A stretch of 64,000 bases of DNA from Octopus sinensis. Taxonomy: Eukaryota. The notes below the pieces were generated by a model. It did no database searches. It was given only the letters and a program-made list of their open reading frames with translations, and had not been told where the DNA came from. This document shows positions 1 to 64,000 of this stretch, piece by piece. Every line of letters begins with the position of its first letter. Position 1 is the stretch's first letter. Made by a program: the position numbers and the translations under genes. The stretch covers positions 62,868,001 through 62,932,000 of the forward strand of contig NC_043009.1 in NCBI RefSeq assembly GCF_006345805.1, in the 5' to 3' direction.

Positions 1-142
1 CATCCTCTGAGTCAAAATTGTAAAAGCAGATTACTGTGTATTCGTGTGTGCAATATTGGCCGTAACAATATTCTGTGAATATTAAAATAAAATGTATTTG
101 TATTTCTGGTTATCTAAAAATGGTATGATTTATTTCTTGCAG

Positions 143-268
143 GTCAAAAAATATAAGAAAGGGAAAACGAAAGCAATCAATTCCCTTATAGGTGAAGTCA
201 TCAAGAAGACAGGGCAACGAGCTGACCCCGTTTTAGTAAATAATATTCTCAAGAAACTACTGGAGTAA
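143..268 (+). CDS. GATB: Last coding exon of glutamyl-tRNA(Gln) amidotransferase subunit B (GatB/PET112); rest of gene upstream of window
   Basis: Acceptor tttcttgcAG at 141-142. Phase-0 frame VKKYKKGKTKAINSLIGEVIKKTGQRADPVLVNNILKKLLE* (TAA 266-268) matches the GatB C-terminal motif pattern Y..GK..A...L.G.V.K.T..RADP..V. ATTAAA at 308-313. Confidence 0.85.
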   Translation, partial: VKKYKKGKTKAINSLIGEVIKKTGQRADPVLVNNILKKLLE

Positions 269-342
269 TTTAGAAGTTTCAAATGTGGTTTTTTATTTTA
301 TTATCTAATTAAACATTGATTTTTAATTATGTAGTTGTGTTG

Positions 343-630
343 TCATTATCGTCATCATCTTTTAACATCCACTTTCCATGCTGGTATGGGTTGGATGGTT
401 TGACTGAGAGCCAGCGAGCCAGAAGGCTGCACCAGTCTCCACTCTGATCTGGCAAAATTCCTACAGCTGGATGCCCTTCCTAATGCCAACCACTCTGAGA
501 GTGTAGTGGGTGCTTTTACATGCCACTGGCATGAGGGCTAGTCGGGCAGTACTAATATCGGCCACATTCAAATGGTGCCTTTTACGTGCCACTGGCACGG
601 GAGCCAGTCAGACCCTGGCGATGATCACGC
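343..630 (-). mobile_element. Family C repeat (RTE-type tail, (GAT)n end)
   Basis: Shared core ttaggaagggcatccagctgtag and tail ccaacccat(a/g)c(c/t)agcatggaaag.ggacgttaaa(gat)n; a related + strand copy follows at about 680-905. Confidence 0.8.
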
Positions 631-3600
631 CAGCATGGAAAATTGACATTAAAGGATGATATTTGTGTGAGGTGGTGTTCCCCTTGTCTTAATATCGTAT
701 AACTGTTGTAAACCAGTATCCTTCTCATACAAGCAGTGTTCTTGGTTTCCAAGCTTCTGTGAAAATGTCCAAAAACATCCCTTAATTGGAAACAGGTGAG
801 AGTTGGCAACATGAAAGACACCTGACCATAAAAAATTTGCCTCGACAAATTCCATCCAACCAATGCAAGCATGGAAAAGCAGGTGTTAAATGATGATTAT
901 GATTGATCACCAACGTGTTCAGTCAATTGGACACATTGAGAGCTTTCACAGTTCACTGCTGAATGTAAACCTTTGTAGGAGACAAATTTGGAAGAAAAAG
1001 AAAGAAAAAATGAAGTTGTTTTCTATATTTTCCAACTTACCTTTTGATGTGTAAAGAGATGTAGCAAGCAAGAAAATTTGAAGATTATTGTCTCACAAAC
1101 ATATATACTTTTTTTCTTTTTAAATCTGTCACCTCATTCAGTGTTAAAATTCCAAACAAAACCAGTTATGAGATCATTCTAGACAAGTTAATAATAAAAA
1201 TGAAGTAACTGCATACTTAGAAATGTGTTTTTATTTCAATATCTAAGTGTTGATCAATACAAAACAGAAATGATGGCGAGGAGGATGAAGAAAACTTATT
1301 TGAAAAACAAGAATTACTGACAATTATAAATGAACAAGGACAAGAAAATGATTTAACAAGAGGCTATTCGTCAGAAACTGCATGAGTTGAGCATCAGAGA
1401 AAGCTAAAGGATTTTTATTTTCAATTTTAAATTCTAGTCATTTAGTGAAGAAATCAAATGAAAACTGAAATAAGAATTTAAAAACATTTTTGCTCACAGT
1501 CCTCACAGTAAGGCTGTATTTCAAGTGGAATTTGTATTTAATTTCAAACTTCAAATATTTAATTTAAAATGGTGGTAATGAAATAAGCTGAAATCAATCA
1601 GACCGTTGTTTAATCATTTAGCTCACATACATACATAAACTTATTTCTAAGAGCATGTAATTACTTTCATGAATTTTAATTTACAAGTAAAATATTCAAT
1701 ATTCTCTAAAATTAACGAAACTCCTAATCATCATTAGAAATCTTCATTAGAAATGATTCTGGAAAAGACTAAAATATTTACCCAGTTTTACTCGAAGTAA
1801 AACGACGATTATGAAAAATGATTTTGCTTTTCTGTTACAATTAATTACTTACAGGTCTCTAATTTAAATCCAATGATATAAATCATTAATCACATAAACT
1901 AGTCAATGTTTTAAAATTATAATTAACTAAGAGTATTGCAACCACAATATTTTTGTTTTAAAACTGAGACTTATTTAAAGAAAGAATTCCATAAACATCA
2001 TTATTAGTCATAATTCATGAAAGGTAACGAGATAGTCTACTAAATTAGCAGCTGGTAAAGATATTTTACTCTCTGGAATGTAAAATCAACTAAATGCCAG
2101 ATATTGGATGTAGTTCTTCAGTCTTTAATAAGCTCCCATGCTGCAAGTTGGTAAGAAATATATAACAGATCAGTTAATTAGCCTTGAAGATGGTATAATG
2201 GTGGGAGTTAAAAAGTTCAAATAATCTTTTTATTGAAATCCTTTCACTATAAAGAAAATGGGAAGAAAGTTTTCTCAATGGTAGTAGTGCTCCAGCATGG
2301 CCACAGCCTTATGAGCTGGAACACATAAAGGAATAAATGTAAATTAAATGAAACAAGGTGGAAAGATCACAAAAAAAAAAAAGAAAAAAAGTGGTACAGA
2401 AGAGAAAAGAGCAACTAATAAATAAGTTGAAAGGTATAATTTCAAACTCAGACTCATTATCTAAATTTAATTTATTCAATAAAAAATATTCTTATATAGA
2501 AATGTGAGAAAATGTAATCTAAGTTGGGATTAAACTGCAATAGTTTTGTTTTCTTGTATTGTGAGAAAACATTCTAATTAACCACAAGGTCAGCAGACAA
2601 GGTTGTGGGTACTTTTCAGTAGCTTCATTAAATGGAAAGGAATTTGGAGAGAAGAAAGGGTGATAAATTTATGACAATAATGATGAGGGGATCCCAAAAA
2701 GAAAAAAAAGAAAAAGAAAGAGGGGAAGGCATCCTTCATGAGTGGAATATTATTGCTAATTATTTATTTATAAAGTACACAAAAAAATTTGGTTTTTATA
2801 TGTGTTTGTGTTTGTGTGTGTGTGTGTGTGTTTGTGAGACAGCATATGTGTGATTATACATATGCAACACAGGCAAAAAAAAATAACCCTAACACAATTA
2901 ATGCGTTTAAAACTCATTAATCGAAAAGAAAGAAAATGGTGAGGGGGGTGGGGGTGGCATGTAAATGAGTCTACATTCTCTTTGTCTCTCATACAGTTTC
3001 ATTGTATTCAGAAGTGTGAATGATAAAAAAATACTGCAAAATGTCTGATGGCAATGTGTAGAACACACAACAAACTGGCCAACACTGCTTTTGTTTTTTT
3101 TTTTATATTATTATGATCTTTATTTGTTTGGTTTGTTTGTTTGTTTGTTTTTAACAACTTTTCCAGGAATGAGATTGAGAAATGAAGTTCTGAAACAATA
3201 CTTAACTACACACATGTAGACACAGAAATACATGTTAGCCAAGTGAAAATATTTTCTTCTCTTCAAATTTGTTTTTTTTTTTTTTTTTTTTTGTAATTAT
3301 CTCTCCCTCCCCATCACCAACTCAAATTAACCTTCCTAAGTATTTTATTATTATTATTATTTTTTTTTTTTTTACAATTTTTAAGAAATTGTAATTTTTA
3401 TTTAACAGTTGGTGTGATCTGTTTATATTCATGCTCTGGTTTTAGTTAACTTTTAGGGATCACGCTTATCTGTACAAACCTATACAATAGAATCCCTTAA
3501 AAATGTAAAAGCCAGTTATACCACCAACATAAAACTCACACTAAAATTGTGATTGTATTATTCTTAACACAATTTCTGACCAATTTCTTCTCTATCATTG

Positions 3601-3892
3601 CAATGCAAAGATGATTTAGTTGCTTTTACTGTACAGATGGGAAAATTCCTAACAGAAACTGTCATAAGAAAGAAAGAAAATAGCATATCGTGTGATATGT
3701 TTTCCTGTTTTGATCCCATTTCAGAATGAAAGCTTTCCTTCAAGAGCTGAGCTCAAAGATTTCTGCATTAGAGCAATGACTGAAATACTAAACATCAGAT
3801 TTTCATGAGCTACTAACATTCTGTTTTTTATACAATTGTATCAAGTTATGGATTGAGTTCTGGCCTTCTTGTACAGCTTTTAAATGATGTAA

Positions 3893-3925
3893 TCACTTCT
3901 TTCTGGGTCGAGTTCGCCGTCGAAC
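3893..3925 (-). CDS. PDS5: PDS5 likely terminal coding exon 32
   Basis: Acceptor ttttatattttacAG, then [10 protein letters not shown] (TGA 3893-3895), followed by a long U-rich SINE-free stretch. Confidence 0.75.
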   Translation of the reverse strand, partial: VRRRTRPRKK

Positions 3926-6900
3926 CTGTAAAATATAAAACAAACAGAAAACTTAGGTGATAACAAAGGAGATGCAGAGAGAGAGAAAAAAATTATGTAT
4001 AAGAAATTAATGAAAAAAAGGATACAAAAAAAAAAGCTATAATTTTTTTGGATCTTTTATTAAACATTGATCAATTGGTGGATTGCAACTAACTCATTCT
4101 TTAAATGCTTTTATATGCCCTTCTCTCCATATAAATTATCCTTATATAACAGTTTATAATACTGACCACTCATAACAGCATTTACAGTTGTTACTGATAA
4201 CAATTAGTTTGCAATTTCTAAACTACACCACAAAAAACAACTTGTTCCAAAGATCAATTGGAAAGCTTGAATATACTGAGAGAAAAGGGTTCAAAACTTT
4301 AGGATAATACAAACATTAAATATTTCTGATATTGGTGAGAATAATGCAGAAGATATTTGTATGAATAATGGGACATGAGCTTTCAGGAACAACACAAATA
4401 TTAGACATGTCAGGAGATTTTTTTTTTAATATACTTTTTCTTTATGTATTTATACAAAATTATAGTTAATATGAAAATAATTATGGCAGAAGATATTTCG
4501 AAGATCACTTCAATAGAAAATGTGCTTCAACTAAAGAAGAAACAAAAGCCTTTCTAAGACTGTAAAGGAATAATAACTCTAGTGCCATCATGATCTATAT
4601 TGAAATGCAAATTCATTGTAACATGTACTTCACTTAACCCTTTAGCATTCCTATTACTCTGCCAAAGGTAATGCTTATTTATTCATACTGCTTTGAATTG
4701 ATGAGGCTTCACCTTGAAACTTAAGAGATTTCCATGATGTAACCGTTATCTTTAGAATGACATTGTAAGGTAGGTGTGAAAGGCTGAATGTGACCAGTTT
4801 CAACATAAAACAGGTACAATATTCAGGTTGGATACGGCCAGTTTAAGTGCCAAAGGGGGTTGATTAAACACACTTTCATGATAATGTTTTGGTCATTTCA
4901 GGAGATATTCTCATGTTGCAGATATGTCACAAAACATCCCAAACACAACTTATTCACATGCAGTCCTTCATGGATGCATTGCAAAATAATTATGCAAACA
5001 ATAATCATGAATTGAATCGAACCTGTTTCAGCTCATGAGCTATGGCCATGCTGGGGCACCGCCATAAATTGTTTTCAAAAATACACCAAGAATGAATTTT
5101 CTCCATTATTTTTCTGTTTTTCCCCAGGAAGTAAATTTTTACTATCCCCATTGTAACTCACTGCGTTTCATATTACCATTTTTGTATGGAAAGGGGAATG
5201 GAAGCTTTGACCCTTTAGCATTCGGATTATTCTGTCAAAAGTAATGTTTGTTTATTCATGTTTATTTTGAATTTTACCATGCATTACCCCCATAACTAGA
5301 AGATTTTTATGATGTGGTTATTTATTTTTTAAAGTGACACTGTAAGGTAGGTTGGTGCAAGAGGCCAGATCCGACCAGTTTAATTACTAAAGGGCTAACA
5401 CTATTACACATTTACTGACATATTTAAAAAAAAAACAACATTTACACTGAATTAATATTTGTACAGATATTAAAACCAAAGAAATGTTAAAGTGCTTATC
5501 CAGATGTTCATCAGTAAATGTCTACAGAATAACAAATACATTTATAACAACAGACTGCCTCTATGTTTTAATTTTCTTTATACTCAAGATTTTAAGAGTG
5601 TTTTGTAAAATACACAGGTTTATTAAGGCTGATCTTGATTAAGTGAAATATCTCAAGATATTTTTACTTGTTTCAGTCATTTGACTGTGGCCATGCTGGA
5701 GCACCGCCTTTAATCGAGCTACTCGAACCCGGGACTTATTCTTTTGTAAGCCCAGTACTTATTCTATCGGTCTCTTTTGCTGAACTGCTAAGTAACAGGG
5801 ACATAAACACACCAGCATTGGTTGTCAAGCGATGTTGGGGGAACAAACAGACACACATACATACACACACACATAATATATATATATATATATACATATA
5901 TACAACGGGCTTCTTTCAGTTTCCATCCACCAAATCCATTCACAAGGCTTTGGTCGACCCGAGGCTATAGTAGAAGACACTTGCCCAAGGTGCCACGCAG
6001 TGGGACTGAACCCGGGACCATGTGGTTCGTAAGCAAGCTACTTACTACACAGCCATTCCTACGCCTATTGTTCATGTTTAGAAGTTTATTCATATGAATA
6101 CTTTGGTCCTTGACGAGTTGATACTAAATAGAGCTAAAAAGTTAATGAGGCAACTCCTGTGATTTGAAAATTGTTACAAAGGAACCTTCAGTATGAAAAG
6201 TGTAAATATATTTGCTTAGATACTAACATTTGATTGTACCGGACTAGTAATAAATACGACAATTTTACTCACAATTCTAAATTCAACAAAAGACAAGGAA
6301 GGAAGGACACACTGGTTTCTAATTTTGGCACAAGGCCAGCAAGTGCGTGGAGGGGGGGTAAGGCAATTATTACTGACCCCAGTGTTTAACAGGTACTTAT
6401 ATTATTAAGAGAGAGGGGATTTTAAAAACCAAAATAAATCAGTCCACATCAGAAAGACAGTGCTTACCATTTGGACATTTCAATATCATTCTTTGCCAAA
6501 ACAAATTCCCAACAAAAGACAATGGATTACTAGCCTCCAGTGGTTAGGGCAGCGAACTTGCGGTCATAGGATCGCGGTTTCGATTCCCAGACCGGGTGTT
6601 GTGAGTGTTTATTGAGTAAAAACACCTAAAGCTCCACAAGGCTACGGCAGGGGATGGTGGTGATCCCTGCTGTACTCTTTCACCACAACTTTCTCTCACT
6701 CTTACTTCCTGTTTCTGTTGTACCTGTATATCAAGGGGCCGGCCTTGTCACTCTCTGTGTCACGCTGAATAGCCCCGAGAACTACGTTAAGGGTACACGT
6801 GTCTGTGGAGTGCTCAGCCACTTACACGTTAATTTCACGAGCAGGCTGTTCCGTTGATTTGGATCAACCGGAACCCTCGTCGTCGGAACCGACGGAGTGC

Positions 6901-9900
6901 TTCCACTTCCACGTAGATATTATGTCACACATGACATAAATGTTTTCAGTTGAACCTGCCTAACTTCTACGAAAGGAGACTTTGAATACACACAAATCCT
7001 ATACAGAAAGAAAACACAAAACACTATATTCTCTCTGTTTATGAACAACAGTCAAAAACTAACAAAGATTCTACAAATGCTAGGCTTTACAATCTCTGAT
7101 GTGGCAAAACCAAAATTGCATCTAAGAGGATGGGTTTCCTCAGTTTCAACAATTGCTGACCCCTAACAAAGCAGGGACAATGCAGTGGACGGGCAAGTGT
7201 TCGCTTGTACTGGGCCAATGTCCTATAACACTACAACAATCTTTGTTCCTCTAGATTAGCAAGTAATACCTTGCCCAACAATGTACTCAAGTTTTCTCTT
7301 TGTTTGCCAAACCAAACCCAATACTAATTACTCTGCCCCAATCTTACCTTCAAAGATTTACCAGTTCCATTGCTACCTATAGTTTCTCTACAAACAACCA
7401 CACTGAACTCACTAGGAAGGAAAGGGCACCGCCTTTCTTTCTCGGTTTAAATAAAATGATAAGACATTTACTTGCCAAATGGTTAAAATATATTGACATT
7501 TATATATGAAGAGAAACATGTCCAGCAGCTGCTGCTCGTTAAGATAATCACTGCACATACAAATCAACAATAAAATAATTGATGATTATGAACATACATA
7601 ATTTCATGCTTTCTAAGGAGAAACTCTTGAAACTACATGCAACATAACCAAGCTTTAGTAAATAAAAACTGATCAACAATAAGTTACACAAAAAATATAT
7701 ATATAGTTACCATCCATGCAAATATTAACTTAGAAAAAATTATACACTTTTAAGCAATATTTGACTGTTTCAAGATCAACTCTACAGAAAAAAACAAAAC
7801 AAAAAAAAACCAATTCAACAACAACTAACTACACTTCTTGAAATATTTTAAAATCTGTGAAGTTCAGCCATAATTTTTTTAAAAATTTAAATATTTGTGC
7901 ATACATTCGACAGATCTGCACTTCTACAATGCCACATGTTAATTTGTTGCAGGCTTTCCAAAACTTACATAGCATTATACCTTTAAACTATTATCGCTAT
8001 ATCTCACAGTTTCAATTAGAATGTATTGTAGTAGCAGTAGTAATAATAATAATAAGAAGAAGAGGAAGAGGAAGAGGCTTTGTCCTTTTGAATGCTTATT
8101 TCAGATGGCAACTGACTAACAATTTAAAAATGTTTAAACCTCTGGGTGAAATTATCTTTAACCCTTTCGATACCAATCTGACTGAAACCACCTCTGGCTC
8201 TGTCATACAAATGTCTTGTTTTCATAAGTTTTGAATTAAAATCTTCCACCAGACCTTAGTCACAATTTATGATCCTAACACTAGCTTAATGATAACCAAG
8301 TTATTTTACTAAACTCTTTGTTATATTTAAAATTAATTGAAAGAAACACAGAACATCTCAAAATAAATACGGTAACGAAAGGGTTAATTCTGGTGTTAGA
8401 ATCATACTGAAAGCCTGAATGTATTTCATTCGTGACATCAAGGTTCACAAAAAATAATGTTAAATAAAAGTTCTAATCTATTAACACGACAGACGAAGAT
8501 GAATATATTACTAAGGTATTGTTTTACAAGTGGCTGCTCTTCCTTTTCAGAGACCAAGCACACACTAAAGCTGCACATATACAGTATCAATTAACTATGT
8601 TGCCAATAAAATCACTATTATGCAAATGAAATTAACTTATTTAATGAAGTTGTAATATGACTATAAATTGTGTACTAACTCTTCTTTCCCTCTCAACGGC
8701 CAGTTGAACAGGGGTTTGGTTTTTCATGAAGTCTAGTCAGATCAACCCTTTAATTATAAAGATTTTAAAAAAAATACAACTTGTCTATGTGAATCACACA
8801 TTATGGAAATAGCCAAAACTTGTTTTGCTTAATTATTCAATGTACGTTACTACACATCTCAGATAAAAAGTCTTAACTGTTTAGGGCATGATACACACAC
8901 AGATACATTTACATATATACAGACGCACACATACATATGTACATATACACCGAGATTCTATCTCATAAACACTAATTCTGAAATAGCTTGTGTTATGAAG
9001 TTCAAAAGTTAACAAGGTGCAAACGAACAATTTCTGGATATAAAATAAGGAAACAGAATAACACATTTAGAGAAGAAAAAAAAGGCATTTCATGACAAAA
9101 ATAAACTTTCATTTATAGTAACTGAAAAGATATTCATTTATGGTCAGAATTATTACAATGACATGGAGTAGAAGAGAACTGTTGTTACAAGGAAAATACT
9201 GACTAAAACCAGTTCCAGATTATTTTAGTTTTGTAATAATGTGTTTCGCACATATATATATAATTAAAAAATACAAAGAAACATCCAAAAGGACAAAGCT
9301 GATGATAAATGTAAGCAAATAAAAATTCACAAACTTGATGTAGCTTTGACTATTAAAAGCAAAGTTGAAAACAAAAAAAAAAAAAAAAATGATGACGGTT
9401 AAGAGACGTAAAACAATCACTGGTTTGCTCTCTAACACTGGGCAAACTATTACACGCATGACAATATGAAGAACTAGAGTTATTTTGATGAAGTTATTAT
9501 CTGATACACACAATATGTCCAATTTAGATTGTTTTAAAATAGTTAAACGCCTTATATGTTTTATGTGCATGTATGTATTTATATATATATTTATAAATCA
9601 TATTGTGAGATTCTATGGCTATGCGGGAGCTTTGCTTTTTATGAACAAACTTCCAAAAATGAGGGATGGCATCTTTTTAAGTTATCATAGTTAGACAGAA
9701 ACAGGTGGAGGTATTTCGTATCAATATGGATGGTTTATCTGAGAAGATGTGTATATTATTTGGCTATAATGTTTGTGTTGATTGTTTAAAGCAGAATATG
9801 TAAGCAACATTTCTCATCAAATTAAATGACCACCATATCAAGAGTTTGTACAACAATGGACCACGGAGTTTCCACACAACTAGATTTCCTGATTTGTACA

Positions 9901-12900
9901 GTCTGGTTACTCGAGTTTGGTCATACAATGACAAATAAACTTTAAGTGAATGCGGATTTCTGTTTAGGAGTGGATGTGTGTGTAGTTGATTGGATTGTAG
10001 TAGCCTGGATATTACTGATATTTTATCAATCCTAGTGAAAGAAAAGTAAATCTGGTATTAGTAGATTTAAACTGAATAGAGATGAAAGTAAATAGTAAGG
10101 TACCTCTACCGTTTCTTACAACTTTGTGACATTGAATTGAAATGGAATTTCAGTAAGAGCTAAATTCTAAATAAATAATTTTAATAGATTTATATTTTAA
10201 TTAAGGTTGCTCATTTCCACATGCTGACATAGTTTAGAAATTTTGCAAAGGTGGAGATATACTGATGTGTTCTTGGAACACAATTTTATCATTGCATGCT
10301 ATTTCCAACACCAATCACCCTCAAAGAACTGTTAATTTATCTGATGCTATACAGACTGAGTAAGCAAAGCATTTTGGCCAAATACAAAAATAGTGGAATG
10401 AGGTTAATTTACTAAATATTATGTGATAAATAAACTGCAGTTATTCGTTTTTTTTTAGTTTAGTTTTCATGTCTGTGGGTTAAATGAAGTAGATGTTTGT
10501 AGTGCGGCATATAAGGAACGCCAGGTGGGCTAAGGTATACCTGGCTTCCAGATGCACAATAATCAGCTTCTGAATCACCGTTTGGCTGCACAGAATGAAA
10601 GCACTTTCGAGGACAGTCTTGCTTATTCATGGCTATCACAGGCCTAAAACAACAGCAACATTAGTGGCCAAATGCATGTCCTTAACAAAGCAAAAACTGC
10701 CTCACAACTGACCTTCTCCCTCAGGACTAAAACAGGTTCGTCTGATGTCCATCATCACTGATATACAAGACTACAAGAAACTTAAGATGGAAGTATGGAC
10801 TAGTAGTACAAATTAAGCATCCCACAAATCTAAGACTTTTTTTTTGGTGCTGTTGTTACGATGCTCCAGAATGATAACATAATGGTTCCAACTAATATAT
10901 AACTAAATGCAGAATCTGCAATTCTTCGGGTTTCTTTGGCATATGTGAAGTTTGCATAAAAGCTAATGTGTTTGGCAGCAGTTTAAATGGTGTTGGGTCA
11001 ATTTATATTAGAGTGAAGGATTGGTGAAATGTTATTTGATAAGTAGGAGTGGGGGGAGGGTTGGATTAGTGGCTCTCAGTTGCACTTCCCCTTATTAATC
11101 AGAAAGAAGAATGTGTATTAATAAAGCCCTTTGCCAATGGAAGTTCAAGAAGGCCAAATTTGTGCAATGTATCCAACTGTTACAATGTCAACAAGGCACT
11201 GATGTAAATATGGGACGCAGTACAAGCAAGGAACAGGGAGTGCACTTTCCTCTACGAGAAAACAAAGAACACTGATTGAAGATAGAGAACAGAAAATAAA
11301 GGACATCGAGCTAGAGTCTAATTGAATTGAAAACAATTCAATGTTGAGTTAAAAGTTAATTTCTAATCATCCTTTCACAAACTTCAAAGAGCAATATAAA
11401 CTACATAACAATTTAGTATGAATGAAAGAAGAAAAAAAAAAAGAAAGAGGAAATACAAAAGATTAAAGGTTAGTAAAGTGTCAATAATATAATTTAAGAC
11501 TATAACCTTAAAAAAAAGTGGGGAGAAGAGAGAGCCAATATAGAAGTTCATAATTTGTTGGGATGTTTTTGTTTTACAAATATACAAAACTTTTTTACAA
11601 TAATAATTATAAGAGTATGCACTTTATTTTCTGTTCAACGTAAAATGGATATTTGCCATACAAAGTTTGCCAGCACATGCAGTAACCAAAGAGTGAAAAG
11701 GTCTATCATAGTAGTTTGTTTTCTTGTAGCTACATACAATAGAAAACCTTTTCTAGGCCAGCTTGCACAATTTAAAAGCTCACCCTAAAAATTTATAAGA
11801 CAACACAAAAGTATTATACAAAGTATGGTCTTTACCAATCAGGATTCCCAAGGATTATCCATGAAAGAGAGTTTCAAAGCTCTCTAGGGCTAAAAGAAAG
11901 GATTTAAAATTCAGAACCACAGAGTAGATTACAATGCTTATTCATATGTATATATAAATATTTATTTAAGAACAATATTCAGAACAGCTTTTAACACAAG
12001 CTATCTACTATATAATCATTCCCTTTTTTCCCCCCAACTCCAAAACTCTAAATCAATCTCGACAATAGAAAAAAAGGTGAGCTTTAATGACTTTACATTA
12101 TTTGCCTATCGAAGACAAGAAATTCTTTATCATGTAAATCAAGTTAAGAAAAAGAAAAAAAAGGTTCAATCTTCTGTGAAATATCAGAAGGAAAAATGTA
12201 GAAAAGGCAAAATTTAAAATATACAAGAATTTGGGGGAAACCACAAATGTTAAATTTAATTCATCTACAACAATTAAATACACAAGTAATCACACGTAAC
12301 AGACTTTAGTATGTATAGAAAACACAGGAGCTTTTAATGGTTGTTGTCATTATCATTTTCGAATACTAGATTATAAATCTTCATTGCAAACAATATATTA
12401 ATTAAAGATGATTGTGTAACATAAAATATGAGAGTATTTGTATATTCTAGAAATGGAATATCTAGCTATAAGGAAAATTAACTGAACACAGATCTCAGCA
12501 AACTCAACATAAATAACAGTGAGAAACTGGAAATGGAAGCATCTGGAACCTCACTGCACTACTAACATCAGGTTCGCTTATAATTTTTGCAATCAAGAAT
12601 CAGATTTCTGTCTAATGTAACAAGTCTGTATTTTGAAAATCCATATATTTATTAATATCTTGGGTGGCATCATTGGAAAACTAAAAGAATGCAAAGTGCA
12701 TTGTGACCAGCGATATATAACAACATCCGTTAGTCTGGTCGATACCATGATATCGTAGGAAATCATTTCTTGTAGCTTGATACTTCTTAATGCAATCATA
12801 AAAAAGTTTTTGTTCTTCATAGCCGTAGATTGGAAGGAAATTTATGTACCTCAGGCACAATACAAATCTTTGTATCAAAAGTGTATCGCATAGGCTGACA

Positions 12901-15900
12901 CCCAAATAAACACTGCTTGAGATAATACTCTGAACAACCATCACGCGGTTTCTCGATTTTTGTTTCTGTCTTAACATCTTTTCCATGCATTTGTTGCAGT
13001 GAAAATATTAATAAAATCTAATATTCCTTTCTACTCTGGACACAAGACCTGAAACTTTGGGGAATGGGGACAGTTGATTACATCAACCTCAGTGCCCAAC
13101 TGGTCCTTATTTTATCACTCCTAAAGGGATGAAAGGCAAAGGTGACCTCAGTGGAATTTGAACTCAGAACATAAAGACAGGCGAAATGCTGCTTAGCATT
13201 TTGCCCAGCGGGCTAATGATTCTGCCAGTTGGCCACCTTAATAAAGTCTAATGTTAAAAAATATTTTTAATGACATTAGACATTATAAGCACATTCCAGA
13301 ATATTTGCAGTTCCAGGCAATCTATATGTTATTGGTAAGAGTTGCTCAAGACACAATAAGATATATGGTTCAAGTCCTACCAAGGGGCCTGTTTCTCTCT
13401 CCTGTCTCAAAATCAAGCTTATAATGTGCAATAAGCGTTAAATGGAAATTTTATCAAGTAATTCATCATTTTATTACCTCATCTGCATATAAATATCGAG
13501 TTAGTGGCTAGTCTGGAACATTTAGAGAAACGACAAATTGAAAAGAGCTCTTTAAAAATATAAAAGAACCAATATTGAAAAGAACAAATAATAACTAGTT
13601 ATTGAAATGCTGTCAAAATCTGATAAATCCCACACACAAAAATGAAAAGCACAACAGAAATGTAGCTAAAAATAGTACCTTTTTGAACAGTTGTTCTATT
13701 CTGCCAAACTGATGTGAAAGCAACATTGCTAATTAATTAGTATCAAGACACAGAATTATATGGTGCCTTTTGAACACAAAAGCTTGAACAATCAATGAGC
13801 TTCATTTAAAATTAGGTGAAAAAATAATTATCACCAATACATAGATAATGTAAGCCAACATATCATACATAAGAACATAATTTCATAACAAGCCAATGAG
13901 AAAAGAAAAAAAATCTTTTAAGTTTCACAATAATAAATCAAACACCACTTACATTAATTTCAGCTTCTTCCACCTCCTTTTCCTTGCTTGCTGATTGGAT
14001 GGATGAAGTTGATTCAGCAGAAGTTTCTTCCTTCTCACTACCATTACTCACACTACTACTTGGTTTTTTACTACACCGGTAAACAAAAAACAAAAACAAA
14101 AGCATTTTGAAAATTCCATATAATTTACCATACTACTATTATTGTTATTACTATCACATTGTATCTTTCCACTAATGACTGCAGTTCATTGAAGAACAAA
14201 TTGCATTTGTGGAATGACAATCTCCAGACGCTGCACATATTAGAAAACTCAACAGACCCCCACTGTCAGCATATAATTGAGTACACCCATATTTTTGCAC
14301 AAATACATTAAACAAAACACACTGAGTTTTCACCATTCCCATATAACTGAGCACTCGTTACACAGTGTGTATACATACTCTCTTTTACTCCTTTACTTGT
14401 TTCAGTCATTTGACTGCGGCCATGCTGGAGCACCGCCTTTACTCGAGCAATTCGACCCTGGGACTTATTCTTTTGTAAGCCCAGTACTTATTCTATCGGT
14501 CTCTTTTGCCGAACCGCTACATAACGGGGACATAAACACACCAGCATCGGTTGTCAAGCAATGCTAGGGGGACAAACACAGACACACAAATGCATATATA
14601 TATATATATACGACGGGCTTCTTTCAGTTTCCGTCTACCAAATCCACTCACAAGGCTTAGGTCGGCCCGAGGCTATAGTAGAAGACACTTGCCCAAGGCG
14701 CCACGCAGTGTGACTGAACCCGGAACCATGTGGTTGGTAAACAAGCTACTTACCACACAGCCACTCCTGCGCCTATATGTAAACTATTTTAATTCTATTT
14801 TTCATGCTAACTTGAAAGAGGTGCTAACTGCATGGAGCTAAACCAATTATATGGCTTGAGAAAGGAGGACACCCAAAACAGGGCAAAATGGCGAGATGGT
14901 GTGAGGACGGTTGCTATGGCATTGAGGTAGATCCGGCCACCCCCGTTAATGGGAACAAAACCGGAATTTAAAATAATGGATGGATAGATGATACACACAC
15001 ACAACAAGCTTCTTTAACTTTTCTGCCTGCCAAATTCACTTACAAGATATTAGTCAGCCCAGGGTGACCAATGTTTTGCAAGACACTTGCCCAAGGTGCT
15101 GTGTAATGGGACTGAACCCAAAACCCCCATGGCTACAAAATAAGCTTCTTAACAACCACACAGCTCTGCCTGTGCACGTAATTGCATAATTCTTAATGTA
15201 ACAACACAGATGATGATGATGATGACAAAGTGTCCTACCGAGATTCTTTTTCATTTGCTGCTCGCTTCTTTGCTGGGATATTTTCATCAGGAGATCCTGC
15301 TGTTCTTTTTCTTGTACTACTTTCAGCTTTGTTATTTGTTGGTGCACTGGACGATCGGTTTTGTGCAGCTCGGCGTGTTGTGCCTTTTGTAGAGCCATTC
15401 AAAATCTGTTTTGTAGGTGATAAAACTTTTAAAGGAGAATTTTTAGAAGTTTGTCGCTTGGGCGAACGAAAGTCTGTTATTTTTGCCTGCATACCTGTCG
15501 CCTTTTTAGATTTGGCTACAGCTTTTGTTAATTTTATGGGGGTTTTGTTTTTCTTTCCAGCTTGAAGTGTAGCCTTTTTCACTAAAGCACCCTTTTTTTT
15601 GACAGCAGCAGATGTCTGTCTCACAGCTCGGCTAGTTCGAGCCTTCTGTTCACTAGTTGATTCCTCACTCTTCATTTTCTTGTCACTTTGTGAAGACGTA
15701 CTGAATGGTAGAGGAAGGAAAGCACATTATTGTAATTAAAAGAAATAAAACTCTTCAACACCCCACCAAAATCAACAGAGTAAGAACAATAAGATAATGA
15801 ACAATAGCTTACAAAACATGATGTGACATTATGCACATATACTCAACATGTTAACCACCACAGCCTGTTATTAGAGCTTACTGGTGGTGCCACATATTTC

Positions 15901-18900
15901 TAGTCACATTGCATACGGTTTAATTACAAGGAAACGTAATTATTTTTTGCAGTTTTACAATATTTCATAATTAAATTTTAATATTAAGCATCCATGTTAT
16001 CTAAATATTCCCAAAACATTGTCAAAGATACAGAATTAAAATATGTTCTCAAATTATGAAAATGTACCACCAGTGGTACTTGGTGGCAGTTATGACGTGC
16101 TTAAATTATTCATTTTTATATATTCATATGAAGTTTCCACCAATCCTTTTTTTTTTTTAAATTGCATCACTATGACAGAAAAACATACTAAAAACACAAA
16201 AAAGTTTGAACTTTTCCAACTGTACAAAAGATTTTATGAATTAATGCTGCTTGGAAGTAATTAATTGCATTTTTATGAATTAAAGATTGACGAGATAATG
16301 TGTTAGCAGCTGAAATACTGTTGCACTCTAATAAGGTAACTTGTGCAAGCAAGAAAAACATATCTCTGACAACCAAGTCTAAGATGTGTTATCCTCTTAT
16401 AAAATTTCATTTTATTAGTCTGGTTGCCATGGAAATTTCTGATACTAACTAATCAAGAATCATTATTACTAACTTTTGGGATGCAATTTCAGTGTATATA
16501 ATTGAATTTTTCCCTTGCTCATTGAGAAAAATCACCCACATGCTTAGACCATTTAGAAATTCACAGGTTTTCTAAGGACATTAAAAATACTATGAAAATG
16601 TTTTAATTTTCCTAAAGATGATATACGAAAATGAAAACAAGGAAGGAAATTTATGTAAACAAAATGGGACAATCAATACCATGCTCTAAATATCCACCAT
16701 GTTTTGAGAAATCATTCAGAAATTAAAGGTAAGACGGAAATTGTTTTTTTTTATTAAAAATATACTTTTCCCTGCAACTTTTCCCCATGGTGAAACACAC
16801 CACTGGCTAGGGAAGTATGCTAAAGAAGATCCGTAAAAAATTCTTTAAAATCAAACAAGCAATATATATATATATATATATATTAGATCAATACAACATG
16901 GCAAGTTTATAAGTTTTTTTACTATTAAAAGTTTAATTTGTCTGAAATAATTATCATTCAGTAATTGAGGTCAGGACTTAGAGAGTTTTAAGTATTGATA
17001 ATAAAGAATATCTACCTTTCTTTTGCTTCATTTTCTTTTTCCTTCTTTTTCTTTGATTCTCGGGGGCATGTAGGGTTAGGATTTACAACAGGTTTAGGGG
17101 AGGTCACAATAATTTCTGTTGTGGTGAACGGCACAGATGGTTTAGCAGTTACAGCTTTCTCAGATGTATTCATTAGAGTTGTCGGGGCAACTTTTTTCTA
17201 AGAAAGATAGGGGAAAAAAAATATTTTAAAACACCATGTCAGAGAAAACTGAAAAGCATATTTCCACATTGCAATAATATTTGGAAACTGAATAACTACC
17301 AGCAAAAGTAATTTATGGATCTTTCATCTTACCTTTCCTGTATCAAAGATGAAGTCCTTTGGGAGGTATAACTTGGTATTGCTATAACTCTGTAGGAAAG
17401 ACATAAAAGATGACTTTAGAATCAAATAGATTAAACACAAAACAAAATAAAAAGGAATCATAATTCTACTGGTGTTATTTTGGTTTATAATATACTGCTT
17501 ATACTGCAGTGTAAATAACGGACAGAATCAAGACTATTGAACAGGTTGAAAGACGCAACGAAAATTTTAGGAAAATAAAAATAAGAAATTTTACCATTGA
17601 GTGTGTTACATTATAAGGCACAAAAAGAAAATGAGTCTCTCCAGACACAACAGAATATGCTTATACATCATTCTAGGAAAAGTGGCAGAGTTCCTTTCAC
17701 ACACTGGACCTCATGGAGGCAAAGTGGTTGAGTTCCTTTAGAGTGTTGGGCCTCACAGAGGCAATGACCAAGACCTTTGGCATTATGTTGTGCTTGAGAA
17801 GAAAGCCCATTAAGCCAACCAAAATCAGTCGTGGCAGATACTGGTGTCGTGCCGGTGGCACATGAAAGCACTCATTACACTCTCAGAGTGGTTGGCATTA
17901 GGAAGGGCATCCAGCCATAAAAAAACCATGCCAAATCAGACTGGTCTGGCACAGCCTTCCAGCTTGCCAACCCTAGTCAAACCGTCCAACCCATGCCAGC
18001 ATGGACAATGGACATTAGACAGAAACTGCATGGAAGCCCATAATGTGTATGTGTGTGTTTGGCCCCCATCACCACTTGATATCCAGTGTTGGTTTATTTA
18101 TGGCCCTAGGAAAGAAACTTGTAGAATAAGCACCAGGCTTAAAAATAAGTATTGAGGTTGATCTATTCGACTAAAACCCTTCATGGCGGTGCCCAAGCAT
18201 GGCCACAGTCTAACAAGTGAAACAAGTAAAAGATTAAATATAAAATGAGTGCTTGCACACCATGAAGCTGTATTCAGCCTCCATCTTTTCCACAAGTCAG
18301 TGCTTGACCATACTTTTAAGATCCCATCACTTCTGCCAATGTGTGTGTGTGTGAGAGAGGGGTGTGGCGAAACAAGTATTTAGTGCCATAAAAATAAGGC
18401 AGTAAGACAAACTGTGAAGTTGTCTAAAGAGAGAGAGAAAAAAAAAAGTGGTTTATTTTAAGATTTCCAATAATATCATCATCATCATCGTCGTCGTTTA
18501 ACGTCCGCTTTCCATGCTAGCATGGGTTGGACAAAAATCAAGTTCCCATGCCGGGAATCGAACCCGGGCCGCCTGGGTAAATGCCAGGAATCCTAACCAC
18601 TAGACCACAATAGTGAGATAAAGTTAGACCGAAGAGCTCTTCAAAAAGAGAAGAGGTAACCAATCAAACAGTGCAACATCAATATAAGACTTACATGATC
18701 TGGTTTGGTGAACAGTTTTATTGGAAGAACAGGCTCCATGACCGTATCTTTCAGGACAACATTTGATACCTTCGTCATCATCAATCCCAAAGCAATGTCA
18801 CAAACAGCATATAATTTCTTATAAAATAAAAAAGGAAAAAAAAAAAAAATTTTTTTTTTTTACTTCAACCAAACAATTTTTTGTATAACATAACTCTCAT

Positions 18901-21171
18901 TAAGCTAAGTAATTCATAATGTTGAGAAAGTAGACTTAATAGTATTTCTACTAAGAACACACACAAACATATACACATACATAAATAAATAACTGAAAAT
19001 TAATATGGGGCATATCAAAAAAGTCACACTGTTACACATTAACCTATTTCTTTACTACTCACAAGGGGCTAAACACAGAGAGGAGACAAACGGACTAAGT
19101 CGAATATATCGACCCCAGTGCGTAACTGGTACTTATTTAATCGACCGCCGAAAGGATGAAAGACAAAGTCGACCTTGGCGGAATTTGAACTCAGAACGTA
19201 ACGGCAGACAGAATACTGCTAAGCATTTCGCCCAGCGTGCTAACATTTCTGCCAGCTCGACGCCTTACACATTAACCATTTAGCATTCAAACTATTCTGT
19301 CAAATGCAATGCTTATTTATTCATTGTTTTGAATCTACCATGAATTATCGAGTAGCTTCAAGTGTTTGATGATATGGCAGTTTATTTTTTAAATGACATA
19401 GTAGAGCAGGTGCAAGAGGCCAGATTTGGCCAATTCAAACATAAAGCGGGTAGAATATTTTGGCCAGATACAGCCATGCTCGAGGCTTAAAGAAGCAATC
19501 TGACTCAAGTTGCAGCACCTTCTATCTTCATAGGTGTAACTTACTATCTCTCAACTTATCTTCTCACATACACACACCTGAAGAGGACTTTCTTCATAAC
19601 AACAGTTTCGCATTTTAACTATAACATTCATCATCATCATCGTTTAACGTCTGCTTTCCATGCTAGCATGGGTTGGACGATTTGACTGAGGACTGGCGAA
19701 CCAGATGGCTGCGCCAGGCTCCAACCTGATCTGGCAGAGTTTCTACAGCTGGACGCCCTTCCTAATGCCAACCACTCCAAGAGTGTAGTGGGTGCTTTTA
19801 AAGTGCCACTGGCACGAGGGCCAGTCTGGCAGTACTGGCAACGGCCACGCTCGAAAATGGTGTTTTTTACATGCCACCGGCGCAAGAGTCAGTCCAGCAG
19901 CACTGGCAACGATCTCGCTTGAATGTTTTGTTCACGTGCCAGTGAGGCGAAGCTGACAACGATCACGCTCAATTGGTGCTCTTTACGTGCCAGACAGCTG
20001 CTCTGGCAGTGATCCTGCTTGGATGGAGCTGTTAGTGCTCCACTGGCACGGGTTCCAACATTACATAATATATTCACAATAATTAATCCTGTACAACATG
20101 CTTTTGCTACTGATCTCATATATTGATGTGAACTAGGAGAAAGCATGCACATTTGTTTTCCATTAGTCTACATAAGAGAGGCAATTCTGTACCTGCCCTA
20201 ATGTGAGATCATACCTTATTCATTTCATCATCCTCTGGGCCCTGTGCATCTTTAGTCTGTTTAATATCTTCAATCATCCGTCTGAAGAATGCATAGTTAT
20301 AGTCTTCACTCCGGCTCATCAAGGGATCCATCACAAACCAAAGACATCTAAAAATAAACAATGATACATTTTCAGAGACTTAAGATTAGAATTTAAAGAT
20401 TTTTATAGTTAAAAATCGAATTTTTAAAAATTCACAATTTATAATTAAAGAAAAAAAAAAAGTATATATAGATAAATGTTAATTATACTAACTCTTTAAT
20501 GATGTTCAAAGCTTGCATATGATCATGTGATTTGAGGTCAGGGTCGTGAGCCAACAGGTGAATTGTATAGGGCAGCATATAATCTGGGAGTAAGGAAAAG
20601 ATTTTAGCTGGAAAAAAGACGAAAAATTCTAAATAAGATGGAGTTTGTTTTTTTTATCTGTACATGATGCTTTTGTGTGTATGTGTTATCAAACATTCCT
20701 TTTTCTGTAATGAATAAATTCCCCAGAAGAGGAATAGGATTTTTTTTTAAATATATATTTCAGAGAAAAAACTCACAGAACCAGAAATATTAGTTTTTCT
20801 CCTGATTTTCTGGAATGCTTACAGAGAATAAGTCCAACTAATTGAGACTAATGAGAAGTGACCAGCAAAATGGTCAATTGTGCTAGTGTTTGACCTACTG
20901 CTTTTAATTAAACTTACAATGGATGAGTTTCGTCTGATTGAGTGATAAACAACGAGGGAGAGAACACATTTAGAATATATTCAAGATGACTTACAGTATG
21001 GTATGGATATGGAGTCATTTTGATCAGAAATGAAGGATACAGAAATGATCCGAGTAGTAATAACAGATGAAAGTGTAAGAGAATACAGTTAGGGAACCAA
21101 GAGATGGGAGTGTGTGATGTATGTTATATACGTCTATAAGGTAGTAGCTTTCTAACAGGTGGGGGGGGGGT

Positions 21172-21204
<33 letters not shown>

Positions 21205-24200
21205 GGAGTCAACATTACAAGCAAACTGTTGAAAATTTTAGATATGCAAGGAGCTGTAGTGGACACTTTGGGATAAAATTCTAAATTCTTATGTCCAATG
21301 AATACGTCCATTTCGTTAAATGTATTTTTAAAGTAGAGAATTAGTACCGATTCCACTTTAGCAGCAAATTGTTATTTGATACAAATTATCAAATTTTCAA
21401 AAAGGGAGAGGAAAAAAAAAAAGACAATTAAAAAAAATCATTAATTAGCTATGAAATAGAAAAAGTAAGCGTACTATTCATTCAATGCAATTAGTGAAGC
21501 TCTTTCCTTAAACAAATTAAAACTACATCAATGATAATAAACTAATAATTTTCTCAAATTTCAAATGGTTTTCTTCTAATTATATTTCTTACTTTAATGT
21601 GAAATGCTTAGAGTCAAAAAGCAAAGCTTGGTTATGTAACTTACAGCCTGCTGTTGCATGCTGTTTGAGATATTCTCTCCTTTTGCTAATATTTGCATAA
21701 AGGAACTGCTTCACCTGAGCTCGTCGTTCCTTGACAGGGTCATTAGCTGCCAAAGAGAAGATACTCATATATTCAAGAGGTAAGCGAAGACTTAGCAGTC
21801 CTTTGTTCAATTTCATAGCGAACCGGAGACGGACTTGATAACAGCTATCCTGCAAAAGACAAAAAGAATACTATGTAAAAAAAAAAAAATAAAAAAAAAC
21901 TAATACAAAATATAGAAAATACTTTATTTCCAACTAACATTTGTAAATGTAAGATCTGCAGAACATTTTCAAGAACTGACGTTTAATAAATCATAAAATA
22001 AAAACAACTTACATTAATAAGCAATGCTAATGCCTGGAACTGTTCTCTGGTAATAAGCTCTGCAAAGCAGGGTTCTTCTGCCAACTTTAACATACAACAG
22101 CCTGCTTGTAGCCGGAGACGAGCTAATTCAGGTTTGCTTTAAATAAAATAATTTAACAAGAATAAGTGAATCCATGCATGTAATCCTCCACCACCTACCC
22201 TCCAACATCCAAGAAGGAATTACATTATCAGGAGATCACTCTCAAGTTATATTGAATTGCACAACATGAAATAGATTTCCACATAAATACATTGGTATTT
22301 CTTTTGTTTTCTACTAATCCTATAAAACTATTATTATCATTGTTTCACATACATTAACCACGTTTGGCATGGATAGGACACGTCACCACAGTTGGAATAA
22401 CCACACTTTTGAGGGCCACTCCCCATCTAGATGGGTCAAGGAATCTTATCTCGCACAGGTTTCATTTTGGCTTGGTTTTTATGGTTGGATGCCTTTCATA
22501 ACATCAACCATTTTACAGGGTACACAAGGTATGGTTTTGTGACAAAGGGTCCATAGATGTAACCATGGCCTCAAAGAGACTTCACAATTCCCACATCTCT
22601 GCTCACACACCAGCCTTTTAGAGAGAGAACCAAGAATGATAGTGATGTGTTATCAAGGTGGAGGCAGTAACTTAATATCTTGAGGAACTGTTTCTCCACT
22701 GCTGATTTTCCAACATGTCTCAGAGGCCATACAAAGAGCATGGGTGCTGCTCTTCCTTCTGTGCCCAACCCAGCGAAAAACAAAATACAGTGAAGAACCA
22801 GTCAAGCTAAAAATGGTTGAGCAAGAGTCCAATAAATGAATCGTCCAAACCAACAAGTCATCAGGTGAGAAAGAATGAAGGATTAGATCTGATTTGAGTG
22901 GGAGAGAATTTAAAAGGCACACCAGTGATACACAATATTGGATTTAAGTGTTGGATCTAAGTATGGTGGTGGGCATGTGAGAGAGAGCCCCTTATTCCTA
23001 CATTACAATAATGGATGACCTGTTGAGGCAAGTGAAAATCAAAATTAAAATCGATCCACATCAATAGAATTTGTAGTTTGCGGTACCAGTGCCGGTGGCA
23101 CATAAGAGAACCATCCGAACGTGGCCGTAGCCAGCACCACATCGACTGGCCTCCGTGCTGGTGGCATGTAAAAAACACCATCCGATCGTGGCCGTTTGCT
23201 AGCCTCGTCTGGCACCTGTGTCGGTGGCACATAAAAAGCACCCACTACACTCACGGAGTGGTTGGCATTAGGAAGGGCATCCAGCTGTAGAAACACTGCC
23301 AGATCTGACTGGCCTGGTGCAGCCTTCTGGCTTCCCAGACCCCAGTTGAACCGGCCAACCCATGCTAGTATGGAAAGCGGACGTTAAACGATGATGATGA
23401 TGATCTCACTAACCCCCCCCATTTTTTTTTTTTTTTGATAATGCAGAAAGTCAAGCAATAAAGAAATATACTACAGTCATAAGAATATAAGAGTTTCGTT
23501 GCCATTTTTAGTAGGTTTTCATTTATCTGTTACTCAGTTTCAAAACATTTTAATCTCAACAGTAAAGATGACAAGTGCAATAATGCAGCAAATGAAGAAA
23601 TACTTACTTTATCTTTCCTCTCTCCATAAGATCACCCTCATGGATTATCACAGTATAAAGTAGCCGTAAAGTAGATGTTGCTGAATTTCCTGCATTATTC
23701 CGTAAGCCCAATAACCAGCGAACCAACATTTTCATAGCCAAAACCTGTCAACATTATATTCAAAATATTACTCTTTCTTCAAGACAGATGTTTAATACAA
23801 ACAAGATTATTATCACAGGTGACCAATTATGGTTACAAAGACCATGTTTAACACTTTTCGTTATCTTATTTCTGTTGAGATGCTCTGCGTCTCTTTCAAT
23901 TAATTTTAAATATAACAAAGAATTTAGTAAAATAACTTAGTTATCATTAAGCTAGTGTTATAAATTGTGACTAAGGTTTATTGGAAGATTTTAATTCAAA
24001 ACTTTTGAAAACGAGAAATTTGTACTACAGGGTCAGAGGCAGTTTCAAGTGGGTTGGTATTGAAATGGTTAAGAATGGTTTCTCTATTATATATTTTAAC
24101 CCATTTGTTACCATATTTCTGTTGAGATTCTGTGTGTCCCTTTCAATTAATTTTAAATATAACAAAGAATTTAGTAAAATAACTTAGTTATCATTAAGCT

Positions 24201-27200
24201 AGTGTTAGGATCATAGATTGTGACTAAGATTTGGTGGAAGATTTTAATTCAAAACTTATGAAAACAAGACATTTGTACTACAGAGCCAGAGGCAGTTTCA
24301 GCCGGGTTATCAAAAGGGTTAAAAGAAAAAAAAAAAGGGCAATTAAAACAGGATTTTAATCTAAAGAAAGTTTGTAAAGTAGCCATGTGTGGCATCCATT
24401 ACAAAAAGCATATGACAGTTTATTAAAGCCTTAAAAATATTGTGAAAAAACTTTTAGTTGCCTAGTGTGTTCAAATTTGTTAATAAGGGAGTGTTGCACT
24501 CACTTTTGCTTGAGTTTCTTCAGAAATAGCATGATCTGCATACCAGCTATCATGAACATGTACACCTTGGGTCTGTCAAAAATAAATTAAATAATAATAA
24601 TTAGTTCCAATTATAGCACAAGGCCAGCAATTTTAAGGAGACAAGTCAATCACATCAACCCCAGTGGAATTTGAACTCAGAACATAAAGAGCAGGAAGAA
24701 CTGTCACTAAGCATTTTGTCCAGCACAGGAAGGATTCTGGCAGTTCACCACCTTAATAATAATAATTTTTTCTACTATAAGCACAAGGCTTGAAACTTTT
24801 GGGGGAAGGGCCAAGTTGATTACAACGACCCCTAGTGTTCGGGTGGTGGTCTTTTTATCAACCCCCAAAAATTTGAACTCAGAACGTGAGGACGGACAAA
24901 ATACCACAAAGCATTTTGCCTGGCATGCTAATAATTCTGCCAGCTTGCTACCTTCTTAATGAAAGTAATAATGATATCCACTGAATTTCCGTTTTTAAGC
25001 ACCTGTCTGATCTGAAATTAATGCACAATAAAAACACAAAGCTGGATCAATGATTGTCATTAAAGAACTAATCACTGAGGGGAATATAATCTAATTCAAA
25101 CGCTATTAATGCTCAATTTTGTGTAAGAGAGAGAGAGAGAAGGCATACATTAGTATAAGGACAGAAATTGAGCATTTGTTGAAAATCTTTATCCATTAGT
25201 AGATTTAAATGGTGTATGTACAGTAAAGTGAATCAGTTGTTTATGACAATTCCAGCATATGGAGATGATCTTCGAACATTGAGCCTCACAGAGACAATGA
25301 CTAGTGACCAAGACCTTTGGCGATATGTTGTGCTTGAGAAGATCCGTCAAGCCAAGTGAAATTGTAATCATGGCTGATGTTGGTGTCACGTAATGAGCAC
25401 TGTTGGAACATTGGGACTCACGGAAGCAGAGTGGCTGAGTTCCTTTCAAGCACTGAGCCTCATGGAGGCAAAGTAGCCAAGTGCCCTTTGAGTGTTGGGC
25501 CTCAGAGAGGCAACGACTGAGACCTTTGGCATTATGTCGAGCTTGAGAAGAAGACCCATCAAACCAAGCAAATTCGCAATCACAGCAGATACCGGTGTCA
25601 CACAAATGGTATCCATGCCGGTGGCATGTAAAAGCACCCAATACACTCTCGGAGTGGTTGGTGTTAGGAAGGGCATCCAACTTCAGAAAACCATGCCAAA
25701 TCAGACTGGAGTCTGGGGTAGACTTCCAGCTTACCAGCCCTGGTCAAAGCATCCAACCTATGCCAGCATGGACAACAGACATAAGATGATGATGATTATT
25801 AAAAGCGAAAAAAAAAAAAACACTTTTTTTTAAAGTTTTGCTTTATCAAAAGTCAACATGTCCACTTACTCGATCTTGCATCAATAAATCTTTAACAATT
25901 AACTTGGACACGACATTTTTCATTTCAGTACTAAATTCTCCCGGACATATTTGAGCAATATGTCCCATTGACACTATGGAAGTCAGGAAATTAGCAGACT
26001 CAGGATTCAAGGACTTCTTCACATGCTACAAAAATAGAAAATGAGAGGAGGGGAAAAATTAGTTGTAAATTTAATATATGTCTGATCAAATACTCTACAT
26101 ATGATTTCAAATAGAAATAAATTGTTCTCAACTTTCAACTACAATACATTTTTCTTAAATTTGAAATACAATCTGACAGTCTAACTGTAATCTGTTGCAA
26201 TTACATTTAAATCATAAACTAAAAGCACTTAAGCCAGTACCACGTAAAAGAGCACCTGTACCAACACCTTTTAAAAAGTACCCAGTACACTTTGTAAAGA
26301 GGCTGGTGTTAGGAAGGGCAACCAGCTATAAAAACCATGCCAAATCAAATGGCCGGAGCCTGGTGCAACCCTCTGGTTCGTTAGCTCTTGTCCAATCCAT
26401 GCCAGCATGGAAAACAGATACATGATGATGATGAATATTTAACCAGCTAGCTTTTCATTATAACAACCCTACAATAATCACTTTTAATCTATGTTTAGAA
26501 AAAACCTTACAATTTCACAACTCCTGAGCCAAAATCCGTAAGCCAGCATTCTGCACTCTTTACATTCAACAGGTATTTTGGATAAAAATACAAATCACAG
26601 GCTTTGTACATATTTTCAAACATCCTTTCTACAAAAGCTGGCTTAACTCAATACTATCAAACAATATCCAACTGAACTCTAAACACAAAAACAAAAAGGG
26701 GGGAGGTGCATTAAAAACTCACCTCAAACACCTGCTGTAAAATAGATTCCTTTTCATGTTTGTACACAATACTGATACATTTGATTGCATGCTTTGTTTG
26801 TCTGATATTTCCCATTTTGGCTGTAGTCTGAAGAACTGGCAACAGGCTTCTGTTAAATAAATAAAAAAAGCAAAACATAAAATCCTGTTCAATATAAAAT
26901 TTATAGAATAAAAAAAAATGCAACAAAGGAAATTTTGGCACAAGGCCAGCAATTTTGGGTAAGTCGATTACATTGACCCCAGTGCTCAGCTGGTACTTAT
27001 TTTATCAACTCCAAAAGGGACAAAAGGCAGAGTAGACTTTGACAGAATTTGAACTGAGTATGTAAAAACAGACGAAATGCCGCTAAGCATTTTGCCTGGT
27101 GTGCTAACAATTCTGCCAATAAAGAAAATATTCATCTCACAAAAAAATATTTTTCAATGTTTTGATACTTACGAATATATATTTGGACAGTCTTTTTTCA

Positions 27201-30200
27201 AATTGGAACCAGTGTTCACAAATATTTGAAGAGTTAAATCAGCTGAAATTAAAAAAGATGCAGAATGTAAGAGGGGTCATTGGAATTTGTTACACTGAGG
27301 TTCTACCCCTCCTGTTCCCATCCTATAGCTAATTTGAATTACATCAACCATCCATCCATACAAATCATCATTATCGTTTAACGTCCGCTTTTCATGCTGG
27401 CATGGGTTGGACGGTTTGACTGAGGACTGGTGAGCCAGAGGCTGCACCAGGCCCAATGACCTGGCAAAGCTTCTACAGCTGGATGCCCTTCCTAACGCCA
27501 ACTGCTCCAAGAGTGTAGTGGGTGCTTTTACGTGACACCGGCACAAAGGCCAGTCAGGCAGCACTTGCTAAATGTCTGCTTTAAAAAAAAAAAAAAAGAA
27601 GTTTCTGACCAGAAGATAAGTCCACTACAAGTGACCCATTTACAGCTGAGTGGTCTGGAGCAACATGAAATGAGTGTTTTGCCCAGGAACACAATGCACA
27701 GCCAGCCTGGGAACTGAACTGATGATCTCACAATCATGAGTGTAACGCACTTAACCACTAGGCTATGTACCTTCACTTATGTGTGTGTTGAAAAGTTGGC
27801 AAAGGAAGGCCAGCCAGCTATAGAAAATCTAACTCAACAAATTCCATCTAAGCCATACTGGCATGGCAAAGTGGATGTCAAATGATGAAAGCAACCCTTT
27901 AGTTTGGTCAACCTTACTAAGAGTACAAAAAGAAAAAAAAATCCTTTACATAAGGAACACAACACTATTCTCATAAAAATCTTTATATATAAAAGTGAAG
28001 TTGTGTGTCTATCTCCTACGATTTAGATTCCTAACTACTCCCACATTTTGCGGTGCAGTTTAACCAAAACCGGGTATCTTATAGTCGTGATTCATATCGA
28101 GCCCTTCTGGGTATTAGCGTACGTCTACGATGAGTCTACGATTTTAAAAATAATTTACCATTATTTTTTTCCATTTTAATGCACTTTTTCGCTATTATAT
28201 AAGGGAAGTAACTCTCTAAAAATGTCTACGATGCGTCAACGATTTAAAAAAAAATTTACCATCATTTTTTCCCCAATTTTAATGCATTTCTTTGCTATTT
28301 TTTGGCTATAACTCTCTAAAAATGCTTATATAGTTATTTCCCTTACAAATCCGAGCAACGCCGGGCGATACTGCTAGTAATTAACAAAATAGAAACTGGG
28401 AAGAATTTGATAACAATCATGAATTTAAAACAATCAAAGATAATCCTTAATTAATTACTCACATATAACCTCATCTTCATTTTTCAGGAATGTCAATAAA
28501 TCTTCAAAAACACTCTCTCTGTTAAAACAGGGTGGGAAGACACTGGACAAAGCCTGTAGGAACAAGGAAAGAAAAAAAACCACACATTGAACGGAAATAA
28601 TTTGAAATTCATTCTGATAATGTAAACAATATATTAAGTTCATAATGAGAAAATAATAAAAAAATAAGTAGTTTAAGGTTAAATACTAACCAGAAGAAGT
28701 TTCAAACCTTTCTCACCAGCTGCGAGAACTCCATCATCAACATATATCAAGCCACTAATTACATCACAGTTGTACTTCACCAAGGCACTGATAGCATCTG
28801 CATCAATCATGACTGGGGCTATACGCTCTAATAAAGACTTCACAGCTGTGTAGAAAGGAGTTTGCTGGCCAGGATTCCCAACCTTTCGCAATATTTCTTT
28901 CTGTAATGGGAATTTATCAAAGAATTTACCATTGAGTATGAAAACAGTTTTTCATAAAAATTTTTTTAAATAATAAAAAAAAAAAAAAAAAAAAAAAAAC
29001 ATGTGGGAAAAATTTATTTATTTTTATTCAATGAGGTTTATCTTTTATCTGTTACTCGTTCAGTCATTAGACTGTGGCCATGCTGGGGCACCACCTTGAA
29101 GAATTTTAGTCAAACAAATCAACCCCAGTACTTAGTTTTGTTTTCAAACCTGCTACTTATTCTATTGATCTTTTTTTGCCGAACTGCTAGGTTACAGGGA
29201 TGTAAACACACAAACACCGGTTGTCAAGTTGTGGGGGTACAAACACATGATGGGCTTCTTTCAGTTTCCATTTACCTAATCCATTCACAAGGCTTTGGTC
29301 GGCCTAGATTTGTAGTGGAAGACAAATGTATGCCCAAAGTGCCATACAGTGGGACTGAACCCAAAACCATGAGGTTGGAGAGCAAACACCTTACCACACA
29401 GCCACACCTGCGCTTATGAAACAAACAAATATTCCTCAACCCTATTGAAATACATTACTTTTAGTTCAATTAATTTTGAAAATAACAAAGAATTTTAGTA
29501 AAATAGTCATTATTTAATGTCAGTTTTCCATGCGAGCAGGGGTTGGGCAGCTGGATGGGAACTGATAAGACCAGGGACTGCACCAAGTGCCTTGGTCTGT
29601 TTTGGCATGGATTCTATGGTTGGATGCCCTTCCAAACACCGACCACATCGCAGAGTGTACTGGGTGTTTTTATGTGGCATTAGCACCATAACTTAGTCAT
29701 TAATAAAACTGGTACCTGCAGCGTAAATCAATATGGAATTTTGATGGAAAGTTTTAATTTAAAACAGGGACTTTGTATTACAGGACCAAGGGCAGTTTCA
29801 GGCAGATTAGTATCAAAAGGATTAAAGTGAAGAAAACCAAAGAAAATAATTACAACAGCATCTTCAGCCTTGCGGCATGTGCAGTCTGAGCTGACCAGTG
29901 CTTTTAGACAATGGCGAACACGTTTATCTTCTCTCAAAATATGATTGAATTTTTTAAGATGTTCCTGAGCTTTATTAGGTTCAGGTAACTGTCCTGAAAA
30001 TACAAATTGCAACATTGGATTTAATAAATATTCAAAACAAAAAGAGCAAGAATATTTCTTTGAAATTTATTTCATTTATGAACCGGAGAAGGGAGTTGAT
30101 TTTTCAAATCAGCATGAATTGCATACACACACACACACATATTTATAGGTAATTTCAAGACTTGCAAACATCAAAAGGTTAATCAGAGAAAAATACTAGC

Positions 30201-33200
30201 AGAATTCCTACACAACTGCACTTGATTTTTTTTAAAAGTTACAATAAATGAAACACCAGTTACTACTTCAAATGTCTTTTTAAGAAAGTTTCCAGAAAGC
30301 TTCCCTATTCACCCTGCCTTCCTTAAGTTTAATTCAAATTTCTAGTTTGTGTAAACATAATACTGATGATAGAGATAAAGACACTGATTGCTTAGAGACA
30401 TAAGGTTTCATAATTTATGGGATAAAAAATAAAAAGGAAATGAGATGTTCTAATACTGTTCAAGCCATTTCAAAGAACATCTAGAGTAAAACCACGAGGT
30501 GATAGTGGTTTAGCTGGAATTTAAAAATAGTCAAATTTGGTGCAATCAGAGCTCAACTCACCATTAACTCTTTGCCCAGCTGTGTATCACATGTGATACA
30601 CAGGACACATTTCCCCGACACCCATGCATCGAATATGATACACATTTCCTAATTTTATCAACCACCATAGTAACTTGAGACTGAAAACATTTGAAAGGGC
30701 TAACTAAAAGACTGAAAACAAGCATGGACATTTAGGATGAATTTATGAAAATGCTTTGGACAGGCAAAGGGTCAAGTAAAATTAAGTAACAAGGGTATAC
30801 ATACTGGCAAGAGCTATTAATTTGGCTACCACAGGAGCAGGGCATCCCTGCAAATTTTGCTCAAGAGCATCAATCCACTGCAGCACACAAACTCGGACTC
30901 TGAAAGAGAAGGAGTTAATAAAGTTAGGATAGAGTAGTGATATTTTTCTGATACACAACAGATCATCATCATCATTTCACATCTGCTTTCAAATGTTGGC
31001 ATAGGCTGGACAGGTTATCACGGTCTAAGTCAGTTCTTAGTTAATGCTCTCCAAGATGAATCAAGGATGTCCCACATATCATTTTTGTCAAAGTTTATAT
31101 GGCTAGATGCTCTTCCTAATACCAACAACTTTTCAGGTGCAATTCATTATGATACCAATACGAGAGAAGTTGTCATGCCATTGGAAAGACTAAAGAGTCT
31201 TCCTGGCCCTACAGTGTTTCCGTTAATTTGCAAACTACTTTACAGAGTGTACTGAGTGCATGTCATCACAGTACTGCTATGAGAGAGGTTGTCTTGATCC
31301 AGGCAAGACTAAAGAGTCCCTGTGACTGAGAGGGTGAATACAAAAACAAGGGATAAGAGAGAGAGAGAGGGAGGGAGAACCAAGGTGAGACAGTGAAGGA
31401 AGAGCAAGATGGGCAAAACAGATTGATAGGCATGAAAGGTTTGTAGAGGAGAAAGAGAGGGAGAGAGAAATGGTTATGTTGGCAAGAAGAGGATTGAATA
31501 AAAACAATATGAGCAGCATGATGAGGGAAGAATGAGTGAGGAATAGAGACCAGATGATAAAAGAAGAAATAATCAAAGTGAGAGAGAGAGAGAGAGGGGA
31601 AAGATAAATTTGAATAATTCTAAACGTATGGCATCCCAATATCTCACTTAAAATACACACGAAGTAGCCTCCAGAAGAAAAGCGTCAACTAAAATCTCTA
31701 ATATAAATTGGACATGGGCAATCATTGCATTCTTTCTTGCCTTGAGGTTCACAGCCAAACGGCTGGATGGATTCGCATGAGAAATGGCACACATGTGGAG
31801 ACGGGTGCATAGATTGGAATGCAGTTTGTATTTTTTTTTCTCAGCCCCCATACTTACCGAGAAAATCAATTAAAACTTTTTCTAATGGAATTCCCCTCTT
31901 TCTTCCGCCATTAAAACAACCAGTTGCTTAGAAACTGTTTTCTGATGGGGGTGGGGCCAGGAAATTTTCATACAGCGGAAGAAGGATCCAATCGAAACAG
32001 GGGACCCGAAATGATATGGTTGACAAATGCTGTTATAGATTATGCCTAACCGAAAATGATCATAGCCACGTCATCCAAACAGACCGGGTGAAACCGGGCT
32101 TAGCTGTTAGTAATAAAGTGAAATTGTCCACATAATACAGACAGTTATAATCTAGCAATGAAAGACCTCTTCATAGGAAACTTTAGGGAACAACAAATAT
32201 TGTACAAATACATATTAATCACAACATCACACCAGAAAATATCTCAATTTCATTTACACAACATACAATAGACTTTACTGACCAATCAAATCCAAGTGAA
32301 TATTCAAAAGTAACTTCAATTACACCATAATTAATGTTTTTTCTTAAGTTTCCTCAGTAGTGTTCAAGATTTGCATTAAAAGTTTCTTGGGAACTTGCTT
32401 TTTGTAGCATGTGTTGAGAGTGTTCCGCTTCCGTTTTATTGACTCAAGCCTGGTTTTTCTTCCTCTACGTAACAATAGCATACAAGAAGGCATTTCTAGC
32501 CATACACATTCATAGACATCACACTGCATCTCTCCAGACACTGTCTAAACATCTACACACAACCATAATAATGCTTCATGGATGTATGTATCTACCTTCA
32601 ACAGCAAACTAGAACACATTCAAAAGATATAGCAAAATAAAAAGATAAAAACAGAAATAAAACTTACCCATGCTGGTACTTCAACAACTCATTAAATGCT
32701 CTGAAAAAAAAAAAAAATACTGATATAAACTTTGTGCTAAGAAAGCAATTGTTACACAGAAAATCAATGTGTAAAGAACAAGTCTAAACTAAAACACAAA
32801 CAACTATGTTTAGTTATATTCACTAAATCATGCTGAAATGAGAAAAGTGGTTTATGAAATCTCTAGTTTGAGACGACAGGTTAAGATAATGACACAAGGT
32901 CTAGAGCCCAAATAAACAGAGAAAATACTAGAAATAATAACTATAATAGTGGGGATGAGAGATGTCTTTGGTGCAGGTACGTAAGATGATGCTTGTAAGC
33001 ATGGAAGTAATGCACATAAAATGGTGCTGATGGAAGCTGGGACCAAAACAGAGTGTTTTGGTTAATAAGGTCATAAACTAGAACAATGTTAAGATAATCT
33101 TGCAATTTCCTGAGAAGGATAATTGGTTTAAGAAAATCTAATCAAGTACAAAAAACTGTGACAACTTAATTCTAACGGATTAATAATTTAAGATTCTTTA

Positions 33201-36200
33201 GTGCTAGTTAGGAACAATATATTTTATATAGTGAAAGTAGGCCAAAGCAGACACTTGCTCTATTTTAAAAGTAAAGCTTTATAAATATTTTCACTGGCAC
33301 ACAAAACTGTTCTGTATTTTTCACTTCACCTGATCCAACTGTTTCTATAAAAACTTTTATATTGCAAATTTAAATAACTTTCAACAAAGAATAATAAAGA
33401 AACACGAATGTCAATCTTACTTCAGAGCATGTTCGTCTAAAGATGTATACAAGTTGTGAAGCCGTTTCATTCTTTCCGATGTCGGCAGCGTATAGGGTAC
33501 AAGACAAGTGTTAAAAATGCGTTCAACAAGTAACCTAAAGGAAAAAAAAAAAAGAAATTTAGAGAAAACATATATTCACCCAAATGCAGCTTATTTAGAA
33601 TAAAATAAAGACTCAATATATTCATTGAGAAATAGGAAATCATCATCATCATCGTTTAGCGTCTGCTTTCCATGCTGGCATGGGTTGGATGGCGCAACTG
33701 GGGTCTGGGAAGCCAGAAGGCTGCACCAGGCCCAGTCTGATCCGGCAATGTTTCTACAGCTGGATGCCCTTCCTAACGCCAACCACTCCATCTGTTATAT
33801 AAAAGTCTTCATCCACAAATACACTGAGTGAGCAATAAATCTTAAAAAGTGTGAATATTTTTAGAATGGCTATAAAGAACAGCCTTTATGAAAACACTAT
33901 ATAGGGTAAAAGTTTGATAGTGATATCATTTATCGACGATTTTTAGAACTGCCTATAGAAAACAAGTATTGGATAATTCTTACACCTCTTCAAAGGAGAT
34001 CAACAAAGGATTCCTAACAGCCACAGCACTTCCAAGAACTGTACTGCAAGGAAACCCACAACTTCTACCCAATCCTAACTTAACTTCTAAAAAATTCCAC
34101 ATTGTGAATAGTAACTCATCCAAAACAGAATTAATACTCTAAGTAAATAATGAAATACTCATATAAATACATACTCATGTATTTTTCAAACAAATGCAGA
34201 CATGTCGGCATACAATCATTATATCTAATAGAAAATATATTTCATATGAATACGTTACATTTAGAAGAAGGAATAATGAGACACAAGACTTTATAATCTT
34301 GCAGTGAAATAGAAAGTATTTCACACACTGGTCATTACCATTATTTAATGTCCACTTTTCCATGCTTTGTATGGGCCAGATTGTAGGTGCAGGCATGGCT
34401 GTGTAGTTAAAAAGTTCACTATCCAACCATGAGTTCAGTCCCACCACATGGCACCTTGGGAGAGTGTCTTCTCTTACATCCCAAGGCTGACCCAAACCTT
34501 TTGAGTAGATTTCATAGAGAGAGTGTGTGTGTGTGTGTACATGTACACGTGTGTCTTCTTGACATTGCATGATAGTTGTAAATAAGTGCCAGTCATTCAT
34601 TTCCAATATTCCATGAAAACATGTCTGCCCATGAGGGGATCCTACCTGGAATCAGGTAGGGCTGGGAGGCAATAGGAAGGGCAACCAGCAACAGAAAATC
34701 TGCCTCAATTAACTCCATGTGACCCATGCCAACATAGAAAAGTGGACAATGATATTATTTAAATTCACAATTTCTTTACCAGATGAATTAGACCCCAATC
34801 TGGCCATATATTTACCTGTCTTCAGGGCTGTGCTGATAATAAGCGTGAAAAACTTTATCCTTAACCCATGCAAGACGCTTTGCAATTGCCGTGTTGTCAG
34901 GATCTTGGTTAATATAAGTCTTGTACAGGTGAGCTAGTCCAAGTAATGCTTCTCGCCGTATCTTAAACTAAGAAAATCAGATTTCATCACATTAAAAATT
35001 GAACGAAATATTTCTTACTTCATTTATAAACTTTCAAAATAATAATTATAAACAAGAAAAAATAAGTAAAATGCTTAAGCATGGCTGGAACTAGTAAAAG
35101 AGTAAGTATATAAAACAAAGGGGAAGATTATGTGATAAAGAAGTTTTTATCACAACCACGTGGTTGAGTTCAATTCCATGAGGCAGCTTGGGTAAGTGTC
35201 TCACTGTGGCATGGATTGGTCAAATAAATTCAGTTAAATATGGTAGGTAAAAAATGTGCATGAGAGTGTGTGCACAGCTTTTGTTTATGTATGTCAGCAA
35301 AGTGTAATAAACACCTTCAAGAAAACTTAGGGGGTGGGGTGAGGGAGGAGATACTAAATGAAGTCTCCTGAGATATATCAAACTGGACCTTAGAAACTTG
35401 CAATCAACATCACTGCTCCAAGTTGCAATAAAGATAAGTCTTCTGATTTCAATTTGTGTCAATGATAATGTATAGTAGCCTTAGTCAAAGTCATCTACTT
35501 GCTTTCAACAACCAAATTGGAAAATATCCTAAGTTGGTAATTGGTATTAGCAACAGTAAAACGCTTAAACCTTATTGATGATCCGGACCAGTACAAATGT
35601 GGTATCATTTATGAAAAAATTTAATACTAAATATCAAGTAAATTTTGTATTTGAAATTAAAATGTGGATTACCTTCTTGTCTAGAGTTCGTTCTTTAATG
35701 AAAGCCAACAGTTCATCAGTTATCATTTTGAAATCTTTCTTTGCAGCATTCAAAACTGCTGATACAACCTCCATTCGAACAGTCTCTTCGGGATCATGCT
35801 GACGAATTTTCAGTTGTTCTAAAATGATAAAGTACATGTATTTCTTGAGTTTTTTTTTTTTTTAAATCATAATTTTTTTTGCATGTATTTTTAACATGTG
35901 GATAAAGAATTTGTCTTGAAACTTTGAAATGATTTAAGATGATTGCAAATTTTAACAAATCTTGTTGCAAAGGTGGTCATCTTTGACAATATTAGATGCA
36001 GAGACTCACCTTCAATCATTCACTTCTTTATCATCATCATCGTTTAACGTCCGTTTTCCGCGCTAGCACGGGTTGGACGGTTCGACCGGGGTCTGGAAAG
36101 CCAGGGGCTGCACCAGGCTCCAGTCTGATCTGGCAGTGTTTCTACAGCTGGATGCCCTTCCTAACGCCAACCACTCCACGAGTGTAGTGGGTGCTTTTTA

Positions 36201-39200
36201 CGTGCCACTGGCACAGGTGCCAGGGGAGTCTGGCATCGTCCACGATCGGCTGGTGCTTTTAACATGCCACCGGCGCTGGCATCAGCCACGTTTGGATGAT
36301 GCTTTTTATGTGCCACCGGCCACGTTCGGATGGTGCCTTTTATGTGCCACTGGCACAGAAGCCAGTCGAGGCGGCGCTGGCATCGACCACGTTTGGATGG
36401 TACTTTTTATGTGCCACTGGCATCGGCCACATTCGGATGGTGCTTTATGCTTTAATTTATTAGTTAAGCATGAAGAATACAATTACCTTCCTTTAATCTA
36501 TTCCCTAACCAGATTTGATATTTTTCTACAAAGCTTTGACATTTTATCCCATTTGATGGAGGTAAAATCAATAGCCTAAACAATTATAATTATACCAAAA
36601 ATGAAGAACAAGATATTTTATAACTTCAGGAAAATTTTGAAAATTATGACTGATATTTTGATATCTTGGGTACAGTAGAAATTCCGAAAAAGAAACCTAA
36701 TTTTCATGCCAGAAACTAATAGGAAGAAAATTTTGAAATACTTACCAATTATATCTTTTACTAAATCTGAATGATGGAGAATGAAACGTTGGGCATACTG
36801 AACACAGACTGTTCTTACTCCGGTACTAATATCATTGAATCTATAAAGAAATCAATAACTTTTATAAAAATATATCCAAAAGCAAAATGATTAAAGCCTA
36901 AAGTAGATACTACTTGCTCCAAAGTAAAATTAAATAACAGTTTCAGTTGCGTTTTCTTGGAAGGATATCTAAATGTAATTAATATATGTATTCTCACAAC
37001 TCAGGTAAAATAACATGGAAAATTATTACAAATTTTATTTCCATCTAATATACAAAAAGAATTCTTTAAATTCAAACTGAATGTGGTTAATACTATAGGG
37101 CACTTTCATTGCAATATTTAACAAAAAAAAAAAAAAGGCTTGTGTTCCAATTAAATTCTAAAGTAAATCATGAACCAGACAGATTTTACAAAATAACTAA
37201 AGCTTTAAATTCAGACTCACTACAACTAAATCCAATGTCCATTTTTTTGAATGAGTTTACAGAGACATAATACAAAAAAATGTTGTACAGGGTAATTTTG
37301 TGGTTCTTTATCCACAAGTATATACCTAGTGAAATTACTAATATAATAATGAAATTATCATCAACATTTTGATATGAATAAGTAAACGAGGTAGACAAGC
37401 TGGTAGTTTTCTGAGCAAAAAAAGACTCAGTTGAACAAGAGCCAAGCATGTAAGAATAACTAATCCAATGACAAAAACTGCAGAATTTTACTGACCTTCC
37501 TAAAAAACAATTCCAAAGCACACGGTGCTGTGTTGCTAGTTCGGACTCAGGGTCTGAGAACATCTTCGCCAAAAGACGAGTTACATTTTTTCTTTCTATT
37601 TCCTCACTGCTCTAGAAAGTTAAAAGAAATGGGGGGAAAGAAAAAAAAAAGAAAAAAGAAAGAAAAAGAAAAATTTTAAAAATCAGTAAATTTTTGATAA
37701 AATTTGTACAAACTAAATACTTGTCTGAACTAACTAATTAGGAACTTTTATTAACATGTTGCAAATCTTTTAATCTCTTAAAGTACACCAGTGACTGTGT
37801 AGGGAGTGAGGCAACTTCATAAGTTTATTAAACCAGTGGCTCTCAACCAAGGTCCAGATACGATTTTGTTGTTAAAATTTACTCTGCAATAAATTGGTTA
37901 TGCTTCTACAATACACAAAATACTTTTATACAATTCCTAATTAATATTTTAATTATGATTTTTTAAAACAGTGAATGACAATGAGGGTTCAGGAGAGTAA
38001 ATATAGATAAAATAAGAACCAAAAACCTCCATAGCCCTGGTTTAAACTTACTGTTGAAGATGGGATCCAATTCAAAGGGACTTCACTAAACACTAGAGAA
38101 CTCCCAATTTAATAATTATTTTAATTCACTAAAAGCATTTCTTTCTGTAAGCTAACAACAGAAAATATTAACTACAAGAAAATGATGCACATAAAAGCCC
38201 TAACAAATGCAGATATTTTACAAAAACAAGTTTAGAAATGCTTACTTTCAATTTGAATTCTAGTTGAGGCAATACTGCCAGAAGCATGGTACCAGATATC
38301 ATGTTGAGTTCATAGATTAATTCATAAAGATGGTCTGAGACTTCACTTTCAGATGTTTTGCCAATCATTAGCAAGTTGTTGAAAAACTAGAAAAAGCAAA
38401 ACATTTATGAGATTTTCTTCAATAAAGAAAAGAAACAAAAGAGGATTTAAAAAAGAATATTTCCTGAATTATCTCTAAATTAGGACAAATGTATTTTATG
38501 AGTTACAACTTATTCTACAGAATGAAACAACAATGTAAAAACAATAACAACAACAAAAAAAAAACCCAAACTACTTACAGTTTGAATGTATGGTTCTACT
38601 GCACAGCTGGTTTTTCGCAACAGATCCTTTGCAAGATTATATGCTAATTTATTCTGTGACTGAAGAATAAAATTCACATTATTCAAACAGAGGGAAAGCA
38701 TTTGTTTAGATAAGTTACAACAACTGAATCCTTAACTTCTTTAATCCTTAACCTTCTACGATCAATGGATAACTTGTAATTCTATATAACTGTAACAAAC
38801 TTGAGTCGTTGGGTCTCAATGAAAATTAACATTTAGTAAAATAGAAAATATGGTAACAACTCAAAGCAAGAGCATTTTCTAAAAATGGTTTTGACTTTGG
38901 TGCGTTAAGAAATATTTGGCAAGTGCATAAGGAGTGAGTAACCTTTAAAGAAGTTAAATTGATAATTTTGGTTGGTAAAGATTTATTAGCAGTTTTATCA
39001 GATGGTGAAAGTAGATAAGATTAAATAAGATAAAACAAACTGCTGTGTCCAACTAACGCTCTAAGTGAAAGAAAAAAACAGTAAAATTAAGAAGAACCAT
39101 TTCTGATTTTATATTGACTTTCAAGACTATAAAGTAAAACTAATAATTTCATTCAATATTGTAAAAAAAAAAAAGAAATCCAAAAACTTCTTACTTTGTA

Positions 39201-42200
39201 TGGCTCAATCAAATTAATGAGGATGGTATCAAGCAATTCTTGAGAGACAGTGTCAGCTTCAGTGATGAGAGGAACCATCATATCTAACATGAATGTACGA
39301 ACTTTTGCTGAATGCTTTTCACTGAAAAGAGTAAAATTGAAATTAATGGCTAAAGGCTGTATCAGGTTATTAGGGGCTAAAATATAATTAACAAACATCA
39401 GATGAATAGGTAAAAATGCATTCTTATTATTGTGCTGAATGAAAAGTTGTGCAATATTTTGGCTCACTTCCAGTGCTCGTGGCACCTCATCGGCTAAGAG
39501 GAGATGGAAACTTCAGTGAAGGAGTTTTACGTGCCGGTGGCACGTAAAAGCACCCACTACACTCTCGGAGTGGTTGGTGTTAGGAAGGGCATCAAGCTGT
39601 AGAAACTCTGTCAGATCAGATCGGAGCCTGGTGCAGCCATCTGGTTTGCCAGTCCTCAGTCAAATCGTCCAACCCATACCAGCATGAAAAGTGGACGTTA
39701 AACGATGATGATGATGAGTTCTTCACCTCAACGGACATGAAATGGTATCAAAGAACTGGCAGAAAAATGGCTTCAGACGGTGCCACACGAAGGCCTCTAC
39801 TGTGAATGCTAGGCTGCTTTTGTAACTTGCAAATAAATTACCAAGATATAGCAAAAATTTTGACACAACACAATAGTAAACATGCCACAGGAGACAATAA
39901 AATAAAAATAAAAAAGATAGTCTCCTATGAATTAAATATTATAAAGTGAAAGCTTCATCATAAACTTATGACAGGATAACTAAAAGAATGCTTTTATTGA
40001 CATTAGACGTCTTTAGATGAAATTTTTACAAGAGATATTTTTAAAAAACCTAGCAACTACAGAATTATCATTTGCTTTCACAATCTGTTAATTAAAAGGG
40101 TATGACAGATTTCTGATGAACCATCACAGAATATCAACAAAAAGCATCAAGAAAATGAATCAAGTAATTTATAGTTCATCCACTCTTTCTGATATCGGTT
40201 TCAAATTTTGGCACAAGGCCAGCAGTTTTGGGGGAGGAGGTAAGTTGATTACACCGACCCCAGTATTCAACTAGTACTTATTTTACCAGCCCTGAAAGGA
40301 TAAAAGGCAAAGTTGACTGTGGCAGGATTTGAACTGAGAACATAAAGATGTACAAAATGCCACTAAGCATTTTGTCTGCTATGTCAACAACTCAGCTAGC
40401 TTGCCATTCTCTTGAAACATTGCCAGTGTCGCCTGGCTGGTTCCCATGCCAATGGCACGTACAAAGCACCATTCGACAGGGGCCTATGCCAGTACTGCCT
40501 GACTGGCCCTCGTGCCAGTGGCACATAAAAAGTACTCACTACACTCTTGGAGTGGTCGGCATTAGGAAGGACATCCAGTTGTAGAAACACTGCCAGATCA
40601 GATTGGAGCTTGATGCAGCCTTCTGGCTCGCCAGCCTTAAGTTAAACCATCCAACCCATGCCAGCATGGAAAGCGGACGTTAAACGATGATAACAATGAT
40701 ATCAGATTCAGTTAAAATTAGGTTGAAACGGTTGGTGCCTTTAAATGTTAAGCACATACAAAATTAACATTCCTTTCTAATAAAATTTTTAAATGAAGTA
40801 ACAAAACTATTGTGAGAGTAAACATGAAAAAATCTTACTTGATAATTGAAAACATAAGTTTATACAAGTTGCAGAAGATTTCTTGACTATCTTCCAGTTC
40901 AATACAGATGTTAAAAGACTTCACCCATGCAAGATTCTGGAAAAAAAAAAAAAAAAAAATTATGAATCTCTATCAACATATGACTTGACAAATAAAACCA
41001 CACTTAAAATACAAATTAACCCTGTCCACGTCCAATCCATATATTCTACATGTATTATGTTCAAGTTAGAGGGATCCAGCCTCTCACACCTTCCCTACAA
41101 TTTCATTCTCAAACAAATGCATCATCAAAATCTCAAAGCCACAGGAGAAAGCATTGATTAATTAGATATGAATAGATGAAAAATGCCTATATTTTCCAGG
41201 GCTTGCTCCAGCCATGACGACCATGAATGTAAATTGTAACAAATGCCAAGCAGCAAGCAAATTTAGCTCAGGGGGAAAAAAAGAAAAATTAAAAGGCCTC
41301 TTCACACCAATGATAAATTTCAGGAAAAAAAACAACAAAAAAACAATTAAAGAATATATTTACCTCTAACAAATAGAAATAACGTTTAAAGGAAGGAGAT
41401 TCAGGATCTTCTAGACCACGTAGTTGTTTGACTAAGAACATGAAAATTTCCTTCAAAAAGAGAAAAACACAAAATTAATTAAATACACCAATGAAAATAT
41501 GTCGTTAATAATAAATTAAAAGTATGATGATGTGATGTAGAAGCATGTGTATTCATGTATTTAAAACTTAAGCTCCTCACTTTCTTGTCCATCAGATGGA
41601 ATAAATAACACTTAGGCGAAACTTTAGTTTCAAGTAAATGAATAAATTTTACAATAAGCACCAAGTATTCTGTCATGACTGTACCCCCAAAATACCCACA
41701 CAAACCTTATTCGTTAAGTGAAGCTAACGAGCATCTCGTTATACATACAACATTTATCTCTCCGGCGAGCTGGCAGAAACGTTAGCACGCTGGGCGAAAT
41801 TCGTAGCAGTATTTCGTCTGTCGTTACGTTCCAAGTTCAAATTCCGCCGAGGTCGACAAATTAAGTACCAGTTACGCACTGGGGTCGATGTAATCGACTT
41901 AATCCCTTTGTCTGTCCTTGTTTGTCCCCTCTATGTTTAGCCCCTTGTGGGTAGTAAAGAAATATATATTTTAATTTTACTTCCCCTCTCTAACATAAAT
42001 AGAAGAGATCTGAAAACATGCAATTCATTAATTCTTTTTACAGAAGATGTGTAAATAAATCTAAAGCAAAAATAACAACCAGAGATTGAAAGATAGTAAA
42101 AAATATCTGAATAGATTCAACTTTGGTCAACTTTTTTTAAAAGAAAGTTGAAAAAATGTTAAGCTTTTATTTTTACAATGAAAATGGCTCTACCTTTAAG

Positions 42201-43988
42201 TGGTCTGGATCTCTATACGGAGCCTCAGGAGCAAAAATACGGAAAACATCGGCAATACAGCATGCCACAAGCAGACGAACATCTTTACTGGCATGATCGA
42301 AGAAAAATTCAGTGGCAAGATGTAATGCTAGTTCAGAGTATTTTTCATTTTCATCCTGCCCCATGTCTTGGAATACTCTGGCCAACATCTGAGGAAAACA
42401 CACAAAAATACATATATCAAAACAAAATGTTTAACTATGTAAATTTACTTACAAAATTTCACTTTAAACATCGTAATTTAGAAATTGTAACAAATCAAAA
42501 TTTACTGTACAAATAAGAGGGCTTACTGAATATTTTATTTTTTTACTATACAGCTAATGCTGAAGTGAACAATGTGACACCCCACCTCTCTCATACACAC
42601 ACACATATATATATCATAGCAGATACCGGTGCCATGTAAAAGCACCCATTTACACTCTTGGAGTGGTTGGTGTTAGGAAGGACATCCAGTCATAGAAACC
42701 ATGCCGAATGAGCCTGGAGTCTGATGCAGCCCCTCAGTTTACCAGCCCTCGTCAAACCATCCAACCCATGCCAGCATGGACAACAGATGTTAAATGATGA
42801 TGATATTTACTTGTATAGTAGTAGTAGTATAGTAGTGCCTATAAAATTATGCAAACCTAAATTTTAGGTTTAAGAAAATTTTGTTTTCCTTCCTCTTTGT
42901 AATCTGCAATAGATAATTCCAGGTTAACCCAATTCCTTGTTCTGCTTCTCTTCATTTTCCCAAACCCAACACACAGACTTTGATGTCATATTAATCTCTC
43001 TTTATCATTCACTTATCCTCCATATAACCTTTTTTTTTTTGTTAAGTTACTTCTCAAATCTCCATCTGATATCTTCTTTCCACCTACCCTTCCTTTATCA
43101 ACTACTTACAGTATATCTTCCAATCTCATCCTTCCATATATTTCACTACCTGTCTCTGCTGGCAATTCCTCTCTCTCCCTCCTCTCTACTCCATCAATCT
43201 ACCACATCTTTTTATCTAATCTCTCTCTCTTTATAATTCCTCACAGCTCCCTCTCAGCACAGCCACTGCTTTCTCCTTCCACATCCCAAAAATGTAAGAG
43301 AAAAAGAAACCAGTAAAGAAAAAGGTAACTTGGTCTTTTATACTGTCAATATATTGCTATCAAATACTAATAGTAATAATATGAGGCCAAACAAATTCAT
43401 ATCTTTATCTTATTAATAAATAAAATGCATTAAAGAGTAGATTTGTTGATATAATTAACATAATGGTGTAATAAAAGACATATAGGGTTGTATAAAGCTA
43501 ATATCAAATGGCTTAAATACATTCGACTTCTATATTTTATACTTTACTAATTTGATCTAAAATTACTTGTCTCCTTAAATGACTAACACACTGAAAATAG
43601 CAACCTATAGTGTTCTGGAAAAAGAACACATTGGATAAAGTGTCTGAGAAAAAGGATGAGATGGTCGCTATTAGAACATATTTGGTCATAGGTTAATCAA
43701 AGCTAATCTGAGAGAGACTTGAAAATATCTACCAAGTAATTGCTTCCAACCACTAAGTGATATAAATAACCTAGTTCATGAAAAAATAATCACATCGTAT
43801 TCATGATTACAAAGATTCAGCTATTTTTGTATAAAATTTTTTGAAATTGTAATAAATAAAATTTAATAAAAACAAAAACAAACCTTAAGTCTTCGAACAA
43901 GTTCATCTTTTCCAATATCCTCCGATACCTCTTTGCAATTTGGAGGATAGACAATTTTACTAGGCTTGCCTCCCTTTGGCAGTGGCAT
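3893..43988 (-). CDS. PDS5: Sister chromatid cohesion protein PDS5 homolog (PDS5A/B-like), whole gene span; 32 coding exons, 1378 aa
   Basis: Exons are colinear with recalled human PDS5B (YPP..KE.S....K.E.VRRLK; [20 protein letters not shown]; [10 protein letters not shown]; LRLPLEYM; [10 protein letters not shown]). Summed CDS is 4137 nt, divisible by 3, and phases match at all 31 GT-AG introns. The 3' exon choice is less certain. Confidence 0.97.
4634..4862. mobile_element. piggyBac-like MITE family D
   Basis: TTAA-CCCTTTAGCATT start. Other copies at about 5207-5398, 19272-19490, 46290-46510, 48148-48384, 53060-53300 and 56785-57013; partial copies near 56150, 60475 and 61200. Confidence 0.75.
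5661..6065 (-). mobile_element. tRNA-derived SINE family B (CORE-like, internal (TA)/(CA) microsatellite)
   Basis: tRNA-like head, ccttgggcaagtgtctt core, tail actgaaacaagtaaaa. Resembles the octopus OR-type CORE-SINEs (name recalled, unverified). Confidence 0.8.
6535..6905 (+). mobile_element. tRNA-derived SINE family F
   Basis: A box cagtggttagg, B box ggtttcgattccc; near-identical inverse copy at 52125-52497. Confidence 0.8.
8158..8387. mobile_element. piggyBac-like MITE family E
   Basis: TTAA-CCCTTTCG...CGAAAGGG-TTAA; other copies listed separately. Confidence 0.8.
13030..13238 (-). mobile_element. tRNA-derived SINE family A (Meta-like central domain)
   Basis: Degenerate copy of the gagttcaaattcc...ctttgcctttcatcc family. 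Others at about 24606-24952 (two in tandem), 26930-27118, 40197-40390, 50435-50636 (all -) and 52556-52760 (+). Confidence 0.75.
13953..14070 (-). CDS. PDS5: PDS5 coding exon 31
   Basis: [39 protein letters not shown], phase 2-0, long T-rich acceptor, GTAAGT donor. Confidence 0.85.
14379..14773 (-). mobile_element. SINE family B, full-length
   Basis: High identity to 5661-6065; partial copy at about 15008-15172. Confidence 0.85.
15239..15700 (-). CDS. PDS5: PDS5 coding exon 30 (K/S/T-rich disordered tail)
   Basis: 462-nt open frame [14 protein letters not shown]...[12 protein letters not shown]+CG, phase 2-2. Confidence 0.9.
17016..17197 (-). CDS. PDS5: PDS5 coding exon 29 (low-complexity tail)
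   Basis: [10 protein letters not shown]...[29 protein letters not shown]+AG, 182 nt. Confidence 0.9.
17333..17389 (-). CDS. PDS5: PDS5 coding exon 28
   Basis: [19 protein letters not shown], 57 nt; aligns to human NFSNTKNYLP. Confidence 0.93.
17680..18015 (+). mobile_element. Family C repeat
   Basis: Core and tail motifs as at 343-630. Confidence 0.8.
18543..18614 (-). pseudogene. tRNA-Glu(TTC)-derived retropseudogene fused to an RTE-type tail
   Basis: Intact A box TGGTCTAGTGG, B box GGTTCGATTCC, anticodon stem CCTGG/CCAGG and 3' acceptor strand CATGGGA-A. The 5' acceptor strand does not pair, and the loop is CATTTAC instead of CTTTCAC. Confidence 0.85.
18695..18817 (-). CDS. PDS5: PDS5 coding exon 27
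   Basis: [41 protein letters not shown], 123 nt. Confidence 0.96.
19045..19264 (-). mobile_element. SINE family A, full-length
   Basis: Head ggcg.cgagctggcagaa, B box gagttcaaattcc, tail ccccttgtg.gtagtaaagaaata. Confidence 0.85.
19628..20050 (-). mobile_element. Family C repeat with internal subrepeats
   Basis: (cat)n tail at 19628, repeated tgcca..ggcac units. Confidence 0.85.
20215..20347 (-). CDS. PDS5: PDS5 coding exon 26
   Basis: [44 protein letters not shown], 133 nt. Confidence 0.97.
20493..20607 (-). CDS. PDS5: PDS5 coding exon 25
   Basis: [37 protein letters not shown], 115 nt. Confidence 0.96.
21645..21849 (-). CDS. PDS5: PDS5 coding exon 24
   Basis: [45 protein letters not shown]...[13 protein letters not shown], 205 nt. 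Confidence 0.97.
22013..22136 (-). CDS. PDS5: PDS5 coding exon 23
   Basis: [41 protein letters not shown], 124 nt. Confidence 0.96.
23011..23404 (+). mobile_element. Family C repeat
   Basis: Core, subrepeats and (gat)n tail. Confidence 0.85.
23608..23744 (-). CDS. PDS5: PDS5 coding exon 22
   Basis: [45 protein letters not shown], 137 nt. Confidence 0.97.
23848..24322. mobile_element. Two tandem direct copies of MITE family E (23848-24072 and 24096-24322)
   Basis: Each is bounded by TTAA and shares the body aacaaagaatttagtaaaataacttagttatcattaagctagtgtta. Confidence 0.85.
24504..24572 (-). CDS. PDS5: PDS5 coding exon 21
   Basis: [23 protein letters not shown], 69 nt. Confidence 0.93.
25280..25797 (+). 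mobile_element. Family C repeat (long 5' part); a second copy at about 26230-26433
   Basis: Core and tail motifs; 5' part duplicated internally. Confidence 0.8.
25870..26025 (-). CDS. PDS5: PDS5 coding exon 20
   Basis: [52 protein letters not shown], 156 nt. Confidence 0.96.
26723..26849 (-). CDS. PDS5: PDS5 coding exon 19
   Basis: [42 protein letters not shown], 127 nt. Confidence 0.95.
27173..27242 (-). CDS. PDS5: PDS5 coding exon 18
   Basis: [22 protein letters not shown], 70 nt. Confidence 0.94.
27365..27572 (-). mobile_element. Family C repeat, followed by a distinct tRNA-SINE fragment (about 27610-27775; similar at 57262-57410)
   Basis: Tail and core motifs. Confidence 0.75.
27980..28377 (+). 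mobile_element. Non-autonomous Helitron-like element
   Basis: A|TCTTTATATATAAAA start, GC hairpin ccgagcaacgccgg near the 3' end, terminal CTAG|T, no TSD; internal duplication of about 110 bp. Confidence 0.8.
28463..28553 (-). CDS. PDS5: PDS5 coding exon 17
   Basis: [30 protein letters not shown]+T, 91 nt. Confidence 0.95.
28691..28900 (-). CDS. PDS5: PDS5 coding exon 16
   Basis: [42 protein letters not shown]...GLKLLL, 210 nt. Confidence 0.96.
29045..29413 (-). mobile_element. SINE family B, diverged
   Basis: Same layout as 5661-6065. Confidence 0.75.
29437..29825. mobile_element. MITE family E interrupted by a family C fragment
   Basis: E halves flank a C segment (about 29520-29690) with duplicated tagtcatta on each side. 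Confidence 0.6.
29854..29993 (-). CDS. PDS5: PDS5 coding exon 15
   Basis: [46 protein letters not shown], 140 nt. Confidence 0.96.
30564..30775. mobile_element. piggyBac-like MITE with a 24-bp perfect palindrome
   Basis: TTAA-CTCTTTGCC...GGCAAAGGG-TCAA; palindrome ctgtgtatcacatgtgatacacag at 30580-30603. Confidence 0.65.
30805..30899 (-). CDS. PDS5: PDS5 coding exon 14
   Basis: (G)[31 protein letters not shown]+A. Divergent in sequence but the only phase 2-1 bridge I found between exons 13 and 15; ctctttcAG acceptor, GTATGT donor. Confidence 0.88.
31695..32110 (+). mobile_element. Non-autonomous Helitron-like element (second family)
   Basis: A|TCTCTAATATAAA start, cacagccaaacggctggatggatt motif, hairpin ccgggtgaaaccggg, end TTAG|T (decayed CTAG). 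Confidence 0.65.
32668..32700 (-). CDS. PDS5: PDS5 coding exon 13 (33-nt micro-exon)
   Basis: (K)[10 protein letters not shown]+GG; tttttcAG acceptor, GTAAGT donor; aligns to human KALNEMWKCQN. Confidence 0.92.
33421..33534 (-). CDS. PDS5: PDS5 coding exon 12
   Basis: [37 protein letters not shown], 114 nt. Confidence 0.96.
33637..33790 (-). mobile_element. Family C repeat, 5'-truncated
   Basis: Tail and core motifs. Confidence 0.8.
34816..34967 (-). CDS. PDS5: PDS5 coding exon 11
   Basis: [50 protein letters not shown], 152 nt. Confidence 0.96.
35673..35818 (-). CDS. PDS5: PDS5 coding exon 10
   Basis: [48 protein letters not shown], 146 nt. Confidence 0.96.
36030..36450 (-). mobile_element. 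Family C repeat with about 5 internal subrepeats
   Basis: Repeated ggatggtgcttttatgtgccac(c/t)ggc units. Confidence 0.85.
36746..36840 (-). CDS. PDS5: PDS5 coding exon 9
   Basis: [31 protein letters not shown], 95 nt. Confidence 0.95.
37496..37611 (-). CDS. PDS5: PDS5 coding exon 8
   Basis: [38 protein letters not shown]+AG, 116 nt. Confidence 0.96.
37834..38039. mobile_element. hAT-like MITE
   Basis: CAGTGGCTCTCAACC start, ...CCCTG end, imperfect 8-bp flanks tattaaac/gtttaaac. Confidence 0.5.
38246..38386 (-). CDS. PDS5: PDS5 coding exon 7
   Basis: [47 protein letters not shown], 141 nt. Confidence 0.96.
38579..38659 (-). CDS. PDS5: PDS5 coding exon 6
   Basis: [27 protein letters not shown], 81 nt. 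Confidence 0.95.
39195..39321 (-). CDS. PDS5: PDS5 coding exon 5
   Basis: [42 protein letters not shown], 127 nt. Confidence 0.96.
39470..39716 (+). mobile_element. Family C repeat; further + copies at about 40400-40700, 42620-42805 and 44480-44635
   Basis: Core and tail motifs. Confidence 0.85.
40839..40936 (-). CDS. PDS5: PDS5 coding exon 4
   Basis: [32 protein letters not shown]+AA, 98 nt. Confidence 0.96.
41364..41450 (-). CDS. PDS5: PDS5 coding exon 3
   Basis: [29 protein letters not shown], 87 nt. Confidence 0.96.
41763..41962 (+). mobile_element. SINE family A with internal deletion
   Basis: gtcgac joined directly to aaattaagtacc, lacking tttgcctttcatcctttcggggtcgat. Confidence 0.85.
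42194..42388 (-). CDS. PDS5: PDS5 coding exon 2
   Basis: [10 protein letters not shown]...[30 protein letters not shown], 195 nt, phase 0-0. Confidence 0.97.
43884..43988 (-). CDS. PDS5: PDS5 coding exon 1 (ATG at 43988; acceptor at 44002-44003, so a non-coding exon lies upstream)
   Basis: [35 protein letters not shown], donor GTTTGT. Confidence 0.95.
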
Positions 43989-45021
43989 CTTCGGTTTTCA
44001 CCTATAAAATAAATATGTAATATTATTACTCTGCTTGTCCCAGTTTGTGTTTATATGTTACAATTCAAAGTGATTCAAAATATGAAACTGTTTTCCTTGT
44101 GATTTCCAAAGCAAAAAAAAAAAAAATTTTTTTACTTATTTTTCGGATAAACATATCTAAAGTTCAATAATTGTTCAAATCCCTTATTAGGAAAGAAAGA
44201 ATGCAATATAAACTCAAATAAAAGTCTAATTGAATGAGATGACTACCAGTGTTTCAGTTTATTTCTTTATTTTGCACAATCCAACTGCGAGTCAACATGC
44301 ATTCATCAAACCAGATGCTTCAAAGCATCTAACCCAACACTCTACTGTCCACTACTGAGTACTTTTATAACTTCATTTTCTAGGAACACTCATTCCTGTA
44401 ATGATTAAACAGAAAATACCTGAAAATTCAAATACTTATAGTGTATTTACTTGGGGTCAGATTTACTATAAAGAAGCCGTGCGTAAAAGCACCCATTGCA
44501 CTCTCGAAGTGGTTGATGTTAGGAAGGGCATCCAACCATAGAAACCAAATCAGACTGGGGTCTGGTGCAGCCCCTCAGCTTACCAAACCTGGTCAAACCA
44601 TCCCACCCATGCGAACATGAACAATGGATGTTAAAAAGTCTGTTGCTTTACTGTTATTCATCCATTTGTGCTAAAATGTTGCACAGGATTGATAATTTAT
44701 CACACAAAAATGCAGATGCCCTCGAAAAGCGGATGAAAAGAAAAGTTGGGAATGAATACAATCAGTAACAAATATGGACATACAAACACCACAAACAAAT
44801 CCTTTTCCCTGACTTTTTTCTACACCTTGTTCATTATGAAATTTCTACAGGTAAACTGAGTTATTCCCTTCTGAAACAAAGTATCCAGGAATGCATGAAA
44901 GCTTTGATATAAACAAATCCCCTAAATTCAGCAACACAACCAGAGAGTTGGCAGCTTCCTTTAAAGTCAATATAAACAAGAAGGTTTTGATTTGGGTGGT
45001 TTCATGCTATACAGAATCTTT

Positions 45022-45378
45022 TATCTTTTACTTGTTTCAGCCAGACTGAGGTCATATTGGGGGCATTGCCTTAAAGAATTCTACTCAAACAAATTGACCC
45101 CAACACTTTTTATTTTCATAAAGCCTGGTACTTATTCTATTTTGCTAAACTACTAAGAGGGATGTAAACACAGCAACACTGACCGTCAAGTGGTGACACA
45201 AACACACACATATACACATACAACAAGCTTCTTTCAATTTCCGTGTAACAAATCCATTCACAAGCCTTTCACTGGCCTGAGGCTATGGGAGAAGACACTT
45301 GCCCAAGGTGCCATGCAGTGGGACTGAACTTGGGACAATGTGATTGGAAAGCAAACTTCTTACCACACAGCCATGCCT
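45022..45378 (-). mobile_element. SINE family B, diverged
   Basis: Head, core and tail motifs; inverted relative to the copy at about 46805-47150 (+). Confidence 0.75.
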
Positions 45379-45825
45379 GCTTTTCTAGAAAAACACTTTT
45401 TATTTTCACACTTGACATGGCAATCACCCATTTCCACAGATTACTAAATAACTGCGGCAGCTATTCCAGTTTCTTGTTATCCTTTCACTCCTGCGCAAAT
45501 TTTTTGCATTACATATTTTATCCTCTTTTTAAACGGGCTTTTACACACCTGCAAAATTTCTGCACAACAAATTTTATTTTCATTTCCCTTTCAAAGAACT
45601 TTCCAGAGTAAAAAACTACTAAAGCATTATCGGAGTAAAACCGACAAGTTATATTTATTTTTTAATACAGAGGATAAACAGAACCAATATCTTTAAATAA
45701 CTATTCAAATCTATCATGAGGAAAGACAATCATTTCTCACTTCACATTTAAACATTTGGTATTTTAAGACAAAATTTTTGGTTTATAATACCAAAACTGC
45801 CCTAAATAACCGTATCCATATACAG

Positions 45826-46226
45826 CAGTGGTTTGCAACCTGTGGTCTCTGTAAATGTAGCACATGGAAGTGGATCTGTGAACTAAATTCAAAATTTCAC
45901 ATATATATACACACACACACATAATTATAAGCATGTTAACCTTTTCGTTACTGTATTTATTTTGAGGTTCTCTGTGTTTCTTTCAATCAATTTTAAATAT
46001 AACAAATAATTTAGTAAAATAACTTAGTTATCATTAAGCTTGTGTTAGGAACATAAATTGTGACTGGGGGAAAATTTTAATTCAAAACTTATGAAAACAG
46101 AGATATTTTACTACAGAGTCAGAGGTGGTTTTAGCCAAGTTGGTATCGAAAGAGTTAAAAGGGGTCTCTGGGAAAAATCATTTAAATAAAAGGGGTCCTT
46201 GGTAGTGAAAAGGTTGGGAATTACAG
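45826..46226. mobile_element. hAT-like MITE containing a nested MITE E (45936-46159)
   Basis: CAGTGGTTTGCAACC...GGTTGGGAATTACAG with perfect 8-bp TSD ATATACAG (45818-45825 and 46227-46234). Confidence 0.85.
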
Positions 46227-47489
46227 ATATACAGCATGACTTCACTGGATAAACGATTTCTTTCAATTAGTTAACACGATAATGTAAAATTTATGCACCT
46301 TACCATTTAGCATTTAAACCGGTTGTATCTGGCCCATATAGTAGTCTACCCCTTTTATGTACAAACTGGGTAGATCTAGCCTCTCACACCTACCCTAGAA
46401 TGTCATTCTAAAATAAACAACCACCTCATCAAAATCTTGCAGGATTAATACAAAACCATGTGCATAAACAAGCACCATCTTTGAGTAAATAATCTGAATA
46501 CTAAAGGGGGAAACGGTGTACTAAGTTTCTCAAACACTTCAAAGCCTTGACACATCAAGTACAAATTTCCTAAAAGTAATGAAACCACTGATGTTATTTA
46601 CAGGTGAAAAGGGAGCCCTTCCAGAAAACAGGAACAACCAGAATCCATTCTAGAAACCCATTAACAACATGGGTCTCATGTCGTAATATATTTATATTGC
46701 AATCATGGCCCAATGCACTACCGCTTTTATTTCTCAACGGCTTGTCTTCAATAGCACAATGTTGATGAACGACAAACTTGTATTTATAACAAGATGATTA
46801 TACAGGTGCAGGCATGGCTCTGGGTTCAGTTCCACTGCATGGCACCTTGGGCAAGTGTTCTCTATTGGCCTTGAGCCAAGCAAAGCTTTTAGTGGATTTG
46901 GTAGATAGAAACTGAAAAGAAGCCCATTGTGTGCATCCCTGTGCATGTCTTTATTTGTCCCTCCACCATCACTTGACAACCAATGTTGGTGTGTTTATGT
47001 CCCTGTAACTTAGCAGTTCGGCAAAAGAGGCCGATAGAATAAATACTAAGCTTACAAAGAATGTGTCCTGGGGTCAGTTTCTTCCGACTAAAACTGCTTA
47101 AGGTGGTGCACCAGCATAGCTGCAGTCAAATGACTGAAACAAGCAAGAGAGTACAAGAGGTCTGCTATTATTATCTATCATCTGGTACACAGAAGTAGCT
47201 TCAGCATCCTTCACGTATGAAGAAAGTCAACAAATACGTCAAGAGGAGCTGAAGGGTGCCATTTACGGTTTGTAAGAAACAAACAATCCAGGTACGTGCT
47301 GTCAGCAATTACTCAGGATGGGGCAGTTGGTGACCTTCACGTAGTAAACTATCACCAAAAGATTTGTTAGTAGATAAAAGGATAAAAATATATAAATATA
47401 TAAAGATAGTCACTATCCTTTGCTGGAAAGGGGGGAAAAATGGAAATTAGCTAAAACTGAGGGAAAAAACACAAAAAATAAGTGAAACA

Positions 47490-47540
47490 CAGGCGAGCGA
47501 CTGAGTTGAAGGCAGATTTATTTCTGCCTTTATAGCACGT
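47490..47540 (-). promoter_or_regulatory. Candidate PDS5 core promoter: TATA box plus Inr, predicted TSS about 47502
   Basis: Minus strand reads gcTATAAAGG (47534-47527), then TCAGTC with its A at 47502, placing TATA at -32. Locally CpG-richer and free of SINEs. Confidence 0.55.
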
Positions 47541-50500
47541 AAAGAAAACGGTGTTGTACGAGTGTACACAGTACGTGTACTACAGTAGTACTATGTGTAG
47601 CTTAAATACTGAGATTGAAAGGCAGGGGAGAATTATGCCTACTTAATCTACAAACATAAATTAAAATATTTTGCATTTTATGCAATCAGATTAACCTTCA
47701 TAATTTTATTGAATTCATCATCATCATCGTCGTTTAGCGTCCGTTTTCCATGCTAGCATGGGTTGGAATTAGGTGCATATTTTGCCATAACAAGAAAGTA
47801 TTGCTATCGATCTATTTTATTCAAGGTAGGCACTACCTACCTTGCCTACCTAGGTGGCACGTCCCTGAAACAATCCCAACTGCAAACTAAATAGTACAAT
47901 GGATTAAATGATCGCTCTGCTGCTAGAGGAAGACTGAAATCATATTGTAAAAAATCATATTAGTAAAATCATATTGTTTTACTAACACCATAAATGATCT
48001 AAAACCTAATTTGTTGCCCAACTCATAATCAGAACAATCCTTAACATAATGGAACCATATTACAAAGACATAAATTTATGCCTCAAAAGAAAAGAAATTT
48101 TTTTAAAAAGCATTGAATTTCTTTGGATTTCACTAGTTCTTAATTACCTTAACCCTTTAGTGTTTAAACCGGCCATATCCGGCTCAAATATTCTACGTTT
48201 TATATTCAAACTGGTGATATCTAGCTTCTCACACCTACCCTACATTGACACTCTAAAAATAAATAGTGACATTATTGAAACCTCAAAGCTATAAGATAAT
48301 GCTTGATTAATTCAAGTTGATGATGATGAATTTGAATGAAGAAGTATTACATTTAACAGAATAATTTAAACACTAAAGGGTTAAACACTTGTCATAGCAG
48401 ACATTTAAGTGATTACATATACAATGAAAACAAAACTGACAAAATATTTAGGCTGTACAGTTATGAAGGTGTTTGCCCAGCAATTACATGGTTCCGGGTT
48501 CAATTGCACTGAATGGCACCATGAGCACTTGTCTTCAACAATACTTCTTATATTTGCTTTTCTGAATTGTATTGTTTCTTTGTGTCCAGTTACTCAGTGA
48601 ATTCAACAAACAGTGAATGATAAAATAAGTCCAGACAGAAGTACTGGGCCAATTTGATCAACTAAAATCCTTGAATGCAGAACCTCAGCATGGCAAGTAC
48701 AATAACTAAATACAATACAATATACATTAATACAATCAACCATGCATATATTCACAAATATATATACTTAGTGTAGAACCTATTAAAAAACAATGAAGTA
48801 AGCTTGAGTATAGAATACATTATACAAATAAATTTTACAATCTTTTTTAAAGCTGGCACTGAACTTGAAAATAAAAACCACCATGACAATGAATGGTAAA
48901 AGAACCAATATGAAGAGTGGCCATAGCATAGATAAAGCCCAGGTAGGAAAGACTGGTTTAATAACCATCAGATACAATGAATGAATGAATGGAATTTTAC
49001 TTCAATGGTTACTTATAACTTGTATCATCTGGAGATAAGCACAGTTGTAGTATTTAGATTCTTCAGGGACTGGAATGTAATGGAGGGATGTAGCAGAGAA
49101 ATATTAATGGGGGAAGGTTGTTGATGGGTAGATCTTTGGTAAAGTAGAAGCAGCAGAAGACTAGAAGAGAGTGAAGAGAAGAATCCACTCAACTAAAAAG
49201 GTTAGAATACTTTTACACACATGTATATAGTTACAAAGATTTTAGGGAGAATTCATACATACATACATACATACTGACATGGCTATCCACACAATAACAT
49301 AGATATAGATAGATAGCCATATAAACACATATATAATGCGTGCATGCACACACACGTCCACTTACAGATATATGGTTAGAGAGACATACTCGCAAAAGTG
49401 TGTATTTATAGATGGTTAGATAGACGTGCGTGCATGTACATGAAAGAGAGGGGCTCTTTTCACAACCATATGGTTTTGAGTTTGTCTTTGTGGCATCATC
49501 TAATATAGCTTTGAGTTGACCAACATCATCACTTTTACATCTGCTTCTCCATGTTGGCATGTGTTGGACAAAGACACATTTGTCCAAAATATTTGTCGTA
49601 CTTCATGGCCAAATTTCATGTCTGCATTCTTTGCTGACATAAGATTCAACAGAATGCAACAGGCTGGAAAACCACATCTTGCCCTTGTCTTAGTTTTGGT
49701 TTGGCATCTACAGTTGGCTGTCCTTTCTAATGGCAACCACTTTACAGAGTGTACTTGGGTACTTCATTTTTGACACTGGTACTAGTGACGCCATTCTGTA
49801 ACTGGCAAGACTAAAGAGCCTTCTCAAAGGAGGGTATAGTAAAAAGGCTAAGTGGCTTTATGCAAGATATTGAGAGTAAAAAGTATGACAGAAGCAACAG
49901 GAACAGAGTTATTTAGCTGTAGAAGAGATACAAGGTTAATACCATATCAGTAAAGATCTCTTTGCAACAGAAACCACACTGGCTTTCTAACGGAAGATTG
50001 TTGGTGATAAGATGGCAAGTGAGGATTCAGAAGTATTCTTGCCAACATTCTGTCAGCAACCAACAAGAAAAAATACCAGTAAGATTGTCATGTACAGATG
50101 TTGTACAGATAAGTGTAACATATTTGGATTCTTGGGTTATGGCACCTGTTGACCACATGAAGGAAAATAGCTACTTTTCAACAAGTACTTTACCACCACA
50201 GATGTATAGTTCAGCAGGAAATGAATTTGCACTTCTTACAGGCTCACAATGCATTTACAACAAGGAGCAACTGCAACACACTACAACACACACTATAAAA
50301 CAAAACTAGATGGAAAAATATTAACAGATAATACATCCATATACAGAATTCACCACAAAAAAAAAAAAAAAGAGAAAAAAATCATAATACTTATGGAAGC
50401 AATACAAATATCACAATACAAAGCAAAAATCTTTTCTACTCCAAGCACAAGGCCTGAAATTTTGGGGGAGGAGGCCAGTTGATTAGATTGACCCCAGTAC

Positions 50501-50770
50501 GCAACTTAATTTATCGACCCTGAAAGGATAAAAGGCAGTCAACCTCAGTGGAATTTGAACTCAGAACATAAAGACAGACAAAATACTGCTAAGCATTCCA
50601 CCCGGCGTGCTAACATTTCTGCCAGCTTGCCGCCTTATACAAAGCTATAATACACACACATGTCACAAATAGGAAGCTAAGCAGATGATTGATGATATGT
50701 AATTCTAATGGCCAAAATATGTGCCTGATGATGTGGAATTAACAGTTAAATTCTGGCAGTAAAGTTCACA

Positions 50771-50772
<2 letters not shown>

Positions 50773-50856
<84 letters not shown>
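50773..50856. repeat. (TA)n microsatellite
   Basis: About 84 bp of TA directly 5' of a SINE B head; a similar tract at about 62238-62300. Confidence 0.95.
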
Positions 50857-51252
50857 GGCACAAGAGTGGCTGTGTGGTAAGTAGCTTGCTAACCAACCAC
50901 ATGGTTCCGGGTTAAGTCCCATTGCGTGGCATCTTGGGCAAGTGTCTTCTGCTATAGCCCCGGGCCGACCAATGCCTTGTGAGTGGATTTGGTAGACGGA
51001 AACTGAAAGAAGCCTGTCGTATATATGTATATATATATATATGTGTGTGTGTCTGTGTTTGTCCCCCTAGCATTGCTTGACAACCGATGCTGGTGTGTTT
51101 ACGTTCCCATCGCTTAGCGGTTTGGCAAAAAGAGACCGATAGAATAAGTACTGGGCTTACAAAGAATAAGTCCCGGGGTCGATTTCCTCGACTAAAGGTG
51201 GTGCTCCAGCATGGCCGCAGTCAAATGACTGAAACAAGTAAAAGAGTAAAGA
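50857..51252 (+). mobile_element. SINE family B, full-length
   Basis: Complete head-to-tail copy. Confidence 0.85.
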
Positions 51253-51279
51253 GTATATATACACACACACACATACAGG

Positions 51280-51559
51280 TTTGGCCAAATCTAAGGTTCT
51301 CTGGTAGTTCAACAGTTATAGTGGGACTTTGTCCCACTGGGTTTGCAGGACATCCTTGTTGAGCTCTATGGATCATTCAGGACAAGGCTTGTCTTCTAGG
51401 CTGTACTTTCCGGCTCAGAATTTCTGGGACCAACACTGACACCAGCTTATGCTTATTGTCTGATCCCCATACACTGCATTAATATTCCTTGCACTTTCTG
51501 TTGTGTTGTTGCCCTTATTGGGACTCATAATGCCAAATATGCTCCTTTGTCACTTCCAT
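51280..51559 (-). mobile_element. Mariner transposase N-terminal remnant (frameshifts and stops)
   Basis: MEVTKEHIWH/..NKGNNTTESARNINAVYGDQTIS../QKF*AGKYSLEDKPCPE*SIELNKDVLQT matches the mariner double-HTH pattern (KGxNA.E.A..I..VYG, SLED.PR.GR). Confidence 0.85.
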
Positions 51560-52124
51560 CATAGCTTTGAAAAAAAAAACAGCTGTTAAAATCGAACTGC
51601 ACTCTTCAAAACTTGCACTAAGAATAAGTACAAGGTAAAATTACTACCTGCTTTTTATTGCAAGTTGATGCAAGTAGTTTATCCCACCCATCCCCAACTT
51701 TTAGTTTGTGCAATTGAAAAAAACCCACATTATTTATGGGATGACCCAATAAAAGGCACCTGTCCAAAGTGTTGTGCAGTAGGACTGAACCTGAAACCAT
51801 ACAGCTGAGACACACGTGAGCAGACACACGTGAGGGTGAATGATAAAGAGCAACATATGTGTGAACGAGAAACATGAAATACTAATTGTATTCATAACTA
51901 TTAAATGAGATCCAATATTGATTAATGTTTGTGCAAATGACATAAATTAACTTTCTTTTTTCACTTGTTAAGTGCATGCATTCATTAGGCTCCTGTGTGT
52001 GTGTTCATATGTTGTGTATCGTTATTTTGAATAGGTTTTTTTTCCACTCCTGTTCAAGTGTTTTATGTGTCTGCATGTTGTTTGCGTTTCCTTTGTCCTT
52101 CAGAGTTAGCGACACCTCTTTATA

Positions 52125-52497
52125 TGGATGGAAGCACTCCGTCGGTTACGACGACGAGGGTTCCGGTTGATCCGAATCAACGGAACAGCCTGCTCGTGAA
52201 ATTAACATGTAAGTGGCTGAGCACTCCACAGACACGTGTACCCTTAACGTAGTTCTCGGGGATATTCAGCGTGACACAGAGTGTGACAAGGCCGGCCCCT
52301 TGAAATACAGGTACAACAGAAACAGGAAGTAAGAGTGAGAGAAAGTTGTGATGAAAGAGTACAGCAGGGATCACCACCATCCCCTGCCGGAGCCTCGTGG
52401 AGCTTTAGGTGTTTTCGCTCAATAAACACTCACAACGCGCGGTCTGGGAATCAAAACCGCGAGTCCGCTGCCCTAACCACAGGGCCATTGCGCCTCC
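52125..52497 (-). mobile_element. SINE family F, full-length
   Basis: 13-bp TSD acacctctttata (52112-52124 and 52498-52510). Confidence 0.9.
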
Positions 52498-53544
52498 ACA
52501 CCTCTTTATAGTATGTTAGTATAATAAAACTGAACATTTTTCATTATTTAATATTTAAGGCAGCAAGCTGGCAGAATCATTAGCACACTGGACGAAATGC
52601 TTAGCAGCATATCGCCCATCACTACATTCTGAGTTCAAATTCCGCCAAGGTTGACTTTGCATTTCATCCTTTCGGGGTCGATAAATTAAATACCAGTGAA
52701 ATACTGGGATCAATGTAACTGACTAGTCCCCTCCCGCAAAATCCAGGCCTTGTGCTTATAGTAGTTAAAATTATTTAACGCTTCTCTTTTAGGGTTTCTA
52801 AGGGTCAAATTTCCTCAAAATATTTTTTCAAGCACAATGGCTTATATCCAAGGGTACCCAGTTTGGAACATTTTAACACCACAATGTAGTGCTCAGTGAA
52901 AAATCAAAAGCACTTACAATTTCAGTAGTATATAACATTCCCATACTCAAAAGTACAAAAGGAGACTAGCCACTCAGTAAAGATGAAATCATCAAAATAT
53001 AGGCAAATGAAAAAAATATATATATATATACCCCAAAATAGGAACTTGACAGTCTAGATTTTTCTATAAACTGAAAGACAGATACTGACCAATTTAGCAG
53101 TTTATCCAGCCCAAACATTCTGTTTTATGTTAAGACTGACCAGATCAAACTTATCACACTTACCCTACAATGTCACTCTAAAAATATACAAACACATCAT
53201 TGAAATCTTGAAGCTATAAGATTAATGTGTGATTAATTCTGAATAATTTGAAGAAATAAACAATACATTTGACAAAGAAATCTGAATGCTAAAAGGTTAA
53301 TGAAACAACTTGTACACCACTCTCTCTAGCCATTTAAATATATATTTTTTTTAATTAATGGATTTAATCAGCAGGTAAGGAGCTGGTAAAGTCAGGAGCC
53401 ACATCAGGTTTCATTGACTGTTTTCACATGGTTTCTACTGCTGGATGCCATTCCTAAAACCAACCAATCTGCCCACAAGATCTAGTTTATCCTCCAATCA
53501 GTCTGCACAGTCAAACAAGTTTGACACTCCTGAGCTAGCCACTT

Positions 53545-53830
53545 GTTTATTCCTTCTCGAGCCATGCCTGGCTCGTAAGGGCCGGTTTCCCAGTTTCTTG
53601 GCGTATAGGTTCTCCACCTGGACGGGACGCCGGTCCGTCACAGGTGAGCTGCAAGAGGAAAGAGCGAGAAAAAGCTGTGGTGAAAGAGTCAGCAGGAGTT
53701 AGCCATTACCTTCTGCCGGAGCCGCGTGGAGCTTAGGCGTTGCGCCATAAACACACACATTGCCCAGTCTGAGATTCGAACCCATGATCTCTTGACCGCG
53801 AGTCTGCTGCTCTAACCACTAGGCCATGTG
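53545..53830 (-). mobile_element. SINE with family-F-like head and a different 3' module
   Basis: Head and body resemble F, but the 3' part is cctgtgacggaccggcgtcccgtccagg... instead of the F tail. Confidence 0.6.
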
Positions 53831-53879
53831 CATAGTCACTTGCATAGCCAATGAGTTGATACAGAATGAGACCATTCTC

Positions 53880-55075
53880 AATGACTTAATGTAACAGTCA
53901 CATCTTCAACTGCTACAAGCATCAAACTGACAGAATGAAGATGCAGTTTAAATGATGCCACAAGAGGTTTCTACTGATGCCCTCTTCATAGAGAGACAAC
54001 TACAAAAGTTAACAAAGAGCAAACCACTGTGCCTTGCCTTCATTGCCTGGAGAAAGCCGTCCACAAAGTAGCACCTTCTGTAACAATATGGTTGCTAAGC
54101 AAACTAAGTGTAGATCAAGGGGTTGTGAGAGGTGTGCAAGCCACGTGCCTAGATATTGTCAGTAAGGTAAGAGTTAATGAAGTTCAAGACACCTTCCAAA
54201 TTATTATAGTTCACCAGGTCATAACAGGATTTTAAAATAGCTGCTAATGGGAATTTCTACACATTAATGACTTAGTTCTCATTGCTGAATCTGACGGGGG
54301 GGGGGGGGGGGAGACAAACCTAGAAGCAAAACCTAACATCAACAAGCCTAACAGTAAATCTAGCAATGACTAAAATTTTGGATAACAGGAAAGACAAGAG
54401 TACCACACCATGGAAAGTGGCCATAGTTTATCTGATGTAAATATGGTTTCAAAAGAGATGCAGTGGGATCATATGGAGGGCGACACAGAAGAAAGATTTT
54501 GAAGCAGCAAAAGTAGTTCGTAGTAAGAGTACCCATGAAATAAATTCTTTCAAATGCTCAGAGGGAAGGAGTACCCTAGTTGTGGTGGAGGCTGTTCAAA
54601 AAGCTTAGCAGCCAGAGTAAGAACAAAGAAAGAAAAATTCAGGAAGCTGTTACCTTTGCTGACAACAAGGGGTAGATTGAATAGCATTTGTGTTTTAAGC
54701 GCATTGCTGTTATAGGGGGAAATGATCAGTGAACGTGGAGGGAATGCAAAGGCTGGAAAGGAATGAGGCAAGATACTCCACTGGATACATAATGTTATAA
54801 AATGAGTGAATGATGGAGCACAAACAAGCTGAGGGGAAAATTCCGAATAAGAGGAATCAGATATAGTGGGCAAGAGAAAAGATTTAGTGTGGACATGTGA
54901 AAGAGAGTTGGATGAAGAAGTGCCAAGAGTTCCAAATAGAAAGAAACTGCAGGAAGAAAACAAGAAAGACATGGGAAGTAGTGAAAGTTGGACCTCACAC
55001 ATGGCAAGATGCTCGTCTGGAGGAGAGAACCAACCCATGCAAGCTTGAAAAAAGATATATGATGATGATGATGAA
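53880..55075 (+). mobile_element. RTE-clade LINE 3' remnant (degenerate reverse transcriptase plus tail)
   Basis: Decayed motifs MQF...TDALFI.RQLQK, KPL.LAF..LEKA, SKVRV..., VHQ, KFRKLLPLLTT.G, MQRLERNE, WMKKCQ.F.IE...RKTW; tail aacccatgcaagc...(gat)n. Confidence 0.8.
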
Positions 55076-55240
55076 ACTTCTATATTTGGTACATGGCTAA
55101 TACACTTTTGAAACATGGGCATAAATAATTTAAATCAACCCCAAAATAATGAAATTCCAAGTCAGTTTCAGTAAGATTCAAATTTAGAATTGAATTCCTT
55201 ACCACACATACTGATGAGCCTTATCAAACAATATTGAGCT

Positions 55241-55474
55241 CCTATCCCTTTCATTACTGTATTTATTTTGAGATTTTCAGAGGGGTTTTTTTTTTTTTCA
55301 ATTACTTCAAATATAACAAAGAATTTAGTAAAATAACTTAGTTATTATCCAGCTAGTGTTAGGAACATAAATTGTAAGGTTTGGTGGAAGATTTTAATTC
55401 AAAACTTATGAAAACAAGACATTTGTACTCAGAGCCGGAGCCGGTTTCAGCCGGGTTGGTCATGAAAGGGTTAA
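55241..55474. mobile_element. MITE family E
   Basis: Body and CATGAAAGGG-TTAA end. Confidence 0.8.
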
Positions 55475-56722
55475 GGTAAGTAACCAGTAGTTAACACATT
55501 TATTTACAAGCATCATCTCAACAGACCCTTGCACATTTATATATAGAAGCTCCTAGTGTGTAGACCTAATTTCCACAGAGGTTTTAAAGAAAATGACAAA
55601 GAAGACTATCAGGAGAACATTGGCAGATATCTACAGAGACTTTAAAAGACAATCTTAAATGAACAATTATGATAAACAATTAACTATCATACTTTGCTTT
55701 ATCATAGCTCACAAAATCACTGATCTTTTGAAACACATTTTCTATATCTTTAACAAACTGCACTACAGAAAACAAAAAATAGTATTAAAATTTATTTCAA
55801 TAACAACTAACATGCTCTCATGCTTATTAAAATTCAATCTTTCAAGGTAAAAAAAAAAAGTAATACTATAAATGAGCTTGAAATCTCTTTATGAGTATTT
55901 CAATGAAAATAAACTAAGATAAAAATAGAGAAACAAAGATTTTATCACTTCATGTCTATAAAGGAAATGGTTAATACTGGTTGACTATCAAACCGGATGC
56001 ACTTGGTTAATTCAAAATGCAACAGATTGCTAGAACCAGATCAGTAAATAACCAGAATTCTTCTAAACAGTAATTAATTAAAAACATAAGTAAAAAAAAT
56101 TTGCTGATAACAAAGCAAACTATTTTAACTAGCTTAACCCTATACCATTCTGATTACTCAGTCAAATGTAAAGCTTATTCTTCTTTATTCACATTGTTTG
56201 CAATTATCTCATGACACAGAGTTTGATAATGTAACTGTTTACTTGTAGAATGACACTATGGTTATGTGAGAGGACAGATCAAACGGTTTCTTTTCATTAT
56301 TCCCAACACGATTATATAAGAATAACTATGAGAACGAAATAAAAACAAGAAAAATCAATGAAAGCAACAAAGCTTAGAAGCAAATAAATAACTAGGACTA
56401 CTCTAACTGTTGATGATGTCTGATTCATGAAAGCCACATTTCAAGGAACCCCCAACTGCAGTCAACGTTCTTAAGGTAAAAACAGTGTCCCCTTTTTAGT
56501 TTTTTGGTCTGCTTTGGTGAGGTGTAGAAAAATATTTTGTGAAAATATGTCAACTGGCACCAAAACTCAGATGAATGTCACAATCAAACTAATTACCCTT
56601 AACGAACTGGTAACCGGCACTGTCAGTAACAACGATGAAGGTTCCAGTCAATTCGATCAACAGAACAGTTTGCTTGTAAAATTAACATGCAAGTGGCTGA
56701 GCACTCCACAGACACATGTACC

Positions 56723-57173
56723 TATTTCTTTACTACCCACAAGGGGCTAAACACAGAGGAGATAAACAAGGACAGACAGACTGATTAACCCTTTAGCATT
56801 TAAACCGGCCACATCCGGCCAAAAGTATTCTGCCTGTTTTATGTTCAAACTGGCCAGATCTGGTCTCTCAGACCAACCCTACAATATTGTTTTAAAAATT
56901 AACAGCTACCTCATTGAAATCTCATAGCTACAAGATAATGCATGATTAGTTCAAAACAATGTGGATGAAAAAGCATTAGTTTTGGCAGAATAATGAGAAC
57001 ACTAAAGGGTTAAGTTGATTACATCGACCCCAGTGCATAACTGGTACTTATTTAATCAACCCTGAAAGGATGAAGGGCAAAGTCGACCTCGGCGGAATTT
57101 GAACTCAGAACGTAGCGGCAGACGAAATACCGCGAAGCATTTCGCCCGGCGTGCTAACATCTCTGCCAGCTCA
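56723..57173 (-). mobile_element. SINE A carrying a nested MITE D, itself inserted in an F-family fragment
   Basis: 17-bp TSD ccacagacac(a/g)tgtacc at 56706-56722 and 57174-57190; MITE between TTAA 56785-56788 and TTAA 57010-57013. Confidence 0.9.
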
Positions 57174-60100
57174 CCACAGACACGTGTACCCTTAACATAA
57201 TTTTCAGATAGATTCAGCATGACATGGAATGTGACAGGGCAGGCTGGCCCTTTGAAACATAGTTACAACTCCAACTCATTTTTGTCAGCTGAGTGGACTG
57301 GAGCAACATGAAATAGTGTCTCGCTGAAGGGGACAATGCACCACCCAAAACTGAACTCACAACCATACGATTGTGAACCAAACAACCTAACCAATAAGCC
57401 ATGTGCCTTCACAATTTACCCTTAATATATTTCATTAAAGCTAGTCACAACAGAAAATTAATTATTAATGTATTCATATTTCTTTCAATACAAATTATTT
57501 AATTATACAAAGTGTCTAAATAAACAAGAAAAACATCATAAAATATCAAACAAGTCCTAGTGTTTGAGTGGTCAGCATTAAAAAGGTTAATCAGCTGTAA
57601 ACTACTCCAAATAATTGATCTTTTTTTTTTAGTTTACACAAGCTGTAAAGCAGACTAATATGAATAAAACACACGAGTATGTATGCAATGAATTTGCATT
57701 GTTTAACATTAACACTTAGGAATATGAGTAGCCGTGAGGTCAACATGCTGGACAACTGACCACACTGCCATAATTTCATATCTTGTTACACTATTACAAT
57801 GATTTGCTGCATGCCCCCCGACCACCACCACCAAACAAGGCGTATAAATCTGCTTGCTCTAGTTCACCCACTAAAAATAGTGCTGGATAACAAACAACCC
57901 CCACTGTAAAAATAGTTGCTTCAAAACACCCAGTAAAGAAAGCAAGCATGCATATAATGCATATATATATATATATGGTCTATCGATCAATTATTCGCGG
58001 GATCATAAAAGGTACTTCATCCAATGACAGATAAATACCATTTAATAAGCACAGAATTTAAATATGAACTACTAAAAGTTTCATGCTCTGATAAAACAAT
58101 TATAATGCTATCTTGCAAGGTTTCAAGGCTCAAAATAAAACAGTTATACAAATGGTTTCACATGTTGAATGTATATCTAAGAGAGGGAGAGTATATTGAT
58201 GGTGTGTGTAGAAATTTGAATTAACAATAGGAAAGCCTCCTCATGAGAAATTTAATATTAATACTGATTTAAAAATAAGATCAACAGAAAATGAAACTGG
58301 AGTGAGCAAAATAGAATGTAAAAAAAAAGGTTGTTTTAACAAATAAATTACGTGAAATATAAGATGTCTAACATATTTGAGTTTTATTAAATTGAATTTA
58401 CAATTTTTTCTACAAATTTTTAGCGTATTATTTATAGCATGTGGATACAAACTGTAGCAGCAAATATGAGGGTGGAAACCCCTCAAAAAAAAAAAGAAAA
58501 ATACACAGCACTTAATTTCCAACTAAACAGAAAAGATAGTAAATGAGAAAATATAAATATATTCAAGAAAAAAAAAATGCAAAGATCATTACAGCCACAA
58601 CATTTTAAATAACATTCTAGATGTGATAGAAACAATAAAACTAGCATTTCAACATTTGGCATGGATTAGATGGATTTGCAACAATGCATGTTTCATTTTT
58701 AGTTTAGTTTCTACACTGAATGTGCATTTTATCACAGCACCAGCACTAAAGAGGTTGCCATATCCTCAGCAAAACAAAATAAAAAGGTCCTCTCAATGCC
58801 ATGTATTCTCCACTCATCTGCCAACCACTTTGCAGTGTGCTGGGAACATATTATCTTGGCACCAGCACTAGAGAAATGTCAAGTCCTCGACAAGTTGGGG
58901 AAAAAAAGGGACCTCTTGACCCTACGATTTTCCCCATGCATTTATTAACCACTTTATACAGTATACTAGGTGCTATTTATCAGGGCATTAGCAGAAATAG
59001 TTGCCTTGTATAATTTAATGGTGAAAAGTACTTTTGAGACATGTTCACTTAGGTAAATAGGATAGAGAGCTAGTGATAGCAGAACAGCCAGAATAAACAG
59101 GTGAAGGGAATAGATTCATTCATTGTTCAACACCCATTTTCCAAACTGGCATGGGTTGGACGGCTTGACTGAGGTCTGGAGAGCCAGCGGCTGCACCAGG
59201 CTCCAATCTGGTCTGGCAGATTATAATGATAAAAATGGTGGAAAAGAAGAGACAGAGATTGGCTAATGGTAGAGGTTAGCAATGGTGAGAGTTAGAGGTT
59301 AAGGGCAGAGAGTACAAACAGGCCCAGTGTAGACTCTTATACAAGAGAACAATGGAGGGGGAGGGAGGTTGGTAGACTCCCTATCGTCTGAGGTGAAACA
59401 AATGGCAAGAGTGACAGGAGTGGAGAGATATGTGGTAGAGGGGCTGGGGTTGAAGAAATGAGCAATAGGGAGAATGGTAATGAGAAGACGAGAGACAATT
59501 AAAAGAAACCTAACACACAAATGAAAATATTCCAATGAAAATTACTCTTATTGATATTAGAGAAATCTTTGAGCAAGAGGAATGATCAAGATATTGACCA
59601 AGTTGGTAACTTAATGGAATAATATCAATTTCCAATTTTAACTATTGAAATAGAATTAAACAGAGAAAAAAAGAGAGGGAAAAAAACCTCCATTTAAAAT
59701 GAGAAGTAAATGTTATCCATCTGCCATACTTCTTATTAAAATGATAGTTTAACATAGACAACATGCATTATGTAACAATGATAGATCAATCACATCGAAC
59801 GGCTCATCAATTCAGCTGTCAGTATTCATGGTTTGGGAAATTGGATTTCATCAAAACCTTGTCTACCAATTGTTTACCTAACTCCAATACACACCACACA
59901 CACACACATCATTGTGTGTTATATTATAATCTTATGATACCAGGCAACTCCCAAAATACATCATGAGAGTAAAATCCAGTTCCAGAACATTAAAAGTCAC
60001 TCTTAGCAAATCTACAACTGGAGATTAATGAAATTAGCCAAATGTTTCAAGAGCCTCGAAAAAGCTTTACCCTGATTCAATAATGTTTTACAACAAACAA

Positions 60101-60569
60101 TTCAAAACAAATGTCTTTTGTATAAAAAGATAAACGCTTATTTAAGCTGATGTAGCACAACAAAAATAGATTAATTCATGACTATAGAGCAACATAAGTC
60201 TGAATACACCAAACAGTTTATTTATAGATCTAACACATATCACTAATCCTTTTAATAAATTTCAATTAATCAAAACGCTTTGCCTGGCTATTACTTTCAC
60301 CACATTAACTTGATAAACATTATGGCAGGCAAACTGGACGGAACAGTATGGGACTGCTAGCTATCTTACAATAAGTCCAGGGATTTGAACTCAGATGTGA
60401 AGGACCATAACTAAATACTCCAAGGCATGTTGTTTGCCACTCTCCTCATACTGCCATCAACTTGCCCGTGTTTAACTCTTTAGTATTCACGTTATTGTCA
60501 AAAGTAATGTTTATTTATTCACATTGCTTTCGATTAATTATGCCTTATCTTGTAGCTATGAGATTTCAT

Positions 60570-61192
60570 GTGTGAGAAGACTCGGCAAGCCAAATGAGAC
60601 CATAATCTCGTGGTCTATGCCAGGGGCGTTATCAACCCACTTATGCGTACCTTTCCTTCACTGGACACTAAAACTCTGCTTGTGAAGACCTGTTGAGGCA
60701 AGTGAAATCAAAAATCAAAATCAAATTCGATGACTGGCATCCATGCTAGCGGGGTGCAAAGAGCACCATACGAGTGTGATCATTGACAGAGCGGCTAACC
60801 GGCTTATATGCCAACAGCACTTAAAAGGCACCATTCGAGCGTGATCGTTACCAGTGTCGCAGTGGCTATCTGGCCTCCGTGCTGTTGGCACGTAAAAAAC
60901 ACCATTCGAGCAGGATTGTTACCAGCATTGCCTTACTGACACCCGCGCCGGTGGCATGTGTAAAAGATTTGAGCGAGGTTGTTGCCAGTGCTGCCTGACT
61001 GGCCCTGTGCCGGTGGCACGTAAAAAGCACCCACTACACTCTCAGAGTGGTTGGCGTTAGGAAGGGCATCCAGCTGTAGAAACTCTGCCAGATCAAGATT
61101 GAAACCTGGTGCAGCCATCTGGTTCGCCAGCTCTCAGTCATACGTCCAACCCATTCTAGCATGGAAAGCGGACGTTAAACAACGATGATGAT
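60570..61192 (+). mobile_element. Longest family C copy in the window
   Basis: 5' extension, subrepeats, core and (gat)n tail; a truncated minus copy at about 59125-59222. Confidence 0.85.
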
Positions 61193-62234
61193 AACTTAAT
61201 TTTTAGAATGACATTGTAGGGTAGGTGGGAGAAATCACATCTGGCCTGTTTAAACATAAAACCGGTAGAATATTTTGGCTGGATATGACTGGTTTAAATG
61301 CTAAAGGGTTAAATAACTTAAAAGGCTAGAATGGAAAACAGATGCTGATAATAATAATAAAAAAAAGCTTTTATTCACTTAGAGAAACCTAATAAATTTA
61401 ATCATTATCATTAAACAATTACAAAAATATTAATAATGAATTATATTAGCTCAAATTAATTCTCAAAATATACAACAGAAAACAGAAGTGTTTTAGTAGT
61501 ACCATACTGAGAAAATTACACATCTTTTAATTCATCCTGTCCAAAACCGAGAAAATTTAAATAGCCTTAACATGGAATAAGTCAGCAACATACTAAAAAA
61601 ATAAAGCTTATGAATCTAATTGCAAAACCAAAGTTTTTGTCATCATTGTCTGACATCCACTTATCCATGGGTCAGATGCAATTTATTGAGACAGGTTTTC
61701 TAGGGTCAGACACATTTCCTGTCACCAACCCTCACTCATTTCCAAGAAAAATAATATTTCTTCCCACAGCCACAATGTTATTCATGGATGATTGAAAATG
61801 AATGAGACTGCTTGTATGACAGGGGTGCTCGTTTACAATCATCACATGGTGTCAAAGGCAAGGGTGTACACAAACACATAAAATGGGCTTCTTTTAGTTT
61901 CTGTCTACCAAATCCACTCACAAGGTTTTGTAGGCCCAGGGTTATAGGAGAGGACACTTGCCCAAGGTGCTGCACATTGCTAAAAATTATAAAAGCAAAC
62001 TGAATTATATGTATATGAGGGAAAATCTCAATTTTTTTTTTTTAGATAAAGGTGGTTAACAAGTTTGAAAAGTTAACATAAATAAAAATGAAATTCTATA
62101 GTTATGAGGTATTTAACAGCATAAAGTGTTTGTGTGCAACACAAGGCCTAGAGACAAAAACAATATTGGTACTGAGAAGTCAAAAACAAGCAAGCTGTTT
62201 TCAGTAGAAGTAATCTTCAGATTTTTCTCTAGGT

Positions 62235-62302
<68 letters not shown>

Positions 62303-62618
62303 TTATCCAAGTAATTTTGTTCACAAAAATTCTAATCAGCATTTAAAATAATTTAGATTCTAAATGTAAAATCTGTCTTTTCATTACTGTTTATGCTAAC
62401 TAGCCTTTGGATCAAGAGACGGACATCAATGTTCTTACATCGGTTCACGTAGTTAGCAACAGTGCATGCATAAATACACACACACATTATATATATATAT
62501 ATATATATGAACAAAAAAAAAAAAAAAGAGTGTAACAGGCAACAACAAAACATTCAGACAGACGATACAAAAAAATGACAAGGAAAAACAAGGACGGGTC
62601 ATTCGGTGCTTTCAATCT

Positions 62619-62719
62619 TCAGTTGAGTATCAGATCATCTTTGCAGTTTCGGCCGGTTAATCTTGAGACTGCTCTAACCTGGCCGGTACCAAGAAAATCT
62701 AAGCTAAGAGCACTAGATT
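62619..62719 (-). CDS. Possible terminal coding exon of an unidentified gene entering from beyond the window
   Basis: Pyrimidine-rich acceptor ...gctttcttccaaAG, frame SSALSLDFLGTGQVRAVSRLTGRNCKDDLILN*, more GC-rich than its surroundings, then U-rich sequence; alternative acceptor at 62679-62680; no homology recognised. Confidence 0.3.
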
Positions 62720-63392
62720 CTTTGGAAGAAAGCAAACGAATGAATACAAGAACAAGGATGGAAAAAAAAAAAAAATTGGAGAAATGGTACACAATTACAA
62801 ATACAAACAACAGGTGTCTTTCAACTAAAGATAAATTAAGCTGGCATGTGTGAGTGTAAAAATTAAACACAAAGGTAAAAAGAACAGAGTGTATTAGGTT
62901 TACGCTCAGGAAAAATAGAAGGAAAAGCCTATTGTTTTGAGCATACACAGAAAGAAAAGCCAGGGAGGGGGGTTAGAGAGAGAAAAGAACAAATGTTGAT
63001 TAGATGGTCACTGAACAAAATACTCAGATGATGAGGCAGAAAAACAAGACAAAAATCATTTCATATTTAAGAGTATATAAGAATCAGTTTAGTATGTACC
63101 ATAAATGCAACAGAAAGTTTGCACTAGGAGAAACAAGAATTCTTGCAAAGATGTTTTACTCTTTTGATATCAATCTAACACTATCCCTGCTGTCAATGGT
63201 ACAAACTTTCTGATTTGAAGTGATCTAAATTAAAAGCTTCCATCAAAAATTCCATGGTGATTTCCGTTCCAAGCACTAGCTCCAACTTATTTCCCTAAAT
63301 TCTTCATTATTTTCAAATCAATTGAGACAAAAACAGTGCATTTCAACAGAAACAGGATAACAAAATGGTTAAGTCTTTCAAAAAGATTAACT

Positions 63393-63750
63393 CATCATCA
63401 TCATCGTTTAACGTCCGTTTTCCATGCTAGCATGGGTTGGACGGTTCAACCGGGGTCTGGGAAGCCAGGGGGCAGCACCAGGCTCCAGTCTGATATGGCA
63501 GTGTTTCTACAGCTGGATGCCCTTCCTAACGCCAACCACTCCGTGAGTGTAGTGGGTGCTTTTTATGTGCCAGAGGAGGCTGGCAACAGCCACGAATGGT
63601 TGGTGCTTTTTACATGCCACCGGCATGGAAGCCAGTCAAGGCAGCACTGGCATCAGCCACGTACGGATGGAGTTTTTTAGGTGCCAGGGTAGGCTGGCAA
63701 CGGCCACAAACGGTTGGTGCTTTTTATGTGCCACCGGCACGGAAGCCAGT
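63393..63750 (-). mobile_element. Family C repeat with subrepeats
   Basis: Tail, core and about 3 subrepeats. Confidence 0.85.
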
Positions 63751-63793
63751 CACATAATAAATTTCTTCAAATTACCATAGCTTGAAAGAAATA

Positions 63794-64000
63794 TTGGGTT
63801 GGCAAGAAAGTAATTTCGTTTTTGTCAATGTTATGATTTTTTCCTTTTGACATTTGATAGCCGTTACTTTAGAAGCGAATTGCACGTAATTTTGTTTACA
63901 GCTGTTAGTTCTGTGTCACTTTTAACATGGAGTGCAAAGACGAACATTTTCACCATATTTTTTTTTAATTTCTGTAAAGGCAAGAAAGCTGTTGAAGCCC
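63794..64000 (+). mobile_element. 5' end of a mariner element (TIR plus transposase start, running off the window)
   Basis: TA|TTGGGTTGGCAAGAAAGTAATTTCG is a mariner-type TIR; ATG 63927 MECKDEHFHHI.. then shifted KGKKAVEA. Confidence 0.8.

Follow-up and report, generated by a model that had tools for sequence, protein, structure and literature searches.

The 64-kb stretch of octopus DNA analysed here (the window) carries on its minus strand a copy of an unprocessed tRNA-Glu transcript joined directly to the last 58 nt of an RTE-type retrotransposon, and we regard this element as probably a single chimeric retrocopy, made by the reverse transcriptase of an RTE-type LINE through a template jump. 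Read 5' to 3' on the minus strand, the element is preceded by a flanking repeat, ACTATTG (18608..18614; exact core TATTG at 18612-18608), and consists of a tRNA-Glu(UUC)-type body running from position 8 to the discriminator A (18543..18607), a 3' trailer, CTTGA, that follows the discriminator immediately, with no CCA (18538..18542), a run of five T residues read as a Pol III terminator (18533..18537), and an RTE tail of 58 nt, GTCCAACCCATGCTAGCATGGAAAGCGGACGTTAAAC(GAC)2(GAT)5 (18532-18475). Right after the last GAT stands a second flanking repeat, ATTATTG (18468..18474), with its TATTG core at 18472-18468. A sequence-only reading of the same DNA had proposed this anatomy, with a tRNA-Glu body, no CCA, a CTTGA trailer, a T5 terminator between trailer and tail, and about 58 nt of a family C/RTE tail; indexing the sequence placed every one of these parts where it had been predicted, on the minus strand and exact to the base. 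Within the 40-nt span of the junction, GGCATGGGAACTTGATTTTTGTCCAACCCATGCTAGC (spanning GGGAACTTGATTTTTGTCCAACCC), the T-run abuts the tail with zero filler bases.

The tRNA half was identified using Rfam, ARAGORN, and alignment to two reference tRNA-Glu(TTC) genes that ARAGORN had called on two marine contigs (L007:222-293 and L008:44-116). The Rfam model RF00005 matched 18543-18614(-) with 39.2 bits (gathering score, 29; E=9.4e-5, computed for the whole 64-kb window), and even with the cutoff relaxed to E<=10 nothing else in the window matched it; in 61 kb sampled from O. vulgaris no tRNA-like sequence was found. Positions 8-65 of the tRNA are the same as in the two reference genes save for T33A and C36T, with 51/51 identity outside the loop, which bears out the Glu identity that had been assigned to the body. 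The A box (18607-18597) and the B box (18564-18554), which had been described as intact, are both identical to those of the reference genes. ARAGORN itself called the element a tRNA-Lys(TTT) as a result of the loop sequence CATTTAC, a call that we rejected because the body matches Glu and tRNA-Lys genes are very different; a link to tRNA-Lys-type heads was rejected on the same alignment. At the 5' end the acceptor strand reads ACTATTG where TCCCATG would be expected, indicating that the tRNA is truncated at position 6/7 and lacks its first 6-7 bases. Splitting of a tRNA by an insertion was also considered and rejected, as the displaced acceptor TCCCAT is absent within 5 kb upstream apart from an unrelated occurrence at 21109. 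Of the seven pairs of the acceptor stem, three are non-standard, and with its broken acceptor stem, A33 in place of U33, and a TTT anticodon the sequence is not that of a functional tRNA-Glu gene.

The 3' end of the tRNA half is of the pre-tRNA type, comprising trailer and T5 with no CCA, a layout that matches real tRNA-Glu genes; those of L007 and L008 have comparable trailers of 2-5 nt before their T-runs. The final T of the T5 run could have come from the tail donor, CpG decay having turned CGT into TGT, which leaves the junction ambiguous by 1 nt; other tail copies read CCGTCC, CCATCC, or CTGTCC at this boundary in the tail alignment. Both differences from the tRNA-Glu genes lie within the 7-nt anticodon loop (18583-18577). 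The sequence-only reading had ascribed the loop to drift, and while the loop does read CATTTAC, drift itself is questionable, as two random changes over 58 positions would both fall in the loop only about 1% of the time and the rest of the element is undecayed. Because both changes are confined to the loop, and because the core and the CpG sites of the tail are pristine, a variant source gene or RNA is at least as likely an explanation as decay after insertion. The non-random placement of the two changes could also mean that they are master-copy diagnostics, pointing to a SINE family and not to a one-off copy of a pre-tRNA.

Using blastn, the tail was found to match 22 other sites in the window (E down to 3e-18), each match beginning at the junction, while neither the tRNA part nor the flanks recur in the window. 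Homology runs on upstream of the tail, as ...AACCGT|CCAACCC, both in LINE contigs and in 17 copies of family C. The chimera is without this upstream homology and stops at T5|GTCC, which argues that its tail derives from a longer template by 5' truncation. The junction coincides with the base of a predicted hairpin; the idea that it marks the boundary of a discrete tail module was partly rejected, since LINE and family C homology reaches another 6-8 nt upstream (AACCGT). This tail is also found at the end of a LINE, L004, whose single ORF of 1090 aa encodes an endonuclease and a reverse transcriptase (RVT_1, E 2e-31; Exo_endo_phos, E 1.3e-4, just below the Pfam cutoff). This ORF has its stop codon within the tail, with (TGAT)n after it, giving L004 the single ORF, APE-type endonuclease and reverse transcriptase, very short 3' UTR, and 3' tandem repeat of RTE elements. 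Judged by this architecture and the literature on octopus RTE elements (PMC9115989, PMC13282606), the source of the tail appears to be an RTE-type LINE. The RTE-type origin that had been proposed for the tail is supported both by L004 and by a decayed RTE-like LINE 3' portion on the plus strand of the window (53958..55074), in which a reverse transcriptase remnant (53958-54512; tblastn with the L004 ORF, E=2.4e-10) precedes such a tail (55030-55074 in the tail alignment).

The first part of the tail, GUCC-AAC-CCAUG-CUAG-CAUGG-AAAGC-GGAC (18503..18532), is predicted to form a hairpin on the basis of its minimum free energy structure (-10.2 kcal/mol), and is followed by GTTAAAC and the (GAC)2(GAT)5 microsatellite (18475..18502), as read from the sequence and the tail alignment. 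The (GAC) units resemble GAT in a CpG form that has not decayed. The hairpin partners pair in 86% of cells across 27 copies, versus 26-48% when slid. Covariation support is weak, with 45/500 shuffles reaching the observed score; the G-C to A-U changes in the hairpin sit at CpG sites, and in the LINE the hairpin stretch is coding, being homologous to the end of the L004 ORF. Within the 39-nt tail core of the chimera, the CpG sites were scored intact and there are zero mismatches to the consensus of the youngest copies, with 1-2 mismatches to the youngest family C copies and to L004. The lack of decay is therefore common to both halves of the element, which look equally young.

A second unit on the minus strand, TCCAACCC...(GAT)n (47715..47767), consists of tail only and starts within 1 nt of the position at which the tail of the chimera starts, indicating that the reverse transcriptase does leave or switch its template at the base of the hairpin. 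The DNA upstream of this unit is unique for 380 nt, and tblastn with the L004 ORF detected no reverse transcriptase similarity there. The unit has a possible AATTC flanking repeat. No clear target motif was apparent in the 3' flanks of the 22 tail copies.

The sequence-only reading had pointed to a 5-bp target site duplication (TSD), CAATA on the plus strand, around the chimera. The exact 5-mer does flank both ends, and the longer pair ACTATTG/ATTATTG matches at 6/7 positions and abuts both element ends exactly. As evidence for a duplication this is statistically weak, however, since a shared 5-mer or longer occurred in 9% of junction-window pairs resampled from the window sequence (P about 0.09, with relaxed junction windows). 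Around the other tail copies in the window no long duplications and no clear TSDs were seen, and no flanking repeat brackets the tail of the chimera alone. The last 1-2 bases of the 5' repeat (TG) coincide with tRNA positions 6-7, in agreement with the microhomology between G7 of the tRNA and the repeat that had been suggested for this end.

The element lies in an intron of a PDS5 homologue, in sense orientation and about 80 nt past the 5' splice site. The preceding exon (18695..18819, minus strand) was recognized by peptide match, ends in ...KPDH, and is followed in the sequence by the donor GTAAGT. The concatenated exon peptides match human PDS5B (5hdt_A) at 2.5e-67 and retrieved only relatives at 77-79% identity from protein databases. 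The exon is conserved in a distant cephalopod (L005; exon identity 73-85%), and the orthologous intron of that species contains neither the tRNA nor the tail, although it is too diverged to align. As one copy in one intron, the element has no evident effect on its host gene.

Copies of the chimera were sought in several collections. No second copy was found in the 64-kb window, and none in the 61 kb of O. vulgaris, where 13 other tails were present. A pattern combining T-arm and tail (GGTTCGATTCCCGG N10-30 TCCAACCCATGC) gave 0 matches in metagenome, prokaryote-genome, and viral collections, which contain almost no cephalopod DNA, and a scan with the tail alone returned just 4 metagenome contigs. 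An exact look-up of the four window ORFs adjoining the element gave no record. A four-frame junction peptide had no junction-spanning match among 5.8 billion proteins and 1.84 billion representatives, retrieving only translations of ordinary tRNA-Glu genes; this negative is uninformative, as the Octopus content of these databases consists of annotated proteins only. In full-text literature the tail sequence produced chance primer matches only, and a protein search with the family C ORF returned only annotated O. vulgaris and O. bimaculoides proteins.

A template jump had been suggested for this locus, and our analysis supports it as the most economical way to set a Pol III 3' terminus against a 5'-truncated tail. 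We infer a single event in which an RTE enzyme would have nicked the intron DNA and begun target-primed reverse transcription on an RNA that bore the 3' module cognate to it, hairpin plus (GAU)n; this template may have been the RNA of a family C SINE or LINE, or a fragment of such RNA ending at the base of the hairpin. After copying about 58 nt, the enzyme would have moved on to the 3' terminus of a nascent, tRNA-Glu(UUC)-type Pol III transcript that still possessed its trailer and U-tract, that is, before RNase Z cleavage and CCA addition. Synthesis of cDNA, or joining at the 5' side, would then have ended at tRNA position 6-7, giving a target duplication of 5-7 bp with TG microhomology. The predicted site before insertion would read ...TTTATCTCA[C/T]TATTGGAAATCTT..., with the repeat in single copy. 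As RTE is a stringent clade that needs the tail, the tRNA transcript would have been copied only as part of a chimera. Insertion as a single unit is further supported by the 5'-truncated tRNA and, weakly, by the bracketing of the whole element by TATTG, or A[C/T]TATTG.

Part of this evidence bears on whether the two halves arrived separately, a resident tRNA-Glu gene or pseudogene having received a truncated tail-only insertion after its T-run, or the reverse. Tail-only insertions do exist, as the unit at 47767-47715 in unique DNA demonstrates, the TSD around the composite is weak, and a U6atac/Alu pair without TSD was ascribed to two events by Doucet et al. (PMC4476161). Two independent events nevertheless appear highly improbable to us, as they need a gap of zero bases between terminator and tail at a type of site met once in 125 kb. 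Because tRNA-like sequence is so rare (1 in 64 kb and 0 in 61 kb of O. vulgaris), chance insertion of a separate tail at the exact end of a tRNA terminator is very unlikely, on the order of 1e-5 to 1e-3 by our estimate. The tail alone also has no bracketing repeat, and both halves are equally undecayed. Moreover, a tRNA without its 5' acceptor strand is not a resident gene, so a retro-origin would be needed, which a stringent RTE enzyme should not support for a tRNA that lacks the tail. The short TSD and the TG microhomology at the 5' end would equally be typical of end-joining, and thus of a junction made at the DNA level with no jump, for example because two separate cDNA or DNA fragments were captured during double-strand-break repair, or because a tRNA-Glu locus and a repeat copy underwent non-homologous recombination or gene conversion; rearrangement and gene conversion were given as alternatives for the origin of PittSINE by Suh et al. 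(PMC5729268). We give such an origin very little credence, however, since both fragments have the same orientation, the join falls exactly at an RNA 3' terminus (the U-tract) with no filler DNA, and the unit ends in the target-priming microsatellite, which is the geometry expected of target-primed reverse transcription followed by a jump.

A different question is whether the chimera is one 5'-truncated copy of a simple SINE family of low or moderate copy number, with a tRNA-Glu head and a minimal RTE tail, whose master would have arisen earlier by the same type of jump and been expressed through terminator read-through or Pol II co-transcription. A tRNA head with a LINE tail is the standard SINE layout, the intact A and B boxes provide a head with an internal Pol III promoter, and SINE copies normally show 5' truncation. 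In addition, the only two differences from tRNA-Glu are clustered in the anticodon loop and would fit the "characteristic substitutions" that SINEBase describes as shared with a source gene (PMC3531059), and some 900 recently active, mostly unclassified SINE families have been reported for O. vulgaris (PMC13282606). Against these points, a SINE transcript runs through the tail, its head and tail being uninterrupted by a terminator, and here the T5 run at 18537-18533 should end Pol III transcripts short of the part that the reverse transcriptase requires; a natural-looking trailer is still present, and neither the window nor the O. vulgaris sample contained a second copy. For a genome assumed to be about 2.8 Gb, this absence from 64 kb and 61 kb sets a family ceiling of only very roughly 1e5 copies. 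On balance we judge membership of such a family to be unlikely, though deserving of some weight, and continue to favour the single jump.

A run of four to five T residues ends Pol III transcription. Despite the retained A and B boxes, the chimera in its present form is a dead-end pseudogene and not a functional SINE, because its own T5 would stop Pol III transcripts before the tail. Calling it a SINE-birth intermediate, as had been done, is speculative and expresses resemblance only. Considering the chimera and the tail-only unit at 47767 together, it is conceivable but rather doubtful that octopus RTE enzymes habitually copy the hairpin-microsatellite module and then jump to nascent Pol III 3' ends, in which case this locus would be a founder-stage or very young low-copy tRNA-Glu SINE. 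Such a habit, if real, would make the first step of SINE birth directly observable and offer a mechanistic reason for the hundreds of distinct SINE families in octopus genomes.

In mammals, U6/L1 chimeric pseudogenes are reportedly produced by template switching, as Buzdin (2002/2003) and Garcia-Perez (2007) are said to have described. For the stringent RTE and L2 LINEs, template jumping is reported to be the only way in which U6 chimeras arise (PMC4476161). Like these U6/LINE chimeras, for which a chimera is the sole route in stringent clades, the octopus element has a sense Pol III transcript whose own U-ended 3' terminus is fused to a LINE-type end that is 5'-truncated and finishes in the priming repeat, the whole apparently inserted as one unit. 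It differs in that the acceptor is a pre-tRNA and not U6, the small RNA lacks its 5' end, the host is a cephalopod, the LINE part is a minimal 58 nt of hairpin and microsatellite only, and the putative TSD spans only 5-7 bp whereas L1 TSDs are mostly longer. The birth of PittSINE from TguSINE1 in passerines has been explained by a stringent CR1 reverse transcriptase jumping from a LINE-tailed SINE RNA onto a tRNA (PMC5729268), and its product, flanked by a TSD, has a tRNA head and a hairpin-and-microsatellite tail as here. PittSINE, however, is an amplified family with an inferred founder and a type of head that needs no read-through, whereas here we observe a single copy that keeps its trailer and T5. 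Primate tRNA/LINE-1 chimeras (bioRxiv 10.1101/2025.02.02.635956) also combine a tRNA with a LINE 3' end, and were inserted in one event with TSDs, but mostly contain antisense tRNA halves (nt 1-37) ascribed to twin priming, in contrast to the near-complete sense tRNA with a pre-tRNA 3' end found here. SINEs mobilised by RTE elements (family C, Bov-tA, AfroSINE-type) have an RTE 3' module of about 40-50 nt in common with the chimera. Such SINEs were reportedly described by Malik and Eickbush in 1998. Unlike the chimera, they possess a body that separates head from tail, have no terminator ahead of the tail, and are multicopy, with family C represented 17 times in the window and the composite once. 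Similarity among RTE 3' ends is often limited to about 40 bp across very distant taxa (Kojima 2018, PMC5786205). Simple SINEs such as ID, vic-1, and DAS-I (SINEBase, PMC3531059) share with the chimera a tRNA-derived head and essentially no body, but are L1-mobilised and A-tailed, and their defining features are high copy number and diagnostic substitutions.

Chimeras between RTE elements and Pol III transcripts have been documented before, and the element is most likely a clean invertebrate example of a mechanism known from vertebrates and not a new mechanism. Its interest lies in the fact that the origin of SINEs by transfer of a stringent LINE 3' end to a tRNA is mostly inferred from amplified families, while products that have not been amplified and retain the trailer and terminator of the pre-tRNA are seldom seen. 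Should the junction prove unique genome-wide, the locus would be a textbook-quality invertebrate case of an RTE jump onto a nascent Pol III transcript. Should several heads share this tail position, that would show that the enzyme can reach RNA 3' ends where they are transcribed, and would provide a concrete handle on the richness of SINE families in octopus. The putative parent of the tRNA half is a tRNA-Glu-type gene with the acceptor TCCCATG/CATGGGA and the trailer CTTGATTTTT (CTTGA-T5).

Re-reading the sequence upheld every coordinate of the sequence-only reading, which had described the element on the minus strand (approximately 18614-18468) as an unprocessed pre-tRNA-Glu fused to an RTE-type tail. 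The order is AACTTTATCTC, ACTATTG, the tRNA body TGGTCTAGTGGTTAGGATTCCTGGCATTTACCCAGGCGGCCCGGGTTCGATTCCCGGCATGGGAA, the trailer CTTGA and TTTTT, followed by the tail GTCCAACCCATGCTAGCATGGAAAGCGGACGTTAAAC(GAC)2(GAT)5, ATTATTG and GAAATC. The Rfam tRNA model scored 18614-18543 (-) at 39.2 bits (gathering score, 29), and at a threshold as loose as E<=10 it found nothing else tRNA-like in the 64-kb window. Alignment to tRNA-Glu(TTC) genes called by ARAGORN on two marine contigs, which were retrieved via sense-frame ORFs, revealed that T33A and C36T are the sole differences across positions 8-65, supporting the tRNA-Glu identity and showing that the A and B boxes are intact as claimed; the tRNA-Lys genes of the same contigs were unrelated to this half. 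ARAGORN called the element itself tRNA-Lys(TTT), a call for which the loop alone is responsible, and which we set aside given that the body aligns to Glu genes. As the 5' acceptor strand reads ACTATTG where TCCCATG is expected and three of the seven stem pairs are non-standard, the truncation of the tRNA lies at position 6/7. After the discriminator, the 5-nt trailer and T5 take the place of CCA, the same layout of trailer and T-run found in genuine tRNA-Glu genes (GTTCATTTT, CGTTTTT).

Searching the window with the region by blastn returned 22 further matches to the tail, all starting at the junction, and no second copy of the tRNA part or flanks. Family C, a single abundant SINE-like family with about one copy per 4 kb of the window, accounts for 17 of the 22 (for example 63369-63442(-), 19628-19678(-), 23355-23404(+) and 36030-36078(-)). 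Its body contains GTTAGGAAGGGCATCCAGCTGTAGAAAC and CTGGTGCAGCC, and its 5' end a variable internal repeat; these repeats are roughly 45-50 nt long (GGTGGCACGTAAAAAGCACCA) and variable in number. Neither Rfam nor ARAGORN found a tRNA-like head in family C. The protein matches of one family C ORF were solely to annotated proteins of Octopus vulgaris and O. bimaculoides, so the window is octopod DNA; the O. vulgaris annotation lists antisense ORFs of the family as hypothetical proteins.

RTE elements have a single ORF with an APE-type endonuclease and a reverse transcriptase (RT), a 3' UTR that is all but absent, and a microsatellite at the terminus. A scan identified the tail core in four metagenome contigs, including Ga0164306_10019889 (L004), which carries an apparently intact RTE-type ORF (163-3435, -). 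This complete ORF of 1090 aa encodes an Exo_endo_phos endonuclease domain and an RVT_1 reverse transcriptase (2e-31), its last codons are the tail itself with (TGAT)n next, and its tail agrees with the octopus core at all but 2 of 39 positions. Since L004 shows the RTE architecture and a decayed RTE-like LINE 3' portion in the window (53958-55074, +) couples an RT remnant (53958-54512; tblastn with the L004 ORF, E=2.4e-10) to a degenerate tail of this kind (55030-55074), assignment of the tail to the RTE type is supported. Between its RT and C-terminus, the L004 ORF also shows weak similarity to a PHD finger (PF00628, E=1e-4, below cutoff). Short remnants resembling a C-terminal LINE coding region (DRxxW-like) precede the tails at 855(+), 49572(-) and 31012(-).

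The tail is predicted to fold as GUCC...CCAUG-CUAG-CAUGG...GGAC, with 86% of cells paired over 27 copies versus 26-48% with slid partners. Covariation proper is weak, and both CpG decay and coding constraint acting on the LINE confound it. In family C and in the LINE contigs, the homology runs on beyond the tail in the upstream direction (AACCGT|CCAACCC), whereas in the element it ends at TTTTT|GTCC; the element's tail is therefore 5'-truncated relative to a longer template. No filler separates it from the presumed final U of a Pol III primary transcript; one base of the join is ambiguous (the last T may be a donor CGT changed to TGT), and the break falls where the predicted hairpin has its base. 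Another unit consists of the tail only, TCCAACCCATGCTAGCATGGAAAACGGACGCTAAACGAC(GAT)n (47715-47767, -), and starts at most 1 nt from the tail start of the chimera; its upstream DNA is unique for 380 nt and no RT similarity was found nearby. These positions hint that the hairpin base is where the enzyme tends to come off its template. AATTC, which overlaps the tail start, is a possible flanking repeat of the tail-only unit.

At the ends of the element, the 7-nt ACTATTG and ATTATTG directly adjoin the start of the tRNA and the final GAT, respectively. The proposed 5-bp target-site duplication stands insofar as TATTG is present at both ends, but a shared 5-mer or longer occurred in 9% of resampled junction-window pairs from the window. 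Long duplications were not seen around other copies of the tail, nor was a repeat found bracketing the tail alone. The flanking duplication is compatible with a single insertion without proving one.

The 39-nt tail core has 1-2 mismatches to the least-decayed family C copies and to L004, and the CpG sites scored in it are intact. By direct reading, four CpGs are kept in the tRNA half, and the (GAC) units resemble GAT in its CpG form before decay; outside the loop, 51/51 positions of the tRNA half are those of canonical tRNA-Glu, and both halves look equally young. The two substitutions, the only changes across positions 8-65, convert CTTTCAC to CATTTAC in the loop (18577-18583, -) and leave A33 at a position where U33 is near-universal. 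Two random hits among 58 positions would both fall in the 7-nt anticodon loop with a chance of ~1%. Because the differences cluster in this way in halves that are otherwise young, we doubt the earlier view that the loop has simply drifted after insertion, and consider a variant gene or RNA as the source no less likely. Candidate origins of the two changes are a parent gene that already carried them, an error of reverse transcription, or mutation at a later time.

Taken as a whole, the observation of a tRNA-Glu, trailer, T5 and RTE tail is confirmed, and a template jump is its best-supported and probable explanation, although not a proven one. Non-LTR reverse transcriptases jump end to end: having reached the 5' end of one RNA, they continue at the 3' end of a second, a process reportedly described in the R2 work of Bibillo and Eickbush. 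Here, the 3' terminus of a Pol III transcript would have been joined to a 5'-truncated LINE-type 3' end, the geometry of a template-switch chimera; the halves share one orientation, and the unit ends in the priming microsatellite, is 5'-truncated and has a short repeat on either side. RTE and L2, as stringent clades, make U6 pseudogenes solely as such chimeras, and the same authors restate an old proposal that stringent LINE tails reached tRNAs in this way (Doucet et al., PMC4476161); the same event was proposed for the origin of PittSINE (Suh et al., PMC5729268). The kind of event is already known, RTE included. That two separate insertions gave the arrangement is very improbable, as this would require a zero-base gap at a site type seen once in 125 kb, in addition to an independent origin of the 5'-truncated pre-tRNA copy.

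A serious rival, if an unlikely one, is that the element belongs to a simple SINE family of low or moderate copy number, as suggested by the clustering of the loop changes and by a report of some 900 SINE families in O. vulgaris, most of them unclassified (PMC13282606). Against this, T5 just before the tail should keep the tail out of Pol III transcripts. Such a SINE, too, would have been founded by the same jump. The label "SINE-birth intermediate" that the element had been given holds as a resemblance only; the appeal of the element lies in the cleanly preserved pre-tRNA 3' end and in the hint of template exit at the hairpin base.

Peptides from conserved minus-strand exons match human PDS5B (5hdt_A, 2.5e-67). 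The element has the sense orientation and lies in the intron that follows the KLFTKPDH|GTAAGT exon end, ~80 nt from the start of that intron. This homologue of the cohesin regulator PDS5 covers much of the window (15242-39485, -), with exons at ~39.2, 29.8, 21.7, 20.5, 20.3, 18.7, 17.4, 17.1 and 15.2-15.7 kb, the last being Lys/Ser-rich and C-terminal. Protein search returned no Octopus PDS5 protein, only relatives with 77-79% identity. A search with the exon peptides found a single orthologous locus, from a distant cephalopod, on a 564-kb ENA contig, with seven collinear exon blocks of 73-85% identity and no tRNA, tail or family C copy in its 20.5 kb. As its intron is not alignable, this locus documents lineage-specific absence rather than an empty site. 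In O. vulgaris, three loci (61 kb in total) yielded 13 tails, of which 11 belong to family C, and no tRNA-like sequence, tRNA-half match or flank match; for an assumed genome size of about 2.8 Gb, this sample only excludes a family of more than ~1e5 copies.

Elsewhere in the window, ORFs containing KLLTTQP recur at 5668-6097(+), 14277-14841(+), 29003-29419(+) and 45285-45611(+). Their opposite strand reads like a tRNA-type B box (GGTTCCGGGTTCAGTCCC), and they probably mark another tRNA-derived SINE family, uncalled by tRNA finders.
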